64,000 nucleotides of DNA from Ascoidea asiatica JCM 7603. Taxonomy: Eukaryota; Fungi; Ascomycota. A program made the translations under genes and the position numbers. The DNA is taken from contig BCKQ01000021.1 in NCBI GenBank assembly GCA_001600695.1, forward strand, positions 1 through 64,000, read 5' to 3'. How positions within the stretch are numbered: the stretch's first letter is position 1; each line of letters begins with the position of its first letter. Positions 1 through 64,000 of the stretch are shown here, one piece after another. The notes beneath the pieces are model-generated. The model made no database searches, had not been told where the DNA came from, and saw nothing but the letters and a program-made list of their open reading frames with translations.

Positions 1-1917
1 AGTCATCAAGATCACATCAAAGCTGGTTCTAAGACCGATAAGAAATTGACAATTGGTAAATCAGAAGGTGTTAAAATAGGTCATGAAGATAAATTGAGAA
101 TCATTGAAAAAGAGAAAGATAAAACAGAAAAAAATACTTCGAGTTATATGAATAAAAATGGCGATATTGTATCTAAGAGTAATTCCTTTAAAGAGATTGA
201 TGGAGAATCAGATTCCAAAGGGAAATCTAATAGAATGTCTATTGGTAAGACCTTTAGCGGTTTTTCGTCATGGCTTAAAGGAAGTGCAGAGTCTTCTAAA
301 GATAAATCTCAGTCGGTTAGTGGTTCTAGTGGTGTTGAGAGTATTACTAAGTCTGTTAATTCTCATGAAACTGGTGATAATGATACTTCATCATTGTCTA
401 ACTATACAGGCTCTACGAATATTGTTCCGTCGGTCACATCTATGAGCTCTTCAGTGGTTGATGGTTCTTATGAGGTTGCGTCTGGAAAAGTTATCTCTTC
501 TGTAAATAAGGGTAAAAGCTCATTAGTTTCTGGTTTAAAGTCATCTTATGGTTTGAAAGATAATTCTACATTAGATTCTAAATTAGAAAATGATTTATCT
601 AGGTCTAATATTATTGATGAAACTCTAAATGAAGCAGGTTCTGTTAGACCTTCTAGCATTGAGATAAATAAAGTTTCTGATTCAATTACAGTTTCTAAAA
701 TTGAGTCTACTGGTTCTATGCTGAACAATGTATCTGATTCTTCAGATAGTAATTGGGAATATATTGTTGATTCTGAGTCAAAGTCTAAAATAATTGATAA
801 TAGTATTAAACAGGAGACTAATTATGAAGTTAGTACTGAAGATCTAAAATTAATTGAAAAAGAAAATGGATTTAAATTTAAATCTGATACTAAGGCAATT
901 AGTGCACCAAAAGAAATAGTTGAATTAGATAAAGATAAAAAATTAGAATTTAAATATGGATATTCAGATTGTACTGGAACTAAAAAAGCATTACTTATTG
1001 GAATTGATTATTCTACTGGTAAATCAAATAAAGAGAATGAAACATGTTTTAATGATATTAAGAATATGAAAAATTTTTTACTTGAAAATGGATTTTTAAA
1101 TGAGAATATAATTTTATTAAGTGATTCATTTGAAGATGATGATAAATTACCATTAAGAGAGAATATCATTGAAAAAATGAGTTGGTTAGTTAAAGAGTGT
1201 AAGAGAAATGATTCGTTAGTATTTCATTATAGTGGACATGCAGGAATTACCAAAGATCGTACCAATTTAGAATTTGATGGAAATTCAGAAATTATATATC
1301 CATCAGATTTTTTTAAGAATGGAGTTATTATTGATTGTGAATTACATGATATGTTAATAAAGCCATTAGTTTTAGGATGTAAATTAACAGCAATTTTTGA
1401 TTGTTGTCATTCAGGATCAATTATTAATTTACCATATATGTATGGATATGATTGTGTTTTAAAAGAACCTAGTGTGATGGATGATGTTAAAAATGGAATT
1501 TTAGATTCATTTGTTAGTTCAATTGCTTCAGGTAGTATAGTACCAATTGATATAATTAATTTAGTTGCAAATGCAGCATTTAAAGAAAAAAATAATAATA
1601 ATTTATTTTCAAAACAAATTAGAGTTAATAGATCAAGTGGTGATGTTATTCAATTGAATAGTTTTAAAGATATTAATAAGAAAAAAAGTAATTTGAAAAA
1701 TAATAATAATAGTAATAATAATAAAAAGGGTAAAAAATTTGGTACAATGTCATCAACATTTATTGAAGTTATGAATATTAATAAGAAATTAAATGGTAAG
1801 CAAAGTATTTCAAGTTTATTGGATAATTGTCACCAGATTTTGGAAAGTAGATTCAATCAACAACCACAATTTAATGCTTCACATCCTATTGATGGTAATA
1901 TTGAATTTTTAATCTAG
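1..1917 (+). CDS. MCA1: Divergent metacaspase (peptidase C14) with long Ser-rich N-terminal region; 5'-partial
   Basis: Frame is open from base 1 (the ORF-track start at 46 is a TTG). Motifs YSDCTGTKKALLIGI, FHYSGHAG (catalytic His), AIFDCCHSG (catalytic Cys), and C-terminal QQPQFNASHPID. Confidence 0.85.
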   Translation, partial: SHQDHIKAGSKTDKKLTIGKSEGVKIGHEDKLRIIEKEKDKTEKNTSSYMNKNGDIVSKSNSFKEIDGESDSKGKSNRMSIGKTFSGFSSWLKGSAESSKDKSQSVSGSSGVESITKSVNSHETGDNDTSSLSNYTGSTNIVPSVTSMSSSVVDGSYEVASGKVISSVNKGKSSLVSGLKSSYGLKDNSTLDSKLENDLSRSNIIDETLNEAGSVRPSSIEINKVSDSITVSKIESTGSMLNNVSDSSDSNWEYIVDSESKSKIIDNSIKQETNYEVSTEDLKLIEKENGFKFKSDTKAISAPKEIVELDKDKKLEFKYGYSDCTGTKKALLIGIDYSTGKSNKENETCFNDIKNMKNFLLENGFLNENIILLSDSFEDDDKLPLRENIIEKMSWLVKECKRNDSLVFHYSGHAGITKDRTNLEFDGNSEIIYPSDFFKNGVIIDCELHDMLIKPLVLGCKLTAIFDCCHSGSIINLPYMYGYDCVLKEPSVMDDVKNGILDSFVSSIASGSIVPIDIINLVANAAFKEKNNNNLFSKQIRVNRSSGDVIQLNSFKDINKKKSNLKNNNNSNNNKKGKKFGTMSSTFIEVMNINKKLNGKQSISSLLDNCHQILESRFNQQPQFNASHPIDGNIEFLI

Positions 1918-2412
1918 TTTAAGTTCTAAATTGAAATGAACTTTATGTTTTTGTTTTTGTTTTTGATTTTGTTTTTGTTTTTGTTTTAATATTTATTTTA
2001 ATATTTATTTTACTTTTTGTTTATATTATTTTTGAAATTATATTTGTTTTGAATAGTTTTTTTTTTTTATTAGTTTACTTTTTTTATATATTTACTTTTT
2101 TTGCATTTTCGCAACTTTAATCAATTAATTTTTTTTGCTCAAATATGTTTTTCTTTTATTGTAAGTTAGCAAGTTTTGTAAAAATTAAATAAATTTTTAA
2201 ATTAATTTTGTTTAATACTAGTTGTTTAAGTTCAAGTCTACTAAATAAAGGCATTCAGTTTTCAGAGTATCACTTTTGAATTTATCATACCCAGGAACTA
2301 ATTTGGAAATACTAATTAAAATACTGATGAAATTGGAGAAAGTGAAATGTTTATGATGTTTTTTTCTTACTATTAAACAAAATTTGCTAATTTAAAATAA
2401 TTAAAGCAATAA

Positions 2413-2457
2413 ATAGATACATAGATACATAGATACATAGATACTTAGATACTTAGA
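2413..2457. repeat. 8-bp tandem repeat (ATAGATAC/TTAGATAC)
   Basis: About 5 copies read directly in intergenic DNA. Confidence 0.7.
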
Positions 2458-3121
2458 AGATAAATGAATAGTCTTTACTTTTTCATTTTAAAATCTATTC
2501 AAAGTATTTCATATCAACCTAAACAGATTAATCTTCGAGATGATTGTTCTTTATTTTACATCTGTTATATAAACCAATTTTTGTCAGTTGCTATTCACTA
2601 GAAATAAAGAAGTTAATAGATATCTGACTTTTATAAAACAAATGCACTGCTTTAACAAAGTTAACATTTTTAACATATTTAACATAGTTAACATTCTTCT
2701 CGTATTTCTCAGTGACTTAATCACTTGTTCGGCATCTCGGCAAGCAAGAAAGGGAAGAGATGCATATTTCTGCATGTAATACCTTATTGTTCTCCGAACT
2801 TTATTTTCAACAACAAAGAAGCAATTAAGCAATGAAAATTTATAACATTATAGTATTATAACATTAATATCACTGGAGAAAAGGTAAATATTGCTTTTTC
2901 AGAGTTATACTTCTTTCTATAATATGAGAAAGTAATTGTAGATTATTTCTTTTTATTATTCTATTGACAAATAAATACAAATTAGCAAGCAATTAATAAT
3001 AATTAGTATGTAAATTGATTTTAGTATGTGATTTTTTCAAGATTTTGAAATTGAAATTATCATTCCATAGTTAAAAAATTAATATAAAAAATCAATCCCT
3101 ATTACTATTCCAAATATATAT

Positions 3122-3625
3122 ATGAATGGTGGTAATATGGGACCATATATTAATGGTGGTAATATTGGACCATATATTATTGGAAATGTAATTAAATTAA
3201 AAACAAATGGTATTGAAATTTATGCAAAAAATTTTATTTAAAATAGTGAAAAATCAATTAAAATTATTAATGTTAATGAAATTAAAAATGAAAGTAAATT
3301 AATGAATGAAAAATATAAAAAAATTATTAACAAATCCTCATTTTATTAATTATTATAAACTTATTCAAAGTAATAGTTCATATAGAATTGTTAAAGATTA
3401 TATTTCAAATAATAATAATCTTCATTATATAATTAAAAAAAATAAAAATAAACATAAAAATAACAAGAGATTTGGTCAATTGATATTATTTTATATGAAT
3501 TAATTACAAGAAATTTATCAAAATCATTGAATGAACAATATAAAGTCAAATTTCCTGAAGGTATTATACTTAATCCATTAATTATTGATTTAATTCAAAA
3601 TATTCTTAATATTAATTCATTCATG
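3122..3625 (+). pseudogene. Decayed Ser/Thr protein kinase remnant
   Basis: Collinear fragments: IGPYIIGNVI..IYAKNFI*NSEKSIKII (subdomains I-II, stop at 3239); frameshift to LLTNPHFINYYKLIQSNSSYRIVKDYI (III-V); then from 3464 QEIWSIDIILYELITR..YKVKFP..IIDLIQNILNIN (IX-XI). No HRD/DFG/APE. Confidence 0.7.
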
Positions 3626-4274
3626 GTTTCTCGAGAGAAGACAGAACAATGCAAACTCAGGAATAAAAGGACAAAATATGTCCTGGATCTTTCCTTGTCC
3701 AAGATGGAGACCTATTCTCGGACAACCTTTATAACCAGGATTGAGAAAGATCCCATTAGCGCAAACTCTGCGTTGTCTTTCCTTTCCGGATACTTCTGCG
3801 CTGTTTGTGCCACGGTGGCCTTTAACAATTTGTTGGTTATGCGTGAAACACGTGCCTTAATTTTTTATTTTCTTCTGCGCGCCGTACTGCGTATCCAGGG
3901 ACCTGGGTCATTCATTTCTACAGTTTTCAGCCTGAATTGTGGCGTAGAGTGTGTGCTTACGTAATTATTTACTTTGTTTTGTTTACTTTTTGTTGAATCA
4001 AAACAAAGTGAGATGTAATTAAATCACTACAGTAAGTTTACGTTATTTAGTTTTATTTTCTTATTTTTTTATTTTTTTATTTTTTTATTATTTATTTATT
4101 TATTATCTTGAATATATTAATCAATCCATTGATTAAAAACATTTTTTAGATAAATTATAATATATTTATAAAATAAAAAAAAAATCAATAAAAATTATAT
4201 ATATATTCAATAATATATAATTCTTATTCTTAAATACCCTTTTTTTTTTTATTTTTTAATCAATTTTTAAAAAA

Positions 4275-7200
4275 ATGCTTGATGATCTATCATATCTTCA
4301 ACCAAGTAAGTAAATTATATCATATTACTATATTATATTATATTAAAAGAATATATCATTCTAACTAACATTTCTTTAATTTTATTCCATTTAGATTTTA
4401 ATCCAAAAACTTTAAAAGTTGCTCAATTAAGAAGTATATTCGTTGAACATGAAATTAATTATCCATCAAATGCAAAAAAATCTGAACTTTTAAAAATTTT
4501 TGAAGAAAAAATTAAACCAATTTCAAAACAAATTTTAAAAAATTATAATTCTATATTACCTAATGATAATGGTATTTTAAATGTTAATGATCCTAATAAT
4601 AATAATTATATTAATGATATTAATGTTGATGATACTATTATAAATATTAATAATAATAATATTAATAATAATAATCCAAGGACTCCAACTCCTGAACCAC
4701 AACCTGATTTACATGTTGAAAAATTAAGAAAATCAAGATCAAGATCTCCAAGAAAATCTTCAATTCCTTTAACTACTAGAATAACAAGATCTAAATCTCC
4801 AAGAAAAGTATCAATTAAACAATCTGAAAAACCTTTAGATATTAATGAGACTAATATACAAGTAAATAAAAGAATAACAAGATCAAGATCTCCAAGAAAA
4901 GTTTCAATTAAAGAAAAAGTATCCTTAATTCCAAATCAAATATCAAATGATAATCAATTAATTAATGAAATTATTAATGATAATGATAATGAAAATGATA
5001 ACTCCAATATTTTAAAACCTAAATCTCCAAAAAGATTAACTTCTTCAACAAAAAGATCTCCATCTCCAAAGAGATCTCCAAGAAGATCTCCAAGAAAAAA
5101 AAGAGTTACAAGTTCTAATTCAAATAATCTTGATACTGAAATTGAAAAAGAAAATAAAAACAAAGAAATTGAAATAAAAAATGAAAAACCAATTGAAATA
5201 TCAAATGAAAATGAAATTGAAAATGAAAATGAAAATGAAATTCAATTATCAAAATTAAATCCACAAGATAATCAATTATTAAATACAAATTTAAAATCAA
5301 ATAAATTGACTAAATCTAATAAAATAATTAAAGTAAATAAAATAACTAAAAATAAATTATCAACAAGTAGAAAATCTTCAAAAAAATTGAAAAAACCTTC
5401 TCCATCTCCAACTCCCACTCCAGAACCAGATCAAGTACCTGAAAATGTAATTGAGAAATTACCAGAATTAGAAAATCTTGAAAATAAAAAAATTGAAATT
5501 CCAAAACAACATATATTAAAACCTACTAAACAAATTAAAGAATCATTAGATCAAAAACCAAAACTTGAAATTGAAATTGAAAATGAAATTGAAAATAAAA
5601 TCAAAAATGAAAATCAAGAAAAAGATTTAATAAGTAAAACTCCAATATCTTTAAATTCAAAAAATTTAATCACTGATATTAAACAAGATTCTGTTTTTTC
5701 AACAAGAAATTCATTTCAATTATTTTCTTCTTCTCCTGATTCAAAATCAAATTCACATTCAAATCATAAAAAAATTAAAAAACGTTTAATTGATGAAGTT
5801 GAAAATGATGATAAAATAATTAGTTCATTTTCACATTCAAAAAATTCAAAATTAAATCAAATTTCTGTACCTAAAAAAATTCAAAAGAAAAATAATAATA
5901 ATAATAATAACAATAATGAAATTAAACAAATGAATTCATTTCCTTTAAGTTCTGACGATGAAGAAAGTGAAGTATTTATTAAATCAATCAATAAAAAACA
6001 AAATGATAATAATAATATTGATAATTATAATAATATTGATAATTATAATAATAATAGTAATAATAATGATATTAATATTGATGATGATTATGAGAATGAT
6101 AATGATTATCAAAAGACTCCATCTCCTTCAAAGAAAAATAAAATATTTAATAAAAATTTAGATTTATTTAATACTGATGAAAATATAGATAAAGAAGAAG
6201 ATGATGAATTATTTAATAGTTTTATGGCTGTAACTGAAGAAAACAATTTAAAAAGAGAAAAAAAAAAAGAAAAATCTGATGATTCTTTAATTGATAAAAC
6301 TATTTCAAATAAAAATAAAAAACCTAGTGGCTTTAAACCAAATTTTGCAAATTTAATGAATCAAGGAATGATGGAACAATTAGGTATAACTGTTCAAGGT
6401 AAAGCACCTCCAATTTCTTTTGCTCCAAAACAAGTTTCAACTCCAATTAAAAAAAGAGAAAACTTTAAAAATGAAGAGAATATTATTCAAAATGTAAATA
6501 ATAATTTTCAAAATGAAAGAAAAAATTCATCTTCTATTGATAATTCTAAAGTTTCAATAAAACAAACACCTAATAAAAATTCAGTGAAGAATACTCCAAA
6601 GAAAAAAGAATTTCTAGTTTCAAAGAAAAAATCAGATAATTTTGGAAATATTAAAAGAACTCCACTTAAAACAGTATTTAATACAGAAAGTATGTCAATT
6701 AAAAAAGAACCAAGACTTTCATTTCCTTCAATTCCTAGAGTTACAAAAGATGAAGTTAAAATTCAAAAACCTTTGATAACTAAAGAAGATTTGCCTCCAA
6801 ATATAAGTATATTAAGAGATGAAAAAACTATTTATTTAGATGCTGATGATATTTTAGGAAATGAAACTTTTAGATCTATAAAAGCTGAAAATAAATCTTC
6901 ATATCTTGAACCAGATGAAGATTTTGAACCTGAAGATATGGAAGAAATTAAAGAAATTAAAGAAATGGAAGAAATGGAAGATGATGAAGATGATGAAACA
7001 TTTTATCCAGAAAATACAGAAATTGATTATTCATCAGAAGATGATATAGATTCTATGGAATATAATGAAGAGAATAAAAATGAAGAATTTAAAAAAATTA
7101 AAAATTTACTGATTGAAAAAGTGAATAAAATAAAGATTCCAAGTTTAATAAAACCTACAACATGGAAAGATTATTTTAAACAAACAATTTGTTTATTTTT

Positions 7201-8646
7201 ACTTGGATTATTTATGTTTTTAATAATTTGGTATCGTAAACAAGTTATTTTAGTTGGATTTTGTGGTAATTCAATTGATAAACCATTATTTGAAGAATAT
7301 TATGGTGATGAAAGATATGAAAGAATTTATCCATATTTAGAAAAAATTGAAAATTTTTATCAAGAAAATTTAAGACCAAATTGTATTGAATGTCCTTTAA
7401 ATTCAATTTGTTTTAAAAAACTTGAAATGAAATGTCAAGATGATTTTATTTTAGAAATTTCACCATATACATTAAATGGATTAATACCAATTCCATCAAA
7501 ATGTATTCCAGATAGAAAAAAAGCTCATAGAGTTCAATCAATGATTGATTTTTCATTAAGTTTATTAAGAAGTAAAAATGCAGGAGTTAATTGTGGTCAA
7601 GGAACAGATGAAGAAGCTGGATTAACATTAACAGAGCTTCATGATTTATTATTTAAAATGAAATCAGTAAGTTATTTCTACTATTTTTTTTTTTTTTTTT
7701 CATCCAAATTTAAAAAATCAATTATACTAACAAAGTTTTTTTATTTTTTTTATTTATTTTATTTATTTTTAGCCTTTAATATCTAATGAAGAATTTCAAG
7801 ATGTTTGGTCAAAAGCTTCAATAGAAATTGAAAATCAACCAGAAATAAGTGTAAGGCAAGTTTTTTAAGAATTTTTTCTTTTTTTTTTTTTTTTTTTTTC
7901 TTTTATTATCAAATTTTGGTAATTATTTATAAAACAATCTTACTAACTATAAATTTATTTTTTATTATTTATTTTTATTATTATAGGTTTACCATGTTGA
8001 ATATAGAGACACCATTGATGAAGAAGAATCCAATAACAACAATATTAAAGAAATCCAGGCGACAAATATTCAAACAAAGACAAAGACAAAGACAAAGACA
8101 ATTACAACGACAACAACAACAAAAACAACAACAACTGGTTTTCGCTCATTATCCAATTCAAACCTTAACTTTACCTGTCGTTCAAAATTATTAATAAATT
8201 CAATAATTGAGAAATATAAATATGAAATAATTTTAATAATTTTAATAATTTTAATTTTTAATTTAATAATTTATAAATATAATATTTATATTAAAAGAGA
8301 GAAAAAAATTAAGGATATAAATAATATAATAATAAAATTTTTAAAAAATCAATTAAAGAAATATTTAAAAGATGAAAGTGGATTAAGTAAAAATTATATA
8401 TCATTAATTGATTTAAGAAATTTAAATTTAATTAATGAAAATGGTAAAGAGAAAAAAATAATTTGGGATAAAATTGTTGAAAGAATTGAGAAAAATTCAA
8501 ATATTAGAGCACATTCAATGGAAGTTTATGGAGAAATTATGAGAACATGGCAATGGATTGGAGATATTGAGGATATTGAAGAATTAGAAGAATTTAATAA
8601 ATTTAAAAATTCTAATGAATCTAATAAATCTATTGGTGGTATGTGA
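4275..8646 (+). CDS. SRC1: Inner nuclear membrane LEM/HeH-MSC protein Src1/Heh1; 4 exons (4275-4305, 4395-7666, 7773-7850, 7987-8646), 1346 aa long isoform
   Basis: Spliced N-terminus MLDDLSYLQPNFNPKTLKVAQLRSIFVEHEINYPSNAKK is a HeH/LEM domain. TM1 is followed by a luminal Cys motif (VGFCG, PNCIECPLNSIC, CIPD). The last exon has TM2 and the MSC terminus EVYGEIMRTWQWIG. All junctions keep frame. Confidence 0.92.
4306..4394 (+). other. SRC1 intron 1
   Basis: GTAAGT donor, AACTAAC branch-like site at 4363-4369, TTAG acceptor; splicing restores the LEM domain. Confidence 0.9.
7667..7772 (+). other. SRC1 intron 2
   Basis: GTAAGT donor, TACTAAC at 7725-7731, T-rich tract, TAG acceptor; phase 0. 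Confidence 0.9.
7851..7986 (+). other. SRC1 intron 3 with two overlapping donors (GTAAGG at 7851, GCAAGT at 7856)
   Basis: TACTAAC at 7941-7947 and TAG acceptor ending 7986. The 7851 donor gives the full MSC frame. The 7856 donor gives an alternative frame open to TAA at 8192-8194. Confidence 0.85.
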
Positions 8647-9025
8647 ATTGTAATATACAATTGAATAATTTAATGAAATTATAAATATATTATTTATACT
8701 ATTTTTTTTGTATAGATTTATATATTTATATATAATTTTTTGTATATAATTTTTGTAAATGTTTTTTTTTTTTAAATGTTTTATTTATTTTATTTTATTT
8801 TATTTTCTTATTTTAATTGCTTATTATTATATTTTTTTGCTTTATTAATTTATTCTTTCTTAATTCTTAATTCTTAAATTCTTAAATTCTCAAATTCTAC
8901 TTAATTATAATAAATATACCCTTTTTAGATTTTTTATATAATATAAAAATAAATTATTTTTTACATTTCACTACAATTTATTTCAAATAATTATACAATA
9001 ATTATATTTTTAATAAAATTTTTTA

Positions 9026-9337
9026 TTATTTTTGTTGAGATTCTAAAAATTTAACTTGAGATTCTAAAGATTTTATAGATTTTTGTAAAGATAAAACATC
9101 AGAAATTATAGCACTACTTGCATTTCTATATTCATCCAAAAGATAATAATATGAACAGAACCCAGTTAATGAAGAACCAATTAAAAAACCAAAAAAACCA
9201 GATTTAAAAGATCCATTTTTTTTATTATTTGATTTTTTTATTAAAATATTTGGATTTGAAGATTTTATAGATTCAGAAAATTTTGAAGTTGTTGAAAAAA
9301 CACGACGTAAAGTTAAACGAGATATTTGAGAAAGCAT
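9026..9337 (-). CDS. Small conserved fungal mitochondrial membrane protein (uncharacterised)
   Basis: Arg/Ser-rich presequence MLSQISRLTLRRVFST, a single TM (GFFGFLIGSSLTGFCSYYYLLDEY) and a C-terminal coiled coil. Confidence 0.8.
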   Translation of the reverse strand: MLSQISRLTLRRVFSTTSKFSESIKSSNPNILIKKSNNKKNGSFKSGFFGFLIGSSLTGFCSYYYLLDEYRNASSAIISDVLSLQKSIKSLESQVKFLESQQK

Positions 9338-9650
9338 TTTTTTTTATTATTGATAATAATAATCAGAATATTAAATGAATTGAATATAAGTAATGATACT
9401 GAAATATGTATATATGTATAAATATATTGAATTGAATTGAGTTGAATCAAGATCAAGATGAGATTTGATTGTTTTTTGTTGATTCAAATAAAGGTTTATT
9501 CTCAGTGATTACTTTGTTATTATATTTGTTATTATATTATTATATTATTGTTCACTGCTTGAATCTGGCCAATAATCAGGCAGACAGTGGATCCGGCGGT
9601 CCGGAGCACGGAAATGAGAGTAAATCAGCGCGGATGTAGACTGTTTCCGT

Positions 9651-9673
9651 GTTACGTAACTGATTACGTAATC
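9651..9673. promoter_or_regulatory. Two adjacent palindromic bZIP-type sites (GTTACGTAAC, GATTACGTAATC) in a divergent promoter
   Basis: Perfect 10- and 12-bp palindromes with a TTACGTAA core, in a GC-rich island upstream of GTR2. Confidence 0.5.
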
Positions 9674-9812
9674 TCGCCAATTTTGAATTTAAATAAAACC
9701 AAAACAAACAAAGAAAGAAAGAAAGAAACAAAACAAAACAAAAGAAGATATCTGAGAAGAAAGAGAAGAAAGAGAAGAAGAGAGAGAAGAAGATAATAAA
9801 GATAATCTCATA

Positions 9813-11231
9813 ATGTCTGAAATGGATGCTGATAATACATTTGGCGATAATACATTTGGTGATAATGTATTTGGTGATAGTGAAACTATAGATGATCAAC
9901 AAAAACCAGATGCAAGAATAATTTTAATGGGTTTAAAAAGAAGTGGAAAAAGTTCAATAATTCAAACTGTATTTTATAATGCTGAACCTTATAATACTAT
10001 TTTATTAGAAACAACTTCAAAACCAGTTTCTTTTATTTTTGAATCTTTAATTAATCTTCATATAACTGAATTACCTGGTCAAGTTGATTATTTTCAAAAA
10101 TATTGGGATCAATTTCATACTTCAAATACTTTTGAAAATGCAAATTCAATAGTTTATGTAATTGATTGTCAAGATGAATATATGGCTTCTGTAAATAATT
10201 TTTTAAATATAGTTTCATATACAACTGATATTTCTCCAAATGTGAAATTTGATGTTCTTATTCATAAAATTGATGGATGTCCAGAAGATTTTAGAGATGA
10301 TATAGTTAGAGAAATTCAAGAAAAAATTAATTATTCTTTATATTCAATTGGTAAAGATACTTTAATAGATTATCATGCAACTTCAATTTATGATCAAAGT
10401 ATTTATGAAGTTTTAAGTATAATAATTTCAAAATTAATACCAAATTTATCTTCTTTAGATAATATCTTAGATCAATTGGTTTCTCATTCAAAAATTGAAA
10501 AAGCATTTTTATGTGATATTAAAACAAAATTATATCTTGTTACTGATTCAAGTCCATTTAGACCTGATTTATATGAACTTTGTTCTCAATATATTGATTT
10601 ATGTGTAGATTTAAATAATCTTTATGTTACTAAAAATAATGATAATATTATTGCTGATGAAAAATTAGATAATGATTATAATAATCAATTTGTCCAAGAA
10701 AATAATTTTTATAATAATAATAATAATAATAATAACATTGATGATAATGAGAGTGAAAATAGTAATGATAATGATAATGATAATGATAGTGAAAGCAATA
10801 ATGACAACCAGGGTGACAATTATACTAATACAAGTTCAAAAAATTCTCTCAATAACAATAACAATAACAATAACAATAACAATAATACAAATAATAATTA
10901 CCATAATGATAATGATTATTTAAAAAATTCTAATAATAATAATAATAGAATTGAAGAAATTTCTTCATATTGTACTTTATTACCAGATATGAAAGTTTAT
11001 TTAAAACAAATGTTAAATACAATGTGTTTAGTTACTTATATTAAAGATGATAAATTAAATGATTCTTTAAATGGTCAATTAGCTTTAGATTTTAATACTA
11101 ATATTTTTCAACAAGGTTTATCTAAATTAATGAAAATTTCAAAAAAAAATATGGAAAATGTTGATGATTTTATGGCAAAACAAATTAAAATTAAAGATAT
11201 TAAAAATAATAAAAATCTTTCAATGAATTAA
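9813..11231 (+). CDS. GTR2: Rag GTPase Gtr2 (RagC/D)
   Basis: ILMGLKRSGKSSI P-loop, ELPGQ, IHKIDG, TSIYDQSIYE, IEKAFL roadblock domain with an Asn-rich insertion. Confidence 0.93.
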   Translation: MSEMDADNTFGDNTFGDNVFGDSETIDDQQKPDARIILMGLKRSGKSSIIQTVFYNAEPYNTILLETTSKPVSFIFESLINLHITELPGQVDYFQKYWDQFHTSNTFENANSIVYVIDCQDEYMASVNNFLNIVSYTTDISPNVKFDVLIHKIDGCPEDFRDDIVREIQEKINYSLYSIGKDTLIDYHATSIYDQSIYEVLSIIISKLIPNLSSLDNILDQLVSHSKIEKAFLCDIKTKLYLVTDSSPFRPDLYELCSQYIDLCVDLNNLYVTKNNDNIIADEKLDNDYNNQFVQENNFYNNNNNNNNIDDNESENSNDNDNDNDSESNNDNQGDNYTNTSSKNSLNNNNNNNNNNNNTNNNYHNDNDYLKNSNNNNNRIEEISSYCTLLPDMKVYLKQMLNTMCLVTYIKDDKLNDSLNGQLALDFNTNIFQQGLSKLMKISKKNMENVDDFMAKQIKIKDIKNNKNLSMN

Positions 11232-11377
11232 GATTAAAATAATTTAAATCCATTCAATATTTCATAACTTATTCATTATTCATTATTCATTATCTCATTT
11301 CACATATTATAATTATATAAATATATACATATATTGTATATATCTTAGTTCATTTTCTTATTTTATATTTTTCTTTA

Positions 11378-13117
11378 TTATATTCCAAAAAAGTTATTTA
11401 TAGAACTTTTGGATTTCTTTATTTTAATTCCAGGTCCAATTTTATTAATTTTATTTATTTTTGTATTTATAATACTATTATTATTTAAATTATTATTTGA
11501 ATTTAATTTAGTATTTTTGTTTTTATTTTTAATCTCCTTATTCATTTTCATTAAATCTTCAATTTTTATAATGTCTTCACTTTTGATTTCACTTTTTATT
11601 TCTTTAATGTTTTTATTTATTTTTTTCATATTATGACAATTTAAAAAAAATTCTTCTTTAATTATATAATTATAATGAGTATGAGTTAATTCTTCATTAT
11701 TAATATTATCTTTAATATCCCACATTTCTTCATAAATATTTTCAAAATTAATTTCATTTTTATTATTTTTATTATTTATTGGTACAATTTTATCAATAAT
11801 TTGAAATTCTTGTAAAAGATATGAGTTATTATTATTAAAGATTTTAATTAATTTATTAAATTTAAATAAATTTGGATAATTTTTATATAAATAAATTAAT
11901 TTATTACCAAAAGAAAATTTTTTAAAATTATAAATTTTTTTTAAATTAAATTTATTCCAATTTAATAAATTAATTTCATAATTTTCAAGTTTTAAATTTG
12001 TTTCAATATAAATTAAATTATTTAAAGAAATTTTACAAATATTAAATAATTGATATAAAGAATTTTTGGTGATTGAAGTATTAAATAAATTTAAAATTGA
12101 TAAATTTTTAAGAAAACCAGATTTTATTGAAATTGTGAATGAATTAATTAAAGTATCATTAATAATTTTAATTCCAGAAAGATTTAAAATTATTAAATTT
12201 TCAATATGAACAATTTTTAATAAATCTTGATGATTTAAATTTATATTTTTATTTAAATTTGATAAATTTAATATATAAAATTTATCATTTTCAATTTCAT
12301 TATAATTATAATTATCAGTAATTGAAAGATGATTTAATTTGAATTGATTTGAGAATGAAAAAAAAGATAATTCTTGAAAAAAATTACTTATTGAAATATT
12401 ACAACCAATAATTTCAATTCTATGATTAATTTTAAAATTATTTTTATTATTTAAATCATTTATAATTAATTGATTTTTTAAATTTAAATCTTTTGAAAGA
12501 GTTAAATTTTCAATAATATGACAATTAAAATTTTTATTTTTTTTAAATTTTTTAAAAAACATATTAAACATTCTAAAATTTTCAAATTTAAATTTTAAAA
12601 TTAAATTCCAAATTAAAATCCATAAATTTTCATTAAGATTATAATTTGATAAATGATAAAAATTAATTAAATCTGAATTTTTTACAATCATTAAACAAGA
12701 TAAATATTTTAATGAATTTAATTTTTTTTCTTTATTATTATAAATTAAATTTAAATTATCTAAGTTATTATTACTATTATTTGAATATGGTTTAATTTCT
12801 TTCCAATTATAAATTGATTCAAATATTTTTGAATCATTAAATGAGGAATCTTTAATATTTCCAATTCTTTTTAAATTATTCAAATTATTCAAATTATTCA
12901 AATTATTCAATTTATCATTTTCTTTTGATTTATCATTTAATGTAAATTTTTTAAAATTCACCCATTTTTTTTTATTTGTAAATTTCTTTCTTTTATTACT
13001 TTTCTTATAATTCTTCTTCTTCTTCAAAGGCCAATTCTTTTTAGATTTAGAATCTGCATATGAACCACCACCACTCTTTCCCCAACTTTTGCCACTGTTA
13101 TAAGTCCCAGTTGCCAT
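11378..13117 (-). CDS. Hypothetical protein with LRR-like repeats
   Basis: Long ORF; first ATG at 13117 (MATGTY). Contains LIILNLSGIKII and LSILNLFNTSIT LRR-like segments. Confidence 0.7.
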   Translation of the reverse strand: MATGTYNSGKSWGKSGGGSYADSKSKKNWPLKKKKNYKKSNKRKKFTNKKKWVNFKKFTLNDKSKENDKLNNLNNLNNLNNLKRIGNIKDSSFNDSKIFESIYNWKEIKPYSNNSNNNLDNLNLIYNNKEKKLNSLKYLSCLMIVKNSDLINFYHLSNYNLNENLWILIWNLILKFKFENFRMFNMFFKKFKKNKNFNCHIIENLTLSKDLNLKNQLIINDLNNKNNFKINHRIEIIGCNISISNFFQELSFFSFSNQFKLNHLSITDNYNYNEIENDKFYILNLSNLNKNINLNHQDLLKIVHIENLIILNLSGIKIINDTLINSFTISIKSGFLKNLSILNLFNTSITKNSLYQLFNICKISLNNLIYIETNLKLENYEINLLNWNKFNLKKIYNFKKFSFGNKLIYLYKNYPNLFKFNKLIKIFNNNNSYLLQEFQIIDKIVPINNKNNKNEINFENIYEEMWDIKDNINNEELTHTHYNYIIKEEFFLNCHNMKKINKNIKEIKSEIKSEDIIKIEDLMKMNKEIKNKNKNTKLNSNNNLNNNSIINTKINKINKIGPGIKIKKSKSSINNFFGI

Positions 13118-13313
13118 TTCTATTTCATCTTCAATAATCAATTGAAATAACTATTCTGAATTGAATATATAATCACTGTCCATTTATTTCAATAAATAAA
13201 CAACAATCAACAAACAAGAAACAAACAAGAAACAAACAAATTCAGTGAAGAGACCAGAACTGCGGGGCTCCTCGGTTTGAAATCTCAGCGGAAATAAATA
13301 AATCAATTCAGAA

Positions 13314-13400
13314 TAAAGATATAAAGATATAAGAATAAAGATATAAAGATATAAAGATATAAAGATATAAGAGTAAGAGTAAGAGTAAGAGTAAGAATAA
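13314..13400. repeat. ATAAAGAT and AAGAGT short tandem repeats upstream of CCL1
   Basis: Read directly. Confidence 0.7.
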
Positions 13401-13445
13401 AGATAGAGAGATATAAGAAATTGGATATGGTAATTCAGTTGCAGA

Positions 13446-14723
13446 ATGACTGAGAATAGAAATGGGCCTGTGAGAGTACCTTACAAGAGAATCACTGATG
13501 ATGATTTATACAGAAACTCAACTCAATATAGACTATGGTCTTTTACTCAAGAACAATTAAATAAACAAAGAATTCAAATTAATTCAAAAGGTAAAACTAT
13601 AGTTTTAAATAAACTTAAAGAATTAGCAATAAAAAATAAAGATATAACAAATTATGAAACTTTACTTAAGAAATTAGATATTGTTACTGTAAAAGAAGAA
13701 TTAATGGAAATTCATTATTATTCAAGACGTGTTGAAGAAGTTGCAAATATTTTTAAATTACCAATTCAAGTTAAAGCTACAACTTTAATTTTTTTAAAAA
13801 GATTTTATTTAACTCATAGTGTTATGGAATTTCATCCAAAAAAAATTTTATATACATGTTTATTTTTAGCTTCAAAATCTGAAAATTGTTTTATATCTTT
13901 AGATTCATTTGTAAATCCATTAAAAAATATTTCTAAAGATATTATAACAAATTTAGAATATAAAGTTTTAGAATCTTTAAAATTTTCTTTATTAACTCAT
14001 AATCCATTTAAACCATTATTTGGTTTTTTTTTAGATTTTCAATCAATTTTAATTAATCATCATCCAATGGGTGTAATGGTTTTTAAAAAAAGAAAAAATA
14101 ATGAGAATGAATTTAAGAAAAAAAGAATTAAATATTCAATTGAAGAAATTTTAAAAATTTATGAAAATTCAAAAAAATTTATTAATGAATCTTTAATTAG
14201 TGATGTTTTATTTTTATTTACACCTCCACAAATTGCTTTAGCTTGTTTAATGGAATCTAATGAAGAAATTACAAATACATATTTAATTTATAAATTTAGA
14301 AAAATTCGAAAACAATCTATAAATTCTAAAGATCCAAAAGATTCTAAAGGTCCTGAAGCTGATGAAGATCTTGATATTGATCTTGGTATTAATATTAAAC
14401 CTGATAATGATAAAGAAAAAGATAATGAAAAAGAGAAAGAAAAAGAGAAAGAAAAAGAAAAAGAAAAAGAAATAGATAATGCAATTGGAATTGAATTAAA
14501 TAAATTAGTTTCAAAAATTGAAAAATGTAGAAAATTAATGAAAGAATCTTATAATCCTTCAGTTCCAGAAGCAACAAAAATTGATAAAAAAGTTTATTAT
14601 TGTATTTCTCCACAAAAATTATTAAAAAATAAAAAAAGAGAATTAAATGAAAGTGGTAATAGTAATAATAATAATAATAATAATAATGATAATAATAATA
14701 ATAAAAGGGTAAAACTTGAATGA
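13446..14723 (+). CDS. CCL1: Cyclin H, TFIIK subunit
   Basis: DDLYRNSTQYRLWSF, KRFYLTHSVMEFHPK, CLFLASKSEN, FLFTPPQIALA. Confidence 0.95.
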   Translation: MTENRNGPVRVPYKRITDDDLYRNSTQYRLWSFTQEQLNKQRIQINSKGKTIVLNKLKELAIKNKDITNYETLLKKLDIVTVKEELMEIHYYSRRVEEVANIFKLPIQVKATTLIFLKRFYLTHSVMEFHPKKILYTCLFLASKSENCFISLDSFVNPLKNISKDIITNLEYKVLESLKFSLLTHNPFKPLFGFFLDFQSILINHHPMGVMVFKKRKNNENEFKKKRIKYSIEEILKIYENSKKFINESLISDVLFLFTPPQIALACLMESNEEITNTYLIYKFRKIRKQSINSKDPKDSKGPEADEDLDIDLGINIKPDNDKEKDNEKEKEKEKEKEKEKEIDNAIGIELNKLVSKIEKCRKLMKESYNPSVPEATKIDKKVYYCISPQKLLKNKKRELNESGNSNNNNNNNNDNNNNKRVKLE

Positions 14724-14805
14724 AAGTATGAAAGTAAAAAAAAAGATATAATAAAATGTAAAATTAATGTTCAATATATGTATTATATATATAGTAGGTA
14801 TATAA

Positions 14806-15264
14806 TTATAAATGTTTTAAAGCTTCAAATCTTTTTTTTAAATCATCTAATTCTGCATCTTCTTTATTTTTCTTACTCATTGATTTAGAATTATTTATAC
14901 TTGATTTAATTGTTGATTTTGTATTTGATTTTGTATTTGATTTACTTTTTTTAATTTTCTTTTTCTTTTTCTTTTTATCTTTATCTTTATCTTTATTATC
15001 TTTATTATCTTTATCTTTAGTATCTTTATCATTAGACAGTTTAATTAAATTTTTATCAATATCTTTTGGAATTTTAATTTTTGGATTTAAATTATCAATT
15101 GATTTTGAAGGTGGTTTAACTTTTATTGGAATATCATCAATTGGATTATCATTTGAATTACTTAAAACTTCTATAGCTTCTGGAATTATATTTTTTTTTT
15201 TTTTTTCTTTATTTCCTCCATCATCATCACTATCAAATTCGTCTTCATCACTATCAGACAGGTC

Positions 15265-15304
<40 letters not shown>

Positions 15305-15882
15305 GTTAATTCAGAAAATGGAGCATTATAAGTTCTTGCAATTTCTTTTAAATATAAAATTATTAAATCTTCAGAAAGTGATTTTAATAAAGTTCTATTT
15401 ATAATTTTCTCAGGTATTATATTATCTTTATTATCTAAAGCATTTTTACTAAATTCAATTCCATATCTATGTATAAAAATATCTTTTAAAATAAATAATT
15501 CTTTAACTTCAGTATGAGAAGCAGAATAAATTATAACTTTTATAGCTTCTTCTAAACTTGGATCACAAGAAGTATTACCAATACTATTATTATTACTATT
15601 ATTATTACTATTATTATTACTATTATCAATTAATAAACCAATTCTAGCTAATAATAATTCACAATATAATTCTAAATATTCAAGTAATTCAATATATATA
15701 TCATCTCTGATAATGTTCTCAACTCTTATTTTGGCACTTAATTCTCTGTTATTCTTCAATAAATCTGCAATTTGTCTTCTTTCTTGTTTGGCCATTGCAG
15801 TTTTCTTTGTTTGCATGAATCGCAACTTGCTGATGGTCATCTTCAATGTGATCTTTAGCTTTGATTGTAAATTGGGTGGCAT
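14806..15882 (-). CDS. IST1: ESCRT-III-associated protein Ist1
   Basis: SAKIRVENIIRDD, LELYCELLLARI, and C-terminal MIM LDDLKKRFEALK. Confidence 0.95.
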
Positions 15883-15928
15883 CTTGGATATTCTATTCTA
15901 CTATGATCTCTTCTTGTGATTGTGATTG

Positions 15929-16006
15929 TGTCTCTATCTACTGTCTCTATCTACTGTCTCTATCTACTGTCTCTATCTACTGTCTCTATCTACTGTCTCT
16001 ATCTAC
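15929..16006. repeat. Perfect 13-bp minisatellite (TGTCTCTATCTAC)x6
   Basis: Six exact copies immediately upstream of IST1. Confidence 0.9.
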
Positions 16007-16114
16007 TCCATTCATCTTCTCTCTTCTCTCTTCTCTCTTCTCTCTTCTCTCTTCTTTCTTCTTTCTTCTTTTGTTTCTTTCTTCTTTCTTCTTCTGCTCT
16101 CCTATTCACTGCCT

Positions 16115-16158
16115 TACAACTGTAGTACAACTGTAGTACAACTGTAGTACAACTGTAG
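16115..16158. repeat. Perfect 11-bp repeat (TACAACTGTAG)x4
   Basis: Four exact copies with a near-palindromic unit. Confidence 0.9.
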
Positions 16159-16833
16159 TATTCAAGCATTGTCCCGCTTAAGCAGGTACTTATCATACAT
16201 TACAATCCACTGCACTAACAACACTCACCACACTATCCCACTTCCCTGTCTCTTTCACGCCACTTTCCTCTCTGGCCACCCTCACGCGGCTGTCTTTTCT
16301 CGTTTCTTGCCACTCGAAACCATCTGAAAACGTCTTTTAAAATATATTCGCTTAACTTTACAAAAAATACCTTTATTTTTATTTTCTTATTTATTTTCTT
16401 ATTTATTTACTAATTCATTTTACTTCTTTTATATCAATTATCACAATCATTTTGTCAATACTGTAGACACCAATCCAAATAATATTTAATACTGAAAGTT
16501 TGAAAGTTTGAAAGTTTGAAAGCTTGAAAAATTATTATTATTTCTCTGATTTCGATATACTTTACTCTACTTTACTTGACTCATTTTCTTTATGTCATTT
16601 CTTTATGTTTAATTATTATATTTTTATTCTTTATTTTACTAAAGAATTAAAATGTTTTAAAAAAATTTATCATTGAAAACTTAACTAATCACTTAACTAA
16701 TCAATTTATTGCTTTTACTTTCATTTTATTTTATTTCATTTCATTTCATTTCATTTTATTTCAAATATTTCATCAATATTTAAATCGCTTAAAGTACTCG
16801 AATATATACTGTATATTTATAAAAAAAAAAAAA

Positions 16834-19800
16834 ATGAAAAAAATGAAAAAAATAAATTTAAAAAAAATTTATTCAAATTCAATATCATATTTTAAAAAAA
16901 ATTATCCAATTGATAAAATCTTAGCAAGAAGAATATTTAAATGTGTTTTAAATTCAACAATTTGTTTAATTTTATGTTTAAATTCAAATGTTAGATCTCA
17001 TTTAGGTTCTGAACCTTCAATGCTTGCTTTAGTTTCTGTAATGGTACATCCAGGTAGAAGATTTGGTTCAATGATTGAAGGTTCTTTATTTTGTACAATT
17101 GGTTTATTATTTGGTAATTCATTTTCATTATTTGCAAGATTTTTATCACAAAAAATTTTAACAAAAAATTTTTTAATTTATAATGATTTACAATTATCTT
17201 TATTACCAATTGCATATAAAAATTTTCAATCTTCTTTAGCTTTATTAAGTATTTTTGAAATTATTATGCTTTTTATTCATGGTTGGATGAGAAGTGTATT
17301 TCATAAATTTTTTAATATTGTTTTTCCATTTTTCTTAGTTGTACATTTTACATTCCTTGATGATATTAATAAATCTGCAAAAGAAATCTCAATGGCTTTC
17401 ACAATTCCATTCTTCTTAGGTATCTCAATCTCAATATTTATAAATATTTTAATTTTTCCAGAATTTGGTACTTCTTATCTTGGTAATGCTTCAATTAATT
17501 CTTTTAATAATTTACAATCAACTTTAGATAATTCAATTTATTATTTCTTAAATATTTCTAATATCTCAAATAATAAAATAGATAATATTGAAATATCTGA
17601 TAATAAATCATTAAATTCAATTAATTCATCACCTTATAATAAATTAAATAATAATTTAAATTTTAAAAATTTATCAAATTTATTTAAATTTCAAAAAAAT
17701 TTTAAAAAAAATTTATCAATCTTTAATTCTGTTTTACAAGAATGTATTTATGAAATTTCTTATTCATTTTTATCTCCAAATGAATTTAATTCAATTTATA
17801 ATAATTTAAATAAATTATCAAATCATTTAACTGCTTTAATAAATTCTTGTCAATTAGAATTTTCAATTTTAATAAATTATAATAAATTTAATCAAAAAAA
17901 TGATTTAATTTTAAATTTTATTAAAAAAATTTTAAATTCAACAATTAATTTACATTTAAAAATTAATCAAATTTTATATATTATTAAAATTTTAATTTCT
18001 TATTCTTTTGATGTTAATAATAATAATAATTATAAAAAAAATAATAAATTATTAAAAAAATCTAAAATTTTTAAAAATTCAATTAATAATAATATTATTA
18101 ATTTATTTACTATTGAAAATTTAAATTTAAATAAATTTAATTTAAATGATCAAATTAATCAATTATTAAAATCTTTATCTTTATTTGATCAATCTTGGTC
18201 TTCTGCTTTAAAAGAATTTAATATTCAAATTTTAAATAATGATATTAATAATAATAATAGTAATAGTAATAGTACTACATCTTTAATAAATAAAAAAGAT
18301 CATGAATGGTTATTACCAAGAAATGAAAATTTCTTATTTTCTTCATTTTTCTTAAATTTAAAAGAAATCACAAATTTAATTTGTTTTATTTTAAAAGAAA
18401 CTTCAAATTTATATCAAATTAGAAAAAAAAGAGAATTAAAAAAATTTAATGGTAGAAAAATTTGGTTTTCATTTTTAACAAATAAAAAATTATTTAAAAA
18501 TTGGTTTAATTCTCATAATGATATAATAAAAATGAATGAAAATATAAGTATTGCAGGTGGTGCAACTCAAAAAATTAATTCAATAAGTAAAACTCCAAGA
18601 AGAAGACCAAATGATATTGAAAGTAGAATTTTACAATCAATGAAATCAAAAATTCAAACTAATTCTATCAATTCAAATAATAATTTAAATAATAATTCAA
18701 ATAATAGCAATATTAATAATTCAAATAATTTAAAAAAAAGTTCTTCACATATTATTTTTGATGAAATTTCTTCTTCTGATGATGGTTCTTCTAATTTTAA
18801 AATTTTTTATCTTTTTAGATATCTTTATCCAAATAATATTCTTATATTAATTAAAAAATTCAATAATAGATATCATCATCATATTTTATTTGGTTTTCAA
18901 GTTACAATGGCTTTAATGTTAGCTTCTTTTCCAATGTTTATACCACAATCAAGACATTGGTATGTTAATATGAGAGGTGCTTGGATTGGTTTTGTTTGTA
19001 TTTTAACTTTAGAACCTTCTGTTGGTAATACTTTCTTTGTATTTTTCTTAAGAGGTGTTGGTGTTATTCTTGGTGCTTTTTGGGGTTATGTTAGTTATCA
19101 ATCTGCTTATCATCAAAAGTTTCCTGTTATTGAAGTTATAATTACAATAATTGGTGCAATTCCTGGTTATTATTATTTTATTGGAACTCCATACGTTAAA
19201 GCTGCAATTATTGGTGTTATATCTATATATATTGTATTACTTTCCAGTGCTTTACCATCTACAATTGGTGGTTCAATTGGTGAAAATTTTGGTAAAAGAT
19301 GTTTTGCGGTTGCTTATGGTGGTATCATTGGTGTAATTTCAAATACAATAGTATTTCCAGTTCGTGCAAGAAATGAATTAGTTTCAGAATTAGCTTTTAT
19401 CACTAGTTCTTTAGGAAAATTAGAATTATTATATGCTTCTGCTATTGAAAATGAAAAAATTTCACTTGCTTTACCAGATGAAAGATATGATAGTTTTATG
19501 ATATTATCAAAAGAAATTAAAACTGCATTAAGTAGAGCAGAAGCTTATAAACAAGCAGCAAAAAGAGAACCAAATTTAAAAGGTGATTTTAAAGAAAATG
19601 AAAAAGTATTCACTGAAATATTATTTGTTTTAAATCAAATTATATCTAGAATGGATAATATGGCTTTAACAAGAAGACATTATGGATCTGCTGTAATTGA
19701 AGAATTAAATGATATTGCTCATCCTTATAGAAGGCAATTAGTTGGCTGTATTCATAATTCTTTTAAAGCTATTCAACAAGCTTTTTTAACTAAAAATCCA

Positions 19801-20790
19801 TTACCTCAATATCTTCCAAGTGCTAGAGTTAGTCATAGAAGATTAATAAAAATTGTAAATGAAGAAATTTCTAAAAATTATATATCTTTAAAATCTCAAA
19901 AACTTAAAGAAAAAGAGATTGCAGAAGATACAGAAAGTGAATACACAAGTGATAATGAAGAAGATGAAGATGAAGATAATTTACATTTTGAAGTTTCTCG
20001 TAAAAAAAGAGATTTTCAACCTAAAAATATAAATTCTCAGTCAAAATTTACTGGATTCATTGCTGATGATGAACATGATGGACTTGATATTCTGAAAGAA
20101 AAATTTACTGGTTGGAGTGCATCTTGTGCAGGAACCATGGAGATTATTGAATATATTGAAGAATTAATTGAGTTAACTAAAATTTTAGTTGGAGTCAATG
20201 AATTTAAATATGGATTTTTAAGTCGTCCATTATATGATGATTGGGCTATTAATTCAATTATGGGGTATAAAGATTTTGTTGGAAAAACTGGTAAAGGAAT
20301 ACCAGTTTCAGTTGAGAATTCAAAAAAAAAATTTACAGTTGATAGAAACTCAACAGATTTGGATGAAGCTATAATTGATGACAGTGAAGAAGATGCCGAT
20401 TTATCTGATAATGTGTCTGAGGATGATGAAATTTCCCCAAATAAGGCCAATGATGTAGGTAAAAAAGTTCACAAAGCGCCTGTAGCTTTTACAATGCATT
20501 CTCCTATTATTCCTCAAGAAAATCCCAAAGGCAGAAGATTGAGTATACAATCAATGGCAAGTGGAGCAAGTAGAATATCAGGGAATGTTCTTCAGCGTAT
20601 ATATTCCTTCAGGGGTGAAAAAACTGGGAATCAAAAGGACCTTTTCGGTTTATACTCTAGAGGAAGTTCTTTCTCCTCGGAAACATCAGGATCTTTTGAT
20701 GATTCAGATGATAACTCGTTTGACGAAAACTTGCCATTGGCCTTAAGGAAGGTTATTACAAGAACTGCTGCCAATAATCTTAAGAACTGA
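16834..20790 (+). CDS. Aromatic-acid-exporter/FUSC-family membrane protein (YGL140C/Bre4-like)
   Basis: Two TM bundles; VMVHPGRRFG, LTLEPSVG, FPVRAR, AKREPNLKGDF, PLPQYLPSARV. Confidence 0.85.
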   Translation: MKKMKKINLKKIYSNSISYFKKNYPIDKILARRIFKCVLNSTICLILCLNSNVRSHLGSEPSMLALVSVMVHPGRRFGSMIEGSLFCTIGLLFGNSFSLFARFLSQKILTKNFLIYNDLQLSLLPIAYKNFQSSLALLSIFEIIMLFIHGWMRSVFHKFFNIVFPFFLVVHFTFLDDINKSAKEISMAFTIPFFLGISISIFINILIFPEFGTSYLGNASINSFNNLQSTLDNSIYYFLNISNISNNKIDNIEISDNKSLNSINSSPYNKLNNNLNFKNLSNLFKFQKNFKKNLSIFNSVLQECIYEISYSFLSPNEFNSIYNNLNKLSNHLTALINSCQLEFSILINYNKFNQKNDLILNFIKKILNSTINLHLKINQILYIIKILISYSFDVNNNNNYKKNNKLLKKSKIFKNSINNNIINLFTIENLNLNKFNLNDQINQLLKSLSLFDQSWSSALKEFNIQILNNDINNNNSNSNSTTSLINKKDHEWLLPRNENFLFSSFFLNLKEITNLICFILKETSNLYQIRKKRELKKFNGRKIWFSFLTNKKLFKNWFNSHNDIIKMNENISIAGGATQKINSISKTPRRRPNDIESRILQSMKSKIQTNSINSNNNLNNNSNNSNINNSNNLKKSSSHIIFDEISSSDDGSSNFKIFYLFRYLYPNNILILIKKFNNRYHHHILFGFQVTMALMLASFPMFIPQSRHWYVNMRGAWIGFVCILTLEPSVGNTFFVFFLRGVGVILGAFWGYVSYQSAYHQKFPVIEVIITIIGAIPGYYYFIGTPYVKAAIIGVISIYIVLLSSALPSTIGGSIGENFGKRCFAVAYGGIIGVISNTIVFPVRARNELVSELAFITSSLGKLELLYASAIENEKISLALPDERYDSFMILSKEIKTALSRAEAYKQAAKREPNLKGDFKENEKVFTEILFVLNQIISRMDNMALTRRHYGSAVIEELNDIAHPYRRQLVGCIHNSFKAIQQAFLTKNPLPQYLPSARVSHRRLIKIVNEEISKNYISLKSQKLKEKEIAEDTESEYTSDNEEDEDEDNLHFEVSRKKRDFQPKNINSQSKFTGFIADDEHDGLDILKEKFTGWSASCAGTMEIIEYIEELIELTKILVGVNEFKYGFLSRPLYDDWAINSIMGYKDFVGKTGKGIPVSVENSKKKFTVDRNSTDLDEAIIDDSEEDADLSDNVSEDDEISPNKANDVGKKVHKAPVAFTMHSPIIPQENPKGRRLSIQSMASGASRISGNVLQRIYSFRGEKTGNQKDLFGLYSRGSSFSSETSGSFDDSDDNSFDENLPLALRKVITRTAANNLKN

Positions 20791-20888
20791 AGTTCTTTAG
20801 CATTTTTATACTATATATTTTACAATAAAATTTAGCATTCTGTTGAAATTTACACTAAAATACAAGAATGGTTAAAAGAATCATTAGG

Positions 20889-23800
20889 TCATTTATTAAC
20901 ACGTTTTAAATAATTTGACATATCATCTATAAGTCGACAAGCATTAGTGCTTAAAAATGAGTTTTCATTCATGTTTTTAAAGCTGCTTAATATAATAGGA
21001 ACTTTGACATGGGTAATGAAAAATTTGATTTGTGAAGAGTCAGACCACTTCAAATATAGATCTAATAAAACTAATATTTTACCCATGAAATTTCCTGAGA
21101 TGAACTTACTTTTAACATTATCAAGCATCATAATGTTGATTTTTGGAAAACAATTTTCAACTTCAATCTCATACACCAATAAGCAAATATTTAATAAAGA
21201 ACAGATAATATTTATGGAAGAAGTAGTTTTTATTGCAGCTTTACCATATCTTGAAAAAAAAAGCAACCAAAAATCGCATATACTTATAACAAAAAAGGGA
21301 TACTTATCGAGCTGGTCAAAGGTTGTTAGAGACCCAATAATTGCTAAAGTAAATGAGGATTCTTTCCTCAAAATTTGATTTACAAATTGATTCAAAGAAA
21401 TAAGATGATTTGTTCTATCTACCAAACTTTCTTTATTCTCAATTTTTAAAAAATCCTGATTCTGAGCCTTCAAAATTATGAAAAATTTAATAAACAAAAT
21501 TAAGATATCAGATTTTAATTTGAATTCAAAATCATTAGAAACTTTGGAATGCTCCACAAAATTGTAAATTAAAGGCATGAACATAGAACTATTTAAAAAG
21601 GATTTTAAAAAAGTTGTTTTTTCTTGATCTTTTTCATTCCGGTCTATTAGATCTAAAATAATATTAACTATTAATGCTTTTATTTCTAAGCTAATTGGTA
21701 AAGAAAGTATTTTTGCTAATGCTGAAAACATACTATCATTAATGAATAGACCGAGGTTTAAGGCCTCTCCAGAAAGCCTAGGAACCTTTTTATTTCTAGA
21801 AGTTAACCTTCTTAGCAAAATAATTGTATTTAAAATCATTTCCTCATGCTTAATAGCATTCTTGGTAAAATATATTTCCCCTTTTGAAACAAGGTTATAT
21901 TCATTATCTAAAATAATCTTAAGTCCTTCTATTACTTCATTCGTGGGGTACAATCGTATTATTTCCTGATTTTGAGTAGATTGAGCTGTTATACTTAAAA
22001 ACAATAGACAATGAATCAAATTTCTTCTAGAATCAAATGAAGCAATTGAAGGAATCTTTTTATAAACAAAGTCAAAGTTATTTTGCAAATCATTAGAACT
22101 TTCTCCATATTTTAGCTCAGATGGGGAGTTTGAGATCAAAATGTTTCCTAGTATTCTCAAACATTCTTCTTCCGTAAAATTGATTTCATTGTTAAGATTC
22201 CAAACCTGACTTAATCTTTCTAAAAGCTTGTATTTCACAATAAAATTTTTCGTTACATCCAAATTATTGTTATATAATAGATTTCCTATGAATTTCAAAC
22301 ATATTTTATAGAAGCTTAGATTATTGAAGGAATATTTGCCTATAGTTTCAGTCTCAGAATTATGAGCAGATTGGATGGTATAATTAGAGAATTTTATTAA
22401 TGATCTGGACGAATACTCGACCGTTTCAAAGTTATTATATTCATCCTTACTGCTTTCTAAAAAATTTACCTTATCACTAATATTATTACATATTCCTCTT
22501 ATCATAAATGCTAATAGTATTTCATCTTCACTTACTTTACGCTTCATATTAATATCATTGAATGCCATTGAGTTGCTCAACAAAATTAGTCCACAACACA
22601 AAAGACTGAACTTTTGATAATTTGAAATATCATACTTTTTAAGGCAAAACCGGATAATTAGTTCATTTATGATCATTAACATCTTAGATAACTCTAAACT
22701 GTTTGATGATTTTGTTTCGAAAAACTGTATTATTTGAAAATTATTGACTAACTGGATAATAATCTGGATTAAATAATCAAAAGATAACATATTATCAAAC
22801 TTATGATCAATTGTTGTAGCATAATATTGAAGATATTTTATACAAAAATTTAATAGATTTGTTTTGATGGTAGCCTCTGGGCCGATTCTATATTTCAAGA
22901 AAAACTCTTGCTTAACTGTGTTACTTATTTTTGAACTAGAGGTAAGATTAAACATAATCTTTAAAATTTCAAACTGTATAATAATTGAAGGTTCATATAC
23001 AGGATCAAAATATTGAAAATTAGAAGACATTAAATTACTATTCATAATCATGGATTGCTCTAACATTAATATTCCAAGAAATAATGAAATCAAGCTGTCA
23101 TTCTTTATTAGCCAGTCAGAAAACTTTTGATTGTCAAGGGTTGAAAGATTTGAAAATATTGTCAAAATAGATATCAAGGTTGACTTTAGAGGAGAATCTA
23201 AATCATTGTAAGTTCTAGATAATATATTCTGCGTGCTTCTATTGCTTAAAATTGTTCCATTGAATGTTTCAATACTATTGGCATTTTTTAAATTTTTTTC
23301 ATTATCTAGGTTTAAATTTCTCCTAGACAATGTCTCAAGAGCTTTTTGTTCTAAACCAGGATTATTTAAATCTATATTTCCCAAAATAGAAATATCACTA
23401 CTCAGTGAATCAGAAAGTTCTGAGCCATTGTTATCTATATCAAGAAAATCAGTCTTATGAGGTGTTTGAAGCTCTTGAACATCATTATTCAACATCTTGA
23501 TATTTTTTTCTGCAGTTGTAGCGATTTCATTATTTTCGGATTTCCCATTATTTGAACTATTATTATGTTCTTCAATTTTATAGAAACTTGAATAAATAAT
23601 TACTACTTTTTCTAAAATTAAACATAATTTATCAAGATTTGTGGTTATTTTCTCACTTAATAAAAGATTTAAGAATGAGAAGATATTTTCAAAAGAATCT
23701 ATAATAAGAGGACGAGAAAATTCTAAAATGTTTTCGGTTTCAACTTCATCATCAATTAATTCCTTTGCATCTAAATCAGGTGAATTAAGATAAGTTATAA

Positions 23801-25934
23801 GTAAGTCTAAGAACTTAATATAATTTATCGGGCTATAACCTTCATAAATTGATTTATATGTCAAATTTTTCAAAATTAAACTTATAATATTAATCTTAAC
23901 ATCTTGTGAAATTTTAATTAATCTAATATTATCATTTGAAGATAATTTTGAGAATAATTTGAAAAATGTTGGCAATAATAAATTATTTTTTTCAAATAAA
24001 TCTATAATATCACCAAAATTATTTGAAATTCTTAATAGAGAATTAAAATATTGTAAAAGATCTTGAATTATTGACATATTTAAGAATAAATTATTCAATG
24101 AATTATCTGATAAAGTGAAATTTATAAAATTTATGAAATTTATTAATAAATCATTTGAAATTTTAATTAGATTTTTTTCATTATTTGAATTGAATATTAT
24201 AGAATTATTGATTTTAATTAATTCAGAACCATTTAAATTAATATTTTGAAAGATATTTATAATAATTTTAGCTGAAGTTAAAAAATTTAATAGATAAGGT
24301 AATTTTTCTTCTAAAAATGAATTTTTAAAAGCATCTTTATTTCTGATAGAATTTGATAAATAAGATAAATTAATAAATAAGTGATAAATATAACCATGAT
24401 TAATAAACGCATTAATTAAATCAGGATAATCATTAAGAATTAATGAATTTATATTTTGATTATCAATTAAAGAATTTAAAGATAAAGAAGCTGAAGATTT
24501 TGGAGTTAATAAATCTAAACTTTCAATTGAATTTTCAATTGAATTTTTATTTGAATTATTATTAATTGAATTAGAATTATTTATAATTTTAGTATTAGTT
24601 AAAAAGTTGAAATTTTCAGATAAAATTTGTAAAATATCATATGATAATTTTCTTTCAATATTTGAAACTTTTGTAGTATATGAAAAAAAATTGAATAAAA
24701 TTGATAAAAAACCATTTTGAATTAAAAATTGAAATTTTTCATTAATATTTAAATCTAAAGATAAAAGTAGATTATAAATAATTTTTAGAATTAAGATATT
24801 TTTATCTTTAAATTTTTCAATTGAATTGCTTTTACTTTTATTTGATTTCAAATTTGCATTTGCATTTGCATTTGAGTTTTTTTTGATTGCATTGATTAAA
24901 AAAAGAAATAAATTTTGACGATCTTCATCTTTATCTTCATTTGAATCTTGAAGATTATAAGATGAATCTAGGGAAGAAATTAATTTAAATTTTGAAAATT
25001 TTTTGAAACTTTTAGTGGTTGAATTTATTTTCAAGTTAGAATATTCAAAAGTTTTTAAGAGTAATTGAAATTTTTGATTTTCATTGAAGTAATTATTTGG
25101 TAAAATGAATTGAAATAATAAATTTGGAGAATTTATTAAAAAATTTATAAAAAAATTTAAATTAGATGAATTTGAATTAAAAATTGAATAAATGGAGTAT
25201 AAATTTTGATAAGAATTTAATAAATTATGAAATTTTGAGAATCTTTTTAATGACATATTTAAAATATTACTAAATTTTTTATTATTAAATAAAAGATATA
25301 AGAAATTTTTATTTAAAATGATTTTTTTTTCTAAGAAATTTAAAAAAAAATTGAAAAAGATTTTTGAGAAACTTAAAGATTTTTTATGAGATAATTTGAG
25401 TATATAAATTAAGAAATTATTTTGAATTAAATTATAGATTAAATTATTATAAATTAATGAATTTTCTTTGAATATAGATTTATTTAAGATTTTTTCAATT
25501 GAGAATAAATTATATTTAATAATTTTTAAATTTGAATAATTAAAGAAATTTAATAAATTTTTAAAAAAAATAGAGATTGAAATTGAAGTTGAAATAGAAT
25601 TTGAAGAATCTTCAAAATTTAAGTTTAAGTTATTTATATTATTTTTATTTGAGATATAATCATTTAATAAACATTTTAAAATTTTATCTTTATTTGAATT
25701 ATAATTTAGTTTATCATTTTTATTTAAATTATAAACTTGAAAATAAAATGAAATTATTGAATTTGATAAATTCGTTATTGCAATTTTATAATCATTTATA
25801 TCCACATTATTATATTCATTATCATTATTATTATCATTTTTTTCATTTTTTTCATTTTTGTCATTATTTTCATCACTTTCATTATCAAAATCCGAGTTTA
25901 TTTTCAATCTTTGTAATGAATTACTTTTAATCAT
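20889..25934 (-). CDS. 1681-aa hypothetical ARM/HEAT-repeat-like protein
   Basis: Long uninterrupted Leu/Ile-rich helical ORF; segments such as QFEILKIMFNLTS and CLKFIGNLLY resemble importin-alpha ARM helices. Confidence 0.75.
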   Translation of the reverse strand: MIKSNSLQRLKINSDFDNESDENNDKNEKNEKNDNNNDNEYNNVDINDYKIAITNLSNSIISFYFQVYNLNKNDKLNYNSNKDKILKCLLNDYISNKNNINNLNLNFEDSSNSISTSISISIFFKNLLNFFNYSNLKIIKYNLFSIEKILNKSIFKENSLIYNNLIYNLIQNNFLIYILKLSHKKSLSFSKIFFNFFLNFLEKKIILNKNFLYLLFNNKKFSNILNMSLKRFSKFHNLLNSYQNLYSIYSIFNSNSSNLNFFINFLINSPNLLFQFILPNNYFNENQKFQLLLKTFEYSNLKINSTTKSFKKFSKFKLISSLDSSYNLQDSNEDKDEDRQNLFLFLINAIKKNSNANANANLKSNKSKSNSIEKFKDKNILILKIIYNLLLSLDLNINEKFQFLIQNGFLSILFNFFSYTTKVSNIERKLSYDILQILSENFNFLTNTKIINNSNSINNNSNKNSIENSIESLDLLTPKSSASLSLNSLIDNQNINSLILNDYPDLINAFINHGYIYHLFINLSYLSNSIRNKDAFKNSFLEEKLPYLLNFLTSAKIIINIFQNINLNGSELIKINNSIIFNSNNEKNLIKISNDLLINFINFINFTLSDNSLNNLFLNMSIIQDLLQYFNSLLRISNNFGDIIDLFEKNNLLLPTFFKLFSKLSSNDNIRLIKISQDVKINIISLILKNLTYKSIYEGYSPINYIKFLDLLITYLNSPDLDAKELIDDEVETENILEFSRPLIIDSFENIFSFLNLLLSEKITTNLDKLCLILEKVVIIYSSFYKIEEHNNSSNNGKSENNEIATTAEKNIKMLNNDVQELQTPHKTDFLDIDNNGSELSDSLSSDISILGNIDLNNPGLEQKALETLSRRNLNLDNEKNLKNANSIETFNGTILSNRSTQNILSRTYNDLDSPLKSTLISILTIFSNLSTLDNQKFSDWLIKNDSLISLFLGILMLEQSMIMNSNLMSSNFQYFDPVYEPSIIIQFEILKIMFNLTSSSKISNTVKQEFFLKYRIGPEATIKTNLLNFCIKYLQYYATTIDHKFDNMLSFDYLIQIIIQLVNNFQIIQFFETKSSNSLELSKMLMIINELIIRFCLKKYDISNYQKFSLLCCGLILLSNSMAFNDINMKRKVSEDEILLAFMIRGICNNISDKVNFLESSKDEYNNFETVEYSSRSLIKFSNYTIQSAHNSETETIGKYSFNNLSFYKICLKFIGNLLYNNNLDVTKNFIVKYKLLERLSQVWNLNNEINFTEEECLRILGNILISNSPSELKYGESSNDLQNNFDFVYKKIPSIASFDSRRNLIHCLLFLSITAQSTQNQEIIRLYPTNEVIEGLKIILDNEYNLVSKGEIYFTKNAIKHEEMILNTIILLRRLTSRNKKVPRLSGEALNLGLFINDSMFSALAKILSLPISLEIKALIVNIILDLIDRNEKDQEKTTFLKSFLNSSMFMPLIYNFVEHSKVSNDFEFKLKSDILILFIKFFIILKAQNQDFLKIENKESLVDRTNHLISLNQFVNQILRKESSFTLAIIGSLTTFDQLDKYPFFVISICDFWLLFFSRYGKAAIKTTSSINIICSLLNICLLVYEIEVENCFPKINIMMLDNVKSKFISGNFMGKILVLLDLYLKWSDSSQIKFFITHVKVPIILSSFKNMNENSFLSTNACRLIDDMSNYLKRVNK

Positions 25935-27313
25935 TTGAAGAAAGAAGATGTATTGAAATATTAATTATTGAATATATTTGATTTTTGTTTCTTTTCCTTA
26001 AAGTCTTTTTGAATATGTATATAAATAAAAGATTATATACTTGAATATATATATAGATATATATATATATATATTATTTCTTGGATATAAAACCTGTGAT
26101 ATGGAGTATGAATAAAATTAAATTATACCCAAAAACTAGTTTATTATTAGCCTGAATCGGTAATTGAAATTGATAATAAATGAGATAAAATGTAAGTTAA
26201 AGCAATGAAAATATTTTCAATTCCCATTTGGAATAACTTATTTCATTAATAATTGATTGAATGATTGAATAATTACAATTTCATTGATGAAAATAATACT
26301 TAAATATTCTAATAATTAAATAATAAAAAAAAATCATGAATTGAATTGATCAGTTTTAAATAGTCTAAAATCGGCTATAACCAAAGCTAAAAATCTAAAA
26401 AGCTAAATATTAGAGGCAATGCCAAATTTCCAATTCTTTTTCACACTCCAAAACTTAGAAACTCAGAAACTCAAAAATTCAGCATTAGAACGAAAAGAAA
26501 AAGCATTGAAAAGAATTCCAGAGTTGTTTAAGATTCATTTCCAGCAGCATTTACACCTTCTTTTGTCTTTGATTCTTAGACTTTGTGCAAGTTAGCTCAG
26601 GAAGTGGCAAATTTATTATCTTCTTTTGTTGTTTATCTCCTTCATCTTCTCAGACTTGTTTTCTCGCCCACCGGTACCAGACTCCAGTATTTTATCGCCA
26701 GGCACCGTTATTTGGCACTTTTATATAGAAGCGGAAAGAACAGAGCCGAGAAACGTCCCATAACACTGGTACTCAAGAAACAATAACAAAAAATTTAAGT
26801 TATACGACGCGTCCTGGTGCACCTAAATTATGCATTTCCAAGCGTACTTTTAGTGCTCAGCCACATTTTTTTAAGTTAAAATATCCCAAAATATTCAGTG
26901 AAGATTCAGTTTTACGATTTTTAACGAACAAAATTATCAAGATTCAAAAACACAATCGAACAGAGTGAATTGTTCGCTTTAAACTTCTGATCTATACGAC
27001 AACGCAAAACTAAACTATTCTTTCAATGTTTAAATTTTCGAGATTTCAAAAATGCGTCGCCAGAACTGGGGGTGTTTTTATTGAAATATTTATGTGACTG
27101 ATTTTTCATTTATTTGATGAATTTATAACTACGAATGAGTGAATGAATGAAATATATAAAAAGTTATAATTGATTGAGTTTATTTGATTTAAATGAACAT
27201 TGAATTCAATCATAATTACTTTGATAAATATATTATCAATTATATTCATAAAGTGATCATTTCAATTGGATAAGAAATATCATTCATTTTAATTTCATAA
27301 CACTTAAAGAAAA

Positions 27314-29050
27314 ATGTTGAATTCAAAAATAAAATCCAGTTTAATAACAAATAAGAAAGATATTTATCCATTAATTAAATTAGAAAATGCATTTTTTAAA
27401 GATTATAAAAATAATTCAATTTTCAAAAATCCAATAAATTTAAATATTAATAATAATGAAAAATGGGCAGTGATTGGTTCTGATAAAAATAAATATAATT
27501 TTTTAAAAATTTTATCTTCAAATTACTATTTACCAACATCTGTAAATTCATTAACTTATCCAAATTTATCTTTATTATCAAATAATAATACCAATAATTC
27601 TAAAAACAACAATATTGATTTAGTTTCTTTTAATAATTCTTCAAATTTAAATATAAATAATAAAGCTCATCTTTCTGCAAGATTTGAATTTTTTAAAAAT
27701 GATCAAGATCAATCTTTAATGGATTATATCTTAGGTAATTCTTCAAATAATTTAATAAATTTAAATTATGATAAAGTTGATAATTTATTAAAAAAATTTA
27801 ATCTATTTGATCTTAAAAAAAATTGGATCTTAATGTTATCAAATGGTCAATTAAGAAGAGCAAATTTAATTAAATCTTTTTTAAAAAATCCAAAAATTTT
27901 ATTAATTGATGAACCTTTCTTAGGTTTAGATCATAATTCTAAAATTTTAGTTTCAAATATTTTAAATAATTTATTTCCATTTCCTTTTATAATCCTAGGT
28001 TTAAAATATAATGATTATTTACCAAATTGGATTACAAATATTGCTTTAATTAATAATAATGGTTTAATAAAGACAATTAATTTACCAATTAATGAAAATG
28101 AAAATGCAAAAGAAAATCTTCAAGATATAATCAACAAATATCAAAATTTAGATGATGATTTAAATAATGAAAATTTCTCAAATATAAATTCAACTGATTT
28201 CAATGAAAAATTAAAGACTTTAATTAATAAAATTTTTGATTTAAATAAAATCGAACCTCATAATGAAACTAACAATAAAAATTCAACAATAATTGAATTC
28301 AAAAATTTCAATTTATCTTATTATAATCCAAAATCAATTAATGAAAATAAATATATAAATATTTTTAAAAATTTGAATTTAAAAATAAATAAATCTGAAA
28401 AATGGCAAATTAAAGGTAATAATGGTACAGGTAAATCAACTTTATTATCTTTAATAACTGCTGAACATCCACAATCTTGGAATGAAAATATTTTAATAAA
28501 TAATTTACCAAGAATTGTTGGAAAAGTTAATTATTTTGATATTAATAAAATTATTGGTTTTACATCTCCTGAATTATTTCAAATTATACCAAATGATTTA
28601 AATTTTATTCAAATTTTATCAACTGGTTTCAATGATGTTGGTTTTCATTTAAATAAAAAGTTATTCTCTGTCAAAGATTCTAAAGATACAGAGAAACTTG
28701 AAGAAAGTAAAGAAAGTAAAGAAAATAAAGAAAAATTGGATCTTTTGAACTTTATAATTGATGAATTTAAATTAAATGATAAAAAATTTCTTAAATTTCA
28801 AGATTTAAATTTAAATGATCAAAAATTATTATTATTTTTAAGAAGTTTATTAAAAGCTCCAGAAATTTTGATTTTAGATGAAGCATTTTCTGGTATGGAT
28901 AATATTAGAGTTAATCAATGTAAAAAAATAATTGGAAATTGGCCAAATACTGTATTATCAATAAGTCATATAAAAGAAGAATTACCAATTTGTGAGAAAT
29001 TTATTGAATTAACTGATGATCCATCAACTTTTAAAATTGGTGATTTATGA
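27314..29050 (+). CDS. Soluble twin-domain ABC ATPase, ModF/YDR061W-like
   Basis: LSNGQLRRA signature, LLIDEPFLGLD, GNNGTGKST Walker A, ILDEAFSGMD; no TM domain. Confidence 0.88.
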   Translation: MLNSKIKSSLITNKKDIYPLIKLENAFFKDYKNNSIFKNPINLNINNNEKWAVIGSDKNKYNFLKILSSNYYLPTSVNSLTYPNLSLLSNNNTNNSKNNNIDLVSFNNSSNLNINNKAHLSARFEFFKNDQDQSLMDYILGNSSNNLINLNYDKVDNLLKKFNLFDLKKNWILMLSNGQLRRANLIKSFLKNPKILLIDEPFLGLDHNSKILVSNILNNLFPFPFIILGLKYNDYLPNWITNIALINNNGLIKTINLPINENENAKENLQDIINKYQNLDDDLNNENFSNINSTDFNEKLKTLINKIFDLNKIEPHNETNNKNSTIIEFKNFNLSYYNPKSINENKYINIFKNLNLKINKSEKWQIKGNNGTGKSTLLSLITAEHPQSWNENILINNLPRIVGKVNYFDINKIIGFTSPELFQIIPNDLNFIQILSTGFNDVGFHLNKKLFSVKDSKDTEKLEESKESKENKEKLDLLNFIIDEFKLNDKKFLKFQDLNLNDQKLLLFLRSLLKAPEILILDEAFSGMDNIRVNQCKKIIGNWPNTVLSISHIKEELPICEKFIELTDDPSTFKIGDL

Positions 29051-29125
29051 ATAATAAAAAAAAAAATTAATATAAAAATATTAAAATTATAAAAAATATC
29101 TATATTCAGCAGAAAAGAAAAAGTA

Positions 29126-30134
29126 TTATAAACTCATTAAAATTGATAATATTTTACTTTTATCATATTTAATATATTTACTTGTATGTTTTGTGAAATC
29201 TCCAGAACTATGTTTATCATAAAATCTATTATATAATGGAACAATAAAACTTATTTCATTAATTAAATATTTTTTTAATGAAGGATCAGTAATATTATAA
29301 TTTTTAAAAGTTTTAACTAAATCTTCAAATTCATTATTAAAAGTTTTAAATTTATCTTTTATAATATCTTTATTTTTTGAAGATAAACTACCAGAATTTG
29401 AAGAAGTTGAAGCAGTGATAGTGACATCTAATAAATTTGAAGCTAAATTTTTCCAATTTGTTAAAAATAAATTTAAAAATCTTTTTCTTAGTTTTTCAAA
29501 TCTATCTTTACTTAAAGTGAAATTAATTGAATTTGAATTATTAAAGAATAAAATTGAATTAATTTCAGATCTTTTAATAATTTGTTCAATTAAAGTTAAA
29601 TTTGTAATTAAAAAAAAACCAAGAGTTGAATTTATTAAATTTTTATTTTTTAAAGTTGTTGAATAAATTAATTTTGCTTTAATTTCAAGATTTATCATAA
29701 TTGCATCTATAGAATCAATGAAAAAACAACTTAATAATATTTTATCTTTTGATAAAATTTCATTATCATTATCAATGTCATTAATATTATTATTTGAATT
29801 AATATTTAAATTATCTATAGCTTTTTGATAACTTGAATGATATAAATTGATTGAATTATAAGTTTGTAAGAAAAATGGTTTTTGATTTGAGAACCATGAA
29901 CCAATTGACATATCATTAATAATTTCAAGACATGAATTTTTATAATCAGAAAATTTTCTTAATTTTGACATTAATTCAACAGTAATTTCAGAAACTCCAT
30001 TATCTTTTGGTAAATTTATTAAAGAATTATTTATTTTTAAATCAATATTTTTTAAATAATCTTTAAAAAGATTTTGACTTAAAGATTTTATAATTTGAAA
30101 ATTTTTTGAAATTAAAATTATTGATTCATTATAT

Positions 30135-30174
<40 letters not shown>

Positions 30175-30686
30175 CAGTTATTATATTATAATTATTTAAA
30201 GTTTTAAATAGATTAATTTTACATAAAATTAATTCAAATAATAATAAAGAATGAGTATTGAAATTTGATTTTATAAAATCACTTATATCAATTAAAATAC
30301 TTGAATAATTTGAGAATGGTTTTGTAAAAATATCATTTAAGATTAAATTTATTTGATTATTTGAATTATTTGAATTATTTAAATTTATACTTTGAAATAA
30401 GTTTGAGATTAGTTTATATTCATTATTTAAATGATTAATTAAAATATTTGTATAATTAGTTATACCATTTGAATTTTTTTCATAAAAATTAGTTGTAGTT
30501 GTATTTGTAGTTGAAGTTGTTGAAGAAGATTTTGATAATTTTGTTGAAAGTGATAAAGAATCTAAAGATTTTATAATTAATTGAGATCTATTTAATACAT
30601 ATATGGATATTAATTTATCAAAAGAATTTTTTGAATTTGTATTAAAGAATTGTAAAATTAAATTTAAATTTGTTATAATATTATTA

Positions 30687-30723
<37 letters not shown>

Positions 30724-31213
30724 CCAGATCATTGAGATCATTAAGATCTGTATTTAAATTATCAGTGAAATAAATGATAAGATTATTATTACCATTTGAG
30801 ATTAAATTATTTAAATTATTAACAATTCCAATAAATTGATTTAAATTTGAATTTGAATTAATTTTAAATTTTAAATTTATTGAATTTTTTAAATTTAATA
30901 AATAATTTTTTAAATTATTAATATTATTTAAATTTATTGAATTATCATTAATAATAATTTGATAATTCGAAATTATTTCAGCATAATTATTAATTTTATT
31001 AATTATTAATAAAGAATCATGAACATTTTTTTTATATGAAGTTAAATTATTTGAAGTATTAATTATTGGTTTAATTAAATTTAAAGAATTTAAAGATAAA
31101 TTTGAAATTTTATTTAATGAAGAATTTATTGAATTGATTAGATTATCTGAATTTATAAGATTTTCTTCAAGAACAGTTACATCAGCTTCATCTATATCCA
31201 CCAAAAAAGACAT
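29126..31213 (-). CDS. EXO70: Exocyst subunit Exo70
   Basis: VDIDEADV N-terminus; KDKFKTFNNEFE, PLYNRFYDK, KYIKYD C-terminus. Confidence 0.95.
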
Positions 31214-31589
31214 TCTTTTAATATATTGTAACTAATTTAATTGAATTTGATTGAATTTAATGGATTTTAATAGAATTTAGTCCTTTAAATTGAATTAAAT
31301 TGTATTAAATCCTTTGATTATTTGAATTTTGCCAGTTTTGAGGAGGTTTCGTTTTTATTTGTTTGTTGTCACCAGCGAGAAAAGGAAACCCGGAAAAGTG
31401 GTCTCGGATACAGGTTTGCAGTGTTTTCGCGATTGAAGAAAATGAAAGTGAAATGAAAGAAAGAAATGAATATTTTATTATTTATTGTTTATTTATTGTG
31501 TTGTGCTGATTGTGTTGGATTGTTTGTTGATTAATATATCATTATTGATTGGAATCTAAGAATAGTCTTATAGGTGTTTGTGGTTCAAG

Positions 31590-32228
31590 ATGAGCAAAGT
31601 CAACTCTGTTACTGAAAAGAAAGGTCAGTCTGAAAACCAGTCTCAAAATCAATCGACGACAATAGCTCCAGGTGGAAACACTTCAACATCAACAGAAAAT
31701 AATATCAATGAAGCAGTGATTCCAAGAGATGTTCGATTACTTCAATTAATATTTCATAATCATAAAATCGAATCTTATGAAGATCATGTTCCATTACAAT
31801 TAATGGATTTTGCTTATAGATATACAACAAGTGTTTTAAAAGATGCAGTTTTTTACAATGATCATTCAACTGCAAAACCTTCGAATATTACAACTGCAGG
31901 TAATACAGGTTCAAAACAACCATTAAGCGTAGATGATATAAGATTAGCAATAGCTGCCAGAACCAATTATCAATTTAAACCAGTTCCTCCAAAGGAATTA
32001 CTTTTACAAATTGCAAGTGAAAAAAATTCAAAACCTTTACCTCCTGTTATTCCAAGTTGGGGTTTAAGATTACCTCCTGAGAAATATTGTTTAACAGGTA
32101 AAGATTTAGAATTATCTGAAGAATTACTAAATGATAGTGATATGGAAGACGAGGAAGAAGAAAACAACAAGGACATCAAAGACAACAAAAACATGGAAGA
32201 TGAAGACAACGATGTTGAAATGACCTGA
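31590..32228 (+). CDS. TAF9: TFIID/SAGA subunit Taf9
   Basis: PRDVRLL, VPLQLMDFAYRYT, GLRLPPEKYCLT; first ATG at 31590. Confidence 0.95.
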   Translation: MSKVNSVTEKKGQSENQSQNQSTTIAPGGNTSTSTENNINEAVIPRDVRLLQLIFHNHKIESYEDHVPLQLMDFAYRYTTSVLKDAVFYNDHSTAKPSNITTAGNTGSKQPLSVDDIRLAIAARTNYQFKPVPPKELLLQIASEKNSKPLPPVIPSWGLRLPPEKYCLTGKDLELSEELLNDSDMEDEEEENNKDIKDNKNMEDEDNDVEMT

Positions 32229-32531
32229 TCATTCACTCTTTCCTCTTGCTCTTCCTCTTGCTCTTGCTTTTGTTTCTGTCTTTTTCTATCACGAATCTCT
32301 TTCTTTTCCTTTTCTTATCTATTTCTCTTTTCTTATGTACATTACCTTCTCCTTCTCATTTTCCTTTTTTATAATTTATAGCTGATTTCAATTTCAATCA
32401 AATTTCATTTTTGCTGATAAGTTACACAAACACATTACAAAATTAATCGATTCTGTAATTAAGTTATTAAGTAACGGTAATATCTGCTTTATACATATGT
32501 CAGTAACTTGATTTTTTATTGTTGTATTTTA

Positions 32532-32604
32532 GGTTTGTTGGTCAAGTGGTTACGACGCTTCGTTTACACCGAAGAGATCGCGAGTTCGAACCTCGCACGA
32601 ATCA
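32532..32604 (+). tRNA. tRNA-Val (anticodon TAC)
   Basis: Cloverleaf: acceptor GGTTTGT/ACGAATC, anticodon arm CTTCG-TTTACAC-CGAAG, T arm GCGAG-TTCGAAC-CTCGC; followed by a T-run terminator. Confidence 0.95.
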
Positions 32605-33070
32605 TTTCTTTTTGTTATTTTTTATAAATTGTTATTCAATAATTCTAAATGAAGTGTGTATATGCACCACGATTTCAATTCAGCGTTCTCTAACATAAAA
32701 TAGAATCTACATTACTATTTATTTAAGAAAAAAAAGATATGCCTGATTTATAATTCTATTAAAAAATGACTTATATATATATATATATATATATGAGATT
32801 CTAATAAATTTAAATAAATAAAGCAATAAAATCTAAAATTTGAAAAAGAAGCTTGAGAATATTAGAGAAAAAAAAAAAATAATAACTTGTAATTTGAAAC
32901 TTGTGATTGGTAACTGGTAACTGGTAGCTTGAAAAAATTAAAAAATGTTGAAAATCCTAAATCCTGGAAAACTAAAACCCCCTAAGAAATTAAGAAATAA
33001 ATTAAGAAAGAAGATTAAGAAAGAAAAAAAAAATATAAAAATGAAGTAAATAAAATTGTTCAAAGATAAT

Positions 33071-36000
33071 TTAAAAATTTGGTAATGGCATCCTTGGATC
33101 AATTTTTTCTGAAGATTTTACTTTTTCAATAATTTCATCTTTTGAATTTTCATTAGAATTCGAATTTGAATTTGAGTTAGAATTAGAATTAGAATTAGAA
33201 TTAGAATTAAAATTAGAATTGGAATTGGAACTAGATTTAGTGTTAAAATCTTTACTTCCAGTATTGGTATTATTTATAGATTTAATTTTTGCTTTATTAT
33301 GAACTCCAGTAATTGTTGGACTTTCATTATGAATTACAAATGATGACGTTGATATTAATGAATTACTATCAACATCATTATCTCTACCATTATTGAAACT
33401 TCTTTGTGGTTTATTAAATCCAAATGGATGCCATAATCTATCTCCTGAAACTCCAATTCTATCTGATGATAATCCTGATGATGATCTCATTAAATCTGTT
33501 ATATCAACACTTTCATCATCATTATTCATTAATAAACTTGAACTTCTTTCAAGATTAAGATTATTTATACTAAAATTTAATGAACTATATGATTCACTTC
33601 TTTCTGATAATAATAATGGTGCCATTTCAACACTATTATTATTATGTATTGTTGATGTTGATGACATTGATTCACCTAAAGCTTCATCTTCTGGAAGATC
33701 TAATAATGAACTATCTGCTCTTAATTGTGGTGTTAATAAATCAATATTTTCTGGTGTTGGCGGTATAATAACCGCTGATGGTATAAATTGTTCAGTAACT
33801 GGACTTCTAATATCAAAATTCATTTTTTTTGAGTTATTCTTCCAATTTTTATTACCATTACCATTACCATTATTACTATTACTATTACTATATACATATG
33901 AATTTTCTAATTGTTCATCTAATGAAAATGATCCTAAAATTGAATCAATATCCTTTGGTCTATTAATTTCTATTGAAGGTTTCAGTGATGATCCAATTGA
34001 TGGTCTTCTTCCTTGATTATCTACTGTAAGAAACATTGAAGATCCTGATGATGAATTTTTTCTATTACCTTTATAAAGATCACTATTATTATTATCAAGA
34101 TCAAAACTTAATTTTGAAGAACTTGGAGAAAAACTCATTTTTGCTCTTCTAACTTCTGGTGAAACTGCTCTTGCAATACTTTGAGGTAAATGTGGACTTA
34201 CTCCTCTAAATACAAATCCAGATGCAACATCATCATCTAAATCATCATTAGAAAGACTTGGTTCCATTGGTGGAATTTCTATAGACATGTTAACATTTTT
34301 TTTTGATCTTCCTCTTGTAGTAGTTGGATCATCTCCACGTGTTTTAAGAGTTCTTAATCTTTTCTTAATCCTTTCTTCTTCAAGAACTTCATCATAACTT
34401 GGAGGTAAATTATCTTCCAATTGATTTGTCATTGAAATTGCCATATCAAATGGCGGAGGATTAATTGAAGGTTTAATTAGTGTTCCAGAACGACTTTTAG
34501 TTTGAGCTACAATTGGAGGAATTAATAAATGACTTGTCATAGAAGACAATAATCCACGATTTATATTATTGTTATTATTATTAGATGTGGGAGAAGATAT
34601 ATTATTAAATTCAGATGAAGGCGTTTGTAGTGGTTGAAATTTTTGATTAAATGTCGATGAAGGAATTTGTCTTGGTGAAAGTAAACCAGACATTCTAGGT
34701 GATGATAATGCATTTAATTGAGGTGATAAAGCTTGAAGTCTTGGTGATAATGCTTGAAGTCTTGGTGATAATGCTTGAAGTCTTGGTGATAATGCTCTTA
34801 TAGTTGGTGATAAAGCTTGAAAATTCGGGGAAATTAAACCAGAAGCTCTCAGAGTATTTGGGTCTAAAGTAGATGTTATACTTATTGAAGGTTGTAAAGG
34901 TGGTGAAGAAAGATTATTCTGAGGATTTAAAGGTTGAGCTTGTGGTGAATATAATTCAACATTCATTTTTTGAGGTTTATATAAATTTGATTCAATCATA
35001 TTACTTGTAACCTCAGATCCACCAAATTCTTTATCAAGTTGAGAATAATTATGAGAATGATCTTTATCAACTTCTAAATTAAAATCTTCATCCGTTATTA
35101 AATCATTTTTTGTTTGTAATGAGGAATCTTCTAAAGCATCTTTTATATTTATTGAAGTATTATCTAAAGATTGAGGAACATTGATATTACCATTTACAGA
35201 AGGATCTGTTGGATCTCTTAAAATTTCTGGAGGAAAAATTGGAACATTATTTGGATTTTCAAGCATAGTCATATTACCATATTCATCATAACCCATTAAA
35301 GTTGATGCACCAATTCCATCATAAGCAGGTAATAAAGTATTAGCTTGAGTACATAATGGATGAAGTACATGAATTGGAGAATCAATAGAAATTTCAAAAT
35401 GTTTTCTTGATTTTTTTGGTTTTGATTTCTCTGGTTTGTCATTTGAATTTGTAGTTCCACTTCTATTTCTTGAAGAATTTTGATTTGAATTATTTGAATT
35501 TATTGAAGCACTAGTATTATTACGAGCTCTACCTATTATTGAATTATTTGAGGAACCTCCAGTATGATTTGGATTCAATGTATTTAAGGCGGTTAAAGAA
35601 AGTGAAGAATGACTACCATTATCACCATTTGAATTTAAATTTGAATTATCACTTGAATTTTCATTTGCATTTTCATTTTCAGTTTTTTTTTCTTTTTCTT
35701 TTTCTTTATCTATTTCTTCATTTTTTTTTGAAAGCCTTATACAAATTTTTAACCAATGATGACATTGAATATTAGTATATTCAGTATCTGGATGAAATCT
35801 TCCACCCATTTTTCCAACCATTTCAGGAACAAATAATTGATAGGTAAAATCTTTTGAAGAAATATATTCATCATCTTCATCTTCATCTTTCTTTTTATCT
35901 TTATCTTTATCTTTATTATCATTTTTAGAATTTTTAATACTTGGAATTAAATTTGAAGAATTTGAACCATTTAACAGAAACCCAGGTAAATGATGAGATA

Positions 36001-37960
36001 AAGAAGAATGTCTTCTATGATGAGTATTATTTTGATTATTATGATTATTATTTGTAGAAGTATTTGTAGTTGAAAATAAATTATCAGATTGTAAAGTACT
36101 ATGTTTTTTTAAATGATTAATACTATTATTACTCGTATCAGAATTATTACTTTGAGAAGAAGTTATAACATTATTATCAAAATTTTCATCATGAAATTCT
36201 TTTAATAAATTATTACCAGATTTTGGTTTATGTTCTAATAAAAGATATTTTTTTTGTGGTTCTAATCTATGAACTTTTTTTTTTTTACACCAATATTCTA
36301 AAATTTCAATTAAATAAATTTTAATTTTATAAATTTTTAAAGTTTTTTCAATTGGATTTAATTTTATATTAATTGGTAAAAATGAATTTAAAATTAAAAA
36401 ATTACTTAAAACAGAAATTGAATAATTTAATTTATTATCCCAAGATTTATTAATCATTATTGGTTCAAAATTATCTTCTAGAGATTGAGAAGAATTAGTT
36501 CTAATAAAATTTAATTCTTTTTTTGAATGTAAATTACCTTTAAATTTTGAAAATCTTTCAATATTTACATTTAATGAATAATTTATATAACCAAAAGTTA
36601 CATTAATTGATTCAGGAGTTGATTGAGGTATTGGATGTTCAAAATTATAAATATAATCACCTTGATTAAATATAAAATTTTCAATTTCTTTATTATTGTT
36701 ATTGGTATTATTATTATTATTACTATTATTATTATTATTACTATTATTATCAAATTGTTGATCATTTAAAGATAATGAAGAATTATTTAAATTATTAAAT
36801 CTTGAAGAAATTATTGAAGATATTGAAGAATCTATAGTTGAATTTGTGAAAGATCTATGTTTTGTTGGAGATAAAGTTCTTGATCTTTGATAGTTATTAT
36901 TTATGATACTATTATTATTATTATTATTATTATTATTATCATCATTGAATATTTTAACTTTATTTAATAATTGTGGTTTTAAATTTGTTTTTAAAATTGA
37001 AATTGTTTTTGTTTTTGAAGCTGATCTTGATCTTGATTTTATTGAAGTATTATCTAAAGAAAACATTAAATCATCAATATCATCATTATTATTATTATTA
37101 TTAATACTTGTACTTCTATTTTTAGTTCTTGATATTCTTTGAGTATTATTATTATTATAAATATTAATATGATTTGCACCACCATTTGAATAATTAATTA
37201 AATTTTTATTTGAATAATTAAAAAAAGGCCAAGTATGATTTAAAATTGTTTCATTTTCAAAAAATTCTGATTTTTTTGGAGGTATACCTTCTGGCCAATT
37301 TGTTCTTGCATTACCTTTTAAATTTAATTCAATTTTTTTTAATTTTGTATTATTTTTTAAAATTTTTATTAATAAAATTCCTCTTAATAATAATGGAGGA
37401 CTTTCATTATATAAAGTTGAAATTTGATTTGTATTTATAATTATATTACCACTTATATTTGCACTTGAATTATTATTTGTATCAGCGGTTAAATTTGATT
37501 GATTATTTTGATTATTTTGATTATTTTGAGTAGTTAATTGAATATTACTATTAACTGGAGTTGAAGGTATTCTTCTTCTACTTCTTCTATTAACATTTGA
37601 ATTTGAATTACTTTGAAAATTATTTGAATCACCAATATTATTTTGTAAGAAGAAATTTTCTTCAGTTAAAATTAAATAAACTTTTAAAGATGAAGTTTCA
37701 ATTAATGGTTTTTCAGGTAATTTTGGTAAATAAGTATATTGTTTTATATTATTATTTAAATTATTAATATTTAAATTATTAATATTTAAATTATTATTTA
37801 ATTGAGTTATATTTGATAAATTTATAGTTGAATTTGTTTGATTTGATAAATTTATTGTTGAATTTATTGTTGAATTTAATGAAGATTTATAATCAGGTGG
37901 AGATTGAAATTGATTATTGAATTGATTATTATTAAATTGATGATAATCATTATTCTGTTG

Positions 37961-38002
<42 letters not shown>

Positions 38003-38098
38003 GTTATTGTTATTGTTATTGTTATTTCCTAAAGAAAAAGAAAAAGTTGAAGTTAGATCAGATAATAAATCTGAAGGATTCAAAGGATTATTTACCAT
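33071..38098 (-). CDS. ALY2: Alpha-arrestin Rsp5 adaptor, Aly1/Aly2 (Art6/Art3) family
   Basis: ARTNWPEGIPPKK, HWLKICIRL, HFEISIDSPI, PY motifs (PPDY, LPAY, PPSY); first ATG at 38098. It lies near EXO70, as ALY2 does in S. cerevisiae. Confidence 0.85.
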
Positions 38099-38504
38099 TG
38101 TAAGTATTTTATTATTAATAAATTTCGAACACAATCATTCTATGAATAATATAAATAAATGAATGATAATCTAAAAGAAATAAGAAATAATTTATAAGAA
38201 ATAATAAACCTTTGTGATGAAGACTGATAGATCCAAACAAATGATTGATATATTTCAAACAAGGACTGTATTAAATATTAAATATTTATTATTTATTATT
38301 TATTATTTATTATTTATTCATTATCTATTATCAATTATCTAGTATCTATTATTTATTATCATTTATTTATCATTTGGTACTTATTGAGTAGAGAACGAGT
38401 GGAATAAATGGCAAAGGTTCCCCTGTTTATTGATTGATTATCGAGAGCGAAGCAGTACTGGAGTAGCAGTGCTTAGTTAACAGTCAGTTACCGGAGAGTC
38501 TAGC

Positions 38505-38580
38505 TGCTGGGAGTGCTGGGAGTGCTGAGAGTTAAGCACTGAGAGTTAAGCACTGAGTGTTAAGCGCTGGGAGTACTGGC
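38505..38580. repeat. GC-rich compound minisatellite (GCTGGGAGT and CTGAGAGTTAAGCA units)
   Basis: Read directly in the ALY2/ALD divergent promoter. Confidence 0.7.
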
Positions 38581-39312
38581 CGCTTGTAACGGTATGAGAA
38601 ACAGTTCCGGTGAAAGAAAGAGACACCGCGCCACGGAGACTGCTGGTTCCACAGGCGGATACAGCACACCCAGCACTTCCACGGCACAAGCAATACTAGC
38701 CACTTGTTTTGATTACATAACAGCATGTGATACATCCGATATATTTCTCTTTTATGCTTTTTCTCCTTTTTCTAGCCAAACAATCTCGATAATCAATTTC
38801 GATAATCTCAGATCAATACAATTGCACTATCAAGAAATTATCCCATCTTCCAAAAACGGGGGCCCACTATATACTGCCAAAAATGCGTGGTCCGGGACCA
38901 TAGTAATAAGCTAAATCATATGACATATAAAGGTAGTCCCGTTTTTAAGGGTTTAAAAGTGTTTAAAAAAATTATTTGGATTAATTTGAGGTTTTTGTTC
39001 CTGTTTTAGAAACAACGTTTACTATGTAAAAAAGAAGATTTTGAGGTGGTATTTAGCGTTTCTGGCAGTATATAGCGGTTCACCAAAAACGGAAGTAAAC
39101 GCTTTCTCTGTAAACTTATTCATCTTCAATAGAGTAACTGAAATAAATATTAATAATCACTTATATTCAGTAATTTTACTCAATGACTTCCCTAAATTGA
39201 CGTTTTAGTTAATTTTATTCAAATATAATTGAAAATTATACTCAAATTATGAAATTATATATATATTAATCAATATGTAACTTTTGTTAATTATTAATTC
39301 CATTCTATAATA

Positions 39313-40841
39313 AATTCACAATAGTTAATAATCAAAATGGTCGAATTACCTGAATATTATGAAGTTGAATTACCTAATGGTTTAAAATATAAACAACCAA
39401 CTGGTTTATACATAAATAATAAATTCATACCCTCAATTGATAAAGAAATTATTCAGCCAATTAATCCATCAGATGGTAAACCATTATCAAAAGTATATTG
39501 CGCCAAATCAAATGATGTTGATTATGCCGTCGATATTGCCCTTGATGCATTTAAAAAAGTTTGGAAAAAAACTCCAGGTACAGAAAGAGGTAAAATTTTA
39601 TTCAAATTATCTGAATTATGTGAAGAAAATTTTGATTTATTAGCTTCAATTGAATCTCAAACTTCTGGTAAACCATTTGAACAAAATTCAAAAGGTGATA
39701 TTTCTGAAGTTATTAATGTATTTAAATATTATGCAGGTTGGGCAGATAAAATTCATGGTAAGACAATTCCAATTGATGATAATAAATTTGCATATACTGT
39801 TCATGAACCATATGGAGTTTGTGGACAAATTATACCATGGAATTATCCATTAGCAATGATGGCATGGAAACTAGCTCCTGCTTTAGCTGCTGGAAATACT
39901 GTAGTTTTAAAAACTGCTGAACAAACTCCATTATCTGCTTTATTTTTTTGTACCTTAATTGAAAAAGCTGGATTTCCTCCTGGAGTTTTGAATATAATTT
40001 CAGGATATGGTAAAGATGCTGGTAATGCATTAGCTTCTCATTTGAAAGTTTCAAAGATTGCATTTACTGGTTCAACTAATGTTGGAAAATTAATTCAACA
40101 AGCAGCTTCTAATAATTTAAAAGCTGTAACTTTAGAAACTGGTGGTAAGTCTCCATTAATTATATTTGAAGATGCAGATTTAGAAAAAGCTATAAAATGG
40201 GCTGCTTTTGGAATATTTTTTAATTCTGGTCAAATTTGTACATCAAATTCAAGAATTTTAATTCATAAAAATGTTTATGATAAATTTTTGAAATTATTAA
40301 GCGATTATATAAATAAAGAATATAAACAGGGTAAGCCATTTGATTCTGATGATATTATGGTCGGTCCTCAAGTTTCCAAATCACAACAAAATAGAATCTT
40401 AGATTATATTGAAATTGGTAAGAAGGAAGGTGCAAAAATATACACTGGAGGTTTTAAAATTACAAATGATGAAAATCTAAAAGATGGTTTTTTCATTAAA
40501 CCAACTATTTTCTATGATGTTAAATCAGATATGAGAATATTTCAAGAAGAAATATTTGGACCAGTAGTTGTTTGCTCAACATTTGATACTGATGAAGAAG
40601 CAATAGAATTAGCTAATTGTACCGAATATGGATTAGGTGCAGCATTATTCACCAAAGATATAACCAGAGCCCATAGAGTCTCTAGAGAATTAGAAGCAGG
40701 AATGGTTTGGATTAATTCAAGTAATGATAGTGACTTCAGAGTACCTTTTGGTGGGGTTAAAAGTAGTGGAATTGGTAGAGAATTAGGAGAATATGGTTTA
40801 ACTAATTATACTCAAGCAAAAGCTTATCATGTCAACTTAGG
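39313..40841 (+). repeat. Left arm of 1529-bp inverted repeat
   Basis: Reverse complement of 46469-47997. Shadow ORFs are identical and spot checks found no mismatch. Confidence 0.95.
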
Positions 40842-40854
40842 TTGGAATCTATAA
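39337..40854 (+). CDS. ALD2: Cytosolic aldehyde dehydrogenase, Ald2/Ald3 type (copy 1)
   Basis: PWNYPLAM, FTGST, TLETGGKSP, NSGQICTSNSR, EEIFGP, WINSSND; no presequence. Confidence 0.9.
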   Translation: MVELPEYYEVELPNGLKYKQPTGLYINNKFIPSIDKEIIQPINPSDGKPLSKVYCAKSNDVDYAVDIALDAFKKVWKKTPGTERGKILFKLSELCEENFDLLASIESQTSGKPFEQNSKGDISEVINVFKYYAGWADKIHGKTIPIDDNKFAYTVHEPYGVCGQIIPWNYPLAMMAWKLAPALAAGNTVVLKTAEQTPLSALFFCTLIEKAGFPPGVLNIISGYGKDAGNALASHLKVSKIAFTGSTNVGKLIQQAASNNLKAVTLETGGKSPLIIFEDADLEKAIKWAAFGIFFNSGQICTSNSRILIHKNVYDKFLKLLSDYINKEYKQGKPFDSDDIMVGPQVSKSQQNRILDYIEIGKKEGAKIYTGGFKITNDENLKDGFFIKPTIFYDVKSDMRIFQEEIFGPVVVCSTFDTDEEAIELANCTEYGLGAALFTKDITRAHRVSRELEAGMVWINSSNDSDFRVPFGGVKSSGIGRELGEYGLTNYTQAKAYHVNLGWNL

Positions 40855-41427
40855 TTATAACTAATCATATCAAATATCAAATAGTAGATAAATTATAAAA
40901 ATATAATAAAATAATTAAATTTTTTGATAGAACTTCTCTTTGTAAATTAAATTATCAAGAAAAATAAACTGTCGCCAGAATTGGGGTTCTTGTGTTGTAG
41001 TTTGCTTGTTTTCGCTTTCTGGAACAAAGCATAAAAAAAACAAGGCCAAAATAAAGCAGAGATTGAAAGTGAATAAAGAAAATAAAGAATAAAGAAGAAC
41101 TCGAAAAGAAAAGACTAAAGAAAACACGAAGAGTATTAAAACAAAGAAGATAAATGATTGATTTTTACTAGAACTTGATTCAATTAGCTTGGAAGAGCAA
41201 ACAAGTCATTTTGAAATTAAGATATCAATAGAAAGTTATCCACTTTGTAAAATTAAAATCTATAATTAAAGAAGATATAAAATAACAGTTACTCCTTGAT
41301 GAATTAAAAGATTATCTCTTTAACATAAAATTAACTTAAAATTAACTTAAAATTCAAGATTAAAAAAATAACTTAACTACTAAAGTTCTAGATAAATAAT
41401 AATAAACAAAATATATTTCAAATAAAC

Positions 41428-42129
41428 ATGGGAAAAGCTTTAATTATAATTGACGTTCAAGAGGATTTCTTACCTCCAAATGGTTCATTAGCTGTCAAAG
41501 ATGGAAGAAAAATAATTCCAACAATAAATAAATTGATTAATAATAAGGAATATAGTTGGGATTTGATTGTTGCAACAAAAGATTGGCATCCAAAAGATCA
41601 TTGCTCTTTTGCTTCAAATAATGGAGTTAAACCATATGAAACTATTGAATTTCATAAACCAAAAACTAATGAAAATGATAAAAATTATATTGAAGAAATT
41701 AAAAAACAAATTGTTTGGCCAGATCATTGTATTCAAAATGAATTTGGTTCTGAGTTTGGTATTGAGTTTAAAAAAGAATTTGAAAAGTTAATTAATTCAA
41801 ATTCAGATATTAATAAAGTTAAAATTGTTAAAAAAGGCTATCTTAAAGATAGAGAATATTATTCATGTTTTAAAGATGTTTGGGGTTTACATCATACTGA
41901 ATTAACAGATTTACTAAAAATTGACAAAATTGATGAAGTTTATTTTGTTGGTATTGCTTATGATTTTTGTGTTTTATATTCTGCAATTGATTGTTCAAAA
42001 TTAAATTTTATTAAAAATACTTATGTTTTAAGAGATGTTTGTAAAAGTGTTTATCCTGATAAGATAAATGAAACTGATTCAATTTATAATAAAAATAATG
42101 TAAAAATTATTTCTTTTGCAGTTCATTGA
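41428..42129 (+). CDS. PNC1: Nicotinamidase
   Basis: IIDVQEDFLPP, DWHP, WPDHC, KGYLKDREYYS, GIAYDFCV. Confidence 0.95.
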   Translation: MGKALIIIDVQEDFLPPNGSLAVKDGRKIIPTINKLINNKEYSWDLIVATKDWHPKDHCSFASNNGVKPYETIEFHKPKTNENDKNYIEEIKKQIVWPDHCIQNEFGSEFGIEFKKEFEKLINSNSDINKVKIVKKGYLKDREYYSCFKDVWGLHHTELTDLLKIDKIDEVYFVGIAYDFCVLYSAIDCSKLNFIKNTYVLRDVCKSVYPDKINETDSIYNKNNVKIISFAVH

Positions 42130-42334
42130 ATGTTTAAACCCTGAAAGTCATCTTTTGTTTTTTTTTGTTTTTCTTCTTTGAATAATATATTCTGTCTCTT
42201 TTTTAAGGTAAAAAATAAATCTACTTTTTTTTTATTTTATAAATAATCAACAATATTTATAACTGTCTCGTTTATATGTATGCAAAATATGTTTTTGTCA
42301 TTATCATCCTTTTAGAAAATATATTATATACAGT

Positions 42335-43740
42335 TTAACCACATGCAACTTCTTTATCTATTGAATTTTCATTTATTTGAAATTCCTTAATTAACTCATC
42401 ATATAAAGCTATATCTTCTAATTTAACATCATTTAAAAATTCAAAAATTTGTCCTCTTGAATAATAATTAGCTTTAGAATTACTATAATGCCAATTTTGT
42501 TCATTTATTTCATTATTACTACTAGTAATAGTATTAGTAGTAGTTGCATTGATATTGTCATCAAAATTGATTAAATTTTTAATTGTATTTAAATTAATTA
42601 AAACAAACTTTATTCCACTATCTGGACATTCAAAATTTATATTTAATAAAATTTTTTCCATTATACCTCTTAAACCTCTTGCACCAGTACCTTGTTTAAT
42701 TGCAATTTTTGTAATTAATTCCAAAGATGGTTTTGTAAAAGATAATTTAACATTAAATTGTTTAAAAATATATTCATATTGTTTAATTAAACAATTTTTT
42801 GGTTCAATTAAAATTCTCAATAACTCAGATTCTTTTAAAGATTTTAAACTTGTAATTATTGGAACTCTACCAATTAATTCTGGAATCATACCATACGAAG
42901 TTAAATCCTGTGGTGTAACTAATTCTAAAGTTGAAACAACTTTACCATTACTTAATTTGATTTCTTCAATTTTATTGATTTTATTTGCAGTTTCTAAATT
43001 TTCATTTATAATTTCCGATTCAATTTTATTTTTGTCATTATTATCATTATTTTTCTTTAAATTATTTTCATTATTATCATTGATTAAAAGATCAGCTTCA
43101 AATCCAATTGAAGATCTTGATAATCTATTACTTATATATTTATCTAAACCAGTGAAAGCACCCATTAATATAAATAAAATATTACTTGTATCAATCATAA
43201 AAGTTTCAGATTTCTTTTGAGAAGCTAAAGGATTATTGCCAATAAAATTCAGTTTTTCTTTTTTATTTAAAGGTCTTTTAACATTAATTGTGATTGTAGT
43301 ACCTTCAATTAATTTTAATAAAGCTTGTTGAACACCTTCACCACTTACATCTTTTGTACCAGTTAAAATACTTGGTTTTGCTAATTTATCAATTTCATCT
43401 AAGACTATAATACCTTTTTGACAATTGAGTAAATTATAATTTGAATCAATTAATAGTCTTTCTATACATAATTCAACATCTTCACCAATATAACCAGCTT
43501 GAGTTAATTGAGTACAATCAGTTATTGAAAATGGTACATTTAAAATTTTTGATAAAGTTTTTGCTAATAAAGTTTTTCCAGTACCTGTTGGACCTAAAAT
43601 TAAAATATTTGATTTATCAATTTCTGGTATAAGATTCTCATCAATTTCTTTTGATAATTGATCAAATTCCTTGAAACTTGTTCTTAAATTATCATCATTA
43701 TCCTCATTATTTAGATGTTGATTTTGATCATCATTTTCAC

Positions 43741-43795
<55 letters not shown>

Positions 43796-44638
43796 GATTT
43801 TGTTATCATTTTGGTTTAAATTTAATCTTAGTCTTGTATAATGATTATAAACAGCTACAGACATTACCTTTTTAGCAAAATCTTGACCAATAATGAATTT
43901 ATCTAAATAATTTTTTAATTCTCTTGGATTTGGAGTTTTTTTCTGCTTAATAATTGTATTTAAAATGTTATCGTCCTTTTTATCTGTTTTAAGATTATTA
44001 TTATTTGATGTGATTGTAGAATCATGGTTAATATTCAATTCATCTTTAATATGCTTTTTATTTATTGATTGATTAAAATTAGAGTTTTGATTATGATTTT
44101 GGGAATGATTGTGATTAGAATACTTACTATTGTTATTATTGTTATTACCATTGAGATTATAAAACTTTTTATTCTCTCTTATTGGTTTTGGAGTAAATTT
44201 ATTTGAATCAAATTTACTATCATCACTGTTATTATTATTATGAGTGTTATTATTATTACCTACAAATTCAATAAAACCATTTTTGGCGCTAAAAGTGTTT
44301 TCTATATCATTATCATCTATGTCAATATTTGATTCATTATTTGAATTTAAATCTTTATCTAATTGCTTATTAGTATTGAAAATTTTATCTTCTTCATTAT
44401 CAATATCATTTTTATCATTAGGATTCTTATTATTAATATCATTATCTTTATTATTAAATAAATTATCATTATCATTATCACTACTTGTAGAATATGAATT
44501 GACAAAAGTCAAATGTTTTGAAGTATTCCAATGATTCAAATGATAAAATGTATTTAAAGTTTTTAATCTATTGAAATTGCTTGATTTGATTCTATAAGTT
44601 GTTGAATATATTAAGCATTTTGATTTAAAGGATATCAT
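42335..44638 (-). CDS. MCX1: Mitochondrial ClpX AAA+ unfoldase
   Basis: GPTGTGKT, LTQAGYIGEDVE, LDEIDK, DVSGEGVQQALLK, GARGLR; first ATG at 44638. Confidence 0.95.
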
Positions 44639-45127
44639 TTGAGATACGAGATGATTCAAGGATAGAGAAAAGATAAGAAATGGGAACTATGAATTATTTA
44701 TTTGCTTTAGTTAATGGGATAAGAAAAAATGATTTGGATATTAATCAAAGATATATTATTGATTGATTAGATATGATTATCTGATTATTTACATATTGAT
44801 TATATATTATTTATACTATCTACTACAACTATCAATTATATCTATTATTTACTGGTTCTTTCTCAGATGCTTTGATTCGATGCAAAATCCTCGGAAAAGT
44901 GGTGGTGCACAGGCAGATAACACTAACAGCCACTGCGACTAGCCCTCTCCGCTATTTGCCTGTGTTTTTTGTCTGTTTCTTTTGACTGGCCTTTATTATA
45001 ATGGTGATTGAAGAGAAATTTGAAAGTATTTGAAAGTATTTAGAAGAGTATTTGAAAGAGTGTTTGAACAAGTATTTGATGAAGAATTATGAGTATATTT
45101 CACTAAACAGGGAATATATTTGCATTG

Positions 45128-46099
45128 TTACTGGAGAAATTCTTTAATCATCTCATAACTTAAGAAACTAACTGCCATTGAAGGAATAACTTTTAATAAA
45201 TTCGCACTTAATCCATTATAATATCCAGTGAATCCTTCATTTTTACCAATTGAAATTAAAGCTTGTAAGATTGATTTATATTCATATCCACCACTTTGAT
45301 ATCTTCTTCTTAAAATATCAAAAGGATAAATTAAACTTTGAGAAATACCACCAGATATAGCACCATTAATTAATTTGAATCCTGAATTTGAAATATCAAA
45401 ATTTCTTTTTTTTTCTTCTTCTTTTAATCCTTCATAAATTGTAAAATTTAATCCAACATATGGTGCAACTCCAATTGTTGTTGGAATCACTCCTTTATAT
45501 AATGCTAAAATTCCACCTTCTTTTTTAATAATATCTCTAAAAATTTTAAAAAATCCATCTGGTTTATTATCTTTTATTATGATGTTTTCAATGTTATTAT
45601 TATTATTATTAAGATATTTCTTAGATATATTTTGTTTATAATTTAATCTTTCTGCAGTTTGTATAGATAATCTAGTTCTAATTAAATCTAAAGGATATGT
45701 TGCATAAACACTACACGCACCAGCTAAGGATCCTGCAATTAATCTATCTCTATTATTACTACTTTTACTATTTTTAATATTATCTTGATCAAATAAATGA
45801 TAATAAACAGAAAATTGAACAGCTTGATATGGAAAAATTCTAATACAATTTAATAAATTACCTCTAAATAATCCGATAATACCTTCTTCTTTATAAATAT
45901 TAAAAATTGTATTGAAAATTCCTTTATATTTTTGTTTTGAATTTATATCCTGAATTTGAAAAATTATTTTAACTCTTTCAAATGGTGAAACAACAGTTCT
46001 AGAAATTGAACCTGCCAAACCACCTGCTAAAAATGATGAAATAAAATCATGTCTTAGCAATTCTCTTATTTCCTTTATACCATTTACTATTTCTGTCAT
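45128..46099 (-). CDS. Mitochondrial carrier, YPR011C (Mrx21)/SLC25A42-like
   Basis: Three PxD/ExxK/R motifs (SPFERVK, YPLDLIRTR, YPFDILRRR) and LFRGNLLNCIRIFPY; first ATG at 46099. Confidence 0.9.
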   Translation of the reverse strand: MTEIVNGIKEIRELLRHDFISSFLAGGLAGSISRTVVSPFERVKIIFQIQDINSKQKYKGIFNTIFNIYKEEGIIGLFRGNLLNCIRIFPYQAVQFSVYYHLFDQDNIKNSKSSNNRDRLIAGSLAGACSVYATYPLDLIRTRLSIQTAERLNYKQNISKKYLNNNNNNIENIIIKDNKPDGFFKIFRDIIKKEGGILALYKGVIPTTIGVAPYVGLNFTIYEGLKEEEKKRNFDISNSGFKLINGAISGGISQSLIYPFDILRRRYQSGGYEYKSILQALISIGKNEGFTGYYNGLSANLLKVIPSMAVSFLSYEMIKEFLQ

Positions 46100-46455
46100 A
46101 TTCAATACTATATCATTTAAATCTATAATAACTAATTTTATATTGTTATATTATAATCATAATCATAATACCAAAAAAATATATTATCGTAGAGTAAAAA
46201 ATCTCATTTTGAGCATGAAAATTTCCTGTTTTTCAATATATTTCTTAAAAAATATCCGTTAAACTTAAAACCAGTAAACAGTTTTACAAACGCTTATCAA
46301 AAATAAACTTCATTCTTTTACGAACTCAATCATTTACTCAGATTCACTTTTTCATTGATTCGATAAACATTCATTAAATTATTAATATTATATATATAAA
46401 AAGACTATAATTTAGAATATAGTTAATAAGAAATAAAATATATTTAGTATATTTA

Positions 46456-47973
46456 TTATAAATCCCAGCCTAAGTTGACATGATAAGCTTTTGCTTGAGT
46501 ATAATTAGTTAAACCATATTCTCCTAATTCTCTACCAATTCCACTACTTTTAACCCCACCAAAAGGTACTCTGAAGTCACTATCATTACTTGAATTAATC
46601 CAAACCATTCCTGCTTCTAATTCTCTAGAGACTCTATGGGCTCTGGTTATATCTTTGGTGAATAATGCTGCACCTAATCCATATTCGGTACAATTAGCTA
46701 ATTCTATTGCTTCTTCATCAGTATCAAATGTTGAGCAAACAACTACTGGTCCAAATATTTCTTCTTGAAATATTCTCATATCTGATTTAACATCATAGAA
46801 AATAGTTGGTTTAATGAAAAAACCATCTTTTAGATTTTCATCATTTGTAATTTTAAAACCTCCAGTGTATATTTTTGCACCTTCCTTCTTACCAATTTCA
46901 ATATAATCTAAGATTCTATTTTGTTGTGATTTGGAAACTTGAGGACCGACCATAATATCATCAGAATCAAATGGCTTACCCTGTTTATATTCTTTATTTA
47001 TATAATCGCTTAATAATTTCAAAAATTTATCATAAACATTTTTATGAATTAAAATTCTTGAATTTGATGTACAAATTTGACCAGAATTAAAAAATATTCC
47101 AAAAGCAGCCCATTTTATAGCTTTTTCTAAATCTGCATCTTCAAATATAATTAATGGAGACTTACCACCAGTTTCTAAAGTTACAGCTTTTAAATTATTA
47201 GAAGCTGCTTGTTGAATTAATTTTCCAACATTAGTTGAACCAGTAAATGCAATCTTTGAAACTTTCAAATGAGAAGCTAATGCATTACCAGCATCTTTAC
47301 CATATCCTGAAATTATATTCAAAACTCCAGGAGGAAATCCAGCTTTTTCAATTAAGGTACAAAAAAATAAAGCAGATAATGGAGTTTGTTCAGCAGTTTT
47401 TAAAACTACAGTATTTCCAGCAGCTAAAGCAGGAGCTAGTTTCCATGCCATCATTGCTAATGGATAATTCCATGGTATAATTTGTCCACAAACTCCATAT
47501 GGTTCATGAACAGTATATGCAAATTTATTATCATCAATTGGAATTGTCTTACCATGAATTTTATCTGCCCAACCTGCATAATATTTAAATACATTAATAA
47601 CTTCAGAAATATCACCTTTTGAATTTTGTTCAAATGGTTTACCAGAAGTTTGAGATTCAATTGAAGCTAATAAATCAAAATTTTCTTCACATAATTCAGA
47701 TAATTTGAATAAAATTTTACCTCTTTCTGTACCTGGAGTTTTTTTCCAAACTTTTTTAAATGCATCAAGGGCAATATCGACGGCATAATCAACATCATTT
47801 GATTTGGCGCAATATACTTTTGATAATGGTTTACCATCTGATGGATTAATTGGCTGAATAATTTCTTTATCAATTGAGGGTATGAATTTATTATTTATGT
47901 ATAAACCAGTTGGTTGTTTATATTTTAAACCATTAGGTAATTCAACTTCATAATATTCAGGTAATTCGACCAT
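46456..47973 (-). CDS. ALD2: Cytosolic aldehyde dehydrogenase, Ald2/Ald3 type (copy 2)
   Basis: Protein identical to copy 1 except the penultimate residue (GWDL vs GWNL). Confidence 0.9.
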   Translation of the reverse strand: MVELPEYYEVELPNGLKYKQPTGLYINNKFIPSIDKEIIQPINPSDGKPLSKVYCAKSNDVDYAVDIALDAFKKVWKKTPGTERGKILFKLSELCEENFDLLASIESQTSGKPFEQNSKGDISEVINVFKYYAGWADKIHGKTIPIDDNKFAYTVHEPYGVCGQIIPWNYPLAMMAWKLAPALAAGNTVVLKTAEQTPLSALFFCTLIEKAGFPPGVLNIISGYGKDAGNALASHLKVSKIAFTGSTNVGKLIQQAASNNLKAVTLETGGKSPLIIFEDADLEKAIKWAAFGIFFNSGQICTSNSRILIHKNVYDKFLKLLSDYINKEYKQGKPFDSDDIMVGPQVSKSQQNRILDYIEIGKKEGAKIYTGGFKITNDENLKDGFFIKPTIFYDVKSDMRIFQEEIFGPVVVCSTFDTDEEAIELANCTEYGLGAALFTKDITRAHRVSRELEAGMVWINSSNDSDFRVPFGGVKSSGIGRELGEYGLTNYTQAKAYHVNLGWDL

Positions 47974-47997
47974 TTTGATTATTAACTATTGTGAATT
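46469..47997 (-). repeat. Right arm of 1529-bp inverted repeat
   Basis: Reverse complement of 39313-40841. Confidence 0.95.
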
Positions 47998-48652
47998 AAT
48001 TTTAAAATTTATTTATATATACCTGTTTTACTTCTTCTTCTTCTTCTTATTCTTCACTTTTGTTTTTTTCTTCTTTTGAAATAAGGGGGTTGTCCCTGAA
48101 TTTATATCATTATTGAAATAGTGAAGTCCCTGTTTACCTGTCTTCCTGTATATTTGACATTTTTGATTACGAATCCAATCCAATCCAATTCACTCCACTC
48201 AATCTCTTAACCTAATTATCATTGCTAACCTTTTTTTAAGCGCCTTTTTGATCTGATAAGAAAACGAGAACAGTGAAAGTCTTCACCTAAAAAAGTCAGT
48301 GCTGCTGCTCGGCAACCCCAGCTAATCACTGCCCGCGCGGCTAATGCCAAAGTAAATCTAAGCTCAAAGACAAAAAAAAGTGCTGGAGCTCAGTGGCAAT
48401 TGATCGATCTATTTGAGTAAAAAAAGAATTTGAATTTGATATATTTAAAGTGTTTAAACTATGGAATAAAATCTATCTAAAAGGTAAAATATAGTCTAGT
48501 TGAGTGAATCACTCTGGAAATTAGTATTATATAGCATTGGATTTGAACTCATCACAGTCAAAAGAATGGGGGACTTGAAGTGTGAAGAAAGAATCAAAGA
48601 GTGAAAGAAAATGAAATAGGAATAGTAGAAGTAGGTAACATCAATTGATAAA

Positions 48653-50584
48653 TTATTTTTCATTAGATAATGAAGAATTCGATTCTAAATTAGTTTCTTC
48701 GCCTAATTCTTCATCATGTTGTTTTTGAATCATTGCTGCAAATCCAAATCTTGATTTTTTTCTTAACATTGGACCCCATTTTTCAAAAACCCATGGAACT
48801 GGAAGCATAGCAAATGCAATAAATCCAAAAACTGATGATGCCCATCCAGTACCTAATTTATGATACATTTGTACTGTAAATAATGGAAAAATTGATGCAA
48901 TTATATATCTTAAAAGGTTATTTGCTGCTAATGCTGATGCAACTGAAATTGCAGGATATGATAATGTAAAATAAATCATACAACTAAAAAAAATTAAAAT
49001 TAATGAAAATCCAAATGGTATACCTGCTAATGTTGGTACAATCCAATGAACATTTTCTCTTGCAGACCAACCTAACCAAAATAAACTTGGTGGTAAACAA
49101 ACTGCTCCAACTTTACAAATACCTAATCTTGATTCAGGTTCTGGAAATTTTAAATTTCCATTTTCATCTAAATCACCTCTTTTACCATTTGGATTAATTT
49201 TCCAATATTTTAATCTATCAATTAAAATATAATAAATTGTACCTAATAATAATCCAAGTCCAATACCTAAAAATGGTAATCCACCAATTCCTGTACTCAT
49301 ACCATATGTACCAATAAAAATTATTGGATATGCTTCAAAAAATCCAAATAAAACTGCAAATACAAATGCAATATAAATTGAAAAAACCATAACAATTGGT
49401 TCAACAAATAACATTTCAATTGGTTTAATTAAAGTAATTGTAAAAATAATTTTTAAAAAATTTAAATCAATTTTTGGTAAATCTAATTTTATACCTCTTT
49501 TTATTGCACGTTTTCTTAAAATTACAGGTTTATAAGTTTCTGGTAATAATAATACAGGTAATAAAATTGCACCTGCTGCCATTAAATTTACCCACATTGT
49601 CCATTTCCAACCTTTATTTTCTGCAACAAATCCTCCAATAATTGGTCCTAAAATTGGTCCTAAAAATGGTGAAAGACAAAATGATGCCATTGCAATACCT
49701 TGCATTTCAGGTTCCCAAATATCAGAAATTGTACCACCTGCAACTGCCATTGCTGGTGATGCAAAAAATCCACTAAAAAATCTTAAAATTAAAACTGAAT
49801 AAATTTTATTTGATAAACCAACACCCATTGTAAATAACATTGAAGTTGGTAATGAAATTATATAAACAATTCTTCTACCAAATAATTCTGAAATTGGTGC
49901 TGCAAATGCTGGTCCAAATGCTAAACCAATTAAATAAAATGTTAAACCAGATAAACCTAAAGTTTGTGAGATATTAAATTGAATTTCTAAATATGCTAAA
50001 CCTGAAACAAATAATGATGAACCAAATGTTACAACTAAACAAATAAATGCAACAGTCATTGTTGATCTCCATCTTTTCCTTAATGACCAATTTTTTGGAT
50101 TATCAGGATCAGTATCATTATCCCAATCTAAATCACTTAAAGAAACTAAATTATCTTCATCATTTTCATCTTCTTTATTATTATTATTATTATTATTAAT
50201 AGATTTACTATTTTTATGAGAAACTATTGATTTTAATTCATTTTGAAAATTTTCTGCAGGAGTTATTGTTAAACTTCTTGTTTTAATTAATTTAATTTCA
50301 TTATCAATTTCTTCATTTGTTAATTTTCTTGATAATGTTTTTTTTAAAATTAAATTATTATTATTATTATTGTTATTACTTGAATCAGTTGTTTTATAAG
50401 TATCTAAAAATTTTTCATTTCTAACTGAATCATCATCATCATCATTATTATCACTATTATTACTACTGATATTATTATCTATATTATTAATTTGATTTTT
50501 CAGAACAGTTAAATTTGAAGTTTTATTTGAAATAGTTGAAGTGAATACTTCATCTTTTTTAGAAGATTCATTATTATCCACCAT
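48653..50584 (-). CDS. TPO4: MFS DHA1 polyamine/drug antiporter, Tpo4-like (paralog A)
   Basis: DLDWD..DPDNPKNWS, GLTFYL, APISELFGRR, PETYKPVILRKRA, EPIV, LFGFFEAY. Confidence 0.88.
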   Translation of the reverse strand: MVDNNESSKKDEVFTSTISNKTSNLTVLKNQINNIDNNISSNNSDNNDDDDDSVRNEKFLDTYKTTDSSNNNNNNNNLILKKTLSRKLTNEEIDNEIKLIKTRSLTITPAENFQNELKSIVSHKNSKSINNNNNNNKEDENDEDNLVSLSDLDWDNDTDPDNPKNWSLRKRWRSTMTVAFICLVVTFGSSLFVSGLAYLEIQFNISQTLGLSGLTFYLIGLAFGPAFAAPISELFGRRIVYIISLPTSMLFTMGVGLSNKIYSVLILRFFSGFFASPAMAVAGGTISDIWEPEMQGIAMASFCLSPFLGPILGPIIGGFVAENKGWKWTMWVNLMAAGAILLPVLLLPETYKPVILRKRAIKRGIKLDLPKIDLNFLKIIFTITLIKPIEMLFVEPIVMVFSIYIAFVFAVLFGFFEAYPIIFIGTYGMSTGIGGLPFLGIGLGLLLGTIYYILIDRLKYWKINPNGKRGDLDENGNLKFPEPESRLGICKVGAVCLPPSLFWLGWSARENVHWIVPTLAGIPFGFSLILIFFSCMIYFTLSYPAISVASALAANNLLRYIIASIFPLFTVQMYHKLGTGWASSVFGFIAFAMLPVPWVFEKWGPMLRKKSRFGFAAMIQKQHDEELGEETNLESNSSLSNEK

Positions 50585-51061
50585 TTTAGAGATTTAAATT
50601 AGAATTAATAATTAAATTTGGTTTTAAATTTGGTAATTTAATTGAATATACCAAGAATGAAATATAAGAGAATAGATAACGATAATTAAGAAACAAGAAA
50701 ACGAAAAAAAAAATAAAATTAAAATAAGAAGAAAAGTAAAATAAAATAAGAAGAAGTTAAAGTTGATTTGATTTGATTTAACTTAGTTCGATTACGTATA
50801 TATTATTGAAGTTATTAAAGAGAATTTTGAATCTTTTATATTATATTATTTTAATTTATTTCAATTGCTCTTGAGGTATTTCTTAAAAATTATTTAAAGA
50901 ATATGAAAGAACCGAAAAAAAAAAAGAGAAAGAATAAAAGAATGAAATAAAGAAAAAAAGAAATTAGGATGGAAAGAAAATAAGTTTTAAGTATCGTGCA
51001 AGATAGGAATCACAGGCTTTGTTATTGAAAAATATGTATACCAATTTCCATAGATCTTATA

Positions 51062-51139
51062 TTACTAACCTTTTTTCTGAATAAAACTGTTACTAATATT
51101 CTTCTTTGAAATTTTCTTTTTATATGAAATTATTAGTAA
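51062..51139. promoter_or_regulatory. Three Yap1-type response elements (TTACTAA 51062, TTACTAA 51090, TTAGTAA 51133)
   Basis: Three consensus matches within 78 bp, about 0.5 kb upstream of TPO4 paralog A. The AT-rich background weakens the signal. Confidence 0.4.
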
Positions 51140-51960
51140 TTTTTACTTGTTAGCCTTAAACATTTGAAATTTGAATTGAATCCTTCATTGCTTCTTAGTT
51201 GATTCTACTTTTATTATTTTCATTCAAAATTTTAATTATCAATTCTAGATGAAGTATTAACAAAAAAAAAGAGAGAGCAAAATTTAAAATAGATAGAAAC
51301 TAATAGTTAACTGTTATACTGATACTAAAAGTAATATATTATTTTTCAGTATAAAATTTGGATTTGCATGTTAATCTTCGAGATAAACTCATATTCCTTA
51401 ACAAATTATTCAAAATGACAAAACAATTTCTTGGAATCGAGAGAAGACGATCCGAATGGAAACAGAAAGAGAAAAAATGCAGCTTGCTATGGAGCTATAG
51501 CCGACGGGTAAACTCTAAGGAAACAGGTACGGAAAATACTCGGATAAAAATACATAAATCCGTCTCGGAGCAGTTTCCCAAAAGGCCTACAAGCAGCCGA
51601 GCCGAGCTTCAGGGTTCATTATTGCATTCGGTTCGGAAAGAAGTAAACGCAACTTGACGAAAATTTATAAATTTGTCATAACGCAACTTCAGAACGTAAT
51701 TTTCGAATGTAACGCATCTCTTTTGGGACGTAACTCCTTTGGGACGGAGAAAAAAAAGTTAACCACCTGCCTAAAATTGTTATTACCACCATGATGGGTT
51801 TATTACGTAATATGTTGAAATTTTTGAAACGGGTTTATTTTACCCGCAATGGAACCTTTTCGGCCCGTAGTCATAGATTTTACCATAACCCATACATACG
51901 TTAGAAGAGAATAAATATAAAAATTTATGAATATTTGATATGAAGATTTAATATGAAGAA

Positions 51961-52752
51961 TTAATATGAAGAATGAGTATTTAGATGATTTTTTAATTTA
52001 ACAAATTGATTTTTAAAATTTTTTGAACAATTCCAACAAATTAAATCTGATTTTCTACAAATTAAAGAATTTTTACTTTGAATTTCATTAATTTTTAAAA
52101 TTAAATTACTAAAATCATTATTTTCTTTATTAATTGAATTTAAATTTAATTTAAATTTATCATTAATTAAATCATTTAAATTTAAGAAAAATTCAGTATT
52201 AAAAGAATTATAATGTTCTTTTTTTTTTAAACTTTTACTTATATTATCTTTTGAAATTATATGTAAATGTAAATTATTCATTGAAGGAATTGAATGAAAA
52301 CCAATTTTAAAAAAATTATTCATGGAATTTTCAATTTCTATATCTTTATCTTCATTTATGTCTTCATCTTCATATTCTTCTTTATCCTTTTCATCATTAT
52401 CATCTTCTTTGTTATTTTTATATTCAAATGGTAAATGAATACCATTTTCATTTAAATCTTTTAAAATTATATTTTTCTCAATTAATTTTATGAATTGGAT
52501 TAATTTAAGTTGAAAATTATCATTTTTATTGAATTTTAAATTCTTATTAAATAATAATAATGGATGAATTTTACTTATTTCTAAATTTCTAGGCATTATA
52601 AGATAATGAAATTTAGATTTTGGAAATTTATCTTTAATTAAAGTGAAATCATTATTATAATACAAAACCAAATCATTCAAATTTCTTTCTGGATTCAAGA
52701 TATATGGTTTCAAGCCATTCCTGAAATTGAATCTAGTCTTACTCTCACTCAT
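51961..52752 (-). CDS. HNT3: Aprataxin (HIT domain plus C2H2-like finger)
   Basis: [50 protein letters not shown]. Confidence 0.93.
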
Positions 52753-53621
52753 TTCTCTTTCTCCTTTGTTGAACTGAACTGTTTATCATTTTATTATTTA
52801 TTTCAATATTCATTTCACTCTTTATTTCTTTATTTCTTATCACTGATCCTAAATTTCATTTCATGTTTCCAGAAACAGGACACCGCAAAGAGAATTCTCG
52901 GATTCCTGCTGTTGTTGGCCTTTGTTTTGTTTGTTGACAGTCACGCAAACCTCAGCCTGTTCCCCTCTGCAAACGGGCGGATGGAGCAGACTTGCTTTTT
53001 TAGCTTCAATTTAGAACTCTCTCAGCTATCACAAAAATATCAATGAATTAATAGCAATAAATAAATAGTAAATAATGATAAAGACTGTAAAAAGAGTGTA
53101 AATCACTTATCTCGAATATTTATCTCGAATATTTATCTTGAATATTTATCCAACATTTGTATTTTCATTGACATTGGCATTGATAGATATAGACATTGAC
53201 ATTGAAATTGACATTTAACCGAGTTGAATTTTGTTTATTTGAAATAATTATCATCATTTATTGTAAATTAATCAATAATCAATAATCAATAATCAATAAT
53301 CGATAATAATAATTAAAATTTAAATAAAAGAAACAATTGAAGACTAATTAATAAGCATTTTTATATAGTTGATTAACTTATTTTAAAATATTAGCAATTT
53401 CTATACTTAATTTATCATACTTGAATTTTTTCAATATGTAAAAAAAATTATTACAAATTATTCAAACTCTTTTAAATAATACAATAATTATTCAACTTTT
53501 GATTAATTTTTCATTTCTTTTCTTCCAATTTATATTCAAAAAAAATTGAATTAATATTTTATATCAATTATATATACTCTTGATAAATTCATACTACCAA
53601 AACACTTTTAAAACATTTATA

Positions 53622-55478
53622 ATGAATTCAATTGATGATCAAGATTCAAAAAATTCAAAATCTTATTCAAATCAATTTATTGAACATCAATTGACTAATC
53701 CTCAACGCATTTATAAAAATAATAATAATAATAATAATAATGATAATTTAATCAGAAATTTATCAAATAATGAAATTAATAATGAAATTGATTTGATTAG
53801 AAGTAGATCAATTATTTTCACTCCTGCAGAAAATTTCCAAAATGAACTAAAATCTTTAACAACAAGAAATAATAGTACCAATTTTGATAATAACCCTAAT
53901 AATAATCCTAATAATCCTAATACCAATAATGTTAATAACAAAGATTTAAATGAATTTCCAATAATAGTTTCTGATTTGGATTGGGATAATGATACTGATC
54001 CTGATAATCCAAAAAATTGGAGTCTTTTTAAAAAATGGTTTGCAACAATGACTGTTGCTTATATTTGTTTTGTAACAATGTTTAGTTCTTCAATTTATGT
54101 ACCTAGTGTACCAAATATTGTAAAAAAATTTAATATTTCTGAAACTTTAGCTTTATCTGGTTTAACTTTTTATTTAATTGGTTTATCAATTGGTCCAATA
54201 ATTGCAGCTCCAATTTCTGAAATTTATGGTAGAAAAATTGTATTTTTTTTCACTTTACCAATTTCCATGCTTTTTATTTTAGGTATTGCTTTATCAAAAA
54301 ATATTTATTCAATTTTAATTTTAAGATTTTTTACTTGTCTTTTTGCTTCTCCAGGAATGGCTGTTGCAAGTGGTGTAATTGCTGATATTTGGGAACAACA
54401 AATGCAAGGTCTTGCAATGTCTTTTTTTTGTATGTCTCCATTCTTAGCTCCTGTTTTAGGTCCTGTAATTGGTGGTTTTGTTGTGGAAAAAAAAGATTGG
54501 AGATGGACAATGTGGGTAAATTTAATTGCAGCAGGAATTGCTTTAATTCCAACTTTTATTTTACCAGAATCTTTTAAACCAATTATTCTTAAAAAAAGAG
54601 CAATTAGAAGAAATCTAAATATTGAATCACAATCTTTTTTTGATCCAAATTATTTAAAATTAATGATAAGTGTATCTTTAACAAAACCTTTAAAAATGTT
54701 AATTTTTGAACCAATTGTTTTAGTTTTTTCAATATATTGTATGTTTTTATTTTCTGTTCTTTATGGATTTTTTGAAGCATATCCTATAATTTATAAAGGT
54801 ACTTATAAAATGAATTTAGGTATTTCTGGTTTACCTTATTTAGGTATTGGTATTGGTCTTTTTTTAGGTTTATTTTTTTATATATTAATGGATAGATTAG
54901 TTCTTTGGAAAAAAAATTCAAATGGTACAAGAGGTAATTATGATGAAAATGGTAAATTTATTATGTTAAATCCAGAAAGTATATTATTTGTTGCAAAATT
55001 TGGTGCAATTTCTTTACCACCAAGTTTATTTTGGTTAGGTTGGTCTGCAAGAAAAAATGTTCATTGGATTGTACCAACTTTAGCAGGTATACCATTTGGT
55101 TTTGGTTTAATAATAATTTTTTTTTCAACTTTAATTTATTTTAATTTATCATATCCTGCAATTTCTGTTGCTTCTGCTTTAGCTGCAAATAATTTCTTAA
55201 GATATATAATCTCTTCTGTATTTCCATTATTTTCTGTTCAAATGTATGAAAGATTAGGTAATGGTTGGGCATCTTCAATATTTGGATTTATTTCTTTATT
55301 ATTACTTCCAGTTCCTTGGATTTTTGATAAATGGGGGCCAAAATTAAGACAAACTTCAAGATATGGTTATTCTGCTTTAGCTAGACAAATTCTTGATGAA
55401 GAATCTGGTAAAAATGAATTTGATTCTAATACTTCAAATTCTTTTGACAATATTAACTATAATAAACAAAATATATAA
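53622..55478 (+). CDS. TPO4: MFS DHA1 polyamine/drug antiporter, Tpo4-like (paralog B)
   Basis: Same motifs as paralog A, including the shared N-terminal TPAENFQNELKS; first ATG at 53622. Confidence 0.88.
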   Translation: MNSIDDQDSKNSKSYSNQFIEHQLTNPQRIYKNNNNNNNNDNLIRNLSNNEINNEIDLIRSRSIIFTPAENFQNELKSLTTRNNSTNFDNNPNNNPNNPNTNNVNNKDLNEFPIIVSDLDWDNDTDPDNPKNWSLFKKWFATMTVAYICFVTMFSSSIYVPSVPNIVKKFNISETLALSGLTFYLIGLSIGPIIAAPISEIYGRKIVFFFTLPISMLFILGIALSKNIYSILILRFFTCLFASPGMAVASGVIADIWEQQMQGLAMSFFCMSPFLAPVLGPVIGGFVVEKKDWRWTMWVNLIAAGIALIPTFILPESFKPIILKKRAIRRNLNIESQSFFDPNYLKLMISVSLTKPLKMLIFEPIVLVFSIYCMFLFSVLYGFFEAYPIIYKGTYKMNLGISGLPYLGIGIGLFLGLFFYILMDRLVLWKKNSNGTRGNYDENGKFIMLNPESILFVAKFGAISLPPSLFWLGWSARKNVHWIVPTLAGIPFGFGLIIIFFSTLIYFNLSYPAISVASALAANNFLRYIISSVFPLFSVQMYERLGNGWASSIFGFISLLLLPVPWIFDKWGPKLRQTSRYGYSALARQILDEESGKNEFDSNTSNSFDNINYNKQNI

Positions 55479-55832
55479 CTTAATTTAAATAGAAATTTAA
55501 TAAAAATAAATAAAATAAAATAAAATGTAATAAAAACGATCATTATTTTAAAAATATTTAGTAACTGAAACTCTAGAATAATTTGAAAATAACATTAACT
55601 AATATGAATAAAGAATACTTTTTTTTTATTTTGTTTTCCTTTAAGTTCAGAATGTAAAATTAATCTATGAATTAAAGATCTAAATATGAAAGACACGGTT
55701 GAAAAAAAAGGTAGAATTAAATAATGAGAAATGAAGATTGAAACAAAAAAAAAATTAATGATTAGTTTAAATAGATTAGTTATTAGTTTAATTGAAAATT
55801 CTAAAATCTAATTTGAAGTATTATCTTCAAAT

Positions 55833-58634
55833 TCATATAGTAAATTCACTGGCTGCTTCATTTATTGCTTCTCCAATTTTAGTAAGTTCTGAATTTGCTA
55901 GTTCCCAATCATTATTATCAATTGCATCTCTAATTGAAGGAAATGTCCACCATTCGAACTCCTCTTTTTTATCTGTTAAGAATTCTGGTTTATATTCTTG
56001 AGGTCCAAATAATAAATTTTTATACCAAGGTCTATTTGGATACCCATTAACATCTATTAATCTTCTTTCAAAATTACATAATCTTGCATTCCATTTCCAT
56101 CTATGAATTGATAATAAAGATGGTTCAACATTGGATTCTTGATCTAAAATTTCTTTCCATGTTTTTTTCCAAACTTGATATTCTTTACCATATCTTTGTA
56201 ATAAAGTAATTGGATGAGTTAATTTATTAAAATCTAAAGGAAATTGAATATTATTTTTTTGTAAATCAAACATTTTATGAGCATATGATTCTAAATCTTT
56301 TGTGAAGTCTTCAAGTTTTTTACCATATTGATCTAAATCAACTGGTATTAATGGATCATCAACTAAAGATAAAATAAGATTCGATAAAATTTCAACCAAT
56401 TTTTTATGATAAATCATTTCTGGATCAATTTTTTGATCCTGAAAAGATTTAAAATTATCCATACAAGTACTTTCGAAAATATTACCATTTTGATCGTTTG
56501 TATATTTGATTTCAATTGATGGAACTCCGGCATAGGATAAAAAAGGTAAATAATTTTTGTATTCTTTTAAAGATTCAATATCTTCAATATGAAATTTTTC
56601 AGAAAGTTTTTTATTATTTTGATCTTGATTTTCTTCTTTATTATCATCTTTATTGATTTCATCCACTGAATTAAGAATATCCATTATTAGTGAATTATAT
56701 GAAGGATGAGAAGAGATTTTTAAATCATGACCCCCAACTGCATCACTTAAATCAATATATGCATATATTTCTTTTCTTATTTCTTTAACTCTATCTTCAA
56801 TCCATTCAGTTGCACCTGCAAAGTTATATTCAGTACCATCTATAGACATGAAATAAATTGTTCTCAAAGGTTTCCAACCTAAAACAGAATTTAATTTTGT
56901 AAAAATTTTAACTAATTCCATTAATATAGTTGTACCAGTATTTGGATTTATAGTACCATAACATGAAGAATCTCTTTGAGCACCTATTATTATTGCTTTT
57001 TCACTTTGTTCTTGACCAATTATTTTTCCAACAATATTCCATAATGGGTGAGCATCTCTTTTAATTGATTCAGATTTAAAAAAAAGTTTTGAATTTTTTT
57101 CAGATAAATCACCAGAATAAATTTGGAAATTTTCTTTATTTGGAAAATCTAAAGACCAATCATTTAAATTCGAGTCTGATAAATCAATTTTTATACCATT
57201 ACCAATTATTGAATTTAAGAAGAAAAAAGCATCTTTGAAAGAAATTGTTAAGGAAGGTAAATTTATTGAAGATCTTGAATTTTCCCAGGATAATCCTGCT
57301 GATTCAGGTTTAGTTGAAAACCCTGGTGTTAGAACATCACCAGTTGCAAAATTTGAATTTGCAACAGAATTCTTAAAAATTAAATTATTAATATTATTTG
57401 AATTAATTTGATCAGTTGAAAAAGACTGTAAATAATCTCGATTTGGATCATTAAAAAATACAACAGCATTACAACCGTTTTTTTTAGCAATAGATAATTT
57501 TGAAAATGCTGGAATTTTACCAGTTTTTATAAAACATATTGAATTTTCTTTATTATTATTAGTTTTTGATAATAAATCAATACCATTTGATTTTAAATAG
57601 TTGAAATCTTTTCTTCTACCATAATTTGCATATATTATTCTCCCAGTTAATTCCCCATCTGTGGAGAAATAATTAAAAGCTAATTCATTCAAAATCTTTG
57701 AAGAAGGTTGAGAATCATCGGAATCATCATTTCTTTTAGATAATTGATTAGATAAATCAATTTTATAATTTTCTACTAGATTAGCTTGATATAAAATTTC
57801 ATTATTATTGTTATCATCATTGGATATTAAGTTTAAGGTTGAAATATTTGGATAGTTCAAGAAGGAATTAATTTGGCTAAATTCCATTGGACTTAGAGCA
57901 TCTTGAGTGAAGATGTTATTTATATACCTCGCTAAGGCTAAATCACCTTCAGTACCAGCTAAATGTGGTACAGAAGAAAGATATTGTAAATTTTCTTGCA
58001 TTGAATTAACATTAATTGAACTTTTAATATTTTTTAAAATTGTTTCTTTATTTGAAAATTGGCCATTTGATATATCTAAATTATTTGGATATAAACCAGA
58101 AGAAATAATTATATATAAAAGTCCAGATACAAAAGCAATATATAATAATCTTCTCATTATCAAAGGATTACCAACTTTACTTAAATAAGAATCAAATTTA
58201 ACAGAAAGAAATCTACAGATTTCCACTATTGGATCGAGAATTTTTGATACTGGATTTATAAATTTTGAATTAAAAGAAGATCTAAATCGTTGACTTGCTT
58301 GACTTGCTCGAGAGAAAGAATTTGAAATTAGATTGGTGGCTCTTGTTATGGAAATTGGATTTGAATTCGTTGATGGTGATGATAATATTGGATCATCAAT
58401 CTCAAATTGTTCAATATCTAAAGATTCTTGATTTGCATTTAAAAAACTATCAGCGCTATCATCACTGTTATCATTATTTTCATCAATATTACTATTTCGA
58501 TTGTCATTGTTATTGTTATTGTTATTGTCATTATTTATTATCTCATTATCAATATTGTCAATATTGTCAGGTAGATCCAAATCATCATAGGATGGAGGTT
58601 CGGTTGGTAGCTGGTCATAAGATTGGGACACCAT
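55833..58634 (-). CDS. TRE2: Transferrin-receptor-like PA/M28 protein, Tre1/Tre2 type
   Basis: N-terminal PPSY, single TM, PHLAGT, YANYG, degenerate Zn ligands (IIGAQRD, DGTEY), RPWYKNLLFGP; close to HNT3 as in S. cerevisiae. Confidence 0.82.
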   Translation of the reverse strand: MVSQSYDQLPTEPPSYDDLDLPDNIDNIDNEIINNDNNNNNNNDNRNSNIDENNDNSDDSADSFLNANQESLDIEQFEIDDPILSSPSTNSNPISITRATNLISNSFSRASQASQRFRSSFNSKFINPVSKILDPIVEICRFLSVKFDSYLSKVGNPLIMRRLLYIAFVSGLLYIIISSGLYPNNLDISNGQFSNKETILKNIKSSINVNSMQENLQYLSSVPHLAGTEGDLALARYINNIFTQDALSPMEFSQINSFLNYPNISTLNLISNDDNNNNEILYQANLVENYKIDLSNQLSKRNDDSDDSQPSSKILNELAFNYFSTDGELTGRIIYANYGRRKDFNYLKSNGIDLLSKTNNNKENSICFIKTGKIPAFSKLSIAKKNGCNAVVFFNDPNRDYLQSFSTDQINSNNINNLIFKNSVANSNFATGDVLTPGFSTKPESAGLSWENSRSSINLPSLTISFKDAFFFLNSIIGNGIKIDLSDSNLNDWSLDFPNKENFQIYSGDLSEKNSKLFFKSESIKRDAHPLWNIVGKIIGQEQSEKAIIIGAQRDSSCYGTINPNTGTTILMELVKIFTKLNSVLGWKPLRTIYFMSIDGTEYNFAGATEWIEDRVKEIRKEIYAYIDLSDAVGGHDLKISSHPSYNSLIMDILNSVDEINKDDNKEENQDQNNKKLSEKFHIEDIESLKEYKNYLPFLSYAGVPSIEIKYTNDQNGNIFESTCMDNFKSFQDQKIDPEMIYHKKLVEILSNLILSLVDDPLIPVDLDQYGKKLEDFTKDLESYAHKMFDLQKNNIQFPLDFNKLTHPITLLQRYGKEYQVWKKTWKEILDQESNVEPSLLSIHRWKWNARLCNFERRLIDVNGYPNRPWYKNLLFGPQEYKPEFLTDKKEEFEWWTFPSIRDAIDNNDWELANSELTKIGEAINEAASEFTI

Positions 58635-59282
58635 TATTTAGCTAATTTATGGAAATATTCTGTAATTGAAAATGTTTTCTGTTCTAATGAAAATGCAAAA
58701 TAGGGATCTAAAGCAGTATTATCATTAGCAGCCTATAGCTTAATAGTCAAATTTATTAATATTATATTATATTTAAAAGAACCATTATTTAATTTCTAGA
58801 CTCCATTCCAATTGATTTATTATTGTTTCTATTGATTTTCACTTCTTCTGGTAATAAATCCAGCTCTGCCATCTTTTCTGGTGGTTGGTTTCCTTAAACT
58901 TCATCACAACAACACAGCAAAATGAGCCACTTGTAAGATAAGCCTTGAATTGCCTTTTTAACGAATTAAGTGGAGTATGAAACCATTGTAAAGGATCATG
59001 CATAACAACGTCTAGTTATGTATATTTAGCATATTTATGATTTAAAATTAAGTTCCACAAAACTGGTTTCAATTTTTCAATTTTTTTTTCAAATTTTGGT
59101 ATTTTTTTTGATCTTAATTTTTTTCTCTAATGAAAAATTGAATAATAAGTGAAATAATTTATTTTTGACATATTTTTAGTTATTCATTAACAATCAGAAA
59201 AGATACTATTCAATTTGTTTAGTTTGTTTTAATTTAATATAAGTTTAGTGATACTAATCTAAACTTTTAAACTCTAGTTAAA

Positions 59283-61052
59283 ATGAATTTACCTACTAAA
59301 GATTCTCAAATTGAAAGAGAACTTTTACAAAAAATTAATCAGATAAATATTTCTTCAAAGGTAGAAGATATTGAGAGTGAAAGTGAGAACGAAAATGAAA
59401 TGAAAAAAGATTATAATTATGGTTATGATTATGATAGTGAGAATAATGATGATAACATAGATCATTATTCTGATACAGAAATTGAAAAAAATGATAAAAA
59501 AACAATTTTGAATGATCATAAAACAATTCAATCATCTGAGAAAGGTGATATTTTAAATAAATATTCAATATCCAAAAATGAAGATAATATAAATAATTCT
59601 ATAAAACCACCTAAGATTTCAAAAGATAAATCTCAAAGAGCAACAATACAATCCGTTTTAGATCCAAGAACAATAAGATATTTAACAAATTTTATTAAAA
59701 ATGGTACTTTAACTAAAATTAATGGTTGTATATCCACCGGTAAAGAAGCAAATATTTATTATGCAATAAAAGAAGAAATTATAGAAGATACTAATGATAA
59801 TAATAGTTCTAAAACTATAATTCATCATTATGCAATAAAAATATATAAAACTTCAATATTAATTTTTAAAGATAGAGAAAGATATGTAACTGGAGAATTT
59901 CGATTTAAAAATTTTAATCAATCAAATCCAAGAAAAATGATAAAAATTTGGGCAGAAAAGGAATTTCGTAATTTAAAAAGATTATTATCAAATAATATTA
60001 ATGTACCAAAACCAATAGGAATTAAAAATAATGTTTTAATAATGGAATTAATTTCAAATAAAAATTCAATTGGATGGCCAAGTCCAAAATTAAAAGATTT
60101 TAAATTTAAAAATTTTAATCAAATTAAATTTTTTTATTTTAAATTATTAATAATTTTAAGAAAAATGTTTCAAATTTCTAAATTAATTCATGCAGATTTA
60201 AGTGAATATAATATAATTATTAAAGATGATTATAAAATTTATATTATTGATGTTTCTCAAAGTGTTGAACCAAATCATCCAATGAGTTTAGATTTTTTAA
60301 GAATGGATATTAAAAATTTAAATGATTTTTTTGAGAATAAAAAAAATATAAATATAATTTTAGAAAAAGATATATTTAAATTTATAATTGAAGAAATTTC
60401 AACGTTGAATAAAGAATATTTAAATGAAGAAAATAATGAGGAAGAAATTGAAGAAATTGAAGAAATAGAAGAAATAGAAGAAGAAGATAAAGAATATTTA
60501 AAATTATATGAAAAAGATGAATTAGAATTAGTTAAGATTTTAAATAAATTAAAATTAAAATTAAATGAAGAAGATATTTTAAATGATAAAATTTTCAGAT
60601 CACAACATTTAATAACAAGTTTACATTCATTAGAAGAAGAAGATTTTGAAAATTTTAAAAATGGTAAATTATATACATTTAGAGCTTTAGTTGCAGATGA
60701 AAATGGACAAAATATTATTGGAAATGAAATGGAAATAAATAAAAATCAAAGTAATGATAATGATAATGATAATGATGATAATAGTGGTAGTGATACTGAT
60801 AGTAATAGTGATAGTGAGACTGAAAATGAAGAAGAATATGAAAATGAAAATGAAAATGAAAATGAAAGCGATGAAGAAAATTCAGAAAGTAATGGAGGGA
60901 AATTCAATAGAAGAAATAAGAAATTTGAAGATAAAGAAGCAAAAAAATTGAATAAACAAAAAGTTAAAGAAGAAGCTAAAGAAAAAAGGAAAAGTAAAGT
61001 TAAAAAACATATAAAGAAAAAAGCTGTTAAAAAGAGTAAATCAAAGAAGTAA
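59283..61052 (+). CDS. RIO1: Atypical kinase Rio1
   Basis: STGKEANIY, FKDRERYVTGEFRF, NPRKMIKIWAEKE, HADLSEYN, IDVSQSVE. Confidence 0.96.
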   Translation: MNLPTKDSQIERELLQKINQINISSKVEDIESESENENEMKKDYNYGYDYDSENNDDNIDHYSDTEIEKNDKKTILNDHKTIQSSEKGDILNKYSISKNEDNINNSIKPPKISKDKSQRATIQSVLDPRTIRYLTNFIKNGTLTKINGCISTGKEANIYYAIKEEIIEDTNDNNSSKTIIHHYAIKIYKTSILIFKDRERYVTGEFRFKNFNQSNPRKMIKIWAEKEFRNLKRLLSNNINVPKPIGIKNNVLIMELISNKNSIGWPSPKLKDFKFKNFNQIKFFYFKLLIILRKMFQISKLIHADLSEYNIIIKDDYKIYIIDVSQSVEPNHPMSLDFLRMDIKNLNDFFENKKNINIILEKDIFKFIIEEISTLNKEYLNEENNEEEIEEIEEIEEIEEEDKEYLKLYEKDELELVKILNKLKLKLNEEDILNDKIFRSQHLITSLHSLEEEDFENFKNGKLYTFRALVADENGQNIIGNEMEINKNQSNDNDNDNDDNSGSDTDSNSDSETENEEEYENENENENESDEENSESNGGKFNRRNKKFEDKEAKKLNKQKVKEEAKEKRKSKVKKHIKKKAVKKSKSKK

Positions 61053-61166
61053 ATTGTAGAGATTTATTTAATAATACTTTTATAAAATATATTAAGTTAT
61101 TTATATACTGTACATATACTATACATATTATAGAATATAAAGAAAATATTTAAAGTTTAAATTTTA

Positions 61167-61796
61167 TTATAAATTTTTTAAAACATTATCAGCAGAAGAG
61201 ATTGTAATTGAAACATTATCAGGTTCAATAAAAGTTTTTAAAATTTTTTTATTTTCATTATCAATAATTAAAGCATATCTTTTTGATCTAAAATTACCAA
61301 AAATTTTAGTTGCATCAAAATCTAAATTTAATTTTTTTGTAAATGAACCATCTCTATCACTTAAAATTTTAATTGAATTATTATTATCTTTTAAATTAAA
61401 AGAATCTTTCCAAGCTTTAGTTACAAAAGGATCATTAACTGCAATTATAAAAATTTGATCAATTTTTAAATCATTTAATTTTTTAAAATTTGAAATAAAA
61501 TTTGGGATATGAGATTTTGTACAACCTGGAGAAAAAGCACCAGGTACACCAATTAATAAAGATTTATTTTTATTTGATAATTGATCAATTAAATTAATTG
61601 AATTACCTGGAGAATCTTCAAATAATGAAGGTAAATCATTTGATAATTTATCACCAATATTAACCATTTTAATTGAAGTTGTTGAGAAAAAAAATTTTGA
61701 ATTATTTAATATAATTGATTTTTTGAAAATTGAATTTAAATTTGAATTTCTTAGAATTGAAGAAGTTTTTGAAATTGAAGTTGCTGTTTTAAACAT
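61167..61796 (-). CDS. Prx5/Ahp1-family peroxiredoxin with mitochondrial presequence
   Basis: VPGAFSPGCTKSHIP, AVNDPFVTKAW, RSKRYAL; basic Ser/Thr-rich N-terminal 43 aa. Confidence 0.9.
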   Translation of the reverse strand: MFKTATSISKTSSILRNSNLNSIFKKSIILNNSKFFFSTTSIKMVNIGDKLSNDLPSLFEDSPGNSINLIDQLSNKNKSLLIGVPGAFSPGCTKSHIPNFISNFKKLNDLKIDQIFIIAVNDPFVTKAWKDSFNLKDNNNSIKILSDRDGSFTKKLNLDFDATKIFGNFRSKRYALIIDNENKKILKTFIEPDNVSITISSADNVLKNL

Positions 61797-63370
61797 TTTT
61801 TTTATAAAAGAAGAATATAAATTTGAAATTTAATTGAGATTAATGAATGTTTTTATAATGAAATATTAATTTTGAATATTGATTGATTACTTGAGTTTGA
61901 GATTTGAATTGAGAATATTGGACCAAGCTAAAGAATCAATTGCTGCTTATTAATTGAATTGAATTGGATTGAATTGAATTTGCTATTGAACAAAGAATAT
62001 TAAATAAAGAATAAGAGTAGCAGTGGTGGTTAGTGAACTAATATCGAATATCCTTTTTTTCCAAGAAAGCTCGAATTCTCCACTTCTTGAAGGATGATGA
62101 TGATGATGATGATGATGAATATCAGTGGTCGTTGAAGAAGACCCATAAACACGGTCTTATCAACTAAACCGCTGTCACGTGGTCAGCTCTTTTTGAAACC
62201 ATGTATAAGGAACTTCTTGTAATAAAATAGATAAATAAGTAACTGAAACTTAAATTTCACAACCTTTTAAACAATTTTTATTGATCTTTTCATATTTCCT
62301 GATTAAATGTGCATCTTTTGACTTTGGAGGGTGTTTTAAAATAAAAGTTTATTTCATTTTCATTTTTTGTAGTTCGAATCCCCAACCAGAAGTTTTTTTT
62401 TTTAATATGTGGAATAAAACTTATAAATTTAACCTATCAACTTTACAATATGTTGGAAGATATCAATTCCATTATACATTTGGAAAACCATAATTTTTTT
62501 TTACCTACAGTTTGAGCTGTGCTAATAAGGTGCAATATCAATATTTTTACAAGATTATTCAAAGTTTCAATAAATGAAATTGAAATTTTGAATAATAATA
62601 ATAATATATGGTAAGTAATGAACTGAATACAAAAACAAGCTTTCTCAATAGGAAAGTACCGAGGATAGTTTGATGCTTGTTATGTAATAGCTTACGTGAT
62701 TACGCAGTTTGCGGATATTACATAATCCGTGTCGTTGACCGTGCAGCCTTAAATAACTTAATTCTCTTTAATTCTCCAAATTCACTCAATATAAACACCA
62801 GTAAATAAATAGATAAATAAATAAACATCTAAATAAATAAATAAATAATAATTCAACTGATTAAACTAAACTAAACTGATATGATATGATATGATATAAT
62901 ACAATACAATATAATGAAATCAAATGTTATTCAATTCTGGTTTATATTCAATATTAATACTTTATTCTAAATATTATTTATAGTTCATTTTATCAATTCA
63001 ATTAAATTTATCCTTAAAGTCGGATTGACTCCTACTTTATATTATAATTAATATTATTCAATTCTATTTTGTTTTTTAATAGGAAATATATTAATACTAA
63101 ATATTAAATAAGAAACACTAAACACTTAATTCATAAAGCAATATCAATTCAATTTTAAAATTCAAACTATTTTCAATCTTTATTTTCTTTTCAATTCTTA
63201 TATTCTTATATTCTCATATTCTTATATTCTTATATTCTTATATTTCTTTATTCTCTTTTTTTCTCTTATAATATAACCTAATCTAATCTAATTCAAACTC
63301 TCATTTCTTTTCAAAAGAAATATATTGTACTATATATATATATACATATTATTATTTTCATTTAAAAAAA

Positions 63371-64000
63371 ATGAAATTAAAGACTTTAATATCTTCTCCT
63401 AAATCTCATTCAAATTCAAATTCAAATTCAAATTCAAATTCAAACCATGATTTAAATGATTCATCAATTAAAAGAAAATCTTCATTACCTCCAATAAATC
63501 AATATAATCCATTAAATTATTCTTCTGAATCTTCAAAAGTTTATGTAAATTCATTAAAAGCAAATTCAAGAAATAATTCATTAAGAAATAATTCTCTAAG
63601 AAACAATTCAAGAAATAATTTTTTAAGAAATTCATCATTTTCAAATTATATCAATGAAAATGAAAATGAAAATGAAAATGAAAATGAAAATGATTTAAGT
63701 TATAATGAAATTGATTTATTAACTACAAGAAATACTTTAAGAAATTCAACAATGAATTCTTCATCAAATCCATTAACAAATAATAATAATAATAATAATA
63801 ATAATACCAACAATAACAATAATCATAGTGCTGCTTTTGCAGCGGCTAAAGCTTTATCTAACGCTAGATCAAATTCAATTCAATCTTCAAATATTAATAA
63901 CTTAAATACTAGAAATAGAAATAGAAATAGAAATTCAAGCTTAAGTTTAAATAAATCTTTAAGAACTTCAAGTTTATCAAATAATAATTTCAATAATATC
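63371..64000 (+). CDS. Low-complexity Asn/Ser-rich protein, 3'-partial
   Basis: ATG in an AAAAATG context; frame open to the window end (MKLKTLISSPK...SAAFAAAKALSNARS). Not in the ORF track. Confidence 0.75.
   Translation, partial: MKLKTLISSPKSHSNSNSNSNSNSNHDLNDSSIKRKSSLPPINQYNPLNYSSESSKVYVNSLKANSRNNSLRNNSLRNNSRNNFLRNSSFSNYINENENENENENENDLSYNEIDLLTTRNTLRNSTMNSSSNPLTNNNNNNNNNTNNNNNHSAAFAAAKALSNARSNSIQSSNINNLNTRNRNRNRNSSLSLNKSLRTSSLSNNNFNNI

What the first reader, a model, noticed from the sequence alone, without database searches (positions are those of the whole stretch)
7845..8194. SRC1 alternative 5' splice sites with reversed order and a dual-coding exon
Seen: the donor region AGT|GTAAG|GCAAGT offers a GT donor at 7851 and a GC donor at 7856. 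GT gives a 1346-aa protein with TM2 and the MSC domain. GC adds 5 nt and reads a 69-residue alternative tail (RFTMLNIETPLMKK...RQRQRQ...LPVVQNY*) that stops at 8194, just before TM2 (1197 aa). This stretch is stop-free in two frames and less AT-rich than the rest of the exon. Established: S. cerevisiae SRC1 uses GCAAGUGAGU, where the GC donor 4 nt upstream yields the Hub1-dependent short isoform. Here the GC donor is 5 nt downstream, yet +5 and -4 give the same frame shift. Inference: the same short isoform is preserved by a rearranged splice architecture. SRC1 splicing has been studied in other yeasts, so novelty may be partial.
Basis: partly seen in the sequence, partly recalled or inferred. 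Interest (0 to 1): 0.8.

Follow-up and report, generated by a model that had tools for sequence, protein, structure and literature searches.

The report
SRC1/HEH1 gene with competing donors
This is the nuclear-envelope gene SRC1/HEH1 of a very AT-rich budding yeast, carrying the two overlapping splice donors that let yeasts make a long and a short protein from one gene; the arrangement is real, but it is the common form and was published in 2020.

Summary
A four-exon HeH/LEM + MSC gene (4275-8646, + strand) has GTAAGGCAAGT at 7851-7861. It offers a GT donor at 7851 (1346 aa) and a GC donor at 7856. The GC donor gives 1197 aa: a 70-residue basic tail that stops at 8192-8194, 30 nt before TM2.

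The +1 frame stays open for 68 codons (P about 0.003-0.005). The dual-coded stretch is 31% GC against 16% for the rest of the exon.

The same 11-mer sits at the same junction in seven other yeast species. All read a 40-48 aa basic tail that ends before TM2. In three of them, codon-position variation shows selection on the alternative frame. The tail shares two motifs with the Heh1-S tail derived from a Saccharomyces locus.

"Reversed order" is not new. Hurtig et al. 2020 (PMC7491326) reported the truncating GcAaGU donor at +5 in Y. lipolytica, C. jadinii and C. auris. They treat -4, the S. cerevisiae form, as the derived state and make the same multiple-of-three argument.

Verdict: a new member of a known kind, of low interest.

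The parts
4275..4305 (+). Exon 1 (ATG at 4275; MLDDLSYLQP + first base of the N codon)
   Evidence: ATG...CAACCAA|GTAAGT. Joining it to exon 2 gives a continuous HeH/LEM start (..NFNPKTLKVAQLR..).
4306..4394 (+). Intron 1 (GTAAGT ... CTAACTAAC ... TAG), 89 nt
   Evidence: donor GTAAGTAA, branch CTAAC 30 nt from the 3' splice site.
4395..7666 (+). Exon 2: HeH/LEM domain (about 4403-4507), long low-complexity nucleoplasmic region, TM1 (7187-7234), first half of the MSC domain (7199-7666)
   Evidence: Pfam HeH E=1.4e-16 and MSC E=3.5e-39 (model positions 2-148). Searches give the coordinates.
7667..7772 (+). Intron 2 (GTAAGT ... TACTAAC ... TAG), 106 nt. Shared in position with locus L005, absent in L001-L004, L006 and L007
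   Evidence: The join ..LFKMKS|PLISNEEF.. aligns with the relatives' ..LLSMKAPYITIEEF...
7773..7850 (+). Exon 3, 78 nt (PLISNEEFQDVWSKASIEIENQPEIS); extended to 7855 (+VR) if the GC donor is used
   Evidence: colinear with the ..EFEELW..ELEKEPEII block that precedes the alternatively spliced intron in all relatives.
7851..7861 (+). Competing 5' splice sites GTAAGGCAAGT: GT donor at 7851 (long form), GC donor at 7856 (short form)
   Evidence: The identical 11-mer is at the orthologous junction in L001-L007. It occurs only twice in the 20.3 Mb genome.
7851..7986 (+). Intron 3 (136 nt from the GT donor, 131 nt from the GC donor); branch point TACTAAC at 7941-7947; 3' splice site TATAG|G, the first AG after the branch point
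7987..8194 (+). Dual-coded part of exon 4. Frame 0 reads the lumenal segment of the long form; frame +1 reads the basic tail of the short form (FTMLNIETPLMKK...LPVVQNY*), with alternative stop TAA at 8192-8194
   Evidence: 68 open +1 codons (P 0.0025-0.005) and 31% GC against 16% downstream. Tail motifs are shared with relatives and with Saccharomyces.
8074..8133 (+). Microsatellite (ACAAAG)4 + (ACA/ACG/AAA)n inside the dual-coded part. It reads TK/T-rich in frame 0 and RQ/Q-rich in frame +1, and accounts for the extra length of the tail
   Evidence: alignments show it as an insertion relative to the other species.
8224..8274 (+). TM2 (EIILIILIILIFNLIIY), present only in the long form
7987..8646 (+). 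Exon 4 coding sequence of the long form: second half of the MSC domain (8035-8562), stop TGA 8644-8646
   Evidence: MSC E=3e-34, model positions 163-336..

Best explanation
The locus is the single SRC1/HEH1 (Heh1/Lem2-type, HeH/LEM + MSC) inner-nuclear-membrane gene of a very AT-rich budding yeast. Its last intron starts with two competing, overlapping 5' splice sites, GUAAGG and GCAAGU 5 nt further on. Splicing at GU keeps frame 0 and yields the full-length two-pass protein, with TM2 and the winged-helix half of the MSC domain. Splicing at GC keeps 5 more nucleotides and shifts the next exon to frame +1. That yields a one-pass protein ending in a basic 70-residue lumenal tail, without TM2 and without the Chm7-binding part of the MSC domain. 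By homology with S. cerevisiae Heh1-S, the short form would restrain ESCRT (Chm7) recruitment by the long form. Shown here: the gene model, the motif, the two open frames, conservation of the motif and of the alternative frame in other yeasts, and the single-copy status. Inferred: that the GC donor is used in this organism, the isoform ratio, Hub1 dependence and the cellular role.
For: Domains: HeH and a split MSC domain. It is the only MSC gene in the genome. The intron position and the 11-mer GTAAGGCAAGT are identical in seven other species whose introns are otherwise different in sequence. In all eight loci the GC donor reads a 40-70 aa tail rich in K and R that stops before TM2, while frame +2 stops within 2-18 codons. 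In relatives L005-L007 the dual-coded stretch varies least at main-frame position 3, which is alternative-frame position 2 (mismatch 0.395/0.347/0.218). Downstream the pattern is the usual 0.358/0.216/0.637. That is the signature of selection on the alternative frame. The window's tail shares the motifs RRxIF and (I/V)FxxxPxxTL, in the same order, with the 49-residue short-form tail derived from a Saccharomyces locus carrying GCAAGTGAGT. Alternative-frame similarity to Saccharomyces, L005 and L007 has z about 2.5, while the main frame of the same nucleotides has z about 0. Stop avoidance in the window has P = 0.0025-0.005. An NCBI annotation of one relative (P0003, locus L002) models exactly the GC-donor short isoform. 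Literature: RNA-seq shows +5 GcAaGU use in Y. lipolytica, C. jadinii and C. auris (PMC7491326). The Heh1-S-specific residues are conserved and functionally required (bioRxiv 10.1101/2020.06.25.171694).
Against: About 20 of the 68 open alternative codons come from a microsatellite that is open in all frames. Tail similarity is modest (p about 0.03) and is partly forced by the overlapping conserved main-frame motif FRSxSxxxL. No close relative was available: the best homologue is 50% identical in the conserved domain, so loss of GC-donor use in this lineage cannot be excluded. GUAAGG is a good donor and may dominate strongly.
Confidence: 0.8

Rival explanations
1. The GCAAGU at +5 is not used as a donor in this species. 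It is retained only as intronic context of the constitutive GUAAGG donor (for example for U1/U6 pairing), and the open +1 frame is a by-product of main-frame constraint plus a microsatellite.
For: No RNA data. The microsatellite contributes 20 open codons in all frames. The second tail motif overlaps the conserved main-frame FRSxS block.
Against: The first tail motif (RRQIF) lies where the main frame is not conserved (QATNIQT here against KRHIPEE or TDIPKQK elsewhere). Outside the repeat, 48 codons are still open, P about 0.01 by my arithmetic from the stop density. The genome has no second SRC1/HEH2 gene that could supply a short form. Published RNA-seq shows use of the same motif in three species.
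Confidence: 0.1
2. The GC donor is used, but the product is splicing noise or an unproductive, NMD-prone transcript (stop 452 nt before the normal stop) with no protein function.
For: Many alternative splice products in S. cerevisiae are non-productive (PMC3983031, title and abstract). The short mRNA would carry a long 3' UTR.
Against: The codon-position pattern in relatives shows purifying selection on the alternative frame. The position of the alternative stop just before TM2 is conserved in all loci. In S. cerevisiae the short protein exists and its unique residues are required.
Confidence: 0.07
3. A truncated protein comes mainly from retention of intron 3 rather than from the GC donor. 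Read-through gives ...PEISVRQVF* (1132 aa).
For:: intron retention stops after 5 codons and would also give a TM1-only protein. An intron-retention isoform exists in the ZT clade.
Against: This would not explain the conserved open +1 frame in the next exon or its motifs. The intron has strong branch and acceptor signals.
Confidence: 0.03

Closest known systems
SRC1/HEH2 orthologues of Yarrowia lipolytica, Cyberlindnera jadinii and Candida auris (Hurtig et al. 2020, RNA 26:1464, PMC7491326)
   Same: The truncating 5' splice site lies 5 nt downstream of the full-length site. GcAaGU is the motif at +5. The downstream exon is read in two frames, and the short form is truncated.
   Different: This gene is much longer (1346 aa). 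It has two extra introns, one only 78 nt upstream of the competing donors. Its tail is lengthened to 70 aa by a microsatellite. Usage is not shown by RNA.
Saccharomyces cerevisiae SRC1/HEH1 (GCAA/GUGAGU; Heh1-L 834 aa, Heh1-S 687 aa; Hub1-Snu66 dependent)
   Same: Same gene family, same intron position (after ..EPEI..), same GCAAGU hexamer and same frame shift. The tail motifs RRxIF and FxxxPxxTL are shared with a Saccharomyces locus.
   Different: There the GC donor is 4 nt upstream of GUGAGU; here it is 5 nt downstream of GUAAGG. S. cerevisiae also has the paralogue HEH2, while this genome has one MSC gene. Hub1 dependence was not tested here.
Ogataea polymorpha duplicated unspliced SRC1 genes (one full-length, one truncated; PMC7491326)
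   Same: The same two protein products are needed.
   Different: There they come from two genes; here a single gene would have to make both by splicing.
Aspergillus fumigatus SRC1/HEH2 orthologue (alternative 3' splice sites; PMC7491326)
   Same: A frame shift of the downstream exon gives a truncated isoform.
   Different: It uses competing acceptors, not donors.

Membership tests
Heh1/Src1/Lem2-type LEM-MSC inner nuclear membrane proteins | N-terminal HeH/LEM domain | tested here: met
   Pfam PF12949, E=1.4e-16, residues 3-37 of the exon 2 translation.
Heh1/Src1/Lem2-type LEM-MSC inner nuclear membrane proteins | C-terminal Man1-Src1p (MSC) domain | tested here: met
   PF09402 model positions 2-148 in exon 2 (E=3.5e-39) and 163-336 in exon 4 (E=3e-34). 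Exon 3 fills the gap and is colinear with the relatives.
Heh1/Src1/Lem2-type LEM-MSC inner nuclear membrane proteins | Two transmembrane segments flanking a lumenal domain | tested here: met
   Hydrophobic stretches ICLFLLGLFMFLIIWY (7187-7234) and EIILIILIILIFNLIIY (8224-8274), identified by inspection. No dedicated TM predictor was run.
SRC1-type competing 5' splice sites producing long and short isoforms | Intron at the conserved position after the ..EPEI.. block, between TM1 and TM2 | tested here: met
   Same position in L001-L007 and in the Saccharomyces locus L011.
SRC1-type competing 5' splice sites producing long and short isoforms | Two overlapping donors, one of them GCAAGU, offset by +5 or -4 (a shift to the same frame) | tested here: met
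   GTAAGGCAAGT at 7851-7861. The published definition is in PMC7491326.
SRC1-type competing 5' splice sites producing long and short isoforms | The alternative frame of the next exon is open and ends before TM2 | tested here: met
   68 open codons, stop at 8192-8194, TM2 from 8224.
SRC1-type competing 5' splice sites producing long and short isoforms | The short-form tail is homologous to the Heh1-S-specific segment | tested here: inconclusive
   The motifs RRxIF and (I/V)FxxxPxxTL are shared in the same order. Local alignment z is about 2.5, p about 0.03, against Saccharomyces, L005 and L007, and is not significant against L001-L004.
SRC1-type competing 5' splice sites producing long and short isoforms | Both junctions present in RNA | not testable with these tools
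SRC1-type competing 5' splice sites producing long and short isoforms | GC donor use depends on Hub1 binding to Snu66 | not tested
   Known only for S. cerevisiae (PMC12830679). Testing it here needs genetics.

The most novel reading that the evidence does not exclude
In this lineage the competing donors sit at the end of a 78-nt exon created by an extra intron, and the short-form tail has been stretched by a microsatellite that inserts an RQ/Q-rich block between its two conserved motifs. GCAAGU differs by one base from GUAAGU, the donor of this gene's two other introns, and it follows an exon-like AAG. The GC site could therefore be used more efficiently, or regulated differently (for example without Hub1, or coupled to exon-3 definition), than in S. 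cerevisiae. Separately, in a 20% GC genome the dual-coded stretch stands out as a local GC rise. If that holds generally, it would offer a sequence-only way to find overlapping reading frames in such genomes.
Probability: 0.15. Interest if true: 0.35.

Novelty: new member of a known kind. Interest (0 to 1): 0.2.

Why it matters
[quoted passage not shown] Stop codons are frequent in off-frames of a 20% GC genome. The 68-codon open alternative frame here is therefore the sharpest single-species stop-avoidance signal among the eight +5-type loci compared (P about 0.003 against 0.06-0.33). That modestly strengthens the case that the short isoform is a selected product. It opens no new question. 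For annotation, this gene needs two models, including a GC-AG intron.

Tried and rejected

(2) The search for homologous proteins on the MSC part of exon 2 found nothing at E<=0.001. This is a limit of its word index; the exhaustive HMMER search then found 357 homologues.

(3) The search of earlier findings near the locus and by words returned nothing relevant. The genome-wide look-up only indicated a budding yeast, from its MAT notes.

(4) I considered the 45-49% GC island at 3613-3992 as an unannotated structured RNA. It has no Rfam match even at E<=1, is single copy and has a weak fold z of -2.05. Similar unique GC-rich islands lie between many of the window's long ORFs. It is more likely promoter or regulatory DNA.

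(5) The second genomic copy of the 11-mer (G000:C3:2002398-2002408, minus strand) was tested as a possible second gene with competing donors. It has stops in all frames around it and is a chance match.

(6) A further GT at 7849 (GTGTAA) was considered as a donor. It lacks G at +5 and would shift to frame +2, which stops after 3 codons. I rejected it.

Exons were searched one by one by reference. Joins were made only inside local scripts, to count residues and read frames.

Full report
**What is there**

The window is about 20% GC. Between 4275 and 8646 on the + strand lies a four-exon gene: exons 4275-4305, 4395-7666, 7773-7850 and 7987-8646. All three introns have TACTAAC-type branch sites and TAG or ATAG acceptors. 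Introns 1 and 2 start with GTAAGT.

Exon by exon, Pfam finds an N-terminal HeH/LEM domain (E=1.4e-16). It also finds a Man1-Src1p C-terminal (MSC) domain split between exon 2 (model 2-148, E=3.5e-39) and exon 4 (model 163-336, E=3e-34). The gene is therefore an SRC1/HEH1 (Heh1/Lem2-type) inner-nuclear-membrane gene. It is the only MSC gene in the 20.3 Mb assembly. Earlier notes on the same genome mention MATa1 and MATalpha2, which fits a budding yeast.

**Check of the observation**

The exon 3/intron 3 boundary reads AGT|GTAAG|GCAAGT, with GT at 7851 and GC at 7856.

- The GT donor gives 1346 aa (stop 8644-8646).
- The GC donor adds 5 nt and gives 1197 aa, ending ...LPVVQNY with TAA at 8192-8194.
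- TM2 is encoded at 8224-8274, so the short form lacks it.
- Frame +2 stops after 3 codons. Retention of intron 3 stops after 5 codons.
- The dual-coded stretch is 31.2% GC, against 16.2% for the rest of exon 4.

A +1-frame run of 68 codons at a fixed position has P = 0.005 in 19 long ORFs of the window, and P = 0.0025 from this gene's own off-frame stop density. Twenty of those codons belong to a microsatellite (8074-8133) that is open in every frame. The remaining 48 still give P of about 0.01, by my arithmetic from the stop density. The tail is 70 residues if the junction V is counted.

**Relatives**

An exhaustive HMMER search with the TM1-MSC part of exon 2 found 357 homologues, the best 50% identical. 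I fetched genomic loci for seven of them, L001-L007 (L008 duplicates L007).

- All carry the identical 11-mer GTAAGGCAAGT at the same junction, after ..EPE(I/V)x. Their introns are 52-129 nt long and otherwise differ in sequence.
- In every one the GC donor leads into a 40-48 aa tail rich in K and R that stops before TM2.
- For L004 the first AG lies only 6 nt after the branch site. The deposited protein model (P0004) implies the next AG, 3 nt on. Both keep the frames.
- Protein P0003 (the gene model at locus L002, NCBI assembly GCA_036884685.1) matches the GC-donor short isoform I derived. It has S where I read L at a CTG codon, which suggests a CUG-Ser yeast.
- Among the 150 best representative homologues, 46 are unspliced ORF calls that read VR(Q/H)V across the junction, the translation of GTA-AGG-CAA-GT. 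Nineteen read WRQ, the translation of the Saccharomyces-type TGG-AG|GCAA|GTGAGT.

The +5 arrangement is therefore the commoner one in this sample.

**Is the alternative frame selected?**

In the three mutually closest relatives (L005-L007), pairwise mismatch by main-frame codon position in the dual-coded part is 0.395/0.347/0.218. In the single-coded remainder of the exon it is the usual 0.358/0.216/0.637. Main-frame position 3 is alternative-frame position 2, so the alternative frame is the more strongly constrained one there. Hurtig et al. report the same.

I also fetched a Saccharomyces locus (L011). I take it for Saccharomyces from the N-terminus of its product, P0086. It has GCAAGTGAGT, and the short-form tail I derived from it is 49 residues, the number given for Heh1-S.

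That tail and the window's tail share RRxIF and then (I/V)FxxxPxxTL, in the same order. At the first motif the main frames are unrelated, which points to constraint specific to the alternative frame. Local alignment of the alternative frames gives z of about 2.5 (p about 0.03) against Saccharomyces, L005 and L007. The main frames of the same nucleotides give z of about 0. Against L001-L004 the main-frame FRSxS block dominates instead. This support is modest, not decisive.

**What is already known**

S. cerevisiae SRC1/HEH1 has /GCAA/GUGAGU. GUGAGU gives Heh1-L. The upstream GCAAGU gives Heh1-S and needs Hub1 bound to Snu66 (PMC12830679). Heh1-S restrains Chm7 recruitment by Heh1-L and needs its 49 unique, conserved residues (bioRxiv 10.1101/2020.06.25.171694).

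Hurtig et al. 2020 (PMC7491326) state that:

- C. auris and C. jadinii carry GcAaGU at +5;
- the site moved from +5 to -4 in the Saccharomycetaceae and again in C. albicans;
- shifts by multiples of three argue that the tail sequence matters.

The window shows the common arrangement, and S. cerevisiae the changed one.

**Mechanism proposed**

The two donors compete during spliceosome activation. GUAAGG differs at +6 from GUAAGU, the donor of this gene's two other introns. GCAAGU differs from it at +2 and follows an exon-like AAG. Choosing GU gives the two-pass protein with the Chm7-binding MSC winged helix. Choosing GC gives a one-pass protein with a basic lumenal tail. The genome has no second SRC1/HEH2 gene, so any need for both products must be met by splicing. 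The use of the GC site, the isoform ratio, the Hub1 requirement and the role of the short form are inferences from homology.

**What could not be done**

No close relative was available. Joins were made only in local scripts, to count residues and read frames.

**Verdict**

It is an ordinary member of a published class. Features particular to this gene are its size, intron 2 lying 78 nt upstream of the competing donors (shared in position with L005) and the microsatellite-lengthened tail. I give it low interest (0.2), and 0.8 confidence that the GC donor yields a short isoform.

Noticed in passing
window 3613-3992, 9500-9734, 16080-16387, 26536-26865, 38358-38801, 44810-45048, 48170-48453, 51417-51751, 52815-53063: Unique, non-repeated GC-rich islands (40-56% GC, 230-450 nt) in a background of about 20% GC. 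Most lie between the long ORFs of the window, often just upstream of one (for example about 280 nt before the SRC1-like ATG). They look like promoter or regulatory islands. The one at 3613-3992 has no Rfam match and is single copy.
   Followed up: partly
window 7667-7772; L005:2217-2273 (approximate): Intron 2 creates a 78-nt exon just before the competing donors. L005 has a short (about 57 nt) GTGAGT...TTACTAAC...CAG intron at the same position, read through in frame in its ORF call. L001-L004, L006 and L007 have none.
   Followed up: partly
window 8074-8133: An (ACAAAG)4 + (ACA)n microsatellite inside the dual-coded segment. It is tolerated in both used frames: TK/T-rich in the long form, RQ/Q-rich in the short form.
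   Followed up: partly
proteins P0021, P0030, P0033, P0037, P0039, P0043, P0064: Homologues in which ..EPEIIVRQV.. runs on in frame into the full-length C-terminus (..LRSTSLS..). Either an in-frame, stop-free retained intron (as described for the ZT clade), an intron loss that kept the donor-derived codons, or unspliced annotation.
   Followed up: no
L002 (NCBI GCA_036884685.1), protein P0003: The deposited gene model matches the GC-donor short isoform, not the full-length one. A CTG codon in the tail is given as S, which suggests a CUG-Ser clade yeast.
   Followed up: partly
G000:C3:2002398-2002408 (minus strand; locus L012): The only other copy of GTAAGGCAAGT in the genome. It lies in sequence with stops in all frames and is judged a chance match.
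   Followed up: yes
window 32532-32604 (+): tRNA-Val (anticodon TAC), the only Rfam or ARAGORN hit in the window.
   Followed up: no
window 9813-11231 (+), 13446-14723 (+), 14806-15882 (-), 16834-20790 (+): Neighbouring ORFs: a Gtr1/RagA GTPase, a cyclin, Ist1 (a Vps4 regulator) and an ArAE_2_N/FUSC_2 membrane protein. The Anp1 gene that lies 3' of SRC1 in L001, L002 and L004 was not among the flanking ORFs scanned here.
   Followed up: no

What the first reader, a model, noticed from the sequence alone, without database searches (positions are those of the whole stretch)
39313..47997. Candidate invertible cassette: two ALDH genes form a 1529-bp inverted repeat around PNC1-MCX1-carrier
Seen: 39313-40841 and 46469-47997 are reverse complements, with no mismatch in the stretches compared. 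Identity starts 24 bp upstream of the ATG and stops 4 codons before the stop (GGT TGG AAT CTA vs GGC TGG GAT TTA). Flanks beyond are unrelated. Three substitutions in the last 4 codons next to about 1.5 kb of identity point to an old duplication still being homogenised, not a fresh copy. Established: kb-scale inverted repeats support flip/flop inversion, as at mating-type loci of methylotrophic yeasts. Inference: a crossover would flip the 5.6-kb interior. That would swap the ALDH C-termini and 3'UTRs between the two promoters, and change whether PNC1 or the carrier lies downstream of each ALDH transcript.
Basis: partly seen in the sequence, partly recalled or inferred. Interest (0 to 1): 0.85.

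Follow-up and report, generated by a model that had tools for sequence, protein, structure and literature searches.

The report
Twin yeast genes kept identical, inverted
Two copies of an ordinary aldehyde dehydrogenase gene face each other in a yeast genome and are kept letter-for-letter identical by recombination, as in a species that split off about 100 million years ago; the DNA between them may occasionally flip as a by-product, but nothing shows a regulated switch.

Summary
The 1529-bp inverted repeat is real: 0 mismatches, and three runs give one 1529-nt contig at exactly these limits at about twice the flanking depth. The genome is almost certainly Ascoidea asiatica; the arms are two ALD2/3-type genes. 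A. rubescens also has an inverted ALD2 pair beside TAF9-arrestin-EXO70. Its copies are 100% identical from the ATG to the last codons but only 70% identical to these. This is concerted evolution by gene conversion. The enclosed block is not conserved: the A. rubescens pair is divergent and encloses SOM1-FMO, and its PNC1 lies about 550 kb away. No MAT gene, silencing region or tyrosine recombinase was found, and near-identical inverted pairs recur in this genome (two others verified; the scan noted about eight more elsewhere). A flip here would change one residue (N504D) and swap 3'UTRs. Closest known case: the Saccharomyces chromosome XIV FF region, which inverts passively. Inversion itself could not be tested. 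One lead: A. rubescens keeps two tails (ancestral-type LKL, derived WDL) on one shared enzyme core.

The parts
39313..40841 (+). Left arm of the perfect inverted repeat (24 nt of 5' leader plus ALD codons 1-501 and part of 502)
39337..40854 (+). ALD-A, ALD2/3-type aldehyde dehydrogenase, 505 aa, tail GWNL; catalytic motifs ETGG (267) and GQICT (298) intact
41428..42129 (+). PNC1 nicotinamidase (interior; the A. rubescens orthologue lies about 550 kb from its ALD pair)
42335..44638 (-). MCX1/ClpX-like AAA+ ATPase (interior); the name MCX1 rests on Pfam domains and sequence reading, not on a homologue search
45128..46099 (-). MRX21/YPR011C mitochondrial carrier (interior); lies 3' of the WDL-tailed ALD copy in both Ascoidea species
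46456..47973 (-). ALD-B, 505 aa, tail GWDL; its last 12 nt are identical to those of A. rubescens copy P0121
46469..47997 (-). Right arm of the perfect inverted repeat
38135..39312 (.). ALD-A upstream region, shared divergently with the arrestin gene and unrelated to the ALD-B upstream region; holds a 227-bp MITE-like repeat at 38858-39084
47998..48652 (.). ALD-B upstream region (between ALD-B and the TPO-type MFS gene)
29126..38134 (.). EXO70-TAF9-arrestin block, which also adjoins the ALD pair in A. rubescens (synteny anchor)

Best explanation
This is a pair of ALD2/3-type aldehyde dehydrogenase paralogues in inverted orientation, kept identical by recurrent non-allelic gene conversion (concerted evolution). 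Conversion covers the region of continuous homology, from 24 nt upstream of the ATG to codon 502, and fades at the edges, so each copy keeps its own promoter, last codons and 3'UTR. Shown: the copies are identical within each of two species and saturated between them, and the locus is syntenic. Inferred: (i) the two-copy state predates the A. asiatica/A. rubescens split (about 100 Myr); (ii) inverted orientation lets identical copies persist, because a crossover only inverts the interior, whereas between direct repeats it would delete it; (iii) rare, unregulated crossovers probably invert the 5.6-kb interior, giving at most a near-neutral orientation polymorphism, as at the Saccharomyces FF region; (iv) the likely selective point is one enzyme under two promoters (dose or regulation), not the flip.
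For: The arms differ at 0/1529 sites. The A. rubescens copies are identical over 1505 bp, while interspecies identity is 70%, with 58% of fourfold-degenerate sites different. The tree groups copies by species, 100/100 and 100/99. Both pairs adjoin TAF9-arrestin-EXO70, and MRX21 lies 3' of the WDL copy in both species. Trp at the third-last position occurs in 0 of 110 outgroup proteins, against x[KRH]L tails in 79 of 110. The last 12 nt of ALD-B and of the A. rubescens WDL copy are identical, while the other A. rubescens copy keeps LKL; so both tail types probably coexisted in the ancestor. Read depth is about 2x with a single contig. On the same contig the assembler kept SNPs between the 99.2%-identical arms of another inverted repeat and marked unresolved sites with paired Ns; the ALD arms have neither. 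Salzberg et al. (PMC9731477) describe the same mechanism and saw no flip in about 53,800 mitoses and 950 meioses.
Against: Only two species are available. Polarity and interior differ between them, so continuity of one pair is inferred from tails and neighbours; loss of one copy and re-duplication in the A. asiatica line is not excluded. No inversion was observed directly. Logan contigs can drop bubbles, and run X3 may be the same strain, so a few hidden SNPs between the arms are not excluded.
Confidence: 0.75

Rival explanations
1. Independent inverted duplications of ALD2 in each lineage (for example at inversion breakpoints), each later homogenised; the similarity between species is convergence at one locus.
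For: Polarity (convergent against divergent) and interior genes differ between the species. This genome holds other young inverted duplications of housekeeping genes: an SYF2+TFA2-like pair at 99.2% and a DFM1 pair at 97%. Outgroups have a single ALD2 within the 10 kb examined on each side.
Against: A. rubescens carries both an outgroup-type tail (LKL) and the derived WDL tail that it shares, nucleotide for nucleotide, with ALD-B. Getting this from one WDL gene would need 8 of 12 nt to change back to a consensus-like tail of the same length. A fresh duplication would not leave a 12/15-identical in-frame tail just beyond the identical stretch.
Confidence: 0.15
2. A regulated flip/flop switch, like FF1 mating-type switching, that toggles which promoter drives which ALD tail and 3'UTR and which interior gene receives read-through transcription.
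For: The geometry allows it. A. rubescens switches mating type by FF1 inversion (PMC6692504). In both species the identity stops just before the tail, and in A. rubescens the tails differ strongly (LKL against WDL).
Against: MATalpha1 lies on another contig. The contig is gene-dense, with no ORF-free stretch over 2.5 kb within about 30 kb of either arm, and no telomere was seen at its ends. No PF00589 tyrosine recombinase was found in the genome. The interior is not conserved, and its genes move together with their promoters. A flip here changes only N504D and the 3'UTRs. Similar inverted pairs recur in the genome.
Confidence: 0.05
3. Assembly artefact: the copies differ, or there is only one copy, and the assembler duplicated or homogenised them.
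For: No long reads were found. Paired Ns in another inverted repeat on this contig show that the assembler cannot always phase arms. A. asiatica is described as diploid.
Against: Depth on the arm is about 2x in three runs and contig ends fall exactly at the arm limits. The arms hold no N, and SNPs are kept in other 97-99% pairs. A separate assembly of another species shows the same pattern. A few hidden SNPs would not change the conclusion of concerted evolution.
Confidence: 0.05

Closest known systems
Saccharomyces chromosome XIV FF (flip/flop) region with 4.2-kb inverted repeats YNL018C/YNL034W and YNL019C/YNL033W (Salzberg et al. 2022, PMC9731477)
   Same: Gene-containing inverted repeats homogenised within species and diverged between species, around unrelated housekeeping genes, with no MAT genes; inversion there is a by-product of gene conversion.
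   Different: There the boundaries, polarity and interior are conserved across the genus, promoters lie inside the repeat, and both orientations are documented. Here the repeat is nearly coding sequence only, so promoters and tails differ; interior and polarity differ between species; orientation polymorphism is untested.
FF1 mating-type flip/flop (Ogataea polymorpha, Pachysolen tannophilus, Ascoidea rubescens; Krassowski et al. 2019, PMC6692504)
   Same: One kb-scale inverted repeat enclosing a few genes.
   Different: No MAT genes, no neighbouring centromere or telomere silencing region seen, and no evidence of induced inversion.
Homogenised duplicate metabolic or highly expressed genes in yeasts (histone and ribosomal protein genes, cited in PMC9731477; S. 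cerevisiae ALD2/ALD3, from my own knowledge)
   Same: Paralogues more alike within than between species; the same ALD2/3 subfamily is duplicated in S. cerevisiae.
   Different: From memory, S. cerevisiae ALD2/ALD3 are adjacent, tandem and about 90% identical; these copies are inverted, 4-5.6 kb apart and 100% identical.

Membership tests
Homogenised-IR passive inversion region (Saccharomyces FF type) | Near-identical gene-containing inverted repeat of kb scale | tested here: met
   1529 bp, 0 mismatches; about 2x depth
Homogenised-IR passive inversion region (Saccharomyces FF type) | Copies cluster by species (concerted evolution) | tested here: met
Homogenised-IR passive inversion region (Saccharomyces FF type) | Both orientations found among strains | not testable with these tools
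   Only assembled short contigs were available, and they break at the arm; no long reads
Homogenised-IR passive inversion region (Saccharomyces FF type) | Same interior and boundaries across related species | tested here: not met
   A. rubescens: arm limits similar (ATG to codon 502), but divergent polarity, SOM1+FMO inside, PNC1 about 550 kb away. It works like FF but is not the same conserved block.
FF1 mating-type flip/flop | MATa and MATalpha genes inside the invertible region | tested here: not met
   The interior is PNC1, MCX1, MRX21; MATalpha1 is on contig C50
FF1 mating-type flip/flop | One arm next to a centromere or telomere repression site | tested here: inconclusive
   Contig C21 (190.6 kb) is gene-dense around both arms and no telomere repeat was seen at its ends; centromeres of this species could not be located
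FF1 mating-type flip/flop | Inducible, regulated inversion | not testable with these tools
   Needs PCR or long reads across growth conditions
Site-specific recombinase invertible element (Flp/FRT, bacterial invertons) | Short recombination sites and a dedicated recombinase | tested here: not met
   The arms are whole coding sequences; no PF00589 hit in the genome (other recombinase families not searched)
ALD2/ALD3-type aldehyde dehydrogenase | ALDH domain with catalytic Glu/Cys, grouping with yeast ALD2 and apart from the other ALDH paralogues | tested here: met
   PF00171; motifs; best hits include proteins named ALD2; the tree separates it from three other ALDH paralogues of the genome; outgroup homologues sit beside HLJ1-like or MLH1 genes, which from memory neighbour S. 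cerevisiae ALD2/3

The most novel reading that the evidence does not exclude
For about 100 Myr Ascoidea has kept one ALDH core with two promoters and two C-terminal tails (in A. rubescens a PTS1-like LKL and a non-targeting WDL). Inversion through the identical cores re-pairs promoter with tail at a meaningful, possibly condition-dependent rate: a non-MAT flip/flop switch of enzyme localisation or regulation.
Probability: 0.06. Interest if true: 0.8.

Novelty: new member of a known kind. Interest (0 to 1): 0.4.

Why it matters
It is a clean, previously unreported example (none found in the papers searched) of long-lived concerted evolution of an inverted gene pair in budding yeasts. Its likely age, about 100 Myr, exceeds the 17 Myr documented for the Saccharomyces FF region, and it survived a change of polarity and of the enclosed genes. 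Because the homogenised gene is an enzyme of known type with distinct promoters and tails, it offers a tractable test of the question Salzberg et al. left open: why such repeats stay homogeneous. It also suggests caution with this genome's many 'non-MAT flip/flop' candidates, since near-identical inverted pairs recur here.

Tried and rejected
The first sequencing-run run was one base over the limit and was resent shorter. Exact look-up of window proteins found nothing. A metagenome scan found no Ascoidea relatives (best 63%). Outgroup gene order could not polarise the ancestral arrangement; W. ciferrii, Babjeviella, Pachysolen, P0045 and S. crataegensis all have other neighbours. The idea of an ancestral tandem pair turned into inverted pairs by two separate inversions fits the geometry but is untested. 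The search for AAR2 in the own genome hit only low-complexity sequence. Joints are low-complexity noise or an effect of the stretch's end; none shows inversion, and contigs cannot. Only one arm (6000 letters) could be laid. The two long TIR-bounded stretches on C1 and C12 hold no transposase-length ORF (longest 231 aa). Literature searches found no report of this locus and no evidence that yeast Ald2 tails act as PTS1, so the targeting idea rests on my own knowledge of the PTS1 consensus. A polyamine/aldehyde gene cluster was not supported for PNC1, which is unlinked in A. rubescens; the TPO genes were not located there.
Full report
Observation. The two stretches 39313-40841 and 46469-47997 are exact reverse complements over 1529 nt. 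Each carries a 505-aa aldehyde dehydrogenase ORF (39337-40854 +, 46456-47973 -). Identity begins 24 nt before the ATG and ends inside codon 502. The last four codons and stop differ at 3 of 15 nt, giving tails GWNL and GWDL. Flanks on both sides align no better than shuffled sequence. No third copy exists. The 5627-bp interior holds PNC1, an MCX1/ClpX-like ATPase and the MRX21 carrier.

Is it an artefact? Three public runs, held as Logan contigs, each give one contig of exactly 1529 nt on the arm, with no other letters and about twice the depth of the flanking contigs (87/45, 76/35, 101/52). Such contigs can drop bubbles, two of the runs may be the assembly's source and the third may be the same strain, so this is not fully independent. 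An internal control helps. A second inverted repeat on the same contig (124213-126225 against 169610-171629, 99.2%) keeps its SNPs in the assembly and shows paired Ns where the arms could not be phased. The ALD arms show neither. Two real, essentially identical copies are the best reading.

Organism and gene. The genome has 20.3 Mb in 71 contigs and the window is 23% G+C. The best homologues of ALD, PNC1 and the carrier all come from Ascoidea rubescens, and the A. asiatica NRRL Y-17576 assembly has 71 records (PMC6041473). It is almost certainly A. asiatica. That paper implies about 100 Myr since the split from A. rubescens. The gene is ALD2/3-type: hits are named ALD2, the tree separates it from three other ALDH paralogues of the genome, and the catalytic Glu and Cys motifs are intact.

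The decisive comparison. A. rubescens also has two ALD2 genes in inverted orientation, 4.0 kb apart. They are 100% identical over 1505 bp, from the ATG to codon 502, and differ only in the last codons (GLKL against GWDL). Between species the genes are 70% identical in DNA and 72% in protein, with 58% of fourfold-degenerate sites changed. The tree groups the copies by species with full support. This is the signature of concerted evolution, seen in two separate assemblies, with almost the same tract limits.

One old pair or two duplications? Both pairs adjoin TAF9, the arrestin gene and EXO70, and in both species MRX21 lies 3' of the WDL-tailed copy (adjacent here, 7.7 kb away in A. rubescens). 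Among 110 outgroup homologues none has Trp at the third-last position and 79 end in x[KRH]L. The last 12 nt of ALD-B and of the A. rubescens WDL copy are identical, although the gene bodies are saturated. A. rubescens thus holds both an ancestral-type tail and the derived Ascoidea tail, which is most simply explained by a duplication before the split. In the A. asiatica line the ancestral tail was either overwritten by conversion or lost with later re-duplication. This step is inference from two species.

The cassette is not conserved. The A. rubescens pair is divergent rather than convergent and encloses SOM1 and an FMO gene. Their best matches in this genome lie on contigs C2 and C3. A. rubescens PNC1 lies about 550 kb from its ALD pair. 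What persists is the pair of inverted ALD genes, not the block between them.

No sign of a programmed switch. MATalpha1 maps to another contig. The contig is gene-dense around both arms and no telomere was seen at its ends; centromeres could not be located. No PF00589 tyrosine recombinase was found. The interior genes would invert together with their own promoters (573 and 356 bp of intergenic DNA lie inside). A flip would change one residue (N504D), swap the 3'UTRs between the two promoters and change which gene follows each ALD. Near-identical inverted pairs recur in this genome: I verified a 2.0-kb pair on the same contig (SYF2- and TFA2-like genes, named from sequence reading) and a 1.7-kb DFM1 pair at 97% on C20. 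Unchecked scan notes list about eight more.

Mechanism. Most likely, double-strand-break repair between the two nearby copies converts one to the other across the region of continuous homology and fades at the ends, leaving separate promoters and tails. Inverted orientation makes this safe, because a crossover inverts the interior instead of deleting it (inference from established recombination geometry). Salzberg et al. (PMC9731477) describe this for the Saccharomyces chromosome XIV FF region. They cite about 4% of conversions resolving as crossovers, find both orientations in nature, and saw no flip in about 53,800 mitoses and 950 meioses. By analogy I put occasional passive inversion here at more likely than not over evolutionary time, and a regulated switch at about 5%. 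Inversion could not be tested: no long reads were found, and contigs break at the arm.

What is worth following. In A. rubescens the conversion tract stops just before a tail (LKL) that resembles the weak PTS1-like endings of most outgroup ALD2 proteins, while the other copy ends in WDL. Selection to keep a peroxisomal and a cytosolic form of one enzyme could explain the boundary. That rests on my own knowledge of PTS1; I found no paper testing it, and both tails in this window lack the basic residue, so it would not apply to this species.

Verdict. Real feature; a new member of a known kind (homogenised gene-containing inverted repeat, FF-like), notable for its probable age and for surviving rearrangement, but without evidence of a functional invertible cassette. 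Interest 0.4.

Noticed in passing
window 38858-39084: A 227-bp MITE-like element 253 bp upstream of the ALD-A ATG, with inverted ends (core CTATATACTGCCA). At least 7 other near-full copies at 90-98%, and 19 core matches in the genome. Three copies examined are flanked by a CC-N6-GG-like direct repeat (6- or 10-bp target duplication). No autonomous partner found.
   Followed up: partly
window 48653-55478: A second, older inverted (divergent) pair of TPO-type MFS transporters around HNT3, 78% identical, with identical runs of 40-42 nt and one 94% block that may be old conversion tracts.
   Followed up: partly
G000:C21 124213-126225 and 169610-171629 (L129, L133-L134): A 2.0-kb inverted repeat, 99.2% identical, duplicating SYF2- and TFA2-like genes around 43 kb; paired Ns in both arms.
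   Followed up: partly
G000:C20 168240-180551 (L137, L138): An inverted DFM1/DER1-family pair, 97% identical over 1.7 kb, about 12 kb apart; confirms scan note s1-614608.
   Followed up: partly
G000:C1, C3, C7, C19: Seven AA9 (PF03443) lytic polysaccharide monooxygenase-like genes, including a divergent pair on C19 and a tandem pair on C1; from my own knowledge unusual for a budding yeast.
   Followed up: no
L012 4482-11518 (A. rubescens KV454476.1): The A. rubescens inverted ALD2 pair, 1505 bp identical, tails LKL and WDL, enclosing SOM1 and FMO; a better place than this window to test tail-dependent localisation.
   Followed up: yes
G000:C21 134725-140895 and 144223-150631: Two direct-repeat pairs (743 bp at 94%, 491 bp at 96%); the first brackets N-rich ORF fragments that look like a degraded LTR retrotransposon. 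Observed only.
   Followed up: no
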